Shown: positions 1 through 64,000 of the stretch, one piece after another | How positions within the stretch are numbered: the stretch's first letter is position 1 | How the letters are laid out: every line of letters begins with the position of its first letter | Assembly (NCBI RefSeq): GCF_963676685.1 | Contig: NC_092346.1 | Coordinates: forward strand, 53,196,001 to 53,260,000 | Length of the DNA: 64,000 bases | From: Mytilus edulis | Lineage: Eukaryota | Direction of reading: 5' to 3' | Made by a program: the position numbers and the translations under genes | The notes under the pieces: model-generated | What the model was told of the DNA's origin: nothing | Databases searched by the model: none | The model's input: the letters and a program-made list of their open reading frames with translations, nothing else

Positions 1-1111
1 TTAGATTTAGTGAATATTCGAAATCTTAGTCTACAAAATAATTATTTAGGAAGATTTCTTAGTACTCGCAGTTATAAAATGTCAAGTAAATATAGCAGGC
101 TTGAGATTATAGATTTGTCGATGAATGGTATTGAAAAACTAGCATTTATATTATTCAAGGGACAGCCAAATTTAAAATATATCAATCTGAATGACAACAA
201 GCTGCAAAAGGTTACTTTTGATGTTTCGCAATTCGAAAAGTCTTCAGTATTTGGATTTATCAAGCAACAATTTTACGACATTAGACGGGAAAGCTATGGC
301 AATGTTCGATGGCCTGTCTAAAAATACCCATTTCACAGTTAATTTACAAAAAAATGCATTGCGATGTACCTGCAACACACTACCGTTTTTAAAGTGGATT
401 TCCAAAACAAAAGTTGATTTGCTGCTTAACGAAAAGTGTAATTTAGAAGATGGGACCGGTTTTAGTTTCTACCCCATAAACTCACTAATACAGCAAGTAC
501 AGAAGGGGTGTACGGCATATACGACCTTAGTCATAGCGTTGTCTGTAGGTTTGGCAGTCATGCTGACCGTTATTGTTTTGGCTTTAGTGTATAAATACAG
601 ATGAAAACTTCGATACATGTTTTATCTTGCCAAAAGTTAACTCTATGGTTACAAGGGTTCCACAGACGACGGTGAATACACTTCCGATGCTTTTATTTCG
701 TACTGTGATGATGATAAAGCATTTGTATTAAAAGATTGCATTGCAAACTTAGAAACTGAAGGGAATGCTAAATTATGCGTGCACCAACGTGATTTCTTAC
801 ATGGCCAAGAGATAACAGTCAATATTACAAACGCTATTCATGACAGCAGAAAGACGGTTTGCATTATAACAAGAAAGTTTTTTGAGTCGCACTACTGTAT
901 GTTTGAATTCAACATGGCCCGTATGGAAAACATTTATTCTCGAGATGGAAGGAATATCATTTTCCTAGTATTCCTGGAGCAAATTCAACCAAGAGAAATG
1001 CCACTTATGATGCTCGAACTTATAGAGAAACAATCGTACATCGAATATCCAAATGACGTAGAAGGAAATATTGTGTTCTGGGACAAAATTCAAGAAGCTA
1101 TTCATTCATGA
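1..1111 (+). pseudogene. Toll-like receptor pseudogene, 5' end outside window (LRR - LRRCT - TM - TIR, intronless)
   Basis: LRR motifs (LEIIDLSMNGI, LKYINLNDNKL, LQYLDLSSNNF), LRRCT (NALRCTC...FLKWI...C), a TM helix (TLVIALSVGLAVMLTVIVLALV) and a TIR domain (DAFISY...LCVHQRDF...SRKTVCIIT...YCMFE...FWDKI). The frame is broken by a frameshift near 230-240 and by in-frame stops at 602-604 (YKYR*KLRY) and 638-640. Confidence 0.9.
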
Positions 1112-1436
1112 CATAACTATTAAAGGTTATTTCTGGTCCCCTCTTTTCTACCTGTCGGACCCAAGTAAAACGGGTTGTGTAAGTTGAATTAATTATGCAA
1201 TCAATTTAGGTATTTCATACATATCTCGACAAAGAGATTTCCTCGCCTATAACATATTATGAGTCTCAAATTAAGGATCCTAATGATTTTCGAGAAAGAA
1301 AAACTCTAGAAGCATAATCCTTGTATAGCATTGGCTGGTTAGCTTTATTTAAGTCTTTTTTTTCTTCTTTTTGGTAGTTTACACGGCACAGTGTATTGAT
1401 GAGAACTTTCTTTGAATCCTCATATGATCCGCTCTT

Positions 1437-2286
1437 AAGCTTTGCATTTTTTTAATTTGAACAGGAGCATAGCTCTAGACTAAGAACGGTAAGTGACTCA
1501 CTGCCAAATTTCAAACTGTGTCTGCGAGTAATGGTTCTTAGCATTGTATATAATTTTTATCAAATTTGGATCAGGAAGCTGAAAAAGGTTAGAGTGCGAA
1601 AACGAAATAGGTACAGACGGATGGTAGGTTAAGAGTGTCACTTTATGTCAAACTCATAAATCGAAGATAAACTGACTAAAATGGCTAAAAATTAAAAAGA
1701 CAAACAGACAAACAATAGTACACATGACACAACATATAAAACTGAAGAATAAGCAACACGAACCCTGCAAAACACTGGGGGTGATATCAGATGCTCCGAA
1801 AGGGTAAGCAGATCCTGTGACGCCCGTTGTGTTGCTCGTGTTGTAACAAATCCGGTAAACAGTCTAATTCGGTAGGTCACATTCGTGAAAAGGGCAGGTG
1901 ATTGTAGTTACTACGTAAAGAATCCGATATCATAAGTGAAACGGTCATCACATAACGGTCAACCAACTCGTGATGGCGTCCGTAAAATTTACGAAGGGAT
2001 GATTTCAACTTCACCATTTGGAACTCTTGGTTGAAAAGCTTCCATGTGAGCAGCAACCTTCTATCAAGAAAATCATGATGGGAAGCTTTGCAATTTTTTA
2101 AGTTGAACAGGAGCATAACTCTAGAACGGTAAGTGACTCACTGCCAAAATTCAAATTCTGTCTGCGAGTAATGGTTCTTAGCACCGTATATAGTGTCTTC
2201 AAATTTTAATCAGGAAGCTTAAAAGTAAGAGTGCGAAACGAAATAGGTACAGACGGATGGTAGGTCAAGAGTATCATTTTATGTCC
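1437..2286 (+). repeat. ~210-bp diverged direct repeat pair (about 1437-1650 and 2083-2286) bracketing the retroelement fragment
   Basis: Both copies read AAGCTTTGCA...GAACAGGAGCATA...AGAACGGTAAGTGACTCACTGCCAAA...GAAATAGGTACAGACGGATGGTAGG...TTTATGTC. Confidence 0.75.
1651..2083 (-). mobile_element. 3' fragment of a Penelope-like retroelement
   Basis: Minus-strand translation SHHDFLDRRLLLTWKLFNQEFQMVKLKSSLRKFYGRHHELVDRY resembles the C-terminal region after the RT of mollusc Penelope-like elements. No RT core is present. Confidence 0.55.
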
Positions 2287-3411
2287 AAATTAACTACGAC
2301 TGGGTCATACAAATCAGAAGTATAAATTGACAAACAATGAGCTGTGCAAATATTATTCGTATTAATCTTTCTGTCTTAATTTAAAAGGTTATTGTAATTG
2401 TGTTGTTTTACATATGAAATAAGATTCAATCCTTCTATCTTACATCTGCTCTGTGTATATTTTGACGGCATAATAGTTAAAGAGAGGCGAAGGGACATTC
2501 AAACTCACAACGCCATTCCTTAAAAGAAAAAGATAAACAAACAACAGTGCAAAAAACACAACATTATTTAAAAGAATTTATATATTGATGTACACAATAT
2601 ATAAAATCGACCCATGCCGGAATTAAGGACAACATCAAAAATTTAATGTAGGATAACAAAAAAATGAATTCACATAGTTTTTTCACTGACCCAACCTCCT
2701 CTCAACTTAATTTCAAGTGGCAAAAACTGATTGACCCATATGGATATATATTCTATGTTATCAGAGTATACGTTTTGTGATCATGGGACCTGGTTTTTTT
2801 TCTAAACAGTGTATGTTAGTTCTGTATATTGACTTTGACATCACTATTTAAATAAATATTGGAAAAGGTTATGTGTATTGTTGGTATGCATAAAAGAAGT
2901 CACTTTTAAATTATAATTTTATAAACACTACAGTCAGCAAGGATTCTGAATTTTTCATCCGCCCACTATTGGCAGGGATAAATAGTGGGTATGTGGTTTT
3001 TGCTTTGCTCAAATAAATATATAGCAGTTCATTGTTTCATATATAATAGCTTTTAACTAAATAGTTGTCCTTAGAAATGTTTCGTGATGACAGGGCAGTG
3101 CATCTGTGCTAACTGAGGAGAGAGGGAAATGCACAATACTAAATGAATGTCATGATCATTGTGATATGATCTTTGTAATTTCTATTCAATGTATGTTGTC
3201 TAGTGTTGACCTCTGTCATATGTTTCTACTACCTCAAAAACTTTATATAACTTTCAAGTTTTCCAATACTTTCGACAAAAAATGACTTTCCGAATGATAT
3301 GATGGCTTTATTTTTAAAACGTACAAACATGTTAGGGCCGAACTTAAATCCGTATTTTTCAATTTGTAAATCAATGAAAGATCAATAAAATTTGCAGCGA
3401 CCCAGCGGTTG

Positions 3412-5015
3412 TAAATAAACTCAACATAGATACCAGGATTTAAATTTTGTATTTATGCCAGACTCGCGTTTCGTCTACAAAAGACTCACCAGTGACGCTA
3501 AAATCCAAATAAATTAAAAAGGCCAAATAAAGTACAAAGTTGAAGAGTATTGAGGATCAAATTCCTAAAATGTTTGCCAAATACAACTAAGGTAATCTAT
3601 TCCTGAGGTATAAAACCCTAGTATTTCAAAAATTCTAAAGTTTTGTAAACAGTTAATTTATAAATATGACCATATCAATGATAATTCAAGTCAGCACAGA
3701 AGTTTTGACTACTGGGCTGGTGATACCCTAGGGTTGTAATAAATAGTTGTCAAAGGTGCCAGAATTATAATTTAATACGCCAGACGCGCGTTTCGTCTAT
3801 GTAAGACTCATCAGTGACGCTCATATAAAAATATTTATAAAGCCAAACAAGTACAAAGTATAAATATCAGAGTAAATAGATCTTGTTATGCTGACAAGTT
3901 TTGCAGTTTATATTTAAGACTTTTACCTGAGCACCTGGGCAAAATTGGAAAAATTTGTTTCAGGTCCAATTACTCAAAGGTAGTTGACAGTTTTTTTCTG
4001 ATTTTTTCAGGAACTATTGATCTAATAGTGCTAATCATTTTTGCAATTAACTCTTTTACATTTGTTTTCATGATAACAGCCACTTATGGCCTAAAAAAAC
4101 TATTTCTTGAGCAATAACACAAAAACTGTCAACAGATTTTTCTCCAATTTTCTGGGAGGAATCATCTTGTCATACTGATCATTTTTGCAATTAACACTTT
4201 ATACCTAGCTCCTATGTATAATTGAAATTATACAATCAAAACTTCAGGGGGCAATAGCAGATTAAGTATGATTGCAATCAAGAAAACTTTCCACCAAAGA
4301 CAATGATGTGAACAAATACAAGTCATCATACAACCTTCAACTAAAACAAAACCAATCTATACATGAAGTTATGTTTTAGAGGCAAAAAAGCAAAATTTAT
4401 AAAACTGTTGAGGGCATAAGCATTAAAAGGAGCTTATCCAGATCCATAAAATTGTCTTAGATTACTTTTGTGGGAAATAGTCATATATGTCCAGAGGACA
4501 CTATGCTCTGCCTACAGTATCATGTTTATGTTCAGAGAACCCTGATATCATGATTATAATTCAAAAAGTTCATTTCATAATGAATGGTTCTCAAGCTTCA
4601 ATTTGATGTAAAGACATCTTTATGTTTTCCCTACTTTCACCAAATCTTTAGCCCGATAACAGAAAATCAGGCACACAGAAAACATACTGATTCTCATACA
4701 AATAAACTCATCATAGATACCAGGATTGAAATTTTATATTTATGCTAGACGAGTTTTTCGTCTACAAAAGACTCATCAGTGACACTCCAACCAAAAAATG
4801 TTAAAAAGGTCAAATAAAGTACGAAATTGAAGTGCACTAAGGATCAAAAGTTCCTAAACGTTTTGCCAAATACAGCCATGGTAATCAATTTCTAAGGTAG
4901 AAAAGCCTTAGTATTTAAAAAATAAAATGTTTTGTTAACAGTTAATTTTAATTTAATATAATTATGAACATATCAATGATAACTCAAGTCAACACAAAAG
5001 TGCTGACTATTAGGC
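3412..5015. repeat. Cluster of dispersed SINE-like repeat copies (about 3412-3730, 3740-3860, 4700-5015)
   Basis: Shared AAATAAACTCA-CATAGATACCAGGATT...TTTCGTCTACAAAAGACTCA-CAGTGAC...CCAAATACA...CATATCAATGATAA blocks. Confidence 0.6.
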
Positions 5016-5782
5016 TACAACTGCAGGTGGGCAATATATATAAAGCAGTAAAACTCTTCCCATAGTAGGGCATTGGTTTTTACATATGAAGCCACTTTTG
5101 GTTAGAATAGGGATGTTAAATCTAATACTTGTGTAGAGAGAGTGCCAAACTCTCTGCACATTTTCCTTGCAACAACTCTTTTAGGGGTCTGTAGGTAACC
5201 TGTTGCAAGGCAAAATTTCAGTCGCTATTCAAGACCCCCTGATTTTCCAGTGGCAGTCCTTATTTCTCCAACTTCTTCTTGGACGTTCGCTATCACAGGA
5301 CCTAATGATTGCACTTTTTGTTAATTTGTTTTTGTCCTGAACATGCATGCAATATTTGCCACTGGATGTAATGCAATCAGCAATCAATCAAATTCATCAT
5401 GACATTGTTGTCTCACCTACATCTTTACCATGTCCATTTTGTCAATATCAGACCAAACACAGTATAGTAAAAAGTTATGGCTTGCAAAAAACAATAAGTA
5501 ATGTTAAGCTTACATAAAAACATTTTAATTAACAAAACAATTGAGAATTATATAAATATAATAATTATAATGTAAAAATAAACATTTCAGGTAGAAATAA
5601 AAATTGGCAAGATTTATCAAAATGCATATAATGTATACTATTTAAAATCTTATACTCTTTTCATTAATATCATCTCTTGACTGTGATCCTAGCGGAGAAC
5701 TGCATTCATTTCTCAAATTCATCTGCTATATATATTGTTAAACCATGTGTATCAAATGTGTTGCATTGTTCCCACTGAGTTG

Positions 5783-8700
5783 TCATGTGGTTAGCCATTG
5801 ACCAATCAGGGTATTTATTGTTTTTCTTGACTCAGTTAGTTGTGGTGGATCAGCTGGGGTAGATGGATACATGTTAGCACAGTGGGCCGTACCTATATAA
5901 TATAAAATGATCATGTCTAAGAGAACAATATAAAACATTTTTTTCTCGGGTTTATAGGTCAAATGTGTAAAGTTTATGTTGAAAGTGTTTGGTATCAAGG
6001 TCTTTAATAATACAGGCATCACAAAACTTAACATAAACAATACTCATAAAAATGACATCCATGTTAGATGAAACTTTAAAAAAAAAAAAAAAAAAAAAAG
6101 GAATACTTTAAAAACATATTGACCTTCTATCTATAGTTTCTGAGAATATAACCTGTCAATGAACCCATTAAAATTGAGATCCAGATCAAGTGAACCCTTT
6201 TAATTTTCATGCTGTTGGTCTTTACATTCTATTTGATGAATGATGCTTTTGGTTTATTTGTAATTTGTTATGTTATTTAAGTCTGAGTTCTACTTAAAAT
6301 CATTTTGTCTTGGTAATGCCAAGATATATACTAGAGGCTCTAAAGAGCCTGTTTTGCTCACCTTGCTCTATGTGACTATTAAACAAAGGAAGCAGATGGA
6401 TTCATGACAAAATTGTATTTTGGTGATGGTGATGTGTTTGTACATCTCACTTTACTGAACATCCTTGCTGCTTACAATTATCTCTATCTATAATGAACTT
6501 GGCCCAGTAGTTTCAGTGGAAAATGTTAGTAAAAATTTACAAATTTTATAAAAATTGTTGAAAATTGACTATAAAGGACAATAACTCCTTAGGGGGTCAA
6601 TTGACCATTTCTGTCATGTTGACTTATTTGTAAATCTTACTTTGCTGAACATTATTGCTGTTTATAGTATATCTCTATCTATAATAATATTCAAGATAAT
6701 AACCAAAATCTGCAAAATTTCCTTAAAATTACTAATTTGGGGGCAGCAACCCAACAACAGGTTGTCTGATTTGTCTGAAAATTTCAGGGCAGATAGATCT
6801 TGACCTGATAAACACTTTTACCGCTGTCAGATTTGCACTAAATGCTTTGGTTTTTGAGTTATAAGCCAAAAACTGCATTTTACCCCTATGTTCTATTTTT
6901 AGCCATGGCGGCCATCTTGGTTGGTTGGCCGGGTCACGCCACACATTTTTTAAACTAGATATCCCAAAGATGATTGTGGCCAAGTTTGGATTAATTTGGC
7001 CTAGTAGTTTCAGAGGAGAAGATTTTTGCAAAAGATTACTAAGATTTACGAAAAAATGGTTAAAAAATAACTATAAAGGTCAATAACTCCTAAAGGGGTC
7101 AACTGACCATTTTGGTCATGTTGACTTATTTGTAAATCTTACTTTGCTGAACATTATTGCTGTTTACAGTTTATCTCTATCTATAATAATATTCAAGATA
7201 ATAGCCAAAAACAGCAAAAATTCCCTAAAATTACAAGTTCAGGGGCAGCAACCCAATAACGGGTTGTCGGATTCATCTGAAAATTTGAGGGCAGATAGAT
7301 CTTGACCTGATAAACAATTTTACCCCATGTCAGATTTGCTCTAAATGCTTTGGTTTTTGAGTTACAAGCCAAAAACTGCATTTTACCCCTATGTTCTATT
7401 TTTAGCCATGGCGGCCATCTTGGTTGGTTGGGCGGGTCACCGGACACAATTTTTAAACTAGATACCCTAATAATGATTATGGCAATGTTTGGTTAAATTT
7501 GGCCCAGCAGTTTCAGAGGAGAAGATTTTTATAAAAGTTAACGACGCCGGACGACGGACGACGGACGACGCCGGACGCCAAGTGATGGGAAAAGCTCACT
7601 TGGCCCTTCGGGCCAGGTGAGCTAAAAATGATTGAAGGGTGTGACAGCCAGTGAGAGACGATATTGTTAGATATAATTGCTGAACATGACTCAAAAAGGC
7701 TATATAAAAAGATTATCAGTTTTTGTAGATGCTTTAAAAAGCCTATGATTTCTTTTAATGCATTCATTTTCAGTTATTTTTCAGGTATTCTACGGGAAAG
7801 ACTTCACCACAACAGCAAATATTCATGTTACATGTAGATGGAATTTCAAATACATTTACTGAATATCAAACTCTTAATTTATATTTTTTTTCAATTGTAA
7901 AACTAGCAAGTTCTGAGTAGATAGATACACCATGGCTTTTGATTCTTTCCAAGAAATGTAAGCAAGAAATAACTTACCGTCAATATAAATAGTAGTGAAG
8001 TTTTGATCTGCACTGGTTGTAGTAAAACTAAGAGCATGCCATGGATCTATAGAACCATTAGGGAAGACAATTTTTGTAGGCTTCATGGCATATGCTCCAT
8101 AATTAGTGTTTGTTCTGTTGATTCCTTTCTGTATTAAATCAGCATTAAATTTGGCTCCAAATATATCAATACATTGCTGTATAGAGAAACTGAAAGTATA
8201 AATCAAAATATTTTGTTGCTGCTTTAACCAAGTCCATATGCTTTTGACAAATCTAAATATGAGACATTGGGTTCATTTTAGGCTAAATGTGTCATTGATA
8301 AAAGGTATTCCTTTGATTCCATTTTAAGAGTAGTTACATAAATAAGGCCATTAGTTTTCTTGTTTGAATTGTTTTACATTGTTATTTCAGGGTCTTTTAT
8401 AGGTGACCAAGCGGTATGGCCTTTGCTCATTTTTGAAGGCCGTACAGTGACTTATAGTTGTTAATGTCTGTGTCATTTTAGTCTCTTGTGGAGAGTTGTC
8501 TCATTGGCAATCATACCACATCTTCTTTTTTATATTAACATCTAACTTTGTAAAAAAAATATTTCTAACACTTTAGTTTTGTTCATTAACATCTTCCATT
8601 AAATGTAGTGTTGTCAAATAAAACTATTTATTGATTTCATACAAATTTATATCAAATCTATCAAAATTGAAAAAAAAGTCCGGTTAACAGGTTAGCGTTT

Positions 8701-11700
8701 TTGGTATTCGGTATTCGGTCGTTGACAACACTAATTAAATGCCAAAGGCAAAGGGCAGTTCAACATAATTCTTTTGCAACATTTATTTCTTATTTAATTG
8801 TATAAACTGGATATGAATATAATGGTTTACTTTTACAAATTGTGACTTTGACGGAAGGTTGTCACATTGGCACTACTAACACAACTTCTTACATCTATGA
8901 AAATGCCTTACTTCAAAGGAAAACCGGTAAATGGTTGATCTTTCAAATCTGAAGTCTGATAAAATCCAAACTCTGTACATGTCTGGTACATCCACTGACG
9001 TCCTGAAAAGAGGCAAAAGTGAGAATAAATAAATAAAATATTGTAGGACAGGCAGTAATGACATTCACAAATTTCCAATCCCCAACGTTAAACACAATTA
9101 GCACATATTGTCTTTGCAATATTAATTGCAGCCAAAATAAATGGAAGGCTATTTTATTTCATTTTCATACTCATTATACAACATGCCAAATATTTATTTT
9201 AAAACTAGTTTGAAGTCATTTGTTAAAGTAATTTCAAATACAAAAAATTTTAATATCTAAAAAAAAAATTGTAACTGTATATTTTCTCACCAGAATATAA
9301 ACAATATGCAATTTAAACACTTGTCCTCAACAGGAGCGTTTCAGGGGTTAATAAAGCATCAAATTGTATTCTAAAATTTTTGGATCAGAATTCTTTTTTC
9401 CCTCATATACCCCAAAATTCAATTGCCATACTGGTTGATAAAAGGATAATACATCAAATAGTCATTTCTTAAAGTAGGCCCTGTAAGTAAGTTAAAAGCA
9501 GGGCTTTCAGAGAACAAGAAGATGTGAATGAAAAAAAAACTTATGCCAAATATGGTGTGCCAAAGCTTATATGACCTTACTATTGGTAAATTAAAATGTA
9601 AAAGATGAGCAAAAAAATCAGTATAAAAAAATTTATAATTTTAAATAGAAAAAGTTATACACATATGTGTTTCTTACCGCCTTCCGCAGCACTGCTGTTC
9701 CAATCAGTTTTGGTTAGATCATCTATCATATTTTTGTAAGAAAAATCCATACATTTTTCTGAATATGTAGTCAACATCAAAGTGTTAACAGCTGCATATC
9801 TATTAATAGGATCACCACGGCCAACATCTTCCATTATGTTACACAATGTATCAACAGTTATATTGGTCCCAACTGCACCCTGTAAACATAGTAAAATCTT
9901 AATATTACAAAGAATATCTACTGTGTTTATTGCTTTTTCTACATACATGACATGTGGATAAAAAACTATGTCCTTATTAAAGCTGCACAGAACAATTTCA
10001 AGTTTGAAGAGAAAAAAAAAGTGGCGTTTGAGTGTTCTTTTTTGAATTTACAGTTACAATGGCCATATCAATTGATTAGTGAAAGCACCTATCAACTTGA
10101 AATTGATTAGGTTTGGAATTCTGTTTTTAGAAAGAAAAAAAAATCAAAATCTTTAAAAATGTTACCCGAAATGGAGGTTAATTTAACAAGCTATAATGTG
10201 CAAATCAATATATATGTAGGACTCAAATCTATGGCGGGTTCCAAATTTATGGCAGATTCCCAATCTATGGCAAATGTGACGTCATGCCATCCCCAATCTA
10301 TGGCAAATATGACGTCATGCCATCCCCAATCTATGGCAGATTTTTGTTTTCTCCAAATCCATGGCAGATCTTTAAATTGCGTCACAATGGAATAACGCAA
10401 AATTACATGGTCGCCGCCACAAACTATTGTGAAGCTCATAGATTTGAACACGATTCCAGATGAAGGTAATATCCTGGACAACAATTTGCAGATGGTTTAA
10501 AGGAAGATGTGACCTATTATTCGGAAGAGGGTCCAAATGTGCTGTACCAGCCAAAACCCGCGACGAACAAGCTAGGGCACCACTTTTTCAGTACTGGATT
10601 ATTAAAAAAGGAGTTATAGTAAATATTTTACTATCTTCAGTTGGAAAAGTTTATTAATTAAGTGATAGATAAAATTAACGGATATCTATTTGATTAAATT
10701 TTGTCAACAAATAAAAAAAATGTATTAACGATAAAATAATATTTTTGAAAATTCACAATTTTTTTTTGTTAAGGGACTTACTAGTTGGTCTAAGGAATGG
10801 GTTAATTAATTATAAGTACCATGATTACATATATTTTTTTAATTTTTACGGGGCACAACATTTCAAGCCTGAAGTCTGTATTGAGGAATTCCATCATTTA
10901 CAAAAAAAAATTGGTTAACATCACGATTTGGTTGACCATTATTTCACAAATGTTTATAGACATGTCGTACATTTCCACTGGTTTCACGGAAATCATTGAT
11001 CATATATGTACTGCATTGTTTTCCATTTGCTCAAAATTTGCCATAGATTTGGAAACAACAAAAATCCGTCATAGATAAGGAAACTGTAAAACTTGCCATA
11101 GATTAGGATTGTAAAAAATCTGCCATAGATTTGGGATGGCATGACGTCACATTTACCATAGATTAGAAATCTGCCATAGATTTGGAACCCACCATAGATT
11201 TGAGTCCTACATATATATATATATTCAGACAACAAACAGGTTGTTACATTTTGATATGAGTAAAAACTGGAAAGAGTAAATGTTTTTCACTAAACTGCCA
11301 CCAAATATTTATGGATTATATTTTTGAAAATGACAGAGTAAACACAAGATTAGGACAGTATCAAGATGCTTTAGAACAATGTTATCCCATATTGATATAT
11401 AATTTTTTTAATGTTGAGGGGTATATACACCCTTTTTTTAGATAAGAAAAAAAGCATCCTGTTTTGCATAAAATTATAAAAAAGATGCCTCACTAAAGTT
11501 ATTATTTTTTTGCTATTACCTCTATTTCCATAAACACTGCATGGTAATTAAAAGAAAAATATAATGGTAAATAAATTATTATTTTAATTTTTAGGAAGTG
11601 AAACAAACCTCAAAAGCCCTGTTATCTTTATTGTACTGTACAACACCTTCAAAGTTACCAGCCAAATTAGAGTAAAAGTTAGCTACATCCTTGGTGTTAG

Positions 11701-14700
11701 CAATATCAATATCATCACACAACCTACAAAATATCAAACTTCTTCTAAAAAACTGAGAACAAAAGAAACATGTGGAGTCGCACAGGTGTTAAGAAAGTAA
11801 ATGATATATTTTATCTAACCAAAATAATATGAGATAAAATTGAAAAAAAATTCTGGCCAAATTTGGCTTAAAATGAATAAAGAAATGTGATTTTTTCATT
11901 ATGGACTACTGTAATGCTGTCAATATAGAAGGACATATTATAGTCCTATAGCTGTATATATCCAGAAAAGATCTGACAGTTGGTTTGTTCAAAAGTATGT
12001 TCAATCAGAATCTAGAACAGCATTTGGCAATGAATTCCTTAATGAAGGTTCTTAGCTACATTACCCTTTTCAAGCCTTGCAATCATCTCAAGGCATTTCA
12101 AACGAGATTATTTTTTTTAAAGTATGAAAAAGTCAATAAAAAGGGCTGACTATTGCTAACACAACTGCTCACACTTATTTTTTAAGTCAGGTAAGATGAA
12201 CAAAATTCAAATACTTTGGCTGCATCAGCAAAACATTGACACAATGACATAAAATGAAATACAAACTTGAATAGTTTTTTCAGTTGCTTTCTTCCTGAGT
12301 CTGTCTGAAGCAGTTTGCCAACTGTCATGTGTGCTGTTTGAACCATCTTATTACACATTGGACCAGTTGTGTCTAAGGCTTTAGATACTACATCTAAATA
12401 TTCTGCAAAAACACAAGCTAAATTACATAGATCAATTGATTGAAATCACTGGTACATAGATTGCAATGGTTTTGTATATATTTTAACATTTTTTAAGTCT
12501 TTCATTAAGGTATGGTGGTGGGGAAAATCTAGATTTACCATTATTGCATATAGCTGCATAATTTAACCGTAGTTCTTTAGAAAGATATCAATTTTTCTTT
12601 AGAAAGATATCAATTTTTCCGTAAAATGTGATTCTGATAATTCTCATAACAATTTCTTTTAAATTGCACTTTAATATGTTTCATCATATCTAGTTAATAT
12701 TTTCATTTCCATAATCTTATTATGATGGTTTTATTCTATTGTACAAAGACCAGAAAGAAAAAAATTATAAGGCAATATCTCATAATAAACATTTCTGTAT
12801 TACAAGATAATTTATTAAGTTTGCTCAGGTTGCATTTTTCCTTATTATTTTTAGCTGTTCACTTAACTCTTGGACCTAAATTACAGATGAGAATGGCAAT
12901 GATTTTACATGTAAAATAGACCATGTAGTAGACTAGACTTTATTTTTTGTAGTATAAAAATTTATTTGTTTTCTTTCCTTAAAAAAATCAATCTTATTTA
13001 TAAATCCACTTCATATGAAAGTTAAGCTATTTTCTTACCAACAAAATTTAGAACAGCATTTATTGGAGCACTAGTTGCAACTGCACCATTGACTAAATGT
13101 GGATATTTTACTCTAAACCAGGCAGACAGGGAACCTGAAATATACAAATATCAATCTATGATCACAATAATTTCTTTATTTGTTTTCACTTTCACTGCAC
13201 TGGATAGTATCATTTCAATGGGGAAAACTATTCATTGCCAGCTCACATATATAAATGTTTTTCTGTTACAAATCATGATGTATTGTTTTATGTGTACATG
13301 TTATGCTGCCCATCAAAGGCCCTTGATTGGAATAATAAATATTCTTATTCTTATTCTTATTATGCATCCTGTTAAAAATCTTGAAAAATTTTACCAGTTT
13401 TTTTTTTTTTGTTTTGTTCATTATCTATACAACCATTAATACAGAATTAGTAAAAAATTAAATGAACAAATTGTAATTTCTTATAAGTTATCTCAAAAAT
13501 TTTTGTGATGGAACCTATGGTTGTCTAAAGTATGTATCGTTTCTGTATTTGACTGAAAATGTATGTTGTAGGCCTAACTTTCCTTTTGTTTCATTCTCAT
13601 GTTTGTTTGTGTAGTGATTGCATGTTCAGAATTGTACTAATACAACTTGTTAGTTTTTGTGATACCTATTCATCACAACTTTTTCAAAATAACAAAAAAT
13701 ACAAAAACTTTTCCTTTGTTATATTTTTCCTTTTACAAAATTCTACAACATTTTATATACACTATCATGTTATTATGTTACCAGTATAGGATGTCGACTG
13801 AAGATTATTTTCCTAAGAATTGCAGAACAAAATAATACAGAATCTGAAGACTTAACCTGGATAAGATCCACCAAATGTAATAAGCTTGTTATGATACAGT
13901 TGATATTTATCTCTGGCATATCTTATAAAAAAGGCTAAATCTGCTAAGGCCTGTTCACTGCTGAGGTAATGCAGGTTCTCTACACTTGTATCTCTGAAAT
14001 AATACACTACTGTTTATTAATCATTTGATATTTATCATTCAAAAAATGTATGTAGAAAACCACTTCAATGATTTTTAAATAATACTTAATATTCAAAATA
14101 ATCTATTTTATTGTTTAATCTAATCCTATTACAATGAATAATGTTTTAATTAAAGTTACCATTAATAGAAAAATATACAAACAGTTCACTTACATTGTAA
14201 CATTCAGCAATGAACCGTGAAAATGAGGTCAAGGTCAGACAAAACCTGTGAGACTGACATGTACATCATACAATATTTCCATATACCAAATATAGTTGAC
14301 CTATTGCAAAAATGATATGTATTAGAAAAAAACAAAAACTTCAAAAACTTAACTTTGACCACTGAACCATGAAAATGAGGTCAAGGTCAGATGACAACTA
14401 CCAGTTAGACATGTACATCTTAAAATCATTATATATATCAAATATAGTAGACCTATTGCATGTATCACAGTATAAGAAAAACAGACAAAAACACAAAAAC
14501 TTAATTAAAACCGCTTAATCATGAAAATGAGGTCAAGGTCAGATGACAACTTCCAGTTGGACATGTACATCTTACAGTACTTCCATACAACAAATATACT
14601 AGACCTAATGCTGATAGTATCTGAGATATAAACTTGACCACCAAAACTTAACTTTGATCACTGAACATGAAATGAGGTTGAGGTCAAGTGAAAACTGTCT

Positions 14701-17700
14701 GACAGACATTAGGAACTTGCAAGGTACACACATACTAAATATAGTTATCCTATTACTCTGACTCATAGAGAGAAATTAACATTACAAAAAATCTTTACTA
14801 TTTTTCAAGTACTGGTCACTGAACCATGAAAATGAAGTCAATGACAATGGACATGTGACAGACAGAAACTTGGTAACATGAGGCATCGATATACAAAGTA
14901 TGAAGCAGCAAGGTCTTCCACCTTCTTAAATATAAAGCTTTTAAGAAGTTAGCTAAAGCCTCTATCAATGTATGCTATCCCTATGTTGAGCTTTCTACGA
15001 CAAAAATCATAGGCTCATCAAAAACTGACAATTATATGAGGAACTTACTCAGTAGGATGACTTTTACCATAATATCTGTGCTCTAACTGGAAACACATTG
15101 CATTATAAGTTTTGGCATATTCTATCCACATCCCTTCCACCATCCAGACGGGACTTGCTGTACCCTCACCTCCAATCATAATAAAAATTGGACCACCATC
15201 TTTGTAAAAGGTATCATTTACAAAATATCTCTGTAAATATCATGAATATTAAAAATTAGCATAAGCATGATAAAGAAAAAGTAAGAGTAAAAGGAGCGCT
15301 CGAGAGAGAAAAGTTCTGAAAACAAAATGGATGTCAAACACAAACAATGGTTTGAATAAAATAGTATTTCTTTTAATTATATATTAATATATCATATAAT
15401 ATAGATGTAAATGCAGATTAAAGTTTACCATTTAAATTTTACAACCCTTTCATTTATGGACATTTTTTACCATTGTACATGATGTATTTAATTTAGTGCA
15501 GGAAGTGAACTTTTCAACATTACAGATTTCAATTTGGTTTCCATAACATCAGATTCAGACTTGAAGTTCATAATTATAAGCGTTGTAATTTCGTACAGTT
15601 AAACAAGAATCATTAACTATAGCTAAATAATTTAACAGTTTAAAAGATATATTTCAGAGTGTACACCAAATCAATGGCTTTCTAAAATTCTGATCAGAAT
15701 GCATACAGCCAATACAGTGGGTCTCATTGGCATACATGTGATGGACTGTGAAACTCAGATCAGGAGATTTGGAAATTTTGGTCAGGAGATTAGGACTCAG
15801 ATCAGGAGGTTTTTCATCGACATAAATTTTGTCGTTAATGTAACCGTATGATGTAGAAATTGTGTTTTTTCTTCAATTTTCATCAAATTGTAATATGTTT
15901 ATAGTACCCTAATTGCCTTTCTATTTGAATAAAAATAAAATATTAAGAATAATCTGTTTCTTGTTTTGTTTTGTTTTCGATAATTGATTGTTCACTGCTT
16001 GCAAATAAATCATTATATTTATTTATCTGTATGTCTCCATCTCCTTATCATTGGTAACTGTATAGACAAATAAGAAAGAAATACATGTATGCTATACATG
16101 TATATTTGCAACATGATAAATTAATTAGAAAAATAACAAACACTAACAATAGTACTGCATGGTTTTTAAGCATTATGAAAGTCATATTTCTAAAAAAAAC
16201 TTAAAGACTCACACAGTGTAAAATGTCTTGCTACATGTATCTTTAGCTTAATCAATAAAATCTTAAATACTGACATAAACAATTCTCGATCCCAAGGTTT
16301 TCATAGGAACTAAACTCACTAGGATTTTTATTCAGTCTTCTTTTTTTCTACATACAATGGCAGAAGTCCTGAAGGTTTCAAATAGACTTAATATATAAAC
16401 TTCAATTTAATCCTTGAAAAGAAGTCTAGATTGCTAAAATAATTTATAATTTTATATTTTTTTTATTGTCCCAAAACATTTAAATTCATTTAATTACCAT
16501 CCTTTTATGATTATTTGATTAAAATATTATTCATTTATAGTCTTTTTACAATTTACATTTTTTAAAAGCAAAATAACTTAAAACAGAATAATTCAAAGGG
16601 AAGTAACAAAAATGTATTTCAATTATCAGCTGATTATTTTCAAAACACAAAGTTTTTATTACACAACGGCAGTAAGCCATAGGTAAACATCGTTGATTAC
16701 CAGTATGATTGACACCCAAGCTGTCAAGTGAAGCCATATAATTATACATCTTCTTTGATTTACAGGTTAAATTTAACACAGGTGTGAATTACACCCGTAT
16801 GGTAGTAAGAATTTATCAAATATGGCGGCTGAAAAATTTTCATTCATGAAATATTTCATACACAGGAGTTTTTTCTCCTAAACAGGAGGACGGGAGGAGA
16901 CCCCTGAAAAGGGGATTATTGTACTCCCATTGGGAGGTTCACATGTATGCATTGGGTTCTAAACGTGACCCATGATTGGCTGATTTTTTTAAAGCTCGAC
17001 CCATAAAAGTTGAATAATTTAGCCTGAAAACAGAAACGAAGCCTAGTGGGACATGTGTAATTACATGCGCTATTATGGCAAAGAGTAGCGGGATACAGGG
17101 TTCTCACTAAACAATAAGCGGGATCAGAGATCAAACTGCCCATACTCCCCTCCCCATTGAGACCCCTATACAGGTTGATTATTACTGAACTTTTAAATTG
17201 GTACTTCTTGAAAGGTAATAAAAAACAGAAATATATCAGGTTACCACAGTAATTTTAATTTAAATTTCTTCATCTATCAATATAATAATAAAAATTTTCT
17301 TATGGTTGGGGCCTGTTATCTAACTCCCACGTGAATAGATATTTTTCGTATCACACCGTACGGAGTGTGATATGAAAAAGTGATATCAAAATTACGTTAA
17401 TTTGGTTGGCTTATCTCGTAAATTTCCAATATTTTCATTGGCCGTTGATCAGGTCATTATTCACTGGAAAAGGTCATGCCGGGACTACTTTTTTTCTTGA
17501 CAACTGATTGTTTACTTTCGGTTTTCGCGATTTTCGTCTGCTTTATAGTCTGCATTATCTAATATAAATCTTATCATGGACGAAGAACTAAAGAAAGGAA
17601 CCCGTGTACGGTTATGTAACGGAGCAAAGGGCATAATAATTGGCACAACTTCCAATTTCAATTTCCCTCTGTATGCGACAGTAAAACTACCGATGGACGT

Positions 17701-18837
17701 CCGCAAAGCTTCAAATACAATACAGTTATCTCTATTCTAATGCAAAACAAGTTCATAATTAAATTTCAATCACAATTTCAGTGTAAAATCTTCATTAAAG
17801 AAAATTCCGCGAAAAGATGTTATCTTCTTTGGTCCCTACACTACGTGACGTCATAGGTATGCTTCTGGTGTCATACATAAACACCGGGTGTTTTCTGGAT
17901 TCTGAGCCGCTTCAGAGTGTTATAAAATTTGATAAAAAGAAGATTTTAAGGCGCAACAAGTGAGTTATTTGTTAATTATTGTAGAAATAAAGTGTCAATA
18001 CACTTGTTACAAATTAGATAACAGGCCCCAACCATATATATATATATAAGAGAAAGATCAGTATGCGTTGCAAAGAAAAACAGCCGCAGCAACACAACTT
18101 ACAACAAATAGTCCACGCTATATGGTTTTTTTTGGAAAAAAAAGTTTGTTTCCAGGTTTTGGTGAAAAAAATAATTTGTTTTGGACCCTGAGTAAAAAAA
18201 ATTGTTTGTTTCACCCTCAGTTGCCACTATATGTAATGCTAAAATTGAAAGAAAAAAATTGTCTTCGGTTTGTCACTAAAAAAATAGATTGTTCTTCGCC
18301 GAAGGCGAAAAAAAAAGTTTGCACAGAAAAAAAAAACCATAGCCCCCCCCCCCCCCCCCCCCCCCAGAAAATCAAATGGTTGCTGCCTAAATGCAAATTT
18401 TTTTATATTTAATAAAAAAAAAAGTTTTCTTGTCGCTAATTATAAAAAGCTTCTTGTCGCTTCTTGTCGCTAAAATTATTCTTTTTGACGCTTCTTAATT
18501 GTTGCTTCTTGTCGCTTCTTGACGCTTCTTGTCGCTTCTTGTCGCTAATTAGTGAGACCCCAATTTAGACAAGAAGATAAAAATAAAATAATTCAAAATA
18601 TTCAATAGTACAAACTTGTTCCCAGTATGATGTATCAGCATTATCAAAATGGTCCAATTTTTGTTTCAGCCACATGTCAGGAGGCAATTCTTCTTTCTTT
18701 CCATTCCATTTTGGTACTCCAAGCATACCACCTTTTGGTCGCCCTCGAAGAAGTTTAGGAATACCTGCATTTACACTTAAAGAAAGCACAAATGCAAGAA
18801 ATAAAGTAACCGGTAAAACTTTTGGAACGTCTACCAT
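5783..18837 (-). CDS. Secreted/lysosomal serine peptidase family S28 (PRSS16 / K12H4.7-like), 10 coding exons
   Basis: Exons (minus): 18616-18837, 15049-15230, 13857-13993, 13039-13134, 12267-12402, 11609-11723, 9678-9879, 8912-9002, 7978-8189, 5783-5892. All introns are GT-AG with consistent phase. Motifs: signal peptide, [38 protein letters not shown], catalytic Ser [18 protein letters not shown], Asp NGSIDPWH, His GTAHCANM. Confidence 0.93.
6330..7628 (+). mobile_element. Non-autonomous Helentron-associated (HINE-like) element with two ~500-bp tandem units
   Basis: 5' ACTAGAGGCTCTAAAGAGCCTG...GCTCACCT; internal units start near 6571 and 7071; (GACG/GGAC)n microsatellite near 7540-7578; 3' hairpin GGCCCTTCGGGCC followed by AGGTGAGCTAAAAA (sub-terminal inverted repeat). 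Confidence 0.7.
8341..8535 (+). repeat. Dispersed SINE-like repeat; related copies near 20135-20345 (-), 43480-43570, 61520-61670, 62080-62475 and 63350-63440
   Basis: Recurrent 3' core GGAGAGTTGTCTCATTGGCAATCATACCACATCTTCTT. The 24636 transposon inserted into a reverse copy of this core. Confidence 0.65.
10216..11210. mobile_element. MITE-like non-autonomous DNA transposon in a (TA)n tract
   Basis: TIR GTAGGACTCAAATCTATGG / CCATAGATTTGAGTCCTAC, reiterated subterminal AATCTATGGC motifs inverted at the two ends, and ATATAT on both flanks. Confidence 0.8.
14200..15025 (+). mobile_element. Truncated copy of HINE-like tandem-repeat element (AACCATGAAAATGAGGTCAAGGTCA family)
   Basis: ~150-bp units carrying ATGAAAATGAGGTCAAGGTCAGA; same 3' end (CTATCCCTATGT-GAGCTT...) as the copies at 22314-24014 and 38728-39757. 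Confidence 0.7.
15731..16949. mobile_element. Non-autonomous DNA transposon with 6-bp TSD, nested in a smaller TIR element (~15718-17166)
   Basis: TIR CATACATGTGA / TCACATGTATG, flanked by CATTGG at 15725-15730 and 16950-16955. The outer element ends GGGTCTCATTGG / CCATTGAGACCC. Confidence 0.6.
17303..18034. mobile_element. MITE with 21-bp TIR and TA flanks
   Basis: TGGTTGGGGCCTGTTATCTAA ... TTAGATAACAGGCCCCAACCA, with TA on both sides. Confidence 0.8.
18428..18546. repeat. 10-bp minisatellite (CTTCTTGTCG)n
   Basis: Repeated CTTCTTGTCG/CTTCTTGACG units. Confidence 0.7.
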
Positions 18838-19024
18838 TTTGAAGGGTCATGTGATGCTTGTCACCTCAAACACATGATTAGTTCTCTAGGTTTATCGTAC
18901 GATTCGAGCCTGCAACAAGAGAACAGTAAGTCATGTGATGAACGGCGGGAAAATAACACATGGTATTCTACAAATGTAAACATAAACCGAGATAATTATC
19001 AGGATAGAATATTGGAGGTTGACA
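18838..19024. promoter_or_regulatory. Probable bidirectional promoter
   Basis: Only 187 bp separate the divergent start codons of the S28 gene (18837, minus) and the SRA gene (19025, plus). The interval is relatively CpG-rich and contains GTCATGTGAT twice. Confidence 0.6.
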
Positions 19025-22000
19025 ATGCCTGAAAACGAATATGAACAAGTCCGATTGAAGAATCTAGAAGATAACAGAAGAATTTTGGCTGAGATTGGAT
19101 TAATCAATCCAGTAAATATTTTCTTAATATTAGCCATGAAATTACTTATAATTTATATTTATCCTTTATATTTATTTTTATATGTTTTAGGGCTACACAC
19201 TTGATTTGTTGAGATTTTTATTATATTTTTCTTGTAAACTTTTCATATCTAGTCATTAAACATTGTTAAAGGATACAAAGAGCCATGAATTGCGTTTTGG
19301 GGTGGGTTTTTTTTATACACCATCTAGAATAATTTATACTAGTCCGAGATTACTCTGATGTCCAACGGCTGTTTTGCCAGACAAGCTGGGGCCGTGGGAC
19401 GTCAGAGCTCTCACCATATCAAAAAGTGGCTATTTGCCCACCCAAAATAGATGCGCTGCTTCGTCGCTTCTGGTGCTGATTGAGGGCCTTGGAATTATAT
19501 AAATCAGGCATCAATCTGTTCATTTTTCATTTATCTCTTCATTTATGTAAGTTTCACCTACCTGCCAACCTTCATTTTTCCACTTTTTAACAGTTTTCAC
19601 TGAGACCCATCGATTTCTGCATTTTGACTTTCATTTTCAAAGATTATCACGTGACCACGAGAAAACAGTGCAAATGACCATAATGTAACACCTCATTCAT
19701 TTACGATGCAAGTTATCTAAATGTCCGAGAGCTTCCGATTGTAATCGTGGTCGGAACTAAATGCTTAATACCGATCTCCTGTAAAGGAGGTGAAAAAATA
19801 TAAATATTTGCATATTTGAGTCTCGAGGCCACGAACTCTCTCGTAACTTGACGTCCATTTGAAAGTGAAAGTCAAAATGCAGAAATCATGGGTCTCTGTG
19901 AAAACTGTTAAAATATGGAAAAATAAAGGTTGGCAGGTAGGTGAAACTTAAAGCGAAACAGAAGCGACGAAGCAGTGCATCTATTTTGGGTGGGCAAATA
20001 GCCACTTTTTGATATGGGACGAGCTCTGACGTCCCAGGGGTCCAGCTTGTCTGGCAAAACAGCCTTTGGACGTCAGAGTAATCTCGTACAAAATTTATAC
20101 TTGCCTTGATAATTTTTCTCTATTGTTAAAATGATACAAGATGATGTGATATGAGTGCCAATGAGACAACTCTCCATCAAAGTCACAATTTGTGAAAGTA
20201 AACTATTACAGGTCAAAGTACGGTCTTCAACACAAAGCAATGGCTCACACTGAACAGTAAGCTTAAAAGGGCCAAAATAAATGACTAGTTTAAAATCATT
20301 CAAACAGGAAAGCTAACGGTCTTATCTACATAAAAAAAACTAGAAACACTAATGAACCGCAAAGTTGCAAACCATTGAAATATGTTTTATCTAGCCATAT
20401 TTAACCATAAATCCCTGAAAACACTGTAAAAATAGCATAACTACATTGTATCTATTTTGATAGAAGAAGTATTGGCCTGGTTACCACTTTAACAATAACT
20501 GCTGCAGACATTCTACCAATTTTGATAAAAAGCAGTTTCAGCAATGTGTATTTATTATAAGATCTCATAAATAATTCAAGGAGGGAAATTTTATTGTGGA
20601 CAAACCAACATTCACTGAGATTTAATAACAAAGTATGAAAAAAGATAGATCATGCAATTTAAATTTTATTTAATTCTAGGAAAACAACATCGACCTAATT
20701 GGATACTTCTATACAGTGAGAGGGTTAGAAATTTATGTCATATTGTACTAAAAGAGTTGTATTTTCCAGTTAAAGTAAAAAAACTTGATCTAGATGATTT
20801 TCAATTTCAGTACAAATCCTTACCGAAAGTCAGCTTCAAGAAGGGTATTCGTGGTAACAAGAGAAAAGCAGAAGACAGCACTTCTAGTCGACCAGCAAAG
20901 AAGCATGTTGAATTAGACCCAGAAAATTCTGGATCTTTGAGGGGAAGTGGTAGACGTTCAGCTCGTGTTAAGGGAAAGGTACATATATATATTGGAAATT
21001 TCCACAAAAGCAATTCTGATATCTAATTGGAATGATAGCCATGCATTTTTAAAGACTTAATATTGTGCAATTATAACTCTTTCTTTTGTTGTTTAATTTA
21101 TACATGGTTGAACTATTTTATTTGTTTTAAAGCCATATTGTGATATATATTGGTTGACTAAGAGATCAATTAAAAATAAATCAGTGTGAGATTTTAGTAA
21201 CAGATGGTATGTTTTGGGGTAAACATTGCCTTTAAACAATCAAAATCCTAAAGGGACTGGCTTTATTGTTATCAATTTTTTAATCACTTCTTATTAGAAA
21301 AAATAAAAAGCAAAGTGGATCTAGCACAACCTTGGAAATATCCAATAGATGAACATAAAAAAAATTATAAATGATATATATTGAGTGATGGTTATAGCTA
21401 ACTAACAAAATTTGCATAAACTGTGCTTGGTGCACGAATCTAGTATCTATTTTAAATAAAAAATTATAACTTTTGTTAGTTTTATAAGTATAAAAATATA
21501 ATATTGAGATGCATATAAAAAGTCTGAATTTACAAACTGACAAAATTATTTATATTTTGGCTTGCATTTAAAGAAGTGCCAACAGAAAGAGAATTAAAGG
21601 AAGAAGTTGACCAATGGATTGATGAGAATGATGCTCCGGCCAAAGTTGCACCAAATAGACCAAATTTTTACGGAGCAGTTCCAGGTAATATGTTATACAG
21701 TTTATCCAAATTTCTTAGGAGGAGGCATACCTATTTTTCTTGTTCATTTGTTAGTCTTATTATTGAATCATTTCTGTCAGCTTTTAATCTGCAACTAAAG
21801 TTAACAAAAGTCAAAGCATCTTAATTTGTGGCATCATCTGGTTTTGTAATACAGTGTAAATGTTCTCTCTTCCTTCAATGTTTTTTTGGGGTTTTTTTTG
21901 CCGAAAACTTATTCATGTATTAACTACACAAGAGAAATTATCCTAAATGAAAGTCTAGAGACAGATAACAAACTATGCAAAAACAGTAGACATTTATAAG

Positions 22001-25000
22001 TCGACTGAGGGTCATGTTTCTATACTGTGATAGTCTTTCTGTCATAGTAGTGGTTAATTGATAAGTATGGTAACACATAGCAAAAAGTACACTCATATTA
22101 CAATGATAATTGAAAACATAATTTCTCTTATTTGGACAAGTGGCCATTGTTTTTGTTCAAACGGTATATTTTATCATTTACAAATTTGAATTACCATGTT
22201 GTTTTCTTTCCATTTTAGGTGTGGAAGTAGGAACAGTATGGGCCACAAGAATGGAATGCTGTCGTGATGGCATACACAGGTATTGGATGTTCTCATTAAT
22301 AATGCTAAAGCAAACAAGAGTGCACACACTGAAATGTCTGGCCTTCTTTACTAATCATTGATATTATGTTGATAGTCCTAAGTATAAAGCTTTATTACAA
22401 CTGTCACATAAACGTTACATTAACCAAGATAACTAAACAAAGACCAATGAACCATGAAAATGAGGTCAAGGTCAGATGAACCATGTCAGGCTGACATGAA
22501 CAGCTTACAATGCTTCCATAAAACAAATATAGTTGACCTAATACTTATAGTTTAAGAAAAATAGACCAAAACACAAAAACTTAAGACTGAGCAATGAACC
22601 GTGAAAATGAGGTCAAGGTCAAATAAAACCTGCGCGACTAATATATATATCATAAAATATTTCCATACACTAAATAAAGTTGACCTATGGCGTATAGTAT
22701 CAGATGAAAAGACCAAAACTCAAAAAACTTAACTTTGACCACTGAACCATGAAAATGAGGTCAAGGTCAGATGACATCTGTCCGCTAGACATGTTCACCT
22801 TACAATTATTCCATACAACAAATATAGTAGACCTATTGCATAAAGTATGAGAAAAATAGACCAAAACACAAAAACTTAACTATAACCACTGAACCATGAA
22901 AATGAGGTCAAGGTCAGATGACACCTGCCAGTTGGACATGTACACCTTACAGTCCTTCCATACACCGAATATACTAGCCCTATTGCTTATAGTATCTGTG
23001 ATATGGACTTGACCACCAAAACTTAACCTTGTTCACTGATCCATGAAATGAGGTCGAGGTCATGTGAAAACTGTCTGACGGGCATGAGGACCTTGCAAGG
23101 TACGCACATACCAAATATAGTTATCCTATTACTTATAATAAGAGAGAATTCAAAAAATCTGAACTTTTTTTTCAAGTGGTCACTGAACCATGAAAATGAG
23201 GTCAAGGACATTGGACATGTGACTGACGGAAACTTCGTAACATGAGGCTTTTACTGTAAAAGCACATATTTTCGTGGGGGATTTAATTTCGTTTATTTTG
23301 TGGATAAGAAGTATCCACGAAATTAAAACCCCAACGAAAATTTAACTGTAGATTTACATTATTTTATGATCTGACTAAATCTTATTGACATTATATAATT
23401 GATGAACATAAATGCAGACAATGAAATAAATAGGTTAATTGATTAGACATCGATATTCAAAGGTTTCCTTTAAGTCAGATGATAATCCTAATCCTTTGTT
23501 TGTACAGTAATTAATAATGATCAAGAACTGTCAATCAATGTCATTTAACAGTCTAATGTGTCTGTAATGCCCTCAAGTCGTAATACATTTATCACACAAT
23601 CATTGTCCTTGAATAAAACATCAAAGGTGTGTAACAGCCAATTAGCGTATGCAGGTTACAACACTTGATTAGTGCTCACTGTTACTATGAAATGCAATTA
23701 TTGATTTTTCCCAACGGCAAAAGTTCACATCAGTTTTATTGAGTATTGTCAATTATAAAGTGACATTTGTATAATTTTTTTCTAAACTTAAAAACCACGA
23801 AAATTAATCCCCACGAACTTACTTTTGGATACAAAACCACGAAATTTTAACCCCACGAAAATTAATGTTTATACAGTATATACAAAGTATGAAGCATCCA
23901 GGTCTTCCATCTTCTAAAATATAAAGCTTTAAAGAAGTGAGCTAACACCGCCGCCGCTGGATCACTATCCCTATGTCGAGCTTTCTGCATCAAAAGTTGC
24001 AGGCTCGACAAAAATCATTTGAAAATTTTATGTTTGTTTATTAGAATGTTAGAAGTAGAAATGTTGAAGTTTAGAGCTAAAGTGAAACTCCTTACAAAAT
24101 CCAATACAAGGACCACACTGAGATTTTGATGCTCAAATTATTGCTTGATTTTCAAACAAAATATGGTTCCTAGCTTAATATGTGTTTGGGTTACTTGTAT
24201 GATACCTCACCTGTATCACCATACTAACTTCCATCATTTATCATCCAGACAGTCAGAATATTATAGAAATCCTTTAAGAATGGTAAATTTATTTCCATTT
24301 GTTCCTATCACATTGAAATTAAGATTTGGGTGAATGGAGATTAAAGAAATTTCCAAATCATCTGAAATCAGGTCAGTCAGGCTATGGCAAGCAAACCTGT
24401 TTAATTTTGATTTTGGCTTAAATATTAATAAATCTTTGTGGAGTCCATCAACTCCCAATTTCAAAGAAAAGATTATGAAATAAAATAATTTGGTTATAAA
24501 TTATGAATTCAAATCTTGAATTATTATTAAAGGCAGAACATGTAAAGCACACAATGAAATCAGTATGTTTAATTTGTTATATAAAAATAAAAGGATGTGG
24601 TAGAGTCACCAATGAGACAACTCGACACAAGAGACGGGTCAACATTTTTAATTAATTCTCCATAGGCGACAATGGTAACGTTTTCCTCCATTGCTCAGTC
24701 CATATCGTTTACTTGAACATGTAGGATGGCTCATATCGAAGCTGATACATTTATACATGTTTGGTTAAATTTTCGGGGTGGCAAGTGAGATTACTTTTTT
24801 CGCAATTTGCTGGACCCCGGAAGATGGTGAAAAATGTCACTCTCCACATGAAATAATCCCAAAATTCTAATCATAAAACTCAATAAAAAAATTGTCCTTT
24901 CTAATAATTTATTTCAGGTCAAATCTACATATTTCTTTTCTCATCACATCAGCTCTATAAAACAGTTCTTATTGTTCATTTATGTCCATTTTTAAAATCA

Positions 25001-28000
25001 CAGCATCCACAATTGTATGGCGGACTTATATTGTTTTTTAATTACGTCATCTGAGTTCCTCATCTCAAGGTCTATTAGGGATCCTGACCCATATTAGATC
25101 AGCAAATGTCAGATTCCACTTGTATTGCAGTATGAATTCCATCGGTAGACCTTTTCGAACAATTCTGTGAAGTTTTTTTCCGCATCTGAAATAGAATAAG
25201 TTAATTTTTAGTATTTTTAAGTAAGCATGCTTATTACTGTTCCTTATATCTTTTAGTAGAAAAAAGCACAAAATCCATATGTTATCAATCCACAATTTAG
25301 ACATTAATTAAGACTTTTCATAGCTTAAAGTGCCATTCAACAAACCTTCATTACCTTACTGACTTTATTAAAATCATCATGTTTAGATGATAAAGCATGA
25401 AAATATTGTGTTTTTTACTGTAAATAAGGTAAATTTAAGGATTTTTTCACTCAGAAAATAATGTTTTTGATATTTGTTTCTTTCAAATAAGGAATAGAAC
25501 ATTTTTATTTTTTTATAACTGTTAAGATCATTCACAGACCATTCTAAAACAGGTTTTAGTTTTAAAATCCATCAAGCAATAACCATTTTAGAGTTCTTTT
25601 TGTGTGAGTGTTCAAATAGGGAAAAATGGTGCTTTTCTTTGGTAAAGATAACATTGTGACGTCATCGCTTTTGTGACGTCATGACTTTATGGTGTCATAA
25701 TTTAGAATTGTACAAACATAACAGAGTGTGTATTTATTCAATAATGAAAGGGAAAAGGAAAAGAAACCAATATAAGGTTGGTAACCAAGCCCATCTATTG
25801 CGTTTTGTATCCCTAACAACAGATCAAGATTGTGGTGTTAATAATAGTGTTGCTCCATCTACAGCTCCATCTACACCTCCATCTACACAGGTTTTAAAAA
25901 ATTTATCTATGCAAGTTTCACCTGCACCACCTAAATTTAAATTATCTAATTCCGCTACAGATTTGGCAACTAAAAACACCACAGAATCTGTCTGGTTACC
26001 CCGCCTTACAGAAAAGGAATTCAAGCTGTACTCAAAAGAGAGTTACGATAAAAAATCTTATGTAGCCCCCCAAACTGAAAAATGTGCGACTACAGTCAAA
26101 CTACTAAGACCGCATAAATTGTCAGATGATTATTTAGATGAATATTTAGAGGATAAAAGTACTGAAAATAGAACGGTAGATAGAGATCTTAATATTTTAA
26201 TGATCAATAGTCTTATAATATGTCATTTAAATAAAAGTCCAAAGTGTGTTGTTCCACATTTTGAACTGGTACAAGAGACTCAATGGGGTCTTGGTTGGAT
26301 TTGGAAAATGAAGTGTACCAATTGTAAATTTATTTCAGAAAAATATAAACTATTTAGAGAAATTGACACAGGACGTGCTGGTCGCAAGAGTGCTACAATT
26401 AACTATGGGTTTCAGACTGGCGTGATAAACTGTAATATTGGTAATGATAGCGCGCAACTACTTTTAACTAGTTCATGTATTCCTCCTATGTCGAAAGGAA
26501 CAATGCAGAGAATAACAAATACTGTTTGTGACAAGGTTGTTAAACTTGCGGAAAATGAAACCGAACAAGTGGTTGAGAGTTTCAGAAAGAGAAATGAAAC
26601 CTTAGGGTTAAATAAAAATAGTCCTATAAAATTGCAAATGGATGGTACCTATCAGAGTGTGCATATAAAAAGTAGGCATAAAATGGGACAAAATGCATCA
26701 CAAGTCATTGGTATTGCCTGTGAAAATGAAACTGACAATCATGATATCATTGGTTTTCACCTTGTAAACAAACTTTGCTGGGTTGGTGCATGGTTACGCG
26801 GTAAAGGTTATGACATTGAATGTCCTAATCACGAGTACTGCACATCAAATACAAATAGGCATGATCCTTTGAGTGAGAAGGATCTTGGGTATGAAATAGG
26901 TAAAAAAATTGCTAAACTTGATTTACTTGTGGACTATTGTACTACTGATGGGGATGCAAAAAGTGTACAAGGTTTACAAGAAGCCATGCAAGAAATATTT
27001 GACCCTTTATGGTCAGTAAATAGACTGGCAGATACTATACACCGGGGTCAAAGTCAGTTCCGTGAGGTATTGCGAGCAAAATTTAGTGTCGGTATGTTCC
27101 CTGGAGCTACAAAGGCTCAGAGGAATGATATTAAAATAGCTTTTGCCAATGATTTAAAATTACGTTCGCATGGTATAATGAAATGTTTATTTGCAAAATA
27201 TAATGGTGACCGACAACAAATTTCAAAATGTTTGCCACGCATTGTTAAGTCTGTAGTGAATTGTTATAGTGGTAATTGTAGCGATACGTGTAGATGGAGC
27301 ATAACACTATGTAATGGTGGTATAAAAACTAGTTGGTGGTACAAATCTATTAACCTTAGCAGTCATGGTTTACAAAATGGGTCTTTGAAACCAAATAAGA
27401 CTGACAAATTATTAATAGAATCATTGTTAGAAATGAAACTGTCTCAGACCGCATTAAATCAGATGCAATTTTTCAGCAATACAAATAAGTGTGAGTCCGT
27501 CAATAGGACAATTTCTACATACCTACCGAAGAATAAGAATTTTTCTCGCAATGCCTTAGGCCGTGCATCTGCAGCAGTCTTGAAAGTCAATAATAAACGG
27601 GATGTTGCATTGGCTAAGACCCTAAAAGCTGTAGGTTGTGGTCTGGGTAGAAAGTCTCGTGCTGTAGTGGCTCTGAAAAAAATACGTAAACGTGAAATAT
27701 ATGATTGTGCATATCAAAAAAGTTTACGTGTCAAATTAAACAGGTTAAAAGCTCGTAAAAAACAGGCTATCGATTTCTTGTTAAACAAGAGAGTGCGAAA
27801 CAGGTTGATTAGTGGATATAAAAAACATCAGTTAGAACCAAAGCTATGTCAGAATTCAAGTCCGAAAGAATTCGTTCCACAGCCAGGTTGTAGTTCATGG
27901 CCAGATTAACATTTATATTAAAAGGTTACACAATATGGTTTTCTTTCAGCCTTTCAGGAAGCATATGTAGTTATTTATTTATTTACAGAGAATACTAAAC

Positions 28001-31000
28001 ATCTTATATTATATTAAAACAAACACTTTTCAGGAATATATGAGCATGATATGAGTTAGTTGTGTTTTTTTTAAATTAAAAAGTTTGTTTATTTTAAGTT
28101 TGTTATGAAAATGGGATAATGGTCCAAGACACTGAAATAAACCTTGTATCAGACAAAAAGACCACTTCATATCTCCCAATGCAATGCATCCAGCCACAGT
28201 ACATGCATTTATTGGAAAACACATACCTTGAAACAAAATTATAAACAAAATAAAACCATGTAAAATGAATATTACAACATTAGGTCATTCACAGTTTGCC
28301 TTTGTAACTCGATGTCATATTTGGATTTTTTCCTTTCTGTTATTTTTTCTTTTGTTTTTTGTTAACTTATTTAATTAATGACTGTCATACTTTGTTCATT
28401 GATTTGTCTCTATGTTTCACTTTCATTTAGTTCTCTACCGCATGTTTACTTCCTGTGATCACCTGTTGATTGAATGACCCAGTTTTCTGACACAGTAATG
28501 AAACCATCAAGAGTTACTCCCCTTGCACTGTAAAAATTAGTAAACACTGGCGAAAAAAACCACATAAATGTTTGACTGAGCTTATAATCTTGCATAAACA
28601 TGTTTGCCATGTTTGTTTCAGTGTCTTGGGGGTATGAGGGTGGGCTTTTTTCCCATTTTCGTTTTTTACTTGTGTTAAAAACTTGTATTTTCAGAGATGA
28701 TTAATGTGGAGGTAAAATGTGCAAGGTGCATATGTTTACTACAAAATCATAACAAACCACAATTTCAGATTCAGCATGCAGTTAGTATAGTTTGTGCCAT
28801 GCACAATATGTGTGGTGCATTGGTGTGCAGCTACACATATTTTTCTTTGATTGTTAATCTCCCGAGGTTCTAAAACAATATGGTCTGTATTCACACACAA
28901 TGCATTATGACAAAGGTGTGAAGCATCTAAATTTTTGGCTAAATCAGTAGATTTCAATTGCAAAATTTTTGCTAAACGTGCAACATTCATTTTAGTACGT
29001 TTGGCATTTGGGTATGTGACATTGATCATCCCTAGAATATAATTATTTCTCCTCTGAGTGGCCCCAGTCCAAATAATGCATGCCCCATTTTTTGCCTCTT
29101 CACTGTTTATAAGTATAAAATTGGTATATTTTTGATAAAAATCTAAATTATTGGTAGCCATTTTGTATTCTTTTTAATCAAATAGCACTAAAAGAGTGTA
29201 ACTGACCTCGATTTCAGCAGCTGCCATCCGAAATTGTGATCATTGAACCATGAAACACTCCAACACCTTTGAAATAATAGTTCACAATTTGGGTCAACAT
29301 TTTTAATTAATTCTCCATAGGCGACAATGGTAACGTTTTCCTCCATTGCTCAGTCCATATCGTTTACTTGAACATGTAGGATGGCTCATATCGAAGCTGA
29401 TACATTTATACATGTTTGGTTAAATTTTCGGGGTGGCAAGTGAGATTACTTTTTTCGCAATTTGCTGGACCCCGGAAGATGGTGAAAAATGTCACTCTCC
29501 ACATGAAATAATCCCAAAATTCTAATCATAAAACTCAATAAAAAAATTGTCCTTTCTAATAATTTATTTCAGGTCAAATCTACATATTTCTTTTCTCATC
29601 ACATCAGCTCTATAAAACAGTTCTTATTGTTCATTTATGTCCATTTTTAAAATCACAGCATCCACAATTGTATGGCGGACTTATATTGTTTTTTAATTAC
29701 GTCATCTGAGTTCCTCATCTCAAGGTCTATTAGGGATCCTGACCCAGACCAAATGGCGTAGAAGTTTTGATAGCGCCATCCTTGTTATTTCCCCTGATTT
29801 TTATCATAGATAGATTTTTTTTGTGATTTGTAGGCCTACAGTAGCAGGAATCCATGCTGGACAAGATGGATCATTTTCTATTGCTCTCTCTGGTGGATAT
29901 GAAGACAATATTGACTTGGGAGATTGTTTTACTTACACAGGAGAAGGTTATTACATCTCTGTTGTTTCTGTCGTTACTATAAAAGTAAATTTCTTAAATG
30001 ATTTATGTAATTAAGGCCTAAGTATAAACTGCCTCTTATGGGCAGTTTATTTTTTGATAGACCATGTTTTAATGTGACAACTTTCGTAAGCAACATATAA
30101 ACAACATAGCAGCATCAAATTATGTCACACATACATGCATATACAAACCAGAAAAATTATTTACCATGTTTTACAGGTGGCTAATGTTGATAAACTAAAA
30201 TTAAAGGAATAATAAAGATTATTCACTTTTTCCCTTGTCAAATTTTAAATGGATTTACTTTGATGCCCTCAATTTGAACCCACTTACAAAAAAGGTTTGT
30301 AAGCTATTCTGACCAGAAGACACATTTTTTCGGATAAAATGGGAAAAATACGGTGTAATTGAAATAATGGACAATGACTGTTACTTCAGTGTCAAGGTAC
30401 AGACACCATGCAGAATGCTATAAACTAATTAGAAATCAGTAATTGATTAAATTCATATTGATAAAAGGTATAGGTCAGTTAGACAGCAACACAACAACAA
30501 CATAAAAACAGAGAAGACCTCTACAGGTCAACAATGCAATATTTGTAACATGCTTCTTGGAAGAAATTTTGGTAGTTATCTAGTAATATTGACCATAATG
30601 GCATTAAAAGAGTTATAATATTAGTAATTTTATTTTGCAGGAGGCAGAGATTTGAAAGGGACAGCTAACAAACATAAGGTAAAATATGGTCTTTAACTCT
30701 CCCTACTTAGAATACTGAGGTCTTTTGAAAGTCATACTCCTACTATTAAGTGTCGGGGTAGTGTGTGCTTGTTTGTTAGTCCATCATCCTGCACATTGTA
30801 AATTAAAACATCTAAAGCAGTTAGATAAAAGAAATTGACGAGTATTAATGGCCAGCCCAGCTCAACAAGTTCTATCTTTGAAGTCTTTTTTAATTTGAGA
30901 AAATTATGTCAACCTTTTTTTTTTAGCAACTACTCCTGAAAACTTAATTTATCATTTTTTGACATTGTTCCAATATCTTAAGGTTGAAAATGCAAAAATT

Positions 31001-34000
31001 TCATACAAATCTGAACACCCTTACGGTATTTGAATTAATTCCCCTTAATTTTAAGTTTTTACCCACTTTCGCTGTAACTATAGTTGCCAAATATTAATAA
31101 GTATAAATTAAAACAAGTGCTTCCTTAAAATAAATAGATATCAGATTCATTCAGATGGGAGTAGAATTATGTTTAAAAAGTTTTTTTTTTTCTTTATCAT
31201 ATTTTATTGATCTAAATATACATAAAAGTATTGGACAATTGGAAAAAATGTATACACACAATTATTCCTTACCTAGTATACATAAACCCTGTTAATAATA
31301 TAGTATTTCTCAGAGACAAGTGCCTGTTCAATTAAGAAAAATAAAATATTTATAATGTAATACACAACTTGAAGAAAAAATGGTTTCATTCATAACTGTT
31401 ATTTTGAACAAAAGTCTAAATGAGTGATTGCACACTTTTGTTCAGATATGTATAAAACATGTATACTGGTTTATGGAGTACTTTTATTTCTACATAAAAA
31501 GTTTTTGAGTTATCTCCCATTGAAAATAGTCGTAAAAGATGAAAAGTATAAAAAAAAATTAAAGCATTCAGTTTTTGGCTATTAAAACATTAAACAAACA
31601 AATATGCAGTGCAATGTATGGTATACAATTAAATATTCTGCTGGAAAGAAAAAAAAATCTCTGTCTTCTCTACTTAAAATATGAAACTACAATAAAATGT
31701 TGTTTTACAACTCTGACAGTGTATTGTACATGCTTTGTTGGAAAATTATATAACCACTTGTATTAGGATTCTTTAAAACATATTGGGAAATACTTTCAGT
31801 AAAAACAACATGAAATATATTTGGTATTGCATAAATTTGCATCTCATGGCCATACTCTAGCTTCAGTCATACATTCTAATTTTACCAGGAAATTTTTCTA
31901 AACAAATATAAACTGAAGTGTTTTGGAAAGTTTTGAAAACAACTGTCTCAGTAACACTACAACAACAACATTTGGATAGGTGAAGTTATGACACAGCATC
32001 AAGGTAGACTCTAAAAATGCATGAGTGATCATCTATATATCAACACGTATACAAACTGGTATAAAGGTCCCAATTGTTTTGTTAATTTTACAATCTGATT
32101 GGGCAAAGGGAAAGAGAATTGGGCAATGGAAAAAAAAACAGATAGTCAAGTCAGAGTAATTAAGGGCATACGATACAGTTTGGATCCTGTAAGTCAGAGT
32201 AATTAAGGGCATACGATATAGTTTGGATCCTGTATTTACAGTTTGATGAAAATTTCCATATAGGCTATTTTTGGACTAATTAAATCAAATATGTAATAAA
32301 ATATATACCTTCATGTGCTACTTTTTGAGTTAAATGAGGTCGAAATTTTGTATATTTGCTCAAAATTCGGATTTGTGGCCATATTTTTCCTTTCGAAAGA
32401 AATACATAACTTTTTGTTATAAAAGAAAAACACAAACTGTTTTTTGTTAAATACTTTGTAATTTCTGTATTTTATAAGTATCCTAAAAATTTATGCATTT
32501 TTTAATCAGAAATAACTCATATTTATCAAATGGTCATGAATTGAGAAAAAAAACATCATTTTTTGCTGTATATTTACCAAAATTAAAAAAATTGCACTAT
32601 TTAGTTTTATAAAATTTGGTCCACATAATCTCCCTGCAAAATGAAACAAAATGTTGTTTTAAAAAATAGGGGTCCATGCACTCGTTTTCAAATTAAATCA
32701 GTTTGAATGATAAAAATCAGTAAAAAAATGCATCTTTTCCCGATATGTCACAGTTTGACGTCGCAAAAATAAAATTTTACGTTAGCAACGTCATTACCTC
32801 CCCTGTAACTGTATAGTATGCCCTTAAGTGTACTGATACTATTGAAAATAAGCACCATCATTGCAGTTCACTTCTAAAAACAGTGTAGTTATGTGCATCT
32901 CATTGAAAGGGACAGCTAACAAACCAAAGGTACTCATATATAACATGTATTGGTTACAGCTACATGATGACAAAGTTGAAATATTCATTTTATTGTTATG
33001 TTGAAAGAAAGAAACATCAGTAATTACAAATTTTACATTTCTATAGAACTACTTGAGAACAGCACCACAGTCTAAAGATCAGACACTGACCCGTGGGAAT
33101 CTTGCATTGAGTCGTAATGTTGAAACTGGAAACCCAGTCAGAGTGATTAGGGGATATAAACTACAGCAGTTCAGTCAATATGCTCCTGAGGATGGATACA
33201 GATATGATGGTTTGTTTTTTAAAAGTGCTTATTATAGCTCCATGGTGACCTAGACACAAACTGTATATATATTTTGTATACCTTCCTGCATATATAACTG
33301 AGAATGGAATTGGGGAATGTTTTAAAGAGAAAACAGCCCAAGGCCACCAATTGCGAGTAAATCACACACCGAGATGTGTACTTTAGCTGGCCCCTAAACA
33401 AAAATGTGTACTAGTTCAGTGCAAGGATCCGGAAATTTTTTCACCTAATTTCGGTCATTTTGGGATAACTTAAAAAGTTGGTGCCCTTTTTCAAACAAAG
33501 ATTGTGTGTATGCTCATACAGTCATACTCGTATCATCAACAAGCTTGTTTACTGTTGCATCGCATTTACTTTAGAAATTTCCCTACCATTTTCCTTAAAA
33601 TCGATCTTGAGCAATAAAAGGAAGGCAACAGTTTAAAAATGAAATGATTTTAATGACTCAAAACGATAAATTTCTCAAACTTCGCTTACGTTTCTTTCAA
33701 TTTTGAAGACAAAATTATAACCGGATGTTTTACGACAATAGTAAAACGACCAATTCCGGACTCATTTCCGGGATTAGTTTTATCAAATTCACAGGAAATC
33801 GTCGGCTTTTTAACTGTTTTACCTTTAATAGTGTTTGAATAATGATTATAATAGTTGGACTTGTTAAATTTAGCATAAAATCATTTTGAATTTACGATTT
33901 TGTGTCTAATTTGCGGAAGAGAATTTCAAGCATGCGTATTAGTAAACAAAGCACGTGTGTTTGTAGTGAAACAATATTTTGTTCTACGTAAATTAATTTA

Positions 34001-35304
34001 AGTTTAAATCAGAATTGACAATTGTCTAAGCTGAGGAAAGTAATTAAATAATGCAGACAGTTGTTATGAACTTTTAATTTCTTTAAAATATTAGTTCTGA
34101 GCTCGTGATCAATAAAAAATTTAATTAAAAACACAGGTAAAGAGATTAGCGATCATTAGCCAATATTTCCCCGAGGCACTACTATAGTTATTAGGAAGGC
34201 CCTCAGAATTATAACACTTTACTGGAGTGGCAGTTTTATTACAGGAAACGGATAACAAACAAACAAAAAAAGTTCAAAATGGTGATTTAGACAATGTTTA
34301 TAGAAACTCGATGTCAACGAAATGACATTGAATGACCGAAATTATTTCTGTAAAAAAATAAAGTTTGTCCTAAATCCCAATTACTCATTTAGGACAAAAT
34401 ACTTTCAGTTTAGGTGAAGACTGGCATATATGACCGTTTCCGGACCCTTGGTTCAGTGATAATGGACGTCATACTAAACTTCGAAACATAAATTAACTAA
34501 AATTAAAATCATACAAGACTAACAAAGGCCAGAGAATGTATTGTTTACAGCTTCATGATGACAAAGTTAAAATATTCATTTCTTTGTTATGTTGAAAGAA
34601 TGAAACACTTAAATTTTGTTTTAACCTAAACTGAATATATAGATATTCATAAAAATATTTGTACATTATTTATTTTTTAGGTTTATACACTGTAGAGAAA
34701 TATTGGTCAACAACTGGTCAGTCTGGGTTTTTGGTGTGGAAATTTGCTTTAAGAAGATGCACCGATCAACCACCACCACCATGGACTTTTGAGGTGAAAA
34801 AAACTATGAATGTAGAAATATTTATGCTCATTTAACTTACCTATATATAGTGTTCAAAATCATACTCACTGTCAAATGTTCGTTCTTTAAGGCCTAACGA
34901 TGACATATAGTTTGCTAAAATCTATGTCATTTGGCCTCTGGTGGAGAGTTTTAATTGGCCATCATACCATATCTTCTTATTTTTATCCCAAATAAAGGAA
35001 TATGTAAGAAATTAATAAAGACCATAAGTTTGTCACAGAGCTGAATATTATCATAAGAAAGAAAGAAATTTGTATGTGTTAAATTTTTAAATATAAGGTG
35101 ATTAAAAACACATACATGTCAGCTTAAAACTTACAAAAATAAAAAGAAAACAATAGTGGATAGTTCCCCACCAAATGTAATTTTAATAGCATTCTATTGT
35201 AACTTCTATTGTTGCAGGGTGATGGACAAAGTTTAACAGAGGACTCTGGTTTTGATTCTGATGAAACCGCTAGTCAGATCAGTAGTTCACAATCTTCTTC
35301 ATAG
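19025..35304 (+). CDS. Stand-alone SRA/YDG-domain protein (UHRF1-type methyl-cytosine reader domain without UBL/Tudor/PHD/RING)
   Basis: Exons 19025-19111, 20811-20978, [possible micro-exon 21185-21206], 21574-21684, 22219-22279, 29834-29946, 30641-30678, 33047-33209, 34681-34793, 35218-35304. SRA motifs: [108 protein letters not shown]. The exon 2-3 junction is uncertain, and the frame continues to 35799 past the TAG. Confidence 0.88.
19342..20089. mobile_element. Foldback/MITE with very long inverted arms, in intron 1 of the SRA gene
   Basis: CGAGATTACTCTGA...GCTTCGTCGCTTC (19345-19470) is mirrored at 19961-20086. A second mirrored block lies at about 19548-19641 vs 19858-19950. Confidence 0.8.
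22314..24014 (+). mobile_element. Full-length HINE-like tandem-repeat element (AACCATGAAAATGAGGTCAAGG family) carrying a nested MITE
   Basis: Starts AACAAGAGTGCACACACTGAAATGTC; several ~150-bp units; ends ATGTCGAGCTTTCTGCA...TGCAGGCTCGACAAAAA (terminal hairpin). Confidence 0.75.
23254..23876. mobile_element. Nested MITE with TA TSD (Tc1/mariner-like ends)
   Basis: TA|CTGTAAAAGCACATATTTTCGTGGGG ... CCCCACGAAAATTAATGTTTATACAG|TA interrupts the host sequence CATGAGGC...TATACAAAGTATGAAGC, which is contiguous in the other copies. Confidence 0.75.
24636..25090 (+). repeat. Left long terminal direct repeat (455 bp) of the autonomous element
   Basis: GGGTCAACATTTTTAATTAATTCTCCATAGG ... GTCTATTAGGGATCCTGACCC. 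Confidence 0.95.
25681..27909 (+). CDS. DDD/E transposase (Kolobok/Mutator-like fold), 742 aa ORF; likely start ATG 25744 (MKGKRKRNQ)
   Basis: Intronless long ORF between the direct repeats. Candidate catalytic residues KLQMDGTY (D), CTTDGDAKS (D), [11 protein letters not shown] (E). Cys/His clusters (HLNKSPKC...CTNC; CWVG...CPNHEYC) and a basic C-terminus. Confidence 0.85.
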   Translation: MTLWCHNLELYKHNRVCIYSIMKGKRKRNQYKVGNQAHLLRFVSLTTDQDCGVNNSVAPSTAPSTPPSTQVLKNLSMQVSPAPPKFKLSNSATDLATKNTTESVWLPRLTEKEFKLYSKESYDKKSYVAPQTEKCATTVKLLRPHKLSDDYLDEYLEDKSTENRTVDRDLNILMINSLIICHLNKSPKCVVPHFELVQETQWGLGWIWKMKCTNCKFISEKYKLFREIDTGRAGRKSATINYGFQTGVINCNIGNDSAQLLLTSSCIPPMSKGTMQRITNTVCDKVVKLAENETEQVVESFRKRNETLGLNKNSPIKLQMDGTYQSVHIKSRHKMGQNASQVIGIACENETDNHDIIGFHLVNKLCWVGAWLRGKGYDIECPNHEYCTSNTNRHDPLSEKDLGYEIGKKIAKLDLLVDYCTTDGDAKSVQGLQEAMQEIFDPLWSVNRLADTIHRGQSQFREVLRAKFSVGMFPGATKAQRNDIKIAFANDLKLRSHGIMKCLFAKYNGDRQQISKCLPRIVKSVVNCYSGNCSDTCRWSITLCNGGIKTSWWYKSINLSSHGLQNGSLKPNKTDKLLIESLLEMKLSQTALNQMQFFSNTNKCESVNRTISTYLPKNKNFSRNALGRASAAVLKVNNKRDVALAKTLKAVGCGLGRKSRAVVALKKIRKREIYDCAYQKSLRVKLNRLKARKKQAIDFLLNKRVRNRLISGYKKHQLEPKLCQNSSPKEFVPQPGCSSWPD
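28739..29161 (-). CDS. His-Cys box / His-Me finger (I-PpoI-like) homing-endonuclease-type protein, 140 aa
   Basis: GACIIWTGA...MNVARL...[31 protein letters not shown]...C..H....C matches the zinc-binding loop pattern of His-Cys box endonucleases (SHLCHN..CVN..H...E....N..R..C). Confidence 0.85.
   Translation of the reverse strand: MATNNLDFYQKYTNFILINSEEAKNGACIIWTGATQRRNNYILGMINVTYPNAKRTKMNVARLAKILQLKSTDLAKNLDASHLCHNALCVNTDHIVLEPREINNQRKICVAAHQCTTHIVHGTNYTNCMLNLKLWFVMIL
29291..29745 (+). repeat. Right long terminal direct repeat (455 bp) of the autonomous element
   Basis: No difference from 24636-25090 found by eye. Confidence 0.95.
32207..32823. mobile_element. MITE with TTAA TSD and GG termini (classical Kolobok-like)
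   Basis: TTAA|GGGCATACGATA(C/T)AGTT ... AACTGTATAGTATGCCC|TTAA. The left junction is tandemly duplicated (43 bp, 32148-32190 and 32191-32233). Confidence 0.75.
33422..34450. mobile_element. Non-autonomous DNA transposon with 8-bp TSD (hAT or P superfamily)
   Basis: TIR CAAGGATCCGGAAA / TTTCCGGACCCTTG; perfect TSD GTTCAGTG at 33414-33421 and 34451-34458. Confidence 0.8.
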
Positions 35305-37419
35305 AGTGATGAAATTACAAGACAAGATGGAAAAGATGAAATTCAGAAAAAGATAAAGAGCGAAAGACAAGACGCCCCTGAAAAAAATGAAGAGGCTGAA
35401 AATATATCAGGAGATTTGAATGAGCTGAAATCAACTGATAAAGATACAAATGGAAAATGTGATCAAAATGCAACTGGTTCAAGTGTGGATGTGGATGATG
35501 CTAAACAAAATTTAAAAGATGAACCAAAGAAGAAAACTACAATGAAAGGAAATAATGAATTGAAGGAAAAAGTTGAATTAATGGAAACAGAATCTAATGA
35601 AAAGGTACTTGATGTTAAAATGGAAGATGGAGAGAATGAAGACACAAACAAAACAGGAAATACTGTGGAGGACTGTATTGAAACAAATGATTCTACAGAG
35701 CTTCATAAGAAGGATGAATCAGAAAATAAAGTTACAGAGGAGTCTATGGAATGTAAATCAGACCAGACAGAAATGGTCAATGAAATTGAAGCAGCCTAAT
35801 GGTATTGGAATCTGATTTTTCTTTGCAAAGGTTAATGAGATAGAAATTCTGAATGCTTTAGACGCTTGATTCCTTTTTAGTAAATACATAATTGCAGTTG
35901 CAGTAATAATGTGTATATAGATTGCTTTGGTATATTTAAATTAATTTGCAAGAATATTTTTTATATAGTTTAAAGAAGTTGATGAATAATTGTTCTAGTA
36001 TATATGTTTGTATATGTCTTGGTGCTATATGTAATTGACGTGTACAGTCAAACGGCATGAAAGGGTAACTTGATACCCTATTATTAGAAAACATCATATT
36101 GCATTATAAAAAAAGAAATATTTACCCTTTGGATGACTCACAAATTATCTGCTTCCCTGAATCAATGTTACTGTTGTCATCCAAGGTCAAGGCCCTTTGT
36201 TAAATTTTTAGTATACTTTTTGGATCTTTACAATTATTTGAGCTGAAATGGATTATTTTTAAAACTGCTCTACATTAAAACTGTATTTTTGTGTTTATAA
36301 CCATATTTTAAATTTTTATGACTTTGACAAAAAAACATTATTAAATGAAATATTTGTATTGTGAAATATGATATTGCAAAAGTTAATTCTATATATTTTT
36401 TTAAGACGAAAATGGTATTTAGTATATTTTTAGTGTATTTTTGTACATTCATCAACACAGTTTATACTATTGATACATTTTTTAGTTTAATTTTTAGAAG
36501 ATGCATTAAAATAAGATTTTGGTCATAGCTCAATTAATCAAACATGGTTCAGAATTTACAACTGTTTCGTATTTTATCATTATATGCAGCAGAATTGGTA
36601 AGGCAGCATTATAAAGTCATCATTACATGTTTACTGTTTAATAGTTTTATTTGACAAGTTTTAAGAAAATGTTATTAGTTTCATGTTTCCACATTTCATT
36701 TTTCCCATAGTTCATTATTTTCATAAGATGTTTTATATTGATAAATGTTATATTTTATTAATAAAGTTTATTCCAGATATACTAATTCTTAGATAAAGGC
36801 CTAAGCATCTATTATATAATATAGGATCATTTTCATATAAGTGTGGACTAAACCATTTCTTTGCATGCTCAGGTAATTATTTGACTGGGTCAGATTAATT
36901 GAACGTTCTTCTGTAACGCCCACTTGTCATAATGTACGTGTTATCGAATTTTAACTTTGGGGTCGCAAAAGGTTCTAAACCCATAAATGGAATAACACCA
37001 ATAACTAGCAGAGGACTAAACCTTGTGTGATGATTTAAATGATGAATACTTAAACTTTCTTTTCTTGCACCTGCATGTACTTTATTCTTTTATTCCATTG
37101 GAAGGCCTCTGACAGAATGAGTGAGCGAAAAATAGCTGTTATCAATAGCCGATGACAAACAAGTTAAAGGCAAATGATTAAGTATTATTACCTACACAAG
37201 TATTGTGGTTTTCCATGCTATTATGAAAATGATTCTATAGGTATGTATAATAAGATTTAGTGACAAATACTATCAAAATACATCTAGAGATATACCAACA
37301 ATAAACAGGTGCTTTTTCAATATTTAAAGCTCTAAATCCTCCAGCATACAACAAATCTGACTTGGAACTGGTAAATGGGAAAGTGAGATGTATTGTCTTT
37401 TATCTCGATCCTTCAGACA

Positions 37420-38230
37420 AATTTCACAATAGACCTTGTATTGCTTGCTCATTTGAACATTCACGGAGGGGCCATTTTACCCTTGTCTGTATGTCCCACA
37501 GTTGGTTTCGGTTCTCTAACATTAGTATGCCTCAACCAAATGTTATGAATCTTTATTGCACAATGCTTATAACCCCAAAACACAGATCAATTTAGAATTT
37601 TGGTGGCGGCACTTGAACAGTTCTAGAGTTGTGCCCCTTTTCAAATAGAAAAATTGCAGAACATATGTTTTTCGCTTTCTCTAAATTTAGTTTGCCTCAA
37701 CCAAATAATATGAAACCTATACACAGTGCTTGTTACCACAAAAAAACTGATCAAGATTGAATCTTAGTGGGACCACTTTTACCATTCTAGTGTTATGTCC
37801 CTTTTAAAATGGAAATTGCCTCAACTAAATGTATTGAAACTTGCATCACACAATGCTTATAACCACAAAACACAGATGCAGTTTGAATTTTGGTGGCATT
37901 AATTTAACAGTTCTAGAGCCTCTTTTCAAAGGAAAAATTTCCCTCATTCTCTAACTTTAGCATGCCTAGCCTAAAAATTATGAAACTTATACCCAATGCT
38001 TATTACCACAATATACAGATCAAGTTTGAACATTAAGGGTGTCATTTAAACCATTCCAGAGTTATTGGTTGTAAAGTCTGTTCTCTAAACAAATGTTATG
38101 AAACTTGTACATAATACTTATTACACAAAACTCGGATCAAGTACAAATTTGGGTAGCGTCACTTTTTACCGTTCTACAGTTATGTCCCTTTATAACTTTA
38201 CATGATATGCAAAGTGGGAGGACACATTCC
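37420..38230. repeat. Tandem-repeat-containing interspersed element (~120-130-bp units)
   Basis: Recurring ATGAAACTT...CACAATGCTTAT-ACCACAAAACACAGATCAA...TTCTAGAGTT units. Confidence 0.6.
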
Positions 38231-38727
38231 CCATTTATTTTCAATGTTCTATGCAAACCAATCAGCTTTATCAATCTCATGTTCTGGGTGTTCTAAACAG
38301 TTATCTTATAAAATACTAGGGTGAATACTCCCTGAATAGAAAAATCCAGAGAGAAATCTCTTAACTGATATAATTATATTTTTACCCTACCGCACAATCA
38401 CTAGGTATAATAATTTCCTGATAGTACACACTACCATCCAATACATGCATATTTCTGTTCTCTATTATACACCAAAGGGGAACAGAAACTAAGTAAGATA
38501 TAACCACTTCAGGTGTTGGTTCACTTATATTCTTTTATGATATAATTAAAGAAAAATTATGTGTTTTTTAATTTGATGGGAGTTGGTTAGCTTTCAGATA
38601 AATCATTAAAATTGGAGGAAATACATTTAGTTAATGGTGAGATAACACACTTAACTTCACATGGTATTTATAAACCTGACAAAATAGCTATATGTTGTAG
38701 TCCCAAGGCTGAAGTCTGAAAATGAAA

Positions 38728-39757
38728 ACAAGTGTGCACACGCTGAATTTTCTTGTCTTTTTTACTAACCATTGATATTATGTGGATAGTCCTGAATATA
38801 ATGCTTTATTACAACTAGCACATAAATTTAATGTAATCCAAGAAAGAAAAACCAAACCAAACGAGAAATACATGTACACCTTACAATTATTCAATGAACT
38901 AAATATAGTTGATCTATTGCTTATAGTTTCCAAGAAACAGACTTAACCAAAACTAAACATTGACCAATGAACCATGAAAATGAGGTCAAGGTCAGATGGA
39001 CCATGCCAGGCAGACATGTACACCTTACAATCAATCTGCGTTAAATATGGTTGTCCTATTGCTTATAGTATCTAAGAAACAAACTTAACCTTGACAAATG
39101 AACCACTAAAATGAGGTCAAGGTCATATGATACATGCCTGACAGACATACATCTCACAATCCTCCCATTCAACAAATAGTAAGAAAAAAGACCAGACACA
39201 ATAACTTAACACTGAGCAATAGACGGATAAAAATGGGGTCAAGGTCAATTAAAACTGATGAGACTGACATATACATCATTAAATATTTCCATACACCAAA
39301 TATAGTTGACCTATTGCATATACTGGTAGTATTAGAAAAAATACAAACACTCAAAAACTTTGACCACAGAACCATGAAAATGAGGTCACAGTCATATAAC
39401 ACCTGCCAGCTGGACATATACAGCTAACAATCTTTTCATACACCAAATATACTAGACCTATTGCTTATAATATCTGAGATATGGACTTGCCCATCAAAAC
39501 TTAACATTGTTTACTGATCCATGAAATGAGGTCATGGTCCAGTAAAAAATCTGAACTTCTTTTTTCAAGTAGTCACTGAACCATGAAAATGAGCACAATG
39601 GACATGTGATAGACGGAAACTTTGTAACATAAGGTATCTATATACAAAGTATGAAGCATTCAGGTCTTCTGCCTTCTAAGAGGTTGGCTAAAGCTGCCTG
39701 ATCACTATCCCTATGTTGAGCTTCCTGTAACAAAAGTGGCAGGATGGATCGACAAAA
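38728..39757 (+). mobile_element. Third copy of the AACCATGAAAATGAGGTCAAGG HINE-like family
   Basis: Same 5' (ACAAGTGTGCACACGCTGAA), internal units and 3' end (GATCACTATCCCTATGTTGAGC...TCGACAAAAA) as 22314-24014. Confidence 0.7.
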
Positions 39758-40305
39758 AGATTTCTGTGAGACAATTTCATGTAAATTAAATTACAGTATC
39801 TAACTATATGAATACCTGAACCTTCACTTAGTATAGTTAACAAATGCTATTCTACAAAATATTTATTCCAAAGTATAATGATGTAAACAACATAATAACT
39901 TACATAATATCACAGAAAACACATTGTATCAAGACTTAATAATGTATGATTATAATAAATTGAATGCTTAGAATATTATATAAATTACATAAATGAGTCG
40001 TGCAATACTTATTACTAAGATATTTCTAATTGGACTTGATTACAGTACATAATATGGATACCCTTCATAACTTAGGAAAATATGCACAAATTATCCGACT
40101 TTGATAGGCCAATATACCTTATAATTGAGCTCCTCAAATATGACATGTAAAAAAATTCTGTGTAAATCATTGCATATGCTGATACTGCACATGCAGCATG
40201 ATCCAGTTTTATTTGTGCTTTTTTTTTTACCCATTTTATCCCTAATCCCCCAAAAACTTGTCACCCCCTCTTTAAAATATATTTTATATTTTAGAAACCT
40301 GAACC

Positions 40306-43300
40306 CTATTCATCTGACCATAACTGTTGTAAAGGTTTATGACCAGATTCTTCAATAATGTTTTGGGTAATCACTAGAATTTCTCTGTGTAGGTCTTCTA
40401 TAGACTTGTCAGCTTCAACTTCCTACAATATATAATATAAACTTTTAATTTACAATTTACCTTGGATTTCAGTATTTTTGTTAATACATATATATTTTCT
40501 TATTTTCTTTATATGTAATCAATGGTTTCATTAATACAATGTATGTGTTGTTCATAAACACCCAAAGGTAGATGCACACTTAGTATAATTCTTTATTTAA
40601 TTTGTATTTTTAAATATACACACATGCATAGTTCATAATTCACATGCCTGCAGCAGATTGAAATTGGGAGTATTCAAAACTCTAACTGCATCCAAAACTA
40701 TGTGTGTAAAAGACCTGTCTCATTTAAATGCTATCTTGATGAGCAAAGGTTACACCAATTCAATGTCAGAAACTTTCATATTTAGGAGTAGTTAGCACCT
40801 TTCTCTTTGATTGGTAGATATGTGCTTGTCAAAAGATGTAAAAACTAGATGGGTCAAAGCAACACGAATGGCCCGTCTCCAAAAGTTGAAAAAATGTGCA
40901 ATTTCAATAACACATGTGGACACAAACATGATGGTAGTGTCACATAAAAAAAAACCAGCTCAAAATCTGGAGGGGTATAGAAAAATGTCTGTATAACTGT
41001 CATTTTCAACAATTTTGTAAACCCTTTATTTTAATAAAAATTAGCAGAGCGGAACAAAACTTAAAACTTTATCTATAACTTATCATTGTTAGCTCACATA
41101 CCAGAAGTCAGCCCAATATCTGAAAGCATTTACAAAAAAGGTCCGCATAACTGATTTTCAAAAATTTATCAAAGTCAAAAGCTCGAAATTACAGCAAAAA
41201 TTAGCCGAACCGAACGAAATTTAAACTTGATCTGTAACTCATCAAGAGTAACTCACAAACCAAAAATCATCCCAATATCTGAAAGCATTTAGAAAAAAAG
41301 TCTGTATAACTGTGATTTTCAACAATTTATCAAAGTCCAAAGCCCGTAATTTCGGTAAAAATTAGCCGACCAGAACAAAACTTAAACTTGATTGGTTAAC
41401 TCACATGCCAAAAATCATCCCAATATCTGAAAGCGTTTAGAAAAAAAGTCCATATAACTTTGATTATCAAAAATTATCTAAGTCCAAAGCCCGTAATTTC
41501 GGCAAAAATTAGCCGAGCAGAACAAAACTAAAAAAACTTGATTGGTTAACTCACATACCAAAAATCATCCCAATATCTGAAAGCGTTTAGAAAAGTCCAT
41601 ATAACTGTGATTTTCAACAATTTATCAAAGTCCACGGCCCGTAATTTTGGCAAAAATTAGTGGAGCAGAACAAACTTAAACTTGATCTGTAACTCATCAT
41701 GAAGAACTTACATTCCATAGATCAGCCCAATATATGAAGCGGTTTTGAAAAAACTCTGTATAATGGTTTGTTGTGGAATGACGGAATTACTGACAAGGGT
41801 AAAACTATATGTCCCCGACCACTTAGTGGCGGGGCCATAAAAAAATGATTCAAAATTTGTCCTTGTCCCTCTAGAGATGAATTAAATTCAAGTTTGTTTG
41901 TAGCTGATCTTCAGAGTTGAAATCACTATCATGACATTGTACATGTATAAATAATATAACAGTATGATCACATTTAAAGCCACAGAAACATGTTGGATGA
42001 ACTCACACTATATCTCCTACTTGAATTCCAGTTTTGAAATTTTTTAATCTTTAACATAACTAAATCCCATCGTATGAAAATTTGAATTTCCTTGAGCAAA
42101 CACAGCATTTTATGCACAGAAGTCCCACTAATATTATAATAGATTTCAAAGAAAAAACACAGCAAGGTATACTCCAAACTTATTTTCGAATTTTACATGT
42201 ACAACATCATATGTAAGCCCCACAAAACAGTTTGAATGAATTATTTCCTCCTTGATGTCCTTCATGACAATAAAATCTTGAAAAAAACACATCACATTTT
42301 AAGAAGCAAAATTGCTTTAAAAAATCTAAGAAGTGAATTCAAATAAAAAAAATCCAATATTGTATGCACAATGACACCAAAAGATTTCAAACATGGCAAA
42401 TAATAATCCAAAATGAGAATCTTGAAGGGACATGTGAAGAAATGAACAACATATCCATCTGAAAATTTAAACTGTAAACACCTGAACAGCTATTTCTTGT
42501 TTCACTGGCAGCTGGACAATACTATATATAAGGGCTAGAATTTTAAAGAAGCATTTAGTGTGTAAAAACAGTTTAATTTTCAAACATAGTAATACATATT
42601 TAATTTAATCTTTTACTGATTTAGAATTTTAGGTAAAAAATAGATAAATTATATATATCAGGGATTTAAAACAATGAAAACCAAAACTATTTTCTTCCCA
42701 ATCAATTTTTTAATAGAATAATCCTAGGTAAGAAAAAGTTCAGGAAAAAATCATGCTGAAACTTTGGGTTAGGTGAATAAAAATCTTTACAGGTAGCATC
42801 AAGGTAGATTTAAATCTAACAATACAAATGCAACTGGTCAATTTAAATGTCCCTATTGTGTTGTCAATTTTAAAAACAGGTTGAGCTATAGGTAAAATTT
42901 TACAGTAACACCTATAAGCAACTCACTGTAACTGAAATTCTATTACTAATTTTATGAGATGAAAAGTTATTATCACTGCTTATGTTCTCTGTCAGTAGCA
43001 TTGGTATTTTATAAATGGAGAAAAATCTGGAATCAAAACTTTTAATAGCTGGTTACCATGGTAACCAGCACATGAAAATACATTACCTGCCATGTTGGAT
43101 CTTTCAACTTTTCAAAATTTGTTGAGACTTTTTGTTGAAATTCTGTTTGTTCATATCTCTCTTTTCCAAAAGTTCCTCTAGCTGCTGCCTCTTCTGTACT
43201 TAATGTAAGGTAGATAACTCTGTCTGGTTTCGGTAAACCAACATCTGGCTGTTTACACCAATTCATATCAAACCCCTATTATAAATAACATATTTTATTT

Positions 43301-46300
43301 AACAAATGTCCTATAAAATGCCTCTGAAAAATTATAAAATGTTTACACATAAAACATTTTGAAACTGTAGATTTTTATTTATTCAGAATCACAAAACTTA
43401 TTTTTTATACTTTAAAGAAAACAAATTAACAATATTTAAGTGGAAACTGTTCATCAAAAGCATTAATGACATGAGGAATATGTTGAAGGCTGTACTGACC
43501 TATAATAATAGTTTACTTTTTACCAATTGTGACTTCGAGGGAGAGTTGTCTCATTGGCACTCATACCAATGCCAATGTCAACAGTGTTAATTAAATTATA
43601 ATATATTGCTATTATTTTGTTGAGTGTATTTCCTGTAGTATATATTTTTTTTATTACACATGTTACATACTGTCTATGTACAAATTTATTGCATGTTATT
43701 ATTTATAATAATATTGTTTGTATGATTTATATGCCCTCCTGGGGCCCGTGAATATTCTATTCTATTCTATTCGTACCACATCTTATATCTATCTACATGC
43801 TCACATGTACATCTTATATCTATCTACATGCTCACATACATGTATGTGTCTATATAACAAATTTTGAGATAATCAAAATAGAGCATGTTAAAATTAAATT
43901 TACATTACAAGGTAACAGTACCTCTTTAGCTGCTGTAAATGCCACACCAGAAAAAGCATATCTGTCCACTATCAATGTAGTCCCGGCTTCTAACATGGAT
44001 TTCATTTTAGGCCTGAAATACAAGTGAACTAATAGATTCAACAAATTGTAGCTTTGACCTATATTCAAGGATGTTTAATAATATCTAACGTAGTAAGAGA
44101 TACAATGTTAATTTTCTCATGCAATTTCTGTTTGAAAATAAAACAAGGTTAAATTTTTTTTTTTAATTCAGACACAAAAGGTATCTAAACATCCACAAAA
44201 TATATGGTCTTAAAAGGGTTAAATGTAACAAGCTGATACATGTACATGTTGGCACTATAGTGTATGGCTAATCCTAAAATATTTCAAAGAACATGAACCT
44301 ATGGGTCTGACCACCTTAACTTTCCATGTGCTCAAATGGATGATTATATACCAACCTCATGAACTTGTTTACATTCACACATTATTTATCATAAAATGCT
44401 GTTGGTCAACAATGTACATGTATGTATGTACATTTGTACATGTTGGATGCTATGGAGCAGGACATGTATAATGCAACATTTGATGAACAGAAATATGCTG
44501 CCAGGAGCCAATAGTAATTGACCAAATAAAAATGCCATACAGCCTAGTGTTTGTAAAAATTATATATAAACAAACATATTTATAACATTTTATAACTAAA
44601 AAGAAATCCAAATGTATATATTTCATTTATTTCTAATAAGAAGCATACATTTTTTATTTTTACTTTACCAGCTGCTTCATATTGCTGGTCTTAATTGATT
44701 TTTTGGGTGGATTTACAAAAACAATGTATTTGTACTGTTTTCCTAATGGGTTTTTTCATCGGCATTTGTTTTAAAACAATCATTGTAATGTAATCATTGT
44801 AAATAAGTTTAATGTAATTATTCAGCTTAGCTTTGGGTGCTGTGATTAGCAATTAAACAATTTTCTATTCTATTCTGTACATGTATTATGTTTTTACTTA
44901 ACCTTTGTAATTAGCAAACCTATATTAAAATTGAAAAAAATGTAACATGCAAATGTCAAACTTACACCATTTCCCATCTGTTGGCTGAAAATAGAAGATG
45001 AACTGAATGGTCTTCTATTTCACATTTGTTACTAAGGTAACCATCAATCATTTTACCAATTGTTGTTGTTCTGTCTACAAAGAAAACAATTCAAACATTT
45101 CATCAAGCTGAAGTTTTATAGTTACAGTAGCCTGTTAGTAAGTAAAATAGTTTATTAAAGTGTCACATATTAAATATTTGTACATATAGATATACAATGT
45201 ATCTTCTCTTACCACCATGGAACCATCTTAGTGTTTCTATCACAATTTGTTACATATGAGATTTTCTATACTGCAGTAACATCTTGGATATCAATTATTT
45301 CGATTCTAATAGGACAAATACAGCAATTATTTTGGATGAAAGCACTCTAGGTGGAGGCAAATATTTGCCGTTACCATAAATAAATGCACTATCAAATAGG
45401 AGTAAAAGGATGGAGCAAACTGAATTAGTGACATGCTTAAACTACCGGTATTTACCATAACGTATTTAGATAGTTTTTGGAGGAAATTAAATGATAATTT
45501 ACTATTTGTCTTATATGTAAAAAAAAAAAAAAAAAGGCTTATTTGGGTATACATTTACAATTAATTCTCCATAGGCCGTAATGGTAACGTTTTCCTCCGT
45601 TGCTCAGTCCATATCGTTTACTTGAACATGTATGATGGCTCATATCGAAGCTGATACATTTATACATGTCTGGTTAAATTTTCGGGGTGGCAAGTGAGAT
45701 TACTTTTTTCGCAAATTGATGGACCCCGGAAGATGGTGAAAAATGTCAGTCTCCTCATGAAATAATCCCAAAATTCTGATCATAAAATTCAATGAAAAAA
45801 TTGTCCTTTCTAATAATTTATTTCAGGTCAAATCTACATCTTTCTTTTCTCATCACACCAGCTCTATAAAACAGTTCTTATTGTTCATTTATGTCCATTT
45901 TTAAAATCACAGCATCCACAATTGTATGGCGGACTAATATTTTTTTTAATTACGTCATCTGAGTTCCTCATCTCAAGGTCTATTAGGGATCCTGACCCAT
46001 ATTGAAATTCATACTTCTGATTTTTCCAAATATTTTTATGTGATCTTCATCGGTATAACATTCTGAATAAATCTGTGTATTTTTGTCCATTTCTGAAAAA
46101 AAATAAAGTTGTTTTAGCACTATAAGGCAATGCCACTTTCGTCGCTATATTCATTTATTTTGAATACAATGTGTTTGTATAATTAATTTCTTCCAGAATA
46201 CCTTCACTAGTCAAAACAAGGACAAAACTTCTGATTATAACCTTTAATTACAATACACAGACCCTGTTAAAGCATTCTATAAAATTTTCTTGTGCCTTAC

Positions 46301-49300
46301 AGTGCATTTTGACAGAGAAATTATGCAAAAATGAAGATTTTATAAAAAAACCAACACCAAAATAATTATTCTTACTAGTGGAAATCTGGTATTTAAAACT
46401 GTGGAAAGCACTCTTAACTACTTGGAAAGTCATCTTTATCATATAATTAGAGTGCAATATAGTGCAAATTTTCAAAACTTGTCCTTTCACATAATTCTAT
46501 TTGAGAAAAAATGTTTTTAACATGTATTTCAGTGAAAACCTTTTATTAGTGAGAAATCCACATGAGGTTTTAAAGGAAACATTGTGACATCACATGTATT
46601 ATGGCGTCATTAAATAACGACAGATCAAAATAGAGCTAAATATAGTTTGCAGTGTTACGTGAGAAACAGTTGCCGCAAGATTTAACTCGAAATATTGAGT
46701 CGAAACGATCTGTAACTAAGCCTTTTCATTTAATACCAAGACCATAGCAACAGTTTTCATATTTGCATATTTTTAACATACCGACTGTAATTTCAATTGC
46801 ATAAATACCATAAATAAACAATTTAGAGCTTGCCTAATAAAGCAAAATGCTTACCAGTTATTCAGGACTTTTTAAAACCTCTAGTTTGCCATCTCAGGCT
46901 AAAAAGTAATGATATGTCTGGAACTGAAATAAGACAAAAAAATTACTCAGGCTGTGTTATCATTTGATTTAAATACATAAGTACTATTGAGAGAGAAAAA
47001 TCTAATTCTTGGAAGTTTAATCACAAAGAAAGACAAATGCTTCTCCCTTGTGGCTTAGTCACCTTCATTTAAACCTTTTATTTTAGAAGCAATGGGTAGT
47101 AGCTAACTAGCTTAATAGTTGAATAGGTGCAGAAATATTGTTTTCAAAAAGGTTTGACCCTCCCCCTTTTTCACTGAGAAATGACAATATCTATTGTTTT
47201 GCTCAAGCGCATTAAAAATATTAGTTCATGATTTTCTTAAAACATGTACATGTTTTTTCTGTTTTTTTTGCATATGATATCTACTGACCAGGGGTCAAAT
47301 CATTGGATAAAAGCACATGCGATGATGTATCTCACTTTACTCGTATGAAGTGTGTTATCTCCCTTGATTATCAGGTATTCCTGTAGACCGAAGTGATAAT
47401 TACATAACAAAGACTATATTGTGTCATGTTTACTTACAATTTACTGTAATAATATTTAAAAGTTGTTTCTTGCCTTTTTCAATATAGTAAACAAATTCCT
47501 TTCGGATCTCTCGGAAGTAAACAAAGTGATGATTGTGCCTAAAAAAAGTGTTCAGCCCCGTGCCAGTAATGCATTTTAAAAGCAAAGTTTCATTGAGTTT
47601 TTGCTGATCTTTATCAATAATATTTATCTTAAACCATTTATAATAACTAGGTATAAATAAAAAACTACTAACCATCATTTTCGGTGGTGTACAAGGTGAA
47701 ATCATCCATAAATCAGCCTGAAAACTTCTGGAAGTAAGCTTCTAATTTGGGTATACATTTACAATTAATTCTCCATAGGCCGTAATGGTAACGTTTTCCT
47801 CCGTTGCTCAGTCCATATCGTTTACTTGAACATGTATGATGGCTCATATCGAAGCTGATACATTTATACATGTCTGGTTAAATTTTCGGGGTGGCAAGTG
47901 AGATTACTTTTTTCGCAAATTGATGGACCCCGGAAGATGGTGAAAAATGTCAGTCTCCTCATGAAATAATCCCAAAATTCTGATCATAAAATTCAATGAA
48001 AAAATTGTCCTTTCTAATAATTTATTTCAGGTCAAATCTACATCTTTCTTTTCTCATCACACCAGCTCTATAAAACAGTTCTTATTGTTCATTTATGTCC
48101 ATTTTTAAAATCACAGCATCCACAATTGTATGGCGGACTAATATTTTTTTTAATTACGTCATCTGAGTTCCTCATCTCAAGGTCTATTAGGGATCCTGAC
48201 CCATTTCACATTTATACCTCATTTTAGCAATCGTCTGTTTATGTTTCCTTGTTGTGATGATTTTCGCTCTCACAATCCTGTATTTGCCTGTAAAATGCTT
48301 ATATTCTTAGGTCATCGTTCTATGACATCTGGCACCTCATTCATGAAAAAGCATATGACGTGGGAGTACGATCAGAACAGCCCTGGCAATATATTCATAT
48401 TTTACCACGGGTGTGTACTCATAGTGTTTGAAGGACGTCATGTTAGAATCTATGTTGTACTAGAAAATTATGAAGTTAAGGACGTTTACACAAATAAATT
48501 ACTGTAAATTCAGAAATTATTGCATGTATTCATTATAGTGATTTTATCATTTTAGACTAAAATGTGGATCTAATTTTTTCTTTCGATATTCAGAAAAATC
48601 CTGTTTGATTCGAAATAATTCAAAACTGACTGATCTAAGGGGGGGGGGGGGGGGGCTCCAGTCATGCTTCAATGATTCCCTATATAATCAACCAAATTTT
48701 TCCCACAAAAGGGGGGGGACCGGAGCCCCCCCCCCCCCCCACTGGATCCCCCTATGATAGTTCAAGCGGGCAGATAATTCTCAGGTCAACTTGGACTGAT
48801 TTCCAAATAGTGATAAGGTGCATAGCTCACTGTGCAGTATTGGTTTTGCCCATTGTTGAAGGCCTATCAGAATACAGAATGACTAATTCAGTGTCAATTA
48901 ATGTAAGGAAAAAAATAGTTTTATATTGGTCAGGACATTAGGCAGAACTATGTAAGCAGTACAAGATCCCAAAGTTTATGTCAAATTTTGAGGACCCTCA
49001 TCAAAAATTTGCTCATAGAGGTGTGCAAGTAATCACATAATCAAAAATTTTAAAATAAAGCGGCAAACTGATGTTCGCCTCAAACTACCTGGAAAACGCA
49101 TAGCTTCCGTTTTAATTCCCTTTTCATTCAAAGCTGCAACAAGTTTTTTACATTGAGTTGTTTTGCCACTATGATCACATCCTTCAAATACAATAAGAGC
49201 TCCTCTAACTTCAGCTGTCGACGGCATCATCAATGTTCTTTTTAAATTTTGCGCCAAATTTATCGGAACACTTCTGACTTTTACCATAGACTGAACAAGC

Positions 49301-49317
49301 AAAGCAGATAGTCTCAT
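40306..49317 (-). CDS. DTYMK: Thymidylate kinase (dTMP kinase), 5 coding exons
   Basis: Exons (minus): 49089-49317, 44966-45074, 43922-44012, 43087-43275, 40306-40422; GT-AG with consistent phase. [18 protein letters not shown] (P-loop), [60 protein letters not shown]. Confidence 0.95.
40842..41844 (+). mobile_element. HINE-like element with tandem ~150-bp units in DTYMK intron 4
   Basis: Units CCCAATATCTGAAAGC-TTTAGAAAAAAAGTC...CAAAAATTAGCCGA...AACTTGAT; 3' hairpin CCCCGACCACTTAGTGGCGGGG followed by an A-tract. Confidence 0.7.
45545..48202 (+). mobile_element. Non-autonomous KolobokP-type element with 454-bp long terminal direct repeats, in DTYMK intron 1
   Basis: Repeats at 45545-45998 and 47749-48202 are identical to each other by eye and show about 21 differences from the 24636 repeats. 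TSD ATTT at 45541-45544 and 48203-48206. The 1.75-kb interior has no transposase ORF. Confidence 0.9.
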
Positions 49318-49986
49318 ATTGAAATATTTATAACAAACGTTTCACACTAAAATCTTTCTTTTACAACACTTTCTACTATATGAATTATAATTTTTAATTT
49401 ATCTCGTTTGAATGGTTCCAAAATTGTAAATAACAGAAGTTAAAAAAAAATCGTTTTGGTTGATCATCTATTCGGATTTTTTAATGGAGACGCTATTTCC
49501 ATCACTACAGACCCGTAAATGTGCCACAAATATCGCATAATTTCGAAAATTTACCTTTACATTAAAATTATACGTTTAAAAGAATACATATTATTTTAAA
49601 ATTTTAAAGTGTTATTGGATATAAAAAAATATCGAAGGCTAAATATTTGAAGAAAAAAAAACAAATGATATATGAGTATGAAGTGAAGTATCCGATCTAT
49701 TTTCCATCTTAAAAATGGTCAGGTTTTATGTACACTAGCTTCGTTGATCTTCCATGGTTAGGACCAGCTGTAAAATCAACATATAAAATGCACAAACAAT
49801 TGTTAATTGTTTTGACAATTAATAATATATTTTTAATGTAATTAAGGCTTTATGTATATTCAAATTTCATATTTTAAATAGTGCAGCATTTGATTTCCTT
49901 CTTTTTTTCGCAGGTAAAAAATCAATCAGACCATTCTGGCAGGTTAAAAGTTGAATATGTTATATTCCATGATATTTAGTTTCTTA

Positions 49987-50135
49987 TTAAAGAATTGAAT
50001 GCTTCTTTTTGTAAATTTATTGGGGTGGGAAAAGCGTTGACCGAAGTACATTTTGTATGAAGCGCGGAAGCGATTCATTTCTATAAACGCTTTTACACCC
50101 CAATAAATTTACAAAAAAGAGCATTCAATTCTTAA
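49987..50135. repeat. Long imperfect hairpin (end of a MITE-like repeat)
   Basis: AAGAATTGAATGCTTCTTTTTGTAAATTTATTGGGGTG...AAGCGTT is inverted to AACGCTTTTACACCCCAATAAATTTACAAAAAAGAGCATTCAATTCTT. Confidence 0.65.
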
Positions 50136-51174
50136 ATGCAATTGCTTACGGAATAACATGTGATGTGCAGTTAGCCAATCAGAATAACGTATTATAATGA
50201 AACATACAGCTAATGTAATTATTTACAGTTGTCGTGATTTCCAGAACATCAACAGAAATTAGAGAGTTTTTTGTTGTGAAGAGTTGATAAAGTAAAAACT
50301 GTTTAACATTTGTTTAACTATCAATAAAACCTGATTTAAAATGCTGTGATTGAGCACAGCCTGATACTACAGCAGAGATCGAACCCTGAACAGTTGGGGC
50401 AAAATTGGACACACTATTCAAGTTTGATACTAACTGAATTTGTATTGTGATCAATTTTTTTTTTATATAATATAGATTTCGGACACAAAATAATATGACG
50501 TGGTCAAAGATCTTTCAAATCTGAAGCGCAATATTGTGCAATTGAAGATTTCTTCTTGAAACTTTTCAAAAATTTGAAATTTGAAAAATTTTGAAAAAAA
50601 AGTGAAACCCTTAAAAAAGATTGGACCCCAAATGGCCCCAATGTCATGTTTGTATACCCCTTGTTACGTAGCAGTAACTCAATATCCGTCTTTCCCTTGT
50701 AGTATGGAATCTAGCTCGTTTTTAGTTCCTCTTTGGCCATTAATTCCTAAACTGTTGGCATCGTAACCCCCAAAATGAATCTAAACTTTCTACTAGTGGT
50801 ACAATTTTAGAGTAATTGAAATACTTTTACACAAGTTGATATCCTGAAACTAGAAAAATGCTTGTTTTGGGCCCCTAAGTAATTCCTTAACGGTTGGGAC
50901 CATCATCCCAAAAATCAATCCCAGCCTTCCTTTTGTGGTATTGAACCTTCTTAAAAAAATCATAGATATCCATTCAACTAAACTAAAGTTATTGTCCAGC
51001 AACCAAATGTGTCTCCGAACGACGACACAGACAACGACGACACCATAGCATTATACGAACTAAAAAATTGCGGTCGTATAAAAAACGGTAACAACAACAA
51101 CTACAACAAAAATACTTAAAAAAACAACTCTTAACATTTGTTTTGTTTGCCCTTCCTTTTTACTCTCATATTAG

Positions 51175-51870
51175 TGTTTCAACCCGAAAAAAATGTGTAC
51201 AGTCATCCATCCGTGTCTCAGGACGACGTCAGCAACACCAGACGTCCTATACACGCAATGGACACACATTAGACCCCCCCCCCCCCCCCAGACAGTAGAC
51301 AGAGGGGAATACCTTAGGCTCACTATATCAACAAACACCTCATCTGGACAAACCATATCAATAGGGAAAGACACTTGGCTTTTTACGAAGAAATCTTGGT
51401 AGGTGTACTCCAGCAACAAAAGCCATAGCCTACTCAACGCTAGTAAGAACGACTCTGGAATATGCTTAAATAAGACCGTTAGTTTTCTCGTTTGAATTGT
51501 TTTACATTTTCATTTCGGGGCCTTTTATAGCTAAATATACGGTATGAGATCCTCATCAAATTAGTTTACCACCATACGCGACATAGAGCAGGTAGAAAGA
51601 CGAGCAGCTCGCTTTGTTTCAAGGAGAACTCTCCTTGATGTGTTACTTAACTACTGAGCCAACTTCAATGGGAATCACTGCAACACAGACGATGGAAACA
51701 GAGCCTAGTGCTGTGTTACGAGACCCAACACCAGTTGATTGCCATTGATCCAGCGAAATACTACACATCAGGGGACAGTGGGACCCGGGGCAACCGCAAA
51801 TTTAGAAAACTTGAGTGAAAAGAGATGTCTCCTACCACTAATTCCTCCCAAGAACAACTAGAGAATGAAA
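51175..51870 (+). mobile_element. Decayed non-LTR retrotransposon (LINE) RT C-terminal fragment
   Basis: Frame-broken FNPKKCTVIH...EYLRLTIS...IEQVERRAARFV...LLSQLQWESLQHRR, typical of the post-RT region of LINE ORF2. Interrupted by a short repeat near 51467-51548. Confidence 0.65.
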
Positions 51871-52674
51871 TAAACAAAATACTACATAGAAAACTAAAGA
51901 CAGAGCAACAAGTTCCCAACAAAACTGAATGTTACCTTTACCTGGTGCTCCGGAAGGGTAAGCATATGTAACTTTAAGGCTGAACTGCAGCCGATAGATT
52001 TACATTCAGGTTTTTCGAAGGCTCGTTTTATTAAATACAAAAGTTTCTGTCTGATAAGATAACGTGAAAGTGTAGTGTAGATAGTCGAAAGGTCAAAACT
52101 GTTAACAGAATAGAAAGTACAATTAAAAGCACTTAATCATTGATATGTCTAAAGCATACAACGACCTTTTTACAATCCAAAAATAAGGAATTCCTTTATT
52201 TGTATATTATGCTCCTATGACACAATTTAATCAAATAAATCGGATGGTATATATCCTGAAAAAAATAATCTATGTAAAGATATTTTTGTGAGCATTATGC
52301 TTCACTGATATTTCAATATGTTGACGGATGGTCGAACAAGGATATCCATACGCAATAAAACAGTATTATGATTTTAATTGGGGAAAAAATGTAGCAAAAA
52401 AAGTATTTCTAGAAGACCGGTGTTTACTCTGTTGAAACAGCCGAGTAGTCATTCTTCCTTGTTTGTTCATTACTATTTTTCTTTTAAGTGATATAAATTA
52501 TTAATACAATAGCTTGTCTAGGGTCATTATCAATAACTATAGATCTATCAATTTATTCGTGTAACTCTTTACATATTTAGTCTTCCGATAATGAAATCTG
52601 AACTGACTTAGAAGATCTAGAAAGATAAGCTGAACCAGTTATCTATATCATGAAAACATAGTTCAATATCAAAA

Positions 52675-55600
52675 ATGGAGAAAGTTTCAACTATCTCCAG
52701 TAACAAAATTACAAACAATAGTGGTAAAACCGAATATGACTCTAAGAATACTAGTTCTAAATTCACATGCTATCTATGTTTTGTAGCAGTATTTGGAGCA
52801 CTCGGTGGTTTTTCGTTTGGATATGATACTGGGGTTGTTTCAGGAGCATTACTCTTTATACGGGCAGAATTCGAATTAGATTCGTTTGACCAGGAAGTAC
52901 TTGTAAGTGTTACTATAGCAACTGCCATGATAACAGCATTCATGTCTGGCTACCTTGGAGATAAAATTGGAAGAAGACCTTCCATGTTGATCGGTAGTTT
53001 TGTTTTTACAGTTTCTACAATACTCAATGGAGTTTCTAAGACTTACTGGATGTTACTACTTGGACGTGGTTTACTAGGCATTGGAATTGGTAAGTCTGCT
53101 TGAAGGTGGTTTGTTCGTCACTAATCCTATTGGAGTTCAACTTCTATTCGATATGTTATTAGGCATGACTTGTGAAATCATTTGCGAGTTATTTTTATCG
53201 TTCAAACAATTGGTATTGATTCTAAGTTTCAGTGCGACTTAGCAATATACATGTGTTTACAACTAACATTGCAAGAGTAAATTAAATATGCTACATTTAT
53301 ATAAATAAATTTTTACTCGCAATCAAAGATCAGAACGTATATGCCAAGTGAATGACATGATAACTATATACTTTTGCTATATTTGCAAACAGCATAGCCG
53401 GCCCCTAAATGTTTGGTTCCAATGTTTTTTTAAATAATAAGTAAATCTGTGAATATACATGCAGAGCTTACAAATTGAAATTAATTCCACTCTTTTCTGC
53501 ATAAATGAGAGATAACCGAGTCCATTTGTTTTGCTGCGTAAAGCCGCCAACATTATTTGGACCGAAAAGGGACTTGAATGCCGTAATATGTAAGTAAGAT
53601 TATGGGAAAGTTTTATTGAAATATGGAGAAGTTGTGGATATTGATGTTTATCTTACCTCCTATACATTTATAGGAATATGATTGGTTAAAAGCAACCGTG
53701 TGGAGACCGTGTATATTCCATATTAGGTTAGTAGATCTCGCAAAGATCTTATTCGATTTATAGAGGACCACAAAAGATCAAAAGCTTAAATGGGAAGCTA
53801 TAATAAAGAATATTCGAAAGCTTTGTTGCTAGTCATTCTCTTGTTTAAAAGGAGTTGTGGTTACAAATAACGAACATACGAACGGATTAAACGAACAGAC
53901 GAACGGATTAAACGAATCAAGTTGCGAACGAAAACACCACTTGACTATCAGTAAGCATGAATATGATTGACAATTGTAACATGTTTTTTTATGATTAATA
54001 GGAGTAATACTAATGATATCACCAGTTTATATTGCTGAATGTTCACCGGTAAAGTACAGGGGACCATTAGTTACACTGTGTACTGGTATGATGGCGATAG
54101 GAAGGACAGTAGCCAGCATTGTAGATGGCGCGTTTAGTTATGATAAGACTGGATGGAGGTAAAATGAACTCACTTAAATTTATTATATTTGTTTACAATT
54201 CACTATTATTTATCGAAACTATAAAAGATCTTTTTAAAAAAAATATTTTTTTAAAGATCTTATAGAAATTCATTCATTTTTCAGAATCTTTGATAAAAAG
54301 AGAATTGCAATGCAAATAATGATGCTTTTCCAAACATGTAGTCTTTGTGTATTTTAGGTACATGCTAGGCCTCACTGGTGTGCCATCATTAGTACAATTC
54401 ATAGGATTCTTATTCCTGCCCGAGACACCTCGTTATTTAGTGCGGAATGGCAAGGAAGACATGGCGACACACATTCTACAGAGGATTCGAGGAAGATCTG
54501 ATGTTTCGGACGATATAAAACAAATTAAAGAAATATGCCAACAAGAGATAAAAGAACTCAAAGAACTTCAAGGTTATTTCTAATTTTTTATAACATAAAC
54601 AAATCTTAAGTGTCTTTCGTTTAATTAGTGAAAAATCTGAAGTTTACTAAAATGTCTTTTAAAAACAGAAAAAGACGAGAAGAGTAGAAAAATAATCAAT
54701 TATTTTAAATAAATTAAAGACGAATTTTGTACTTGTTAAGTGATACTGGTTTAAGCTTTGTCAATTAGGTGATACTATGTAAAATTATAAAGAAAGGTTA
54801 TTTTGTAAGGAAATGAATGGACATTAAAGAAGATAATGTGCACACCATCAGTTCGCAGAGCACTTATAGTTGGAGTTTCTACATCTTTAATTCAACAACT
54901 TAGTGGCATAAATACAGTGATGTGAGTACGTACACTATAATTCTTATCGTAATTACAATTTGTAGATATGTAAAAAAATAAATAAAAAAAAAATGGTTTA
55001 GTTAATTTCCTAATTTAAGATATATACGAGTAAATTCAGTTAATGTAACATTTTCATTAACTGTTTTAAAGACTTCAATCATTATTCCTTTGATTAAGTG
55101 TAATACAAGTTAATTTCAACTTACAACTGCAAGGGAGGCACAATGATCATTTGATCGTTATTTCCAAGTTGAACGTTTGAATTGAATCAACTTATTATGT
55201 TACTGCCTGCTAAAAGAAGTACTGTTTGAAACTGAGTTGACCAAGTGCACTATTTTCAATGAATATCTGTATCTGAAGATTGTTTGGCTCTTTCTACAGG
55301 TACTATAGTGGTACTATCATCCAAATGTCAGGTGTGAGAGATGAAATAATGGCAATATGGCTGACAGCTGTCACTGCAGGCGTGAGCTGTATTTTTACTT
55401 TGTCAGGCATTTATCTTGTGGAAAAAGTCGGCAGACGTAAACTCATTTTGAGTAGCCTTGCAGGTACCATCTGATAATGTTACAATGTTAGAGATTTAAA
55501 GGGGAGTTGATATCGGTCAACTGACGCTTAAGTAGTATTCTGCAAAGTAAAAGACTAGTTATATAAAACAACATATTAACGCAATCCTTGATCATCTGTT

Positions 55601-58531
55601 CCAGAAAATTACAATTGCTGAATTAAATCCTTTTCGTTTGGTCTTTATTGGATAATTGTCTCATTGGCATAATTTGTACTACCGGTGGAGGGTAGTCTTA
55701 GCAGTTGCGGATCCTGTATTTCTAAAGGGTGCAGGCCAATGTTTGAAGATATGGTTGTAAATATTAAGTCTATGCATTTATAATGTATGAAGCTCCATAA
55801 AGGGGGTTGGCAATGCACACACCTCTTCCCTAAATTCGCACTAAATCTCCTTATTTATTGTTACCTTTCAAATCATGCATGATATTGGTATTCTTACTAA
55901 TGTATTGCAAACCCTCACATTATGTCATCTTTTGGGAATGTGTGTCTCAAATCGCAACATTCATCGCTGGAATGACTAAACATAATGGCTTGTCTTTTGT
56001 GGCATTTTCAGAAGTTTTCTATTTTTCAGGTGTTCTTTTAAGTTTGATTGTTTTAGCTGTTGCCTTCCAGTTGTCTGAAATCAACTCACCAGAAGTTACT
56101 TATAGTGAGGATGTTAACAATACATGCTTATCTTACAGGTAACACATACTGTAATTATACTTATAAATTATTTGCCAAAGAGTGTGAAAAAAATATTGTC
56201 TCAACACTCTTCCGTGATTTCAATTATTTTTGTATTTTTTTTAGAATAAGATATTTAAAAACAGTATTTATTTCTACATCATTTGGTTTCTGGTGAAGAG
56301 TTGTATTGTAGCAATCTTTTAATTTTTATAAAAATTTATATGCAGACCATTGGCATATAATGGAACAACTCTCCACCAGCACGGCACCAGAGACAAAATG
56401 TCGTAGACGTAAACAATAATAGGTTATTGTATGGCCCTTAATTAACAATTAGCAAAACCAATACCACATAGCCAGCTATAAAAAGCCTTGAGATGACAAA
56501 TGTAAAACAATTCGAATAAAAAGAAAAAATAACGGCATGATTTATATACAAAACAACAAACTTGATTTAACATATAGCCATGTTTTTTTTTATCCAATTT
56601 GATCAAAGCTAAAAGAAAATTGCGAAAAAATGTGTATAAATTACTGAAGTATTTGAAGATATTTTCTGAATTTTACTGTTGCCTTTGTAGTTCCTGTGCA
56701 ACATGTATCAAAGAACCAAATTGTGGATTTTGTTATATAGAAGACGGTTATTCTGCAATTAATGGTTCATGTACACAAAAGTTAGATACTATGACAGCTA
56801 AGTATGGTAGATGCAATTCAACGGAGTTATCAGATGGCTTAATCTGGGGAGCAACATCGTGTCCATCTCAATATTTTTGGATGTGCTTACTAGGTCTCTC
56901 GTTATATCTTATAACGTTTTCTCCAGGTTTGTTTTCTTCATATCAATTGTCTCAAACTTTAATTTCATCACCAATAAGGATGTTTATAAACGTGGCAACC
57001 AAGTCAATCTTTACAATTCGATCTAAGGATATTGGTTGATAAAATTAAATGTATTCTCTTATTTTTGAGTCTGTCATAAAAAAAAACTTTTGTGGAAAAC
57101 CCAAAAAAATGTAAAAATCATATAAAGCAACATTCTGTTCTCAAAATCATGAACTGCGTGTTCTTAAATATTATTTAAGAATTTCAAAATCATCATGTGC
57201 TGCTAAGAAAACATGATATGTGTGTGTTTTTTTGTTATTCGTGTCGTTATGTTACTGTCTGCTTTACGTAAACTCCACATGTATTTCAGGCATTGGTCCT
57301 TTACCGATGACAATTAACTCAGAGATATATCCTTTGTGGGCCAGGAGTACTTGTATGGCGATTGCATCATCAACAAATTGGTTATTTTCATTGGTAATTT
57401 CATTGTCGTTCTTGTCTCTGACGGATAGTGTTGGAGCTTATGGTAAGTCTGTAATTCCTGATTTCATATGTACACATTTGTGTTTCATTCCTAAATTGTG
57501 ATGTCATATGTTGTACTTCGATTTGTGTAAGCTAATGACCGAAATCTTTTTCATCGTATCCGACAAATAAACCGGTACCATCAAATTTAAAGTTCATATC
57601 TAATTCAACCTTCTTTGTCTATTTCACCAGTTCTCTGTAGGATGGTGCATTTATACAGACTGGTATAGTCACACTTGTTTGCAATATATGTTAAAAATTA
57701 ATGTCATTTCAAAGAAAATTCTTTCGGAATAAAAATATCTGTATTCCGGCCTTCACTGAAAGATATATAAGCAGTGGTTTTCAAACAATATCACAATGAC
57801 TGTTCTGTATGCTCTTTATTTCATTGTGGGGCATCTCCCTGATTCTATTAAAACGAAGAAAGCAATTGTAAGTGCAATTCCTTTCATATATTGGTTATTG
57901 ATAGTACTTATTTTTCTCTCATTTATATCGACTCATAGCCATTTTCCCCCTTAGTCCTCTGGGGAAAAACAATGTTAAGATAGCAGTGCACAATTAAGAT
58001 TAAAGCTTAAATCATACCGGTACAAGAATATTATTTTTTATGCCCCATTAATAGACATTATGTTTTCTGGTCTGTGCGTCCGTTCGTTCATTCGTTCGTT
58101 CGTTCGTCCGTTTGTTCGTCTGTCTGTCCCGCTTCAGGTTAAAGTTTTTGGTCGAGGTAGCTTTTGATAGAGTTGAAGTCCAATCAACTTGAAACTTAGT
58201 AAACATGTTCCTTGTGATATGATCTTTTTAATTTTAATGCCAAATTAGAGATTTTATACCATTTTCAAGGTCTACTGAACATAGAAAATGATAGTGCGGA
58301 TGGGGCATCCGTGAACTTGGAACACATTCTTATTTTTTTTGTGTCTTTCCAGGAACTTATTGGTTATTTGCTGCTGTTGTGGTGCTAGGATTTATCTTTC
58401 TCTTCTTCACCTTACCAGAAACGAAAGATAAAAAATTGGAGGACGTTGAATCTTTATTTGAAACGCCATGGTGTAGCTGTGGGAGATCTGGCTCTTTAGA
58501 AATAAACAGAACAACGAACAAACCAGTCTGA
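52675..58531 (+). CDS. SLC2A13: Proton myo-inositol cotransporter-like sugar porter (HMIT), 9 coding exons
   Basis: Exons 52675-53089, 54002-54158, 54358-54572, 54810-54921, 55300-55463, 56030-56138, 56691-56926, 57290-57442, 58353-58531. Motifs: [66 protein letters not shown], the HMIT-type Cys-rich loop ([13 protein letters not shown]), [17 protein letters not shown]. One-to-one orthology is not established. Confidence 0.9.
58035..58332. mobile_element. Short HINE-like element with (CGTT)n microsatellite
   Basis: TTTTTATGCCCCA...(CGTT)n/(CTGT)n...GGGGCATCCGTG: sub-terminal inverted repeat ATGCCCC/GGGGCAT. Confidence 0.6.
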
Positions 58532-58618
58532 AACAAAAAGATTGCAAAACATTAAAAGTTTTGGATAAATAAAACCATTATTTTTTCAAAATAATTTTAT
58601 TTTCAGTATAAATATAAT

Positions 58619-61205
58619 TTACAATTTATTACTGATTTTCTTTTTGTTTCTTCTAGATTTTCTTTGAACACAAGTATTCGCTTCTCTCTCATTTCTTTTT
58701 CTTTCTTCTTCCATTTTTTGCTTGTAAGCTTCAAATTCCATTTTATGAACGTTGTCAAGCAATCTGACAACAACCTTTTCACCATTGATCTGAAGTCCGT
58801 TCTGTAAAATAAGCCTAACATCATCTTGGAAACCGAATTCAGCAATCCATCTACTTGGAACCTTAGAATTTCCAGTTCGGACATCCACAGGGTCATACTG
58901 AAGGGACACCGCCTTTAAACCGGTTTCCTGTTTTATCAAATCTAAAATTTCATTGTACGTATATTCCTCATTGTTTCTCAGGGTGAAAACGACACTATTT
59001 GGAGACTTTGGTGGTAAACATTTCCTCATCTCCATTGAGGGGAACACTCTACTATCGTAAGATATGCATTCCTTCAGTTCATCCAACAAGGATTTTGGTT
59101 TGTCTGGTACACTGAAAAGAATCCGAGCTTATATTAATCAATTTGCATGTATAAAAAAAAGACAAGATACTGTTTAACATTTGAAGGGGTCTTTGAATAT
59201 AGATTAAGGTATTTAAGCACTAACATCCGCCAATTGAATAACTATTTAAAAATATGCGAATTCTGGCAACAATTCTTCAAATGCCGCTGAAGGATTGTGA
59301 CAGCATATATATACCTTCATCATGTGATCTATTTTCTTTACTGTGAGAGAAGATAATCATTTTTGTAAATATTTTAATAGATGACGAATTGTGAGATTAA
59401 CAGTAAGTATCAATAATGTAACTAAAGTTCTATCATTTGACCAAAATTCTGATCCATATTTACTGACGTGCTCGTATAGCTTTTATAAGGTGCGCCGAAA
59501 TCAGAACTGTACATATATATGTTAATTAGATTGAAGTTCTATCATCAAGTTAGTAACTCGAAGTGCTTTACAACTTTTGTATTCAGGCATTTCATTAAAG
59601 TGGTACACTTGCTTTAATATATATAATTACCTATTGTGTTTGTAAGTACTGCAACTTAAGCTATCACCAGAGCTGAAATTATTTACAGGTGGAACAATAG
59701 CAGGAAGAATATGACTTGGTTTTACTCCCGGTGGTGCTGGCATATATTTTGCGTCTTTAGGTAGGGTTGAAGATATTGATCTCGTGCTAACAGTTTCGAT
59801 TCGGTTCCCGTGGATACCTCGGCGTCTTCTGAAACCTAGATTTTCTAGGCGCATCTGGTTTTCTGAAAAAATATATAAAAAAGAACATCTTGAATTGGTA
59901 AAAAAACAAACTGATTTTTTGGTGGCATTTCTCTTTGCAATCTTATCTGAGCTCGGATCTTGTTTAGCAAATGAATAATAGAATAGTACTTTTAAAAATT
60001 AATAAAATCAAAGATATTTTGATTAAATCACATTTGAGGGAGGTTTGTTTGTATATCGGTACTGTTTTAAAAAAAAGTTGGTTAATATTATGATTTACTG
60101 AACACCTCTGTCAGAAGTCCTGGTAGAGCTCTGTAAACCAGTTTTGCGCTATAATATATATAGCAGCTTAAAGTAAACACCAGAGAAATTTTAGTCGATA
60201 TTAATTAATGATCATTTTCAAGATACCTAAAATCGTTAAAAAAAATCATCAGTTCCGGGCTAAAGGATATCTCTTAAAAGGAGCGGATAGACTTCGTCTA
60301 TTCAACCTAATTGTGGATCTTAATCTTGCTTATCATTTTTTGTCATTGAAAGTTTTTCTACCTACTTTAAAATAAGTATGTTGCATAAAAAGGTGCCGAG
60401 TAAATATTGCCATTGAAGGACATGATTCCACTAGAATTTTCATTAGTCTTTAGCAAGACAACGTTGGTGTCAAAAATGTGCCATCGCCAATATACACACA
60501 GAAAAGTTGATACGTTTAATGCGCTTTTCTGAGTAAACCTTCCTCAGGAACACTCGAACCAAAAAAATTTAAAGGATGTATTGGAACATGAACATATGAA
60601 GAGCTATATGACCAAAGAGGGTCACAAAGAGAATATAAAACGACCCCTGACCAAAGAGGGTCACAAAGATTATACAAAACGACCCCTGACCAAAGAGGAT
60701 CGCAAAGAGAATATAAAACGACTATTTGAATTAAAAGAATAATTTAACGCTAAATGCGTAATTAAGATAATGCATTTTTTTATTTGATTTGTTTACTAGA
60801 TTTTTGCAAGTTAATACATCAGTGTTTGGTAATCAACTTGTGTTAACTTTATCTACCTTCATTTCCTTCAATTTTAATTGCAGCATGCTGTTTAGTTTCC
60901 GTAGGCGATAGTTTATTTCTGGCAAGCTGATTAAAATTCATGTTTGGGATTTTCCAACGCAGGCTTTGTGTCTTCCTATCAAAATACATCTTTCCTCTGA
61001 ACCCATTTGCATCAGCAACATCTGGAAATCCAGATGAGTTGTCATTACTCAAAGATGGTTTGTTTCGCCTTGTAGTATCTGGAATATCGTACTGACTGCT
61101 GTCCATCGGTGGAAAGGCAGATGCAGAAGGGAACTGCCGCCTTGGAATTCTTGGATCTTCTCCGTTGTCCTTCATAACAATCATTGTCTGACTAGATGTC
61201 GGCAT
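58619..61205 (-). CDS. Uncharacterised ~357-aa protein: disordered N-terminus plus C-terminal RRM-like domain and charged helix; 3 exons
   Basis: Exons (minus) 60857-61205, 59631-59862, 58619-59111 join in frame with canonical GT-AG sites (1074 nt total). There is an in-frame stop just upstream of ATG 61205 and an AATAAA at 58597-58602 (minus). Confidence 0.75.
60610..60724. repeat. 39-bp tandem repeat x3
   Basis: GACCAAAGAGGGTCACAAAGAGAATATAAAACGACCCCT repeated with minor changes. Confidence 0.8.
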
Positions 61206-63516
61206 TGTTGACTCGATCACTGTACTCTTTTAGAACGTCGTTAGGCAAGTTTGCAATATAACTGTTGATATCACGTGATTGCGTCCGATGGTTAACGTCA
61301 TAATGAATGAGAGAGCCGATATGTTGTGGACGATAATTAACCGATAAAATACTGAATTCCTGGAAATTCTTAAAGGAGTAATCCGTTCCTGTCCTGGTGT
61401 ATGTCTATTTCAATATACATATAGTAATCATATCATAATATATCTGTTAAAATACTAAAAAATAATGCATGCAATACATATATGTTAAGAAATGAGAAGT
61501 ATACACACTAACAATTTGGGGGCTCTTTAAAACTTGCTGTTCGGTATGAGCCAATGCTCCGTGTTGGAGATCGTAGTTTGACCTATAATGGTTTACTTTT
61601 ACATATTGTCTATGTGACTTGGATGAAGAATTATCTCATGGTCACTCATTCCACATCTTATATCTATATACATTGACAAATATTTAGACACTTAACCGAA
61701 CCATGTCAATCGCTTAATACAACCATAGCAATTTCGATAGTTTGTTTATTCTGCGTTAATTTCTTGAGAAAAAAAAACATCACGAATGTAGATAGTTTGA
61801 CAAACATTTTATTTGCTTTCTATTTGCTCGTTTGAATAGAACTTAGGCAATCGTTCGGGAAAGTAACTCAACTTAACCATGTTCAACTTAAACAAACGAT
61901 GACAAAATCACTTTACTAAATGCTCCTCGATATGACGAGGTTAATTACTACCTGTGATATAGATAATACAATATTCTGATGATTTTCGGTAAAAAAAAAA
62001 CCCAGCTACTTAGAGCTTGTGTTTGTATTGTTATATGAAGACCTTATAGAAATAAAGACATTTTTTTTATTATTTTTTAGTTAAGCCATTCCAATTGATA
62101 GTTTACAGTGTGTCTTTCTATGTTGTGATGTTATACTATTGTTTCAGAAAAGGGAAAAGGTTCGGTACCATTAAACCGTTTAATCCCGCTGCAATTGTTT
62201 GCACCTGTCCTAAGTCAGGTATCTGATGTTCAGTGGTTGTCGTCTGTTTATGTGGTTCTTAAGTGTTTCTCGTTTTTATATAGATCAGCCTGCTTGGTTT
62301 CCCGTTTGAATGGTTTTACACTAGTAATTTTGGGGACCCTTTATAGCTTGCTGTTCGGTGTGAGCCAATGCTCCGTGTTGAAGACCATATCTTGACCTAT
62401 AAAAGTTTACTTTTATAAATTGTGACTTGGATGAAGAGTTGTCTCATTGGCATTCATACCACATTTTCCTATATCTAGTAGCTATTTTGCCGGCTCCGGC
62501 AAATTAGCTTCTTAACCGCTAGTTTACGGTCTTTACCGATGCCGGCAAAATAGCCTCCTTGGCGCTATTTTGCCTGCTTCGGCAGTTTAGCGATTCATAA
62601 GAAGTTTTGCTATTTTGCAGGTTTTAATTAAGACAAAAAAGAAGTATATAAATTACACATGAAAACATTCTAGTCAAGAAGCAAGCACATATATGCCAGC
62701 GACTATATTTCTTTAAAACAATTCCTTCGGTTGCAGTATTTTATAATACCATATGTTGTGTGCCGTTTGTTATAGTTTGTTAAACGTTACAGAAGTAGAA
62801 ACAAATGCATCGTTTAATCATACTTTGCTGACCCTGTTTGAACTGTCAAAAACACATGCACATTTTGATGTTATCTAAACTTATTACGCGAGGAAAATAG
62901 CCTCCGTAGAAGATGTCATAGACACAGAGGACACAGCTCATCTATGCATATATAATTTTATTGGCAGTTCTTCATCTTAATCCGATGAATGTGTGCAGAT
63001 AGTGACGATAAAGCCTTTTATTTAAAAAAAAAAAAAGAGGTATGTTCTTGCTTGTCACTGCATGATAACTGAAAATATTGTCTAATTTTACTCAAATTTT
63101 CTTTCATAGCTGTTATTTTAATGAAAGAAAGGAAGGTAATACCTAAATTTGAGTAATTTTAGACATTGTTTTGAGTTATGACAAGCAAGAACATGTTTAG
63201 ATAATTGATTTAATGTTAAAGTTAGAAAGAAATGCATCGGTTAAACTAACATTTAAGAAGGAAATTCGGTCCAAATAAAAAATATTTGCCTTTTGTTTTA
63301 TTTTTGTGTGAAATAACGTCTAAAAGTTCGAATGGGAAAAAAATGACTAAGGTGACCTATAGTTGTTATTAATAATTTCTGTGTTATTTGGTGTTCTGTG
63401 AAGAGCTGTCTCATTGGTAATTGTACCACATCTTCTTTGTTAACACTAAAAACATTTCTGGACAAACGAAAAATACGGACAGACTAAAAAGATGATAGCC
63501 CATAAAACAGTTAAGT

Positions 63517-63683
63517 ACCGATTATCAGGTTATCTACATGTTGATATCGTAAAATATCATCTGCGAGACATAATATGAAGCTTTTTGTCGAGTGAGCGTA
63601 GCGAACGAGATCAAAAAGCCTTCATATAATGTCAAGCAGCTGATATTTTACAATATAAATATGCAGATAATCTGATAATCGAT
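63517..63683. repeat. Long imperfect palindrome (MITE-associated hairpin)
   Basis: CGATTATCAGGTTATCTACAT...ATATGAAGCTTTTTG is inverted to CAAAAAGCCTTCATAT...ATGCAGATAATCTGATAATCG. Confidence 0.65.
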
Positions 63684-64000
63684 TTATCGGGCTATATTTG
63701 CGTGTTTCAGAAGTGTTTTCTTTGTTTCACCAGCACACAAAAGATGACTTGATAAGTTCGGGTCAAAGTTATTAACGTCGGTTCAAACATTATGACGTCG
63801 CTGATATGTCCGGGTCATATGTATTAAGGCCGGGTCAACGTATTTGACGTCACAAAGACATGATACGGAATAATATTAAGAGCTGAACAGAGTGATATAG
63901 ACAGTTGGACGACCGATAAAATATAATCTTGATGTTCTTATAAACCAACTTTGAAAGATAACTTAGTCATCAGCAGTCTAATAATAAATGTGATTGCATA

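What the first reader, a model, noticed from the sequence alone, without database searches (positions are those of the whole stretch)
24632..29749. Intact, very young composite-like DNA transposon: direct-repeat ends, DDE transposase and homing-endonuclease-like gene
Seen in sequence: two identical 455-bp DIRECT repeats, each bounded by its own inverted ends (GGGTCAnnATnnnTAAT pattern at both ends), a clean 4-bp TSD (AGAC), and two unbroken convergent ORFs. It looks LTR-like but has no retroelement genes. It resembles a bacterial composite transposon, in which two mini-elements carry a central cargo. Established knowledge (my recollection): this is the architecture of KolobokP, a Kolobok lineage with ~450-660-bp long terminal direct repeats, a DDD/E transposase and a His-Me finger nuclease, reported mainly in molluscs and other invertebrates. 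Inference: identical repeats and intact ORFs make this a recent and possibly active copy, probably polymorphic. How the direct repeats are kept identical, and the transposition mechanism, remain open as far as I know.
Basis: partly seen in the sequence, partly recalled or inferred. Interest (0 to 1): 0.9.

Follow-up and report, generated by a model that had tools for sequence, protein, structure and literature searches.

The report
Known KolobokP transposon in a mussel
This is an intact, very young copy of KolobokP, a DNA transposon type with long direct-repeat ends that was described in 2022 in mussels of this same genus, so it is a clean example of a published element and not a new kind.

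Summary
Window 24636-29745 is a 5110-bp element with two identical 455-bp direct repeats (LTDRs). Each LTDR ends in GGGTCA...TGACCC, and the element is flanked by a 4-bp duplication, AGAC. It carries two unbroken convergent genes. The 742-aa protein has an RNase H-like DDE transposase fold with every Kolobok signature motif. The 140-aa protein is an I-PpoI-like His-Cys-box nuclease with all catalytic and zinc residues.

This is KolobokP (Kojima and Bao 2022, PMC9587614), in the family group KolobokP-1/2_MyGa described from Mytilus. The host is a Mytilus mussel.

In this genome the LTDR end occurs about 300 times. I found at least 30 insertions with matching 4-bp duplications, plus solo LTDRs, non-autonomous partners and large multimers, all as published.

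Small additions:
- The target site is Y|ANNT|R; this copy sits in an off-consensus site.
- Only 10 of about 60 scored transposase copies are uninterrupted.
- Stop-bearing copies were amplified in tandem arrays.
- Lineage-specific LTDR substitutions sit in both repeats, which implies left/right homogenisation.

Read-level tests could not be run. The scan's other notes here (s1-832383, s1-832400) lie on this same window.

The parts
24632..24635 (.). Left copy of the 4-bp target-site duplication, AGAC
   Evidence: Sequence read directly. The paralogous empty site has a single 4-mer here.
24636..25090 (+). Left long terminal direct repeat (LTDR), 455 bp. It starts GGGTCA and ends TGACCC (6-bp TIR, 5'-GG...CC-3').
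   Evidence: 100% identical to 29291-29745. All 40 scored genomic matches are 99-100% identical, out of 1372 candidates.
25091..29290 (+). Internal region (INT), 4200 bp. It starts ATAT and ends ATTT, and both 4-mers fit the family's ANNT target.
   Evidence: The first ~280 bp match the start of KolobokP-1_MyGa-I printed in the paper's Data S1.
25654..25687 (+). Two tandem 17-bp units, each holding the palindrome TGACGTCA (CRE/ATF-type site). They lie just upstream of the likely true start codon, so this is a candidate transposase promoter element (inference).
   Evidence: Direct repeat D19. Motif count in the window is 7 against 0.4 expected.
25681..27909 (+). Kolobok-type DDE transposase ORF, 742 aa from the first ATG. 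The likely real start is M22 at 25744, giving 721 aa like homologue P0001. Catalytic and signature residues: D321, D423, E605; CCHC finger C366/C381/H384/C387; DxxH D451-H454; Cys4 finger C528/C533/C537/C544.
   Evidence: Pfam PF20700, E 1.2e-58. Residues invariant across 30 homologues down to 25% identity. AF2 model pLDDT 76.5 with an RNase H-like core. Fold matches to P element, ISCth4 and Hermes transposases.
28739..29161 (-). His-Cys-box His-Me finger nuclease ORF, 140 aa, I-PpoI-like. S81-H82, C84, C89, H94, E98 and N103 correspond to I-PpoI S97-H98, C100, C105, H110, E114 and N119. The inferred second zinc site is C109/C115/H118/C128.
   Evidence: Pfam PF05551, E 3.5e-13. phmmer against PDB finds I-PpoI, E 0.015. 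Conserved columns in 50 homologues. AF2 pLDDT 93.7. Best Foldseek match is I-PpoI 1a74, probability 0.97.
29291..29745 (+). Right LTDR, 455 bp, identical to the left one
29746..29749 (.). Right copy of the target-site duplication, AGAC
45545..48202 (+). Non-autonomous partner element, 2658 bp. Its 454-bp LTDRs are 95% identical to those of the autonomous copy. Its INT is unrelated and has no notable ORFs. TSD is ATTT (45541-45544 and 48203-48206). Its size and LTDR length match the published KolobokP-H1_MyEd (2664 bp, LTDR 455).
   Evidence: Table S1 of PMC9587614

Best explanation
Window 24636-29745 is a full-length autonomous KolobokP element, a lineage of the Kolobok superfamily of DDE DNA transposons. 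It sits in the genome of a Mytilus mussel.

How it most likely works:
- The transposase binds the short inverted ends that bound every LTDR. It cuts at the outer end of the left LTDR and the outer end of the right LTDR, and it moves LTDR-INT-LTDR as one unit into a 4-bp target. (The termini and TSDs are shown; the chemistry is inferred from the fold.)
- Each LTDR carries both ends, so it is itself a minimal non-autonomous transposon. That explains the solo LTDRs with their own TSDs, the non-autonomous partners that share the LTDR, and the INT-INT junctions where an LTDR is missing.
- The I-PpoI-like nuclease is catalytically intact. The published model, which I adopt as the most likely, is that it does not choose insertion sites. 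Instead it breaks DNA within or at the ends of LTDRs and so provokes unequal sister or allelic recombination between LTDRs. That would produce multimers and solo LTDRs and keep the two repeats alike. This step is inferred, not shown.

This copy belongs to a small sub-lineage (five loci) whose repeats and genes are 99-100% identical and uninterrupted, so it inserted very recently.
For: Architecture and TSD.

Transposase:
- Pfam PF20700, E 1.2e-58.
- Invariant D321, D423/D425, E605, the CCHC finger, DxxH and a Cys4 finger in 30 homologues.
- The AF2 model places D321 on strand 1, D423 after strand 4 and E605 on a helix following an all-alpha insertion.
- Best structural neighbours are P element transposase (Foldseek E 6e-4), ISCth4 (Z 10.3) and Hermes (Z 9.8).

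Nuclease: Pfam PF05551; I-PpoI is the best sequence match and the best fold match, and all catalytic and zinc residues are kept.

Family identity:
- The definition and Table S1 come from PMC9587614.
- The start of the LTDR resembles the KolobokP-1_MyGa LTDR.
- The INT start matches KolobokP-1_MyGa-I.
- The transposase is about 88% identical, counted by eye, to the KolobokP-2_MyGa_1p stretch printed.
- The closest database proteins are Mytilus edulis, 97-100% identical.

Mobility as a unit:
- The LTDR 3' end has 298 exact copies against 0 for the control.
- At least 30 insertions have matched 4-bp TSDs; they include full elements, non-autonomous elements, multimers and solo LTDRs.
- A paralogous empty site exists.

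Multimers and INT-INT junctions.

Recent origin: 10 uninterrupted transposase ORFs at 99-100% identity across five loci, with LTDRs differing at 0-1 positions.
Against: - No direct evidence of current activity, expression or polymorphism.
- Pfam labels the transposase 'Mutator-like', not Kolobok. I could not run Repbase or a Kolobok-wide phylogeny, so superfamily placement rests on the signature motifs and on close identity to sequences the family's authors placed in Kolobok.
- The nuclease's substrate is unknown. No abutted LTDR-LTDR (circle-junction-like) sequence exists in the assembly, and the homodimer prediction gave no verdict.
- This copy's target (G|AGAC|C) departs from the family consensus Y|ANNT|R.
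Confidence: 0.93

Rival explanations
1. A Mutator-like element (MULE), as the Pfam family name 'Mutator-like transposase' would suggest.
For: PF20700 'Mutator' is the only Pfam hit, E 1.2e-58. UniRef names the Mytilus homologues 'Mutator-like transposase domain-containing protein'. ISCth4, an IS256-family enzyme that is bacterial kin of Mutator, is the top VIA match at Z 10.3.
Against: - The TSD is 4 bp at 30 or more insertions, not the 8-11 bp of MULEs (the MULE figure is established knowledge).
- The TIRs are 6 bp with 5'-GG...CC-3', not long MULE TIRs.
- No hit to the MULE or SWIM Pfam families at E up to 1.
- The CCHC finger after D1 and the Cys4 finger between DxxH and E are the Kolobok signatures described in PMC9587614.
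- P element and Hermes match about as well as ISCth4, as expected for the P/hAT/MuDR/Kolobok supergroup.
- The family's authors placed near-identical Mytilus sequences in Kolobok by phylogeny.
Confidence: 0.03
2. A chance local composite: a Kolobok gene pair that happens to be bracketed at this locus by two independent insertions of a 455-bp MITE-like element. It would not be a unit that transposes as a whole.
For: Each LTDR has its own inverted ends. The INT begins ATAT and ends ATTT, and both fit the ANNT target of solo LTDR insertions. Solo LTDRs with their own TSDs are common. This may well be how the lineage first arose.
Against: The same LTDR-INT and INT-LTDR junction sequences recur at a dozen or more loci, each bracketed by a different outer 4-bp TSD: AGAC, ACAT, AATT, AGTT, ATTT, AACT. 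The 4-mers at the inner borders (ATAT, ATTT) do not match the outer TSD. So the whole unit moved.
Confidence: 0.02
3. An LTR retrotransposon or DIRS-like element, or an assembly artefact that duplicated one repeat.
For: Long identical direct repeats and a 4-bp TSD look superficially LTR-like. Identical repeats are where assemblers make errors. The C2 multimer contains a 100-N gap.
Against: - No reverse transcriptase, integrase, protease or tyrosine recombinase. The only ORFs of 80 aa or more are a DDE transposase and a His-Me nuclease.
- The repeats end in GG...CC with inverted ends, not TG...CA.
- The two-repeat structure recurs at independent loci with matched TSDs.
- The window itself contains no N.
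Confidence: 0.02

Closest known systems
KolobokP-1_MyGa / KolobokP-2_MyGa (Mytilus galloprovincialis), Kojima and Bao 2022, Mob DNA 13:24 (PMC9587614)
   Same: - Total length: 5110 bp here against 5127 and 5108 bp.
- LTDR of 455 bp, 4-bp TSD, TIR of 6-7 bp.
- Transposase on the direct strand and His-Me nuclease on the complementary strand.
- The INT starts with the same sequence as KolobokP-1_MyGa-I.
- A KolobokP-2_MyGa copy listed in Data S2 has LTDR 455 + INT 4201 + LTDR 455.
- Multimers, solo LTDRs and INT-INT junctions with a 3-bp loss, as published.
   Different: - The transposase is only about 88% identical, counted by eye, to the KolobokP-2_MyGa_1p stretch printed.
- The LTDR differs by several percent from the KolobokP-1_MyGa LTDR.
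- So this is a sister subfamily or a species variant. An exact comparison was not possible because the consensus sequences are held only as machine-read PDF text.
KolobokP-H1_MyEd (Mytilus edulis non-autonomous family, 2664 bp, LTDR 455 bp, TSD 4, TIR 7)
   Same: The second element in the window (45545-48202, 2658 bp, LTDR 454 bp, TSD ATTT) fits these dimensions. Its LTDRs are 95% identical to those of the autonomous copy. The autonomous copy is therefore the likely transposase source for that family.
   Different: The match rests on dimensions only; its sequence was not compared with the published consensus. Table S1 lists no autonomous 5.1-kb, 455-bp-LTDR family for M. edulis.
I-PpoI (His-Cys box homing endonuclease of a Physarum group I intron; PDB 1A73/1A74)
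   Same: It is the best sequence hit and the best fold hit for the 140-aa protein. S97-H98, C100, C105, H110, E114, N119 and the second zinc site are all conserved.
   Different: - The nuclease here is encoded by a transposon, not an intron.
- It is 140 aa against 163 aa, with about 20% identity.
- There is no known homing site. The element's insertion sites are diverse, so the nuclease does not set the target.
Bacterial composite transposons and IS26-type pseudo-compound transposons
   Same: Two copies of a self-sufficient end-bearing module bracket a central segment. The module can move alone, and arrays can grow by recombination between modules.
   Different: Here the modules carry no gene and the transposase lies in the central segment. 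The host is an animal, and the modules are always in direct orientation.

Membership tests
KolobokP (Kojima and Bao 2022) | LTDR-INT-LTDR architecture with LTDRs of about 450 bp or about 660 bp | tested here: met
   Two identical 455-bp direct repeats flank a 4200-bp INT.
KolobokP (Kojima and Bao 2022) | Each LTDR has its own short terminal inverted repeats; termini are 5'-RR...YY-3' | tested here: met
   GGGTCA...TGACCC, a 6-bp perfect TIR, with GG...CC termini. The published Mytilus families have TIRs of 6-7 bp.
KolobokP (Kojima and Bao 2022) | TSD of 3-5 bp, 4 bp for most 450-bp-LTDR families | tested here: met
   AGAC here. At least 30 other insertions in the genome have matched 4-bp TSDs.
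KolobokP (Kojima and Bao 2022) | DDD/E transposase on the direct strand with a CCHC finger after the first D, a C/DxxH motif, and a zinc finger between that motif and the last E | tested here: met
   D321; C366/C381/H384/C387; D423; D451xxH454; C528/C533/C537/C544; E605. All are invariant or nearly so in 30 homologues. The model has an RNase H-like fold.
KolobokP (Kojima and Bao 2022) | Small His-Me finger (His-Cys box) nuclease downstream on the complementary strand | tested here: met
   140-aa ORF at 28739-29161 on the minus strand. PF05551 hit, I-PpoI-like, all key residues present.
KolobokP (Kojima and Bao 2022) | Solo LTDRs and multimers of the forms (LTDR-INT)n-LTDR and LTDR-(INT)n-LTDR occur in the same genome | tested here: met
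   At least 10 solo LTDRs with TSDs. A C2 multimer with at least 7 INTs and one INT-INT junction lacking 3 bp. Arrays on C10 and C1975 with 4195-4199-bp spacing.
KolobokP (Kojima and Bao 2022) | The transposase falls inside the KolobokP clade in a Kolobok-wide phylogeny | not tested
   No Repbase or Kolobok reference set is available as usable sequence. Indirect support: about 88% identity, by eye, to the printed KolobokP-2_MyGa_1p stretch, and the INT start matches KolobokP-1_MyGa-I.
Mutator-like elements (MULE/MuDR) | TSD of 8-11 bp, long TIRs, MULE (PF10551) transposase domain | tested here: not met
   TSD of 4 bp, TIR of 6 bp, and only PF20700 hit at E up to 1. The MULE criteria come from established knowledge.
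LTR retrotransposons | Reverse transcriptase and integrase genes; LTRs ending TG...CA | tested here: not met
   No such ORFs or domains. The repeats end GG...CC.
His-Cys box homing endonucleases (I-PpoI group) | Catalytic His and Asn of the beta-beta-alpha-metal motif, plus eight Cys/His that form two zinc sites | tested here: met
   H82 and N103; C28/C84/C89/H94 and C109/C115/H118/C128, all conserved in 50 homologues. Assignment of residues to the two zinc sites is by alignment with I-PpoI and is partly inferred.
His-Cys box homing endonucleases (I-PpoI group) | Sits in a group I intron and cleaves the intron-less allele (homing) | tested here: not met
   It is encoded in a transposon. No Rfam family, group I introns included, was found in 24000-30500. 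Insertion sites are diverse. Cleavage activity cannot be tested with these tools.

The most novel reading that the evidence does not exclude
The sub-lineage to which this copy belongs may be transposing now, and this genome may record the KolobokP life cycle in a form that can be tested. Three observations support that reading.

1. Substitutions that mark LTDR sub-lineages always sit in both repeats of an element. The rare variant 346T>A is in both LTDRs of two separate elements. A cut-and-paste element can only achieve this by left/right homogenisation, for example by passing through multimers.
2. Copies with a premature stop in the transposase were amplified to dozens of units inside two arrays. 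This is growth by recombination, not transposition, and it is the role proposed for the nuclease.
3. Integration has a palindromic Y|ANNT|R preference, whereas the published account reports no strong preference.
Probability: 0.3. Interest if true: 0.45.

Novelty: already known. Interest (0 to 1): 0.25.

Why it matters
As a discovery it matters little. The element type, its two genes, its repeats, its multimers and its presence in Mytilus were all published in 2022.

Its value is as material. KolobokP's mechanism is unsolved: how the whole unit is preferred over a single LTDR, what the homing-endonuclease-like protein cuts, and how the two repeats stay alike. This genome offers intact, essentially identical autonomous copies at five loci, together with their non-autonomous partners, solo repeats and arrays. 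An intact natural copy like this one is what one would clone to test excision, integration-site choice (Y|ANNT|R) and nuclease specificity.

For annotation, the Mytilus proteins named 'Mutator-like transposase' in public databases are Kolobok transposases.

Tried and rejected
Polymorphism, assembly support from reads and expression all remain untested.
The C10 array, the C4, C8 and C9 copies and the more divergent subfamilies could not be read base by base.
- Nuclease homodimer prediction: no verdict. It is not evidence either way.
- Search for head-to-tail abutted LTDR ends with a 0-12 bp spacer, a possible relic of a circular intermediate or a palindromic nuclease site: none in the assembly.
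- Rfam scan of the element: nothing at E up to 0.1.
- phmmer of the transposase against PDB sequences: nothing meaningful. Only the fold comparison was informative.
- Homing into the 60-bp satellite on C11: three full copies and one solo LTDR sit at the same position of the satellite unit with TSD AACT. All three full copies share the same left/right LTDR difference, 344T>G in the right repeat only. Ordinary unequal crossover within the satellite explains this as well as nuclease-driven homing does, so no claim is made.
- P0071, which looked like a natural transposase-nuclease fusion, is a nuclease N-terminus joined to the second half of a transposase. It is most likely a rearranged copy.
- One pattern call failed on a length rule and was resent in shorter form.

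Full report
**Observation.** Window 24636-25090 and 29291-29745 are two 455-bp direct repeats that are identical at every base. Each begins GGGTCAACATTTTTAAT, and the reverse complement of its end reads GGGTCAGGATCCCTAAT. The 5110-bp unit is flanked by AGAC on both sides, at 24632-24635 and 29746-29749. Only two ORFs of 80 aa or more lie in the region, and they converge: 25681-27909 (+, 742 aa) and 28739-29161 (-, 140 aa).

**The two proteins.**

The 742-aa protein matches Pfam PF20700 ('Mutator-like transposase', E 1.2e-58) and no other family.
- An alignment with 29 homologues, down to 25% identity, shows these residues invariant or nearly invariant: D321, D423 and D425, E605, C366/C381/C387 (with H384 these form a CCHC finger after the first D), D451xxH454, and C528/C533/C537/C544.
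- This is the order of motifs that Kojima and Bao give for Kolobok, and specifically for the late Kolobok lineages that include KolobokP.
- An AlphaFold2 model (pLDDT 76.5, pTM 0.71) has an RNase H-like core. D321 lies on the first strand, D423 directly after the fourth strand, and E605 on a helix that follows an all-alpha insertion domain.
- Its best structural neighbours are the Drosophila P element transposase (Foldseek E 6e-4, probability 1.00), ISCth4 (Z 10.3), Hermes (Z 9.8) and Tn5 (Z 8.9).
- Residues 1-100 are predicted to be disordered. The closest homologue is 721 aa long, so the real start is probably M22 at 25744.

The 140-aa protein matches PF05551, the zinc-binding loop region of homing endonucleases (E 3.5e-13).
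- Against PDB sequences the only family it finds is I-PpoI (E 0.015). S81-H82, C84, C89, H94, E98, N103 and C109 align to I-PpoI S97-H98, C100, C105, H110, E114, N119 and C125.
- These residues, and the remaining zinc ligands, are conserved in 50 homologues.
- The model is confident (pLDDT 93.7), and its best fold match is I-PpoI (1a74, probability 0.97). NFI and SMAD MH1 DNA-binding domains follow at lower probability (0.5 or less).

**What it is.** PMC9587614 (Kojima and Bao, Mob DNA 2022) defines KolobokP by the following features:
- LTDRs of about 450 or 660 bp, each with its own short TIRs and RR...YY termini;
- a TSD of 3-5 bp;
- a DDD/E transposase on the direct strand;
- a His-Me finger nuclease on the complementary strand;
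- abundant solo LTDRs and multimers.

Table S1 lists KolobokP-1_MyGa (5127 bp, LTDR 456/455, TSD 4, TIR 6) and KolobokP-2_MyGa (5108 bp, LTDR 455, TIR 7) from Mytilus galloprovincialis. It also lists a 2664-bp non-autonomous KolobokP-H1_MyEd with 455-bp LTDRs from M. edulis.

The sequence comparisons point the same way.
- The paper's Data S1 text for KolobokP-1_MyGa-I begins with the same sequence as this INT.
- The KolobokP-1_MyGa LTDR begins like this LTDR, with several percent difference.
- The printed KolobokP-2_MyGa_1p alignment row is about 88% identical, by eye, to this transposase.
- The nearest database proteins are M. edulis entries at 97-100% identity.

The genome is 1.37 Gb, and the large contigs hit by these searches are numbered C1 to C14. 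That fits a Mytilus mussel; the karyotype argument comes from my own knowledge. The element is therefore a member of an already described family group, in the genus where it was described.

**Behaviour in this genome.**

*Copy number.* The 22-nt 3' end of the LTDR occurs 298 times exactly, against 0 for the reversed control. A blast of the LTDR gave 1372 candidates, and all 40 that were scored are 99-100% identical.

*TSDs and target site.* By printing flanks with pattern searches and reading 30 fetched loci, I paired left and right ends at 30 or more insertions. Every pair has a matching 4-bp TSD. The insertions include full autonomous copies (for example C2:10591530-10596641, TSD ACAT), non-autonomous monomers and multimers, and at least 10 solo LTDRs.
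- The TSD is A-N-N-T in 39 of 40 left flanks and 40 of 41 right flanks.
- The base before it is C or T in 37 of 40 cases, and the base after it is A or G in 35 of 40.
- The target is therefore the palindrome Y|ANNT|R.
- The window copy (G|AGAC|C) is one of the rare exceptions.
- The INT itself begins ATAT and ends ATTT, so the inner borders of both LTDRs also look like target sites. That is consistent with a composite origin.

*Empty site.* A 77%-identical paralogue on C4 runs without a gap across the insertion point. It carries one AAAC where this locus has two AGAC.

*Multimers.* They are as published.
- C2:32937634-32968431 is one insertion (TSD ATTT) with at least seven INTs. One INT-INT junction has lost 3 bp, and the array contains a 100-N assembly gap, which I left untouched.
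- Of about 60 scored transposase copies, 10 are uninterrupted (99-100% identity) and lie at five loci: this one, the C2 multimer, and single copies on C8, C9 and C4.
- At least 35 copies carry the same single TGA. Most of these lie in two arrays, on C10 at 1.70-1.78 Mb and on contig C1975. Their spacings of 4195-4199 bp show INT-INT units without LTDRs.
- Defective copies were therefore multiplied in place, not by transposition.

*How the repeats stay alike.* In a cut-and-paste element no step regenerates both repeats from a single template. Yet every substitution that marks an LTDR sub-lineage (234A>G, 384G>C, 392T>A, 447T>C) is present in both repeats of each element. The rare 346T>A occurs in five LTDRs genome-wide, and four of them are the left and right repeats of two separate elements. 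Single-repeat differences also exist: 82A>G, 389A>T and 344T>G. So mutations arise in one repeat and are sometimes copied to the other. Unequal crossover into multimers, followed by mobilisation of an internal monomer, would do this, and so would gene conversion. Which process acts is inference.

**Mechanism.**
- Shown: the termini, the TSDs, the intact catalytic residues, the recurrence of the whole unit at many loci, the separate existence of solo LTDRs, and the multimers.
- Inferred from the fold and the family: DDE cut-and-paste at the outer ends.
- Inferred from the published model: the nuclease cleaves in or at LTDRs and stimulates recombination.

Nothing here identifies the nuclease's site. 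No abutted LTDR ends exist in the assembly, and the dimer prediction gave no verdict.

**Limits.** Expression, polymorphism, read support and base-level study of the arrays are therefore missing. Superfamily placement was not tested by phylogeny.

**Verdict.** Novelty is 'already known'. The element is a clean, very young example of KolobokP.

Noticed in passing
window 45545-48202: A second KolobokP element, non-autonomous, 2658 bp, 16 kb downstream. Its 454-bp LTDRs are 95% identical to those of the autonomous copy, its INT is unrelated and non-coding, and its TSD is ATTT. Its dimensions match the published KolobokP-H1_MyEd. Genome-wide this INT type is commoner than the autonomous one: 46 against 12 of the 100 LTDR ends listed.
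   Followed up: partly
window 29823-29960 (+): A SAD/SRA (YDG) domain exon (PF02182, E 1.6e-8) starts about 75 bp after the element's right end, behind a polypyrimidine tract and an AG. The element therefore lies in an intron of an SRA-domain gene. A paralogue on C4 (L039) keeps this exon at about 97% identity.
   Followed up: partly
window 25654-25687; also 10277, 10310, 11142, 17846, 63845: The palindrome TGACGTCA (CRE/ATF site) occurs 7 times in the window against 0.4 expected. Two copies in tandem 17-bp units lie just upstream of the transposase's likely start codon, and another close pair is at 10277/10310. They may be promoters of transposable elements.
   Followed up: no
G000:C11:1096117-1113172 (L031-L033): Three full copies and one solo LTDR are inserted at the same position of a 60-bp satellite unit, all with TSD AACT and separated by 5-7 satellite units. 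All three full copies share the same left/right LTDR difference. Satellite unequal crossover or homing-like copying could each explain this.
   Followed up: partly
G000:C10:1700931-1785729 and contig C1975: Arrays of at least 17 and at least 11 copies in both orientations, all carrying the same premature TGA in the transposase. Many are spaced 4195-4199 bp, that is INT-INT without an LTDR. C1975 may be an unplaced copy or the other haplotype of the C10 region.
   Followed up: no
G000:C9:5326948-5332062 (L001, L012): This copy has four extra bases, AATT, between the INT end and the right LTDR. They are identical to its TSD AATT, so the 4-mer appears three times. It may be a footprint of LTDR excision and reinsertion, or a micro-duplication.
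   Followed up: no
G000:C2:19144888-19144937: Two LTDRs lie tail to tail in inverted orientation, separated by only 10 bp (TGACCC AATATAATAT GGGTCA).
   Followed up: no
window 24553-24635: The last 60-80 bp before the insertion site belong to a dispersed repeat with dozens of copies at 79-88% identity across the genome. The element therefore landed at the edge of another repeat.
   Followed up: no
proteins P0161 and P0071: P0161 (498 aa) carries three tandem His-Me (PF05551) domains. P0071 (538 aa) joins a His-Me domain to the second half of a Kolobok transposase and is probably a rearranged element.
   Followed up: partly

What the first reader, a model, noticed from the sequence alone, without database searches (positions are those of the whole stretch)
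28739..29161. I-PpoI-like His-Cys-box nuclease carried as the second gene of a cut-and-paste transposon
Seen: a 140-aa intronless ORF starting 130 bp inside the right repeat, convergent with the transposase, with an intact [12 protein letters not shown]...E....N..R..C motif. Established: this motif is the metal-binding/active core of His-Cys-box homing endonucleases from nuclear group I introns. Inference: it could cut empty donor sites or repeat junctions to trigger homing-like copy restoration or recombination between the direct repeats. That would parallel the role of TnpB in IS200/605 elements and could explain the identical repeats. It is a compact, unstudied nuclease candidate.
Basis: partly seen in the sequence, partly recalled or inferred. 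Interest (0 to 1): 0.78.

Follow-up and report, generated by a model that had tools for sequence, protein, structure and literature searches.

The report
KolobokP transposon's I-PpoI-like nuclease gene
The 140-residue gene is a real, intact I-PpoI-like nuclease, but it belongs to KolobokP, a family of mussel and other invertebrate DNA transposons described in 2022, so it is a known kind of element whose nuclease has still not been tested at the bench.

Summary
Window 28739-29161 (-) is an intact 140-aa ORF matching Pfam PF05551 (E 3.5e-13). All His/Cys/Asn positions that align with the I-PpoI core are invariant or nearly so across 76 homologues. The AlphaFold model (pLDDT 94.4) has I-PpoI as its best solved-structure match (Z 8.2).

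The ORF lies in a 5,111-bp element (24636-29746). The element has 456-bp identical terminal direct repeats, GG..CC ends, a convergent 742-aa DDE transposase and 3-4-bp target duplications (9 of 9 copies). The genome also holds tandem multimers and repeat-less INT-INT arrays. This is the architecture of KolobokP (Kojima and Bao 2022, PMC9587614), reported from Mytilus, including the I-PpoI-like nuclease and a cleavage-induced recombination model. The finding is therefore already known.

Added here:
- The nuclease is under purifying selection between two families (dN/dS about 0.18).
- The two repeats of each copy evolve in concert (0-4 differences within copies, 0-17 between copies).
- RNA reads show an abundant spliced minus-strand RNA whose main intron removes the whole nuclease ORF.

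What the nuclease cuts remains untested.

The parts
24633..24635 (.). Left target-site duplication (GAC). The preceding A at 24632 may belong to it, giving a 4-bp AGAC.
   Evidence: the same 3 bases flank both ends. 9 of 9 copies have a 3-bp duplication preceded by A.
24636..25091 (+). Left long terminal direct repeat (LTDR), 456 bp. It begins GGGTCA and ends TGACCC(A).
   Evidence: exact 456-bp identity with 29291-29746; the ends of all copies fall here. Read, the LTDR's own ends form an inverted repeat, 6 bp perfect and 12 of 17 imperfect.
25092..29290 (+). Internal region (INT), 4,199 bp, carrying both genes
   Evidence: INT is also found tandemly joined without an LTDR (period 4,195, 4 bases missing at the joint).
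25681..27909 (+). DDE transposase, 742 aa
   Evidence: PF20700 E 1.2e-58, residues 174-535; acidic residues, a DxxH motif, a Cys-rich stretch and an NTNKxE motif are conserved across four family members at 35-81% identity.
28739..29161 (-). His-Me finger (His-Cys box, I-PpoI-like) nuclease, 140 aa: the finding
29162..29290 (-). Conserved 129 bp upstream of the nuclease ORF. It contains the splice donor at 29207/29206.
   Evidence: 85% identity to the second family against 56% for the intergenic spacer..
29291..29746 (+). Right LTDR, 456 bp
29747..29749 (.). Right target-site duplication (GAC)
27673..29206 (-). Main minus-strand intron (GT..AG). It removes the whole nuclease ORF. An alternative donor at 28391/28390 keeps the ORF.
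   Evidence: joint 27672/29207 with 7 RNA reads in X23, plus contigs in X1 and X3. Joint 27672/28391 with 1 read in X23 and 1 contig in X1. One search gives the splice-site sequences.
27527..27672 (-). 146-nt exon of the minus-strand RNA, antisense to the transposase ORF
   Evidence: depth 833-1,993 in X1 against 10-50 beside it; only 80 first-look DNA candidates in the genome.
25186..27526 (-). Second minus-strand intron (GT..AG)
   Evidence: joint 25185/27527 with 6 RNA reads in X23, plus contigs in X1 and X3..
25092..25185 (-). 94-nt exon of the minus-strand RNA, continuing into the left LTDR
   Evidence: joint 29746/25092 (the LTDR-INT border) with 6 reads in X23, and depths of 1,401 and 1,278 in X1 and X3.

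Best explanation
The ORF is the nuclease gene of an intact, very young copy of a KolobokP DNA transposon (LTDR-INT-LTDR). Shown: the protein is an I-PpoI-type His-Me finger, two-zinc nuclease fold with every catalytic and metal-binding position kept, and it is under purifying selection. The element is mobile as a unit, with 3-4-bp target duplications. It also exists as (LTDR-INT)n multimers and INT-INT arrays, and the two LTDRs of each copy evolve in concert. Inferred (about 0.4 on its own): the nuclease does not choose insertion sites. It makes a double-strand cut at a fixed site in the element's own DNA, either inside the LTDR or at abutted LTDR ends. Host repair from another LTDR (in the same copy, on the sister chromatid or in an array) then homogenises the LTDRs, duplicates LTDR-INT units and restores the composite structure that LTDR excision erodes. 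Transposition itself is done by the DDE transposase acting on the short inverted ends of the LTDRs. Nuclease output is probably limited by splicing, because the main minus-strand RNA splices the ORF out. The confidence given (0.85) is for the identity of the gene and element; the mechanistic part stands at about 0.4.
For: Identity of the protein:
- PF05551, E 3.5e-13.
- I-PpoI chains are the five best PDB sequence matches to the single protein, best E 0.015, and the best matches to a 76-sequence profile, E 4e-9.
- C28, H82, C89, E98, R106, C109, C115, H118 and C128 are invariant. S81, C84, H94 and N103 are at least 90% conserved.
- AF2 model pLDDT 94.4, pTM 0.87.
- Best structural match is I-PpoI 1a73_A: Z 8.2, rmsd 3.8 A, 114 residues aligned. 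Next is I-HmuI at Z 5.7. The Foldseek top four hits are all I-PpoI.

Selection: dN/dS is 0.16-0.20 between two families (dS about 1.0; Fisher p 5e-12).

Element:
- 456-bp exact repeats.
- Eight full-length copies at 97-100% identity, plus one with an insertion and one truncated copy.
- Target duplications in 9 of 9 copies.
- Arrays of period 4,655 and 4,195.
- A second family, 76% identical in DNA, has the same layout and 462-bp repeats.
- All of this matches the KolobokP description (PMC9587614).

Concerted LTDRs: differences within a copy are 0, 1, 0, 0, 4, 1, 0, 0, 0 in nine copies, against 0-17 between copies (0 only where one LTDR of L001/L002 or of L005/L006 matches one of the other copy). 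L008 has 0 within and 14-17 to all others.

Constraint on the LTDR: it is 76% conserved between families, against 56% for the intergenic spacer.

Splicing.
Against: No cleavage assay exists, here or in the papers seen; a 2026 review passage says the model awaits experimental confirmation. No target site was identified. Concerted evolution of the LTDRs could arise without the nuclease, from unequal crossover in multimers or from one-LTDR circles. Within the family, dN/dS is 0.5-0.85 on very few changes, as expected for decaying copies, so it says nothing about function. Foldseek gave no hit at E <= 0.001. The paper notes that some KolobokP families appear to lack the nuclease, so it may be dispensable. 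The transposase's best Pfam model is labelled Mutator-like, and its placement in Kolobok was not tested here.
Confidence: 0.85

Rival explanations
1. The nuclease is part of the transposition chemistry itself. For example, it might linearise a circular LTDR-INT or abutted-end intermediate, or make the second-strand cut that the DDE enzyme does not make.
For: The LTDR ends GGGTCA and TGACCC would form a palindrome when abutted. The paper reports excision footprints reminiscent of copy-out-paste-in circles and raises cleavage at abutted ends. The nuclease is kept under purifying selection together with the transposase in families down to 35-39% protein identity.
Against: No LTDR-to-LTDR joint (29746 to 29291) was listed among the reads laid, but only RNA or RNA-like runs were laid. 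Non-autonomous elements and solo LTDRs move without encoding it, though it could act in trans. Other Kolobok lineages transpose without such a nuclease (paper).
Confidence: 0.25
2. Restorative homing, the reader's TnpB-like idea. The nuclease cuts the empty donor site after excision, so that repair from the sister copy puts the element back.
For: It would parallel TnpB/IscB in IS200/IS605. The element seems able to excise, since INT-INT joints with 4 bases missing are read as LTDR excision footprints.
Against: The nine insertions examined lie in different flanks that share only a 3-4-bp duplication. A protein-guided nuclease with one specificity cannot recognise them all. A review passage makes the same point.
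Confidence: 0.05
3. The protein is a sequence-specific DNA-binding factor or a selfish passenger with no benefit to the element, and its nuclease activity is irrelevant or lost.
For: His-Me finger folds have become pure DNA binders elsewhere: NFI and Smad MH1 domains are the next structural matches, at Z 4.4-4.5. The main RNA isoform discards the ORF. Some KolobokP families seem to lack it.
Against: The catalytic His82 is invariant and Asn103 is kept in at least 90% of 76 homologues. In a binder these would be free to change. dN/dS is 0.18.
Confidence: 0.1
4. The repeats and arrays are assembly artefacts, or the element is an LTR retrotransposon that captured two genes.
For: Direct terminal repeats, 3-4-bp duplications and repeat pairs that are identical within a copy resemble LTR elements. 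The minus-strand RNA runs from LTDR to LTDR.
Against: At least nine dispersed copies share the same ends on seven chromosome-scale contigs. The ends are GG..CC, not TG..CA. Read, no tRNA-primer-like site or purine tract lies next to the repeats. There is no reverse transcriptase. INT-INT arrays lack the repeat. The introns are kept in the DNA copies.
Confidence: 0.02

Closest known systems
KolobokP DNA transposons (Kojima and Bao, Mob DNA 2022, PMC9587614)
   Same: LTDR-INT-LTDR layout. LTDR of about 450 bp (456 here) with its own short inverted ends and 5'-RR..YY-3' termini. 3-4-bp target duplications. [quoted passage not shown] (LTDR-INT)n multimers, and INT-INT joints missing 3-4 bases. Reported from Mytilus galloprovincialis and M. 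coruscus.
   Different: Nothing structural differs. I could not see the supplementary family list, so I cannot say whether this exact family is among the 228 listed. The paper's main text has no transcript analysis (0 occurrences of 'RNA-seq' and 'promoter'; the 'splic', 'transcri' and 'express' hits shown concern other topics). It has no occurrence of 'concerted' or 'homogeniz'. Both were looked at here.
I-PpoI, the His-Cys box homing endonuclease of a nuclear group I intron
   Same: ββα-metal core with the aligned pairs S81/S97, H82/H98, C84/C100, C89/C105, H94/H110, E98/E114, N103/N119, C109/C125 and H118/H134. Best structural match, Z 8.2 over 114 residues. Similar size (140 against 162-163 aa).
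   Different: About 18-20% identity. It is encoded in a DNA transposon, not in a self-splicing rDNA intron. Its target is unknown. Dimer formation and cleavage are untested.
Bacterial composite transposons and IS26-type translocatable units
   Same: A gene-carrying segment bracketed by two copies of a shorter mobile unit in direct orientation. The short unit can move alone. One-repeat circles are proposed as intermediates (paper discussion).
   Different: Here the transposase lies in the middle segment, not in the flanking units. The flanking units are non-coding. The host is an animal.
   Same: An accessory nuclease carried by a transposon beside its transposase and thought to aid the element's persistence.
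   Different: TnpB is RNA-guided by the element's own end, so it can follow any donor site. This nuclease is protein-guided and has no visible way to read variable flanks.

Membership tests
KolobokP | [quoted passage not shown] | tested here: met
   456-bp exact repeats at 24636-25091 and 29291-29746. 462 bp in the second family.
KolobokP | Each LTDR has short terminal inverted repeats, and the termini are 5'-RR and YY-3' | tested here: met
   GGGTCA... and ...TGACCC: 6 bp perfect, 12 of 17 imperfect, ends GG/CC (read).
KolobokP | Short target-site duplication (3-4 or 4-5 bp) at the outer ends, without strong target specificity | tested here: met
   9 of 9 copies. Duplications are GAC, ATT, TTT, GTT (three times), ATC, CAT and TAT, each preceded by A.
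KolobokP | [quoted passage not shown] | tested here: met
   The same convergent pair is found in families at 68% and about 38% nuclease identity.
KolobokP | (LTDR-INT)n-LTDR multimers, and INT-INT joints with a 3-4-bp micro-deletion | tested here: met
   Arrays of period 4,655-4,656 and 4,195. The joint lacks 4 bases. LTDR first-look candidates number 1,372 against 80 for an INT segment (these are lower bounds). Solo LTDRs were not separately classified.
KolobokP | The transposase falls in the KolobokP clade of the Kolobok superfamily | not tested
   No Kolobok reference sequences were at hand. Pfam's best model is PF20700, labelled Mutator-like. The DxxH motif, Cys-rich stretch and final E motif are present, as the paper describes for Kolobok and related superfamilies.
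His-Cys box (I-PpoI group) His-Me finger nucleases | ββα-metal motif with the catalytic His and the metal-binding Asn | tested here: met
   H82 and N103 align with H98 and N119 of I-PpoI. H82 is invariant and N103 is at least 90% conserved.
His-Cys box (I-PpoI group) His-Me finger nucleases | Eight conserved Cys/His forming two zinc sites | tested here: inconclusive
   C28, C84, C89, H94, C109, C115, H118 and C128 are invariant or nearly so. Five of them align directly to I-PpoI ligands. C115 lies one position off C132 in the ungapped alignment. C28 and C128 lie outside the sequence alignment. Model coordinates could not be inspected for zinc-site geometry.
His-Cys box (I-PpoI group) His-Me finger nucleases | Overall fold like I-PpoI | tested here: met
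   VIA-align Z 8.2, rmsd 3.8 A, 114 residues, model residues 1-131 on chain residues 3-141. The Foldseek top four hits are all I-PpoI but weak (E 0.017-0.056, TM 0.31-0.36).
Homing endonuclease in the strict sense | Encoded in a group I intron or intein, and cleaves the intron-less allele | tested here: not met
   It is encoded in a DNA transposon. No group I intron context. The target is unknown.
His-Me finger nuclease (activity) | Metal-dependent DNA cleavage | not testable with these tools
   Needs a bench assay. None is reported in the papers seen.

The most novel reading that the evidence does not exclude
The nuclease ORF sits wholly inside a conserved spliceosomal intron of an abundant minus-strand RNA that runs from LTDR to LTDR. 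The default product would then be a spliced non-coding RNA (LTDR plus exon segments of 84, 146 and 94 nt), and the nuclease would be made only when the intron is retained or the alternative donor at 28391 is used. On this reading, KolobokP gates its double-strand-break enzyme by splicing, possibly by cell type, as the P element gates its transposase (recalled, not from a call). The Kolobok-like lncRNAs reported in Mytilus (passage of PMC12750733) would be this spliced product.
Probability: 0.3. Interest if true: 0.5.

Novelty: already known. Interest (0 to 1): 0.25.

Why it matters
KolobokP is the only reported animal transposon lineage that pairs a DDE transposase with a protein-guided, homing-endonuclease-type nuclease. 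What the nuclease cuts is still an open bench question. This copy is a good substrate for that test: both ORFs are intact, its repeats are 100% identical, and a near-identical sister copy (reported as 100% identity) lies on another chromosome-scale contig. As a discovery it adds nothing categorical.

The measurements added here narrow the models:
- Purifying selection on the nuclease.
- Concerted evolution of the repeat pair.
- Constraint on the repeat and on the 129 bp upstream of the ORF.
- Splicing that removes the ORF.

Any model must homogenise the two repeats, and nuclease expression is probably rare and regulated.

Tried and rejected
LTR retrotransposon reading. I considered it because of the direct repeats, the short duplications and the within-copy repeat identity. 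I rejected it for these reasons: the ends are GG..CC; read, no primer-binding-like or purine-tract sequence lies beside the repeats; there is no reverse transcriptase; INT-INT arrays lack the repeat; and the introns are retained in the genomic copies.

LTDR as an unrelated MITE that happened to insert twice. Rejected because a second family, 76% diverged across the whole 5.1 kb, keeps the same layout with co-diverged repeats.

Deletion-derivative DNA copies as the source of the 'spliced' joints. The 146-nt exon has only 80 first-look candidates in the genome, and the 40 scored lie at positions of known full-length or array copies. All splice borders are canonical GT..AG with pyrimidine tracts. 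A raw RNA-seq run shows the joints in one read direction only. I did not search for the joined form, because joined sequence is not to be typed.

A transcription start for the transposase inferred from the depth gap at 25248-25559 in X23. Rejected: that stretch differs by about 5% in organism B (8 differences in a 166-nt contig), so reads there fall under the 95% threshold.

Foldseek against the PDB gave no hit at E <= 0.001. The I-PpoI match rests on VIA-align and on sequence profiles.

Not done:
- No search for a nuclease target site. I judged a palindrome scan of the LTDR too unspecific.
- No transposase phylogeny.
- Part 3 of the Results and part 2 of the Discussion of PMC9587614 were not read.
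The list of 228 families and the Mytilus insertion figures may show this very family.
Full report
**The observation**

The minus strand of window 28739-29161 carries an ATG-initiated ORF of 140 codons. It is convergent with a 742-codon ORF at 25681-27909 (+). Its start lies 130 bp from a repeat that begins at 29291.

The ORF matches Pfam PF05551 (zinc-binding loop region of homing endonuclease) at E 3.5e-13, 50.3 bits against a cut-off of 27. The large ORF matches PF20700 (labelled Mutator-like transposase) at E 1.2e-58. H94 ... E98 ... N103 .. R106 .. C109).

**The element**

The two flanking repeats are exact 456-bp direct copies, 24636-25091 and 29291-29746.

A DNA search of the window's own genome (1.37 Gb) returned 12 matches from 1,396 first-look candidates. 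Eight full-length copies, including the window's own, match query positions 237-5347 at 97-100% identity. That range is exactly repeat start to repeat end. One further copy carries an insertion and one is truncated.

In 9 of 9 copies examined the element begins GGGTCA and ends TGACCCA. Each is flanked by a 3-bp duplication preceded by A: GAC, ATT, TTT, GTT (three times), ATC, CAT and TAT. This can also be read as a 4-bp duplication with ends GG..CC.

The whole 5,111 bp therefore moves as a unit, and its long terminal repeats are direct, not inverted. Each repeat has its own short inverted ends: 6 bp perfect, and 12 of 17 imperfect (read).

**Arrays**

A protein search of the genome gave 151 matches, with 150 of 574 candidates scored. 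Of these, 57 are full-length at 92% identity or more, and 55 of those have no stop.

Many copies stand in tandem, with periods of 4,655-4,656 bp (repeat plus internal region) and 4,195 bp.

Fetched arrays show both (LTDR-INT)n and INT joined directly to INT. The INT-INT joint lacks 4 bases relative to the two INT ends.

A second family has 68% nuclease identity and 76% DNA identity over all 5.1 kb. It has the same layout with 462-bp repeats that are 99.8% alike.

Families at about 38% nuclease identity also pair the nuclease with a convergent transposase (35-37% identity) and form arrays of period 4,416 and 4,763 bp.

**What is known**

A full-text search led to Kojima and Bao 2022 (PMC9587614). 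I read the abstract, the outline, Results parts 1-2 of 3, Discussion part 1 of 2, and term passages. They describe KolobokP with these features:
- LTDR-INT-LTDR architecture.
- LTDRs of about 450 or about 660 bp with short inverted ends and RR..YY termini.
- Target duplications of 3-4 or 4-5 bp.
- Solo LTDRs, multimers, and INT-INT joints with 3-4-bp micro-deletions.
- An HHpred match of the nuclease to I-PpoI (1A73) and I-HmuI.
- Presence in Mytilus galloprovincialis and M. coruscus.

They propose that the nuclease cuts in or at the ends of LTDRs and induces unequal crossover or circle integration.

The closest named protein to this ORF is a partial M. galloprovincialis hypothetical protein, 96% identical over 56% of the query.

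Every structural KolobokP feature I could test is met. The transposase's placement in the Kolobok clade was not tested, and Pfam's nearest model carries a Mutator-like label. The catalytic-region motifs are conserved across four family members: two acidic motifs, DxxH, a Cys-rich stretch and NTNKxE.

A search for 'KolobokP' found 2 papers. The second is a 2026 review (passage only), which says the model awaits experimental confirmation.

**The nuclease**

Sequence evidence:
- Against all PDB chains, the single sequence finds I-PpoI as its five best matches, at E 0.015-0.41. The alignment pairs S81/S97, H82/H98, C84/C100, C89/C105, H94/H110, E98/E114, N103/N119, C109/C125 and H118/H134.
- A search of 1.84 billion cluster representatives found 1,051 relatives at E <= 0.001, and 169 at E <= 1e-10.
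- In an alignment of the query with 75 of the 150 relatives listed (chosen by hand for full-length coverage), C28, H82, C89, E98, R106, C109, C115, H118 and C128 are invariant. Y43, R62, S81, L83, C84, H94 and N103 are at least 90% conserved.
- The profile of that alignment hits I-PpoI at E 4e-9 to 1e-6, and nothing else below 0.4.

Structure evidence:
- The AlphaFold2 model has mean pLDDT 94.4 and pTM 0.87. Only residues 137-140 fall below 50.
- Foldseek against the PDB ranked four I-PpoI chains first, but weakly (E 0.017-0.056, TM 0.27-0.36). No hit reached E 0.001.
- VIA-align against 48,161 representative chains gave I-PpoI 1a73_A at Z 8.2, rmsd 3.8 A, with 114 residues aligned over model residues 1-131. 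I-HmuI followed at Z 5.7, then NFI and Smad MH1 domains at 4.4-4.5. Only 11 chains reached Z 2.

The tool warns that Z near 8 alone is not decisive. Taken with the profile match and the invariant residues, the I-PpoI-type assignment is secure.

**Selection**

Between the two families the nuclease ORF has Sd 46-48.5 over 85 synonymous sites and Nd 51.5-56 over 335 non-synonymous sites. This gives dS about 1.0, dN about 0.18 and dN/dS 0.16-0.20. Fisher's exact p on the counts 47/85 and 56/335 is 5e-12.

Within the family there are few changes (Sd 0-3, Nd 1-10) and ratios of 0.5-0.85. That is what decaying insertions give, and it is uninformative.

Identity to the second family, by part:

| Part | Identity |
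|---|---|
| LTDR | 0.76 |
| 5' non-coding INT | 0.73 |
| Transposase ORF | 0.81 |
| Spacer between the ORF ends | 0.56 |
| Nuclease ORF | 0.75 |
| 129 bp upstream of the nuclease ORF | 0.85 |

The LTDR and the nuclease-upstream piece are therefore constrained.

**Concerted repeats**

In nine copies the two LTDRs of one copy differ at 0, 1, 0, 0, 4, 1, 0, 0 and 0 positions. LTDRs of different copies differ at 0-17 positions; the zeros arise only where one LTDR of L001/L002 or of L005/L006 matches one of the other copy. L008 differs from all others at 14-17 positions and L009 at 6-12, yet each has identical LTDRs.

Simple cut-and-paste of a composite unit cannot copy a mutation from one LTDR to the other. 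Some process must therefore regenerate or homogenise the pair. Candidates are nuclease-induced repair, unequal crossover in arrays followed by excision of a monomer, or one-LTDR circles. I cannot tell these apart.

The paper's main text has no occurrence of 'concerted' or 'homogeniz'. Its supplements were not seen.

**RNA**

One look-up found 20 runs from 9 studies that hold at least half of the element's sampled words. None of them is on record as RNA. Two raw RNA-seq runs of a related organism label were also listed.

I laid INT plus the right LTDR on two raw RNA runs and two contig sets. The joints listed were:

| Joint | Evidence |
|---|---|
| 27672/29207 | 7 reads in X23; contigs in X1 and X3 |
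| 25185/27527 | 6 reads in X23; contigs in both |
| 27672/28391 | 1 read in X23; 1 contig in X1 |
| LTDR-INT border | 6 reads in X23; contigs in X1 and X3 |
| INT-INT joint | 4 reads in X23 |

All spliced joints have CT..AC on the plus strand. They are therefore canonical GT..AG introns of a minus-strand RNA, with pyrimidine tracts before the acceptors. All joint reads have the first mate on the plus strand.

The main intron (29206-27673) removes the whole nuclease ORF. The alternative donor at 28391 keeps it.

In X1 and X3 the exon pieces and the LTDR stand at depths of roughly 250-2,000, against 10-50 for the ORF-bearing parts. The RNA label of X1 and X3 is the tool's guess. However, the 146-nt exon has only 80 first-look DNA candidates in the genome against 1,372 for the LTDR. 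DNA copy number therefore does not explain its depth.

The main donor and both acceptors are conserved in the second family; the alternative donor is not.

Two of the conserved sites lie inside the transposase ORF, so their conservation is confounded by coding constraint.

Taken one by one, the LTDR is closed by stops in all three frames, while one frame of each of the 84-, 146- and 94-nt pieces is open.

Nuclease-sense reads over the ORF are few (depth 1.3-4.7 in X23). They cannot be told apart from unspliced precursor.

X24 has little INT coverage. Transposase-sense reads are scarce in X23 (depth 0-1.9).

A 2025 paper on Mytilus (passage only) reports lncRNAs similar to Mytilus Kolobok elements with tandem-like structure, which fits this RNA.

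**Mechanism**

Shown:
- An I-PpoI-type nuclease gene under purifying selection in a mobile KolobokP element.
- Multimers and INT-INT arrays.
- Concerted LTDR pairs.
- Constrained LTDRs.
- Diverse insertion sites.

Inferred: the transposase moves LTDR-bounded units. The nuclease cuts a fixed site in the element's own DNA, and repair from another LTDR homogenises the repeats and adds units (about 0.4).

Rivals:
- A direct role in resolving a circular or abutted-end intermediate (0.25).
- A binder or passenger with no benefit to the element (0.1).
- Restorative homing at empty donor sites (0.05). This is disfavoured because nine insertions share no site.
- An artefact or an LTR retroelement (0.02).

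**Verdict**

The finding is real and correctly identified, but it belongs to a published family that was reported from this genus. I rate it already known, interest 0.25.

An earlier first-stage note of this scan on the same window (s1-832276) describes the element as composite-like. It agrees with this reading and played no part in the evidence.

Noticed in passing
window 25092-29746, minus strand: An abundant spliced minus-strand RNA runs from LTDR to LTDR. It has canonical GT..AG introns at 29206-27673 and 27526-25186 and exon pieces of 84, 146 and 94 nt. The nuclease ORF lies inside the first intron. An alternative donor at 28391 keeps it. The main splice sites are conserved in a second family.
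   Followed up: partly
window 45541-48204: A non-autonomous element with the same architecture lies 16 kb away. Its two ~460-bp direct repeats are 95% identical to this element's LTDR and 99% identical to each other. They flank about 1.7 kb with no blastn similarity to INT and no Pfam-worthy ORF of 80 aa or more. A first-stage note (s1-832400) also flagged it.
   Followed up: partly
window 29823-29950, plus strand: Seventy-seven bases beyond the right end of the element, an open frame matches the SAD/SRA domain (PF02182, E 2.6e-8). It is probably an exon of an SRA-domain host gene, so the element may sit in or beside one of that gene's introns.
   Followed up: partly
window 22422-23230 and 29232-29255: A tandem array of units of about 147 bp (5-6 copies, 75-92% alike) shares a 24-nt motif at 83% identity with the conserved stretch upstream of the nuclease ORF inside INT (family D4). 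It could be chance, or a link between a satellite and this element.
   Followed up: no
window 29647 (inside the right LTDR): In both raw RNA runs, reads (4 in X23, 9 in X24) break at 29647 and continue into the same unrelated 30-letter sequence (table 7). There is no GT/AG at the border. It is probably a truncated LTDR copy, or another element inserted in an LTDR somewhere else in the genome.
   Followed up: no
G000 C10:1.70-1.79 Mb; C2:32.94-32.97 Mb; C1975; C477; C12:58.93-58.95 Mb: Long tandem arrays of KolobokP units. There are at least 17 units of the window's family on C10, in both orientations and mostly INT-INT with period 4,195. Several small contigs consist wholly of arrays of more distant families, with periods of 4,416-4,763 bp.
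   Followed up: partly
window 25681-27909: Pfam's best model for this transposase is labelled 'Mutator-like' (PF20700), while the literature places the family in Kolobok. This is a naming mismatch that could mislead automatic annotation.
   Followed up: no

Follow-up and report, generated by a model that had tools for sequence, protein, structure and literature searches.

The KolobokP DNA transposons described by Kojima & Bao 2022 (PMC9587614) consist of an interior (INT) between two direct repeats (LTDRs), and their description includes non-autonomous families, solo LTDRs and multimers, so that an LTDR-INT-LTDR architecture is not in itself new. Their LTDRs are near 450 or 660 bp in length and follow a 5'-RR..YY-3' rule, with a short TIR of their own, and a TSD of 3-5 bp lies beyond the two outermost LTDR ends. 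In outcome, with identical direct repeats, solos and tandem units, KolobokP resembles LTR retrotransposons and TRIMs, but it lacks a reverse transcriptase. The outcome is also like that of the bacterial composite and IS26 pseudo-composite transposons discussed in the same paper, but the helper transposase gene lies in the interior rather than in the repeats. According to a review, the KolobokP model still awaits experiment, and the main text of PMC9587614 holds no test of left/right LTDR identity. The element considered here is thus of a known kind and of modest mechanistic value; to the point left open in that paper, the upkeep of composite structure, it adds a measured equalisation of the repeats and a polarity rule in tandem arrays, and further a strict (Y)ANNT(R) target and an apparent age mismatch between ends and interior.

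The window, the whole 64,000-nucleotide stretch of Mytilus edulis DNA analysed here (NC_092346.1, 53,196,001 to 53,260,000), contains on its forward strand an autonomous element of 5,110 bp (24636..29745) with the target-site duplication (TSD) AGAC, whose LTDRs (24636-25090 and 29291-29745) are 455 bp each and identical to each other. Its only two long ORFs encode an intact DDD/E transposase of 721 aa (25744..27909, forward strand; PF20700, E=1e-58; MDG, TDGD, DxxH and CES motifs in order) and, antisense, a His-Me finger (His-Cys box) nuclease of 140 aa (28739..29161, reverse strand; PF05551, E=3.5e-13). The starts and ends of its LTDR and INT match the KolobokP-1_MyGa consensus, an assignment made by eye against the nucleotide text of Data S1 (PMC9587614). 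The KolobokP-1_MyGa row of Table S1 gives 5,127 bp, LTDRs of 456/455, a TSD of 4 and a TIR of 6, as compared with 5,110 bp, 455, 4 and 6 in the window. Near-identical helper copies are present elsewhere in the genome.

A second element (45541..48206) lies 16 kb away on the same strand and has the layout 454-1750-454. Its left LTDR (45545..45998) and right LTDR (47749..48202) both have GG...CC ends and are identical, as an earlier note had claimed; the exact run between the two copies, flanks included, starts at 45541 and ends at 46000. The TIR is 6 bp in the helper and 4 bp in the partner, the left one being eroded and two changes off that of the helper. The approximately 21 differences (~95% identity) counted by hand between the repeats of the two elements amount to 20 substitutions and one gap, or 95.4% identity. 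The interior (45999..47748, forward strand), which begins with ATAT and ends with ATTT, is free of a transposase over its 1,750 bp, as had also been stated: the longest stop-free frame is 103 aa, tblastx detected no transposase or nuclease remnant, and an Rfam scan returned no match at E<=0.1.

This interior is multi-copy, at 96.5-99.5% identity, with 44 matches at ~99% (best 40 scored of 701 candidates). There are 119 exact LTDR-INT junctions and 250 INT-LTDR junctions in the genome, tandem arrays holding 77 of the first 100 of the latter listed; INT starts within 3 mismatches number 560 as against 250 junctions, and the first 100 among the matches listed were all exact. Perfect 4-bp TSDs flank 33/34 partner loci (a count including three loci fetched later and used for TSDs only), 17/19 solos and 12/12 autonomous loci, bearing out the expectation that the interior forms a family with distinct TSDs. 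The first TSD base is A in 62/62 cases and the last is T in 60/62, giving the consensus ANNT within a strict (Y)ANNT(R) preference, whereas Kojima & Bao 2022 (PMC9587614) state no strong target preference. TTAA, to which the TSDs of classical Kolobok (Kol0) are specific, occurs in 0/62. Solo LTDRs, multimers and INT-INT junctions, some a few bases short, are all present, and KolobokP-4N1_CorFlu (2,637 bp) and KolobokP-7N2_CorFlu are likewise 2.6-kb LTDR-INT-LTDR elements with solos, multimers and INT-INT joins that have lost a few bases. Judged by these sequence features, the window element is almost certainly a copy of a non-autonomous KolobokP DNA-transposon family.

Data S2 of PMC9587614 contains many pairs or short runs of KolobokP-1_MyGa LTDRs at intervals of ~1.75 kb, for which it assigns no interior, and their spacing is that of the partner. 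None of three sequence motifs of the partner interior has a match in the consensus sequences of that paper, and the Mytilus rows of its Table S1, all of them covered, list no non-autonomous family of KolobokP-1_MyGa. The published library leaves this family, which numbers 250 units or more in a genome of mussel type, unassigned. No name for it was found in the literature searched; it may be named in Repbase or in subscription journals, which lay outside the search.

The two repeats of an element resemble each other far more than they resemble their counterparts elsewhere. Across 31 elements, left and right LTDRs differ by 0.55 substitutions, as compared with 3.64 between left LTDRs and 3.90 between right ones; they are identical in 20/31, and 1,000 random pairings gave a minimum of 3.0 substitutions. 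In a tree of LTDRs, the left/right labels take 34 and 33 changes, which is not below the number for shuffled labels, so that the repeats pair by element and not by side, as the earlier note had predicted. Outside this set are loci at which an LTDR is truncated, inverted or not reached (L032, L038, L040, L045, L046, L146, L152-154) and arrays that lack one or both of their ends (C2 35.34 Mb, C7 69.82 Mb, C1638). Identity was read from the assembly, in which polishing could add to it, and 11/31 elements retain differences. Of the LTDR substitutions private to an element, 38 in all, 21 are shared by its two repeats and 17 are confined to one of them, whereas 62 one-sided variants would be expected without any equalisation from the rate of private INT substitutions (119 in 53,618 sites; P ~1e-11). 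The LTDR rate (both plus half of one-sided, per site) is 0.0021, equal to the INT rate of 0.0022, and the both-sided variants are evenly spread from position 6 to 429 (KS p=0.81). Homogenisation of LTDR pairs is therefore real. The claim that the repeats are homogenised or copied in each transposition cycle is borne out in its first part only: the data need a recurrent reset of LTDR identity, not copying at every jump, and the polarity of array variants points to unequal exchange. Recent mobilisation had also been proposed, and fits the family, in which mean within-element LTDR divergence is 0.12%; for the window copy the indication is weak, as 0/454 differences gives only d<0.7%.

Ten partner arrays were read, five of which carry an informative end variant, and polarity was found in 5/5: the 5' part of an inner LTDR derives from the right repeat, and its 3' part from the left one. 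In the C4 69.24 Mb array, 5T is present in 13/14 LTDRs, the first excepted, and in the C6 83.30 Mb array 153G is everywhere but in the first LTDR and 436T everywhere but in the last. The C1 43.76 Mb array has 205T confined to its first LTDR, the C2 20.75 Mb array has 416C everywhere but in its last, and the last LTDR of the C7 69.82 Mb array retains 395+T, absent from the preceding 8; polarity in these three rests on single-copy differences, one of them in a homopolymer. A further array, at C5 86.84 Mb, consists of two interspersed unit types, 7 T and 6 G. Monomer L010 (C4) is one substitution off its T type and monomer L019 (C7) one homopolymer base off its G type, and all three share a 6-bp duplication, a likeness that would fit either direction of descent. 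L002 has the G state without the duplication, which would need recombination or a repeated event. The 5T variant is absent outside the C4 array, its 13/13 genome matches lying inside, and therefore no daughter of that array is among the elements sampled.

Such polarity would be produced if the left LTDR of one chromatid exchanged with the right LTDR of the other, yielding (LTDR-INT)n-LTDR and a solo LTDR, possibly triggered by the His-Me nuclease, as PMC9587614 proposes. The inner LTDRs would then be chimeras with a right 5' part and a left 3' part, and all inner LTDRs of one array would therefore be alike. This rule parallels the U3/U5 rule of LTRs. The helper transposase would subsequently take two adjacent inner LTDRs, cut each at its outer end and paste the resulting LTDR-INT-LTDR at a (Y)ANNT(R) target. 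A new copy would thus begin with identical ends bearing any array variant, and these ends would diverge from each other with age. The end repeats thus match within each copy likely because new copies are excised from the middle of arrays. That the ends are reset upon excision of an inner unit is somewhat favoured over its alternatives taken together, and the best overall explanation of the window element, a young non-autonomous KolobokP copy moved in trans with ends reset via arrays, is held with slightly more assurance. It is a more tentative proposal, a little short of even, that KolobokP maintains an LTR-like match of its ends, with no reverse transcription involved, by way of such an array nursery, which yields most new insertions, and that the ends are swappable modules that re-arm old interiors with the LTDRs of whichever helper is active. 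If the array route is true, left/right LTDR divergence would date KolobokP insertions, as it does for LTR elements, and tandem arrays would be sources of new copies and not dead ends. The marker-bearing arrays of the partner family make both the array cycle and end-swapping testable in long-read assemblies.

An alternative, unlikely but the strongest of those considered, follows the earlier note: the transposase would act through an intermediate with a single LTDR (an LTDR-INT circle or a copied end), and the second repeat would be rebuilt each time the element moves, much as LTRs are restored by reverse transcription. The even distribution of both-sided variants over the full length, position 6 included, is in keeping with this idea, as is the finding that, for 71% of the terminal branch length, the two repeats behave like one sequence. 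An extra AATT, equal to the element's own left flank, is present at the junction between INT and right LTDR in L002 and L068, and the right LTDR of L002 is followed by ATAT, like the start of the interior, which is what a copy of the left LTDR together with its flanks would look like. A circle made by recombination would, moreover, predict the same 5'/3' polarity. However, there is no known step from a one-LTDR circle to two LTDRs at a new site, the clean 4-bp TSD around two LTDRs at 33/34 loci is what plain cut-and-paste would leave, and arrays, which hold most units, would give identical ends without new chemistry.

Slightly less probable again is gene conversion in place, in which the repeats would be equalised after insertion, perhaps from cuts made by the His-Me nuclease in the LTDR. 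The repeats are merely 2.2 kb apart, the nuclease ORF is intact in the helper, and the interspersed unit types of the C5 array indicate exchange in place. Nevertheless, even much-exchanged arrays retain private 5' variants in their first LTDR and private 3' variants in their last, the both-sided variants are not clustered around a cut site, and old copies do diverge, the stationary L226 having LTDRs 14 substitutions apart, L122 4 and L228 7. Excision from arrays, our preferred reading, accommodates such ageing, as the ends of a copy would part once it is inserted.

The TSD of the window element is ambiguous from the window alone because the interior too ends in ATTT, and the right LTDR thereby mimics a solo with a TSD of its own. 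The element splits a high-copy host repeat, without an assigned strand, into a left half (45290..45540, start approximate) and a right half (48207..48420; 898 first-look candidates, 40 scored, 87-90%), and 14 paralogues of this repeat settle the matter, none having an element at this place. Five (L160-162, L166, L168) cross the site directly, with GGCTT/GCCTT/GACTT, one 4-mer (ATAT) and CACA.TTAT, and L167 does so with the 4-mer CTTT; the remaining 8 belong to subfamilies in which the junction is shorter or differs. The ATTT that had been proposed as TSD is accordingly placed at 45541..45544 and 48203..48206. In other animals, no contig spans either junction of the element in four runs with 44500-49200 at 90% and four with 48140-48300 at 97%, and the joins in those contigs that pass over the element (such as 45477 to 48236) derive from host-repeat paralogues. 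The empty sites in the paralogues also bear on the idea of two independent solo LTDRs on either side of single-copy host DNA, the outcome that the earlier note had set as its own refutation. Although ATTT flanks the right repeat alone and solos often have a TSD of their own (17/19), this reading is refuted, at a probability close to nil, since the outer flanks are joined directly in the paralogues and dozens of loci have this interior enclosed by LTDRs, with differing outer TSDs and a constant ATTT end; the family is thus supported as something other than solos flanking host DNA. A TRIM/LARD-like non-autonomous LTR retrotransposon with repeats copied by reverse transcription is just as improbable, since for all its identical direct repeats, solos, tandem arrays and 4-bp TSD the element has GG...CC and not TG...CA termini and its autonomous partner encodes no reverse transcriptase.

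For a non-coding element with ends 95% similar to those of an intact helper family, there is no way to move other than in trans. The autonomous relative that shares its LTDR encodes both the DDD/E transposase and the antisense nuclease, of which the partner has neither, and LTDR identity together with the shared A..T target makes it likely that a KolobokP-1_MyGa-like transposase moves the partner. It is somewhat unlikely that the window copy is so close to its neighbour by chance (0.02 pairs expected within 20 kb, the helper and partner loci being put roughly at 15 and 45), but no causal tie to this neighbour, rather than to other intact helper copies, was found. The window INT has 5 private substitutions, the nearest sampled INT is 5 substitutions off, and none of the sampled elements is its donor; a sequence pattern that included a substitution almost exclusive to this copy matched only 2 loci.

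The interior likely acquired its ends, because it did not arise from the helper by deletion: its stretch 45999..46620 (forward strand) is remotely similar to the 5' non-coding interior of autonomous families, at 60-64% to KolobokP-1-like and 61-70% to KolobokP-2-like interiors, as against 95.6% for the LTDR. Shuffled controls reach ~55%, and the real scores exceed the best of 20 shuffles. The interior is thus likely, on this comparison, to be an old lineage that gained LTDRs of the KolobokP-1 type at a time corresponding to about 4-5% of divergence; a partner interior with KolobokP-2 ends was sought at 20 exact KolobokP-2 LTDR ends and found at none. KolobokP-H1_MyEd (2,664 bp, PMC9587614) is of the same size class and was considered as the identity of the partner, but was rejected: it is 97-99% identical to the KolobokP-2 interior and a plain internal deletion of KolobokP-2, whereas the partner is a deletion product of neither helper. 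Two copies of the KolobokP-H1_MyEd type are present in this genome (C5 10.36 Mb and C6 27.03 Mb).

The gene-less partner element (45541..48206) and its neighbour, an autonomous KolobokP-1_MyGa-like element at 24636..29745, carry four copies of one repeat in the window. The long end direct repeats (LTDRs) of the partner (45545-45998 and 47749-48202, 454 bp each) are mutually identical, as are those of the neighbour (24636-25090 and 29291-29745, 455 bp each); between the elements, alignment gives 20 substitutions and one gap, in agreement with the ~95% identity and about 21 differences estimated earlier. The flanking 4-mers are ATTT at the partner and AGAC at the neighbour. Because both interiors start with ATATT and end with AATTT, a target-site duplication (TSD) of the whole element and that of a lone (solo) right LTDR are indistinguishable from the window alone. 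On both sides the partner is flanked by sequence of a high-copy host repeat, and in 6 of the 14 paralogues examined a single 4-mer joins both flanks, the other eight having variant junctions and lacking the element. The partner is, therefore, a single insertion event with a 4-bp duplication, which upholds ATTT as its own TSD. No coding capacity was detected in its interior by ORF, tblastx and Rfam searches.

The earlier note proposed to test whether copies of this interior form a family with distinct TSDs, and such a family is borne out by matches of about 99% identity at many loci and a perfect 4-bp TSD at 33/34 partner loci, as also at 17/19 solos and 12/12 autonomous loci. In these TSDs, the first base is A in 62/62 and the last T in 60/62; the preceding base is C/T in 56/62 and A in 0/62, and the following base A/G in 51/62. 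A KolobokP-2-like family has A..T target sites as well, and both interior ends are themselves A..T 4-mers. The genome holds 119 exact LTDR-interior and 250 interior-LTDR junctions, with 77 of the first 100 listed of the latter in tandem arrays; at least 45 chromosomal partner loci are named in the lists. There are two subfamilies, ~3% apart, and all 19 solos first sampled group with partner-type LTDRs on the LTDR tree. A perfect 18-bp palindrome in the partner interior (47239-47256) is intact in the young subfamily and altered at one base in the older one. A mean within-element divergence of 0.12% makes this a relatively young family. Recent mobilisation holds for the family but is weakly founded for the window copy, whose 0/454 LTDR differences bound divergence only to < 0.7% and whose interior has five private substitutions. 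In reads from other animals, no contig spanned either junction of the window copy.

Two ORFs of the neighbour specify a Mutator-like DDD/E transposase (721 aa, PF20700) and, in antisense, a His-Me finger nuclease (PF05551), which is the layout that Kojima and Bao 2022 (PMC9587614) describe for KolobokP; by eye, its ends agree with the KolobokP-1_MyGa consensus in Data S1, an agreement pointing towards a Mytilus-type host. Non-autonomous KolobokP families, solos and multimers are already described there. The part of Table S1 examined gives no non-autonomous family for KolobokP-1_MyGa, none of three partner-interior motifs is present in the consensus file, and the coordinate file (Data S2) contains numerous LTDR pairs at 1.75-kb spacing, with no interior assigned to them. 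The partner family apparently lacks a published name but belongs to an already known kind of element. Since the neighbour's family (the helper) has many intact copies elsewhere in the genome, the neighbour was not necessarily the partner's transposase source.

It had been proposed that the two repeats of an element are homogenised or copied at each transposition cycle, as LTRs are, and in 31 partner elements with two whole LTDRs the repeats do pair by element, not by side. The within-element distance is 0.55 substitutions (20/31 identical in the assembly, to which polishing may contribute), against 3.64 left-left and 3.90 right-right between elements; random pairing never gave less than 3.0 in 1,000 trials, and left and right labels do not cluster on the LTDR tree. 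Autonomous loci (n=10) follow the same pattern, with 0.6 within and 6.2 between. By the interior clock (119 private substitutions over 53,618 sites), repeats that were never equalised should carry 62 one-sided LTDR variants; the observed number is 17, and a further 21 variants occur in both repeats of an element. Taken together, these give an LTDR rate of 0.0021, which matches the 0.0022 of the interior, so that the LTDR evolved as a single sequence for ~70% of each terminal branch. The two repeats of an element are homogenised, although assembly polishing may add to their identity.

Ten partner arrays, of the form (LTDR-interior)n-LTDR, were read, and an end variant is informative in five. 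In 5/5, the first LTDR keeps a private 5' state and the last a private 3' state, and inner LTDRs combine a 5' part of right-LTDR type with a 3' part of left-LTDR type; both polarities are seen together in the C6 array (positions 153 and 436). Such chimeras are what unequal exchange between left and right LTDRs gives, as modelled in Fig. 5a/c of PMC9587614. This exchange makes the inner LTDRs all alike but cannot equalise the outer ends in place, and yet in monomers the variants common to both LTDRs reach position 6, close to the end (L018). These observations would be bridged most simply by excision of inner array units, which would release new monomers with identical ends. This is supported by two monomers on other chromosomes that are near-exact matches to the two kinds of unit in the array at C5 86.84 Mb, and by an old stationary copy (L226), the LTDRs of which are now 14 substitutions apart. 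Against it, no other locus in the genome carries the variant found in the inner LTDRs of the C4 array, either the C5 array or its matching monomers could be the source, locus L002 would need recombination or an event that happened more than once, and no donor of the window copy is among the sampled loci. Inner-unit excision still has two rivals, integration through a one-LTDR intermediate and conversion in place, each of which would equalise the repeats.

The partner LTDR is 95.6% identical to that of the helper, and the interiors share 60-64% identity over the first 150-620 bp (shuffled sequences 55%, each of the 20 scoring lower), with no similarity in the remainder of the partner interior. 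L226, an older KolobokP-1-type copy with an interior 93.7% identical to the helper, has 4/8 partner-diagnostic LTDR states and old solos have 5 or 6 of 8, a comparison in which the tree branches are weakly supported; these states suggest a shallow LTDR radiation spanning both interiors. An old interior probably acquired KolobokP-1-type ends, through recombination or through replacement of the LTDRs where they adjoin its A..T termini. A strong constraint acting only on the LTDR would also explain the age mismatch of ends and interior, but is the weaker alternative, as LTDR (77%) and 5' interior (76-82%) have diverged in step between the two autonomous families.

In L002 (3240-3255), L033 (2550-2570), L048 (2550-2568) and L068 (5690-5712), extra AATT or AAATT separates the right LTDR from the end of the interior. 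With the interior end, these bases form a palindrome resembling footprints of opened hairpins on flanking DNA, and such hairpins have been demonstrated for Muta1 (PMC5499845); in L002 and L068 they also match the left flank, so that a copied left flank is a second reading. L152 (C2 19.14 Mb) is a fold-back, in which an LTDR is followed by an inverted LTDR-interior and then an interior-LTDR; its head-to-head interior junction is a perfect palindrome, there is one outer ATAT duplication, and it looks like a replicated hairpin end. In the partner copy L046 (C9 79.33 Mb), the left LTDR is 5'-truncated and the right contains an inverted LTDR.

A very long array of 2,768-bp units, each unit read having the same ~567-bp insertion, lies at C2 35.34 Mb and on unplaced contigs C980, C1241, C1692 and C1796; the chromosomal scaffold ends early within a unit, so the true array may be far larger. 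Large arrays of autonomous elements, in both orientations and with many open transposase frames, occur at C10 1.70-1.78 Mb and on C1975, often with an interior-interior spacing of 4.2 kb, and more distant transposase families (39-41% identity) are likewise tandem at C12 58.93-58.95 Mb, on C72 and elsewhere. The window also contains host genes, namely a Toll-like receptor end (LRR + TIR; 191-1111, + strand), a peptidase S28 exon (7874-10047, - strand) and a sugar-transporter exon (52654-57039, + strand), and short arrays of ~147-160-bp units at 14175-14870, 22400-23230, 38870-39600 and 41020-41770. Three of these arrays are related to one another, and their depth and spacing are those typical of TE-associated satellites.
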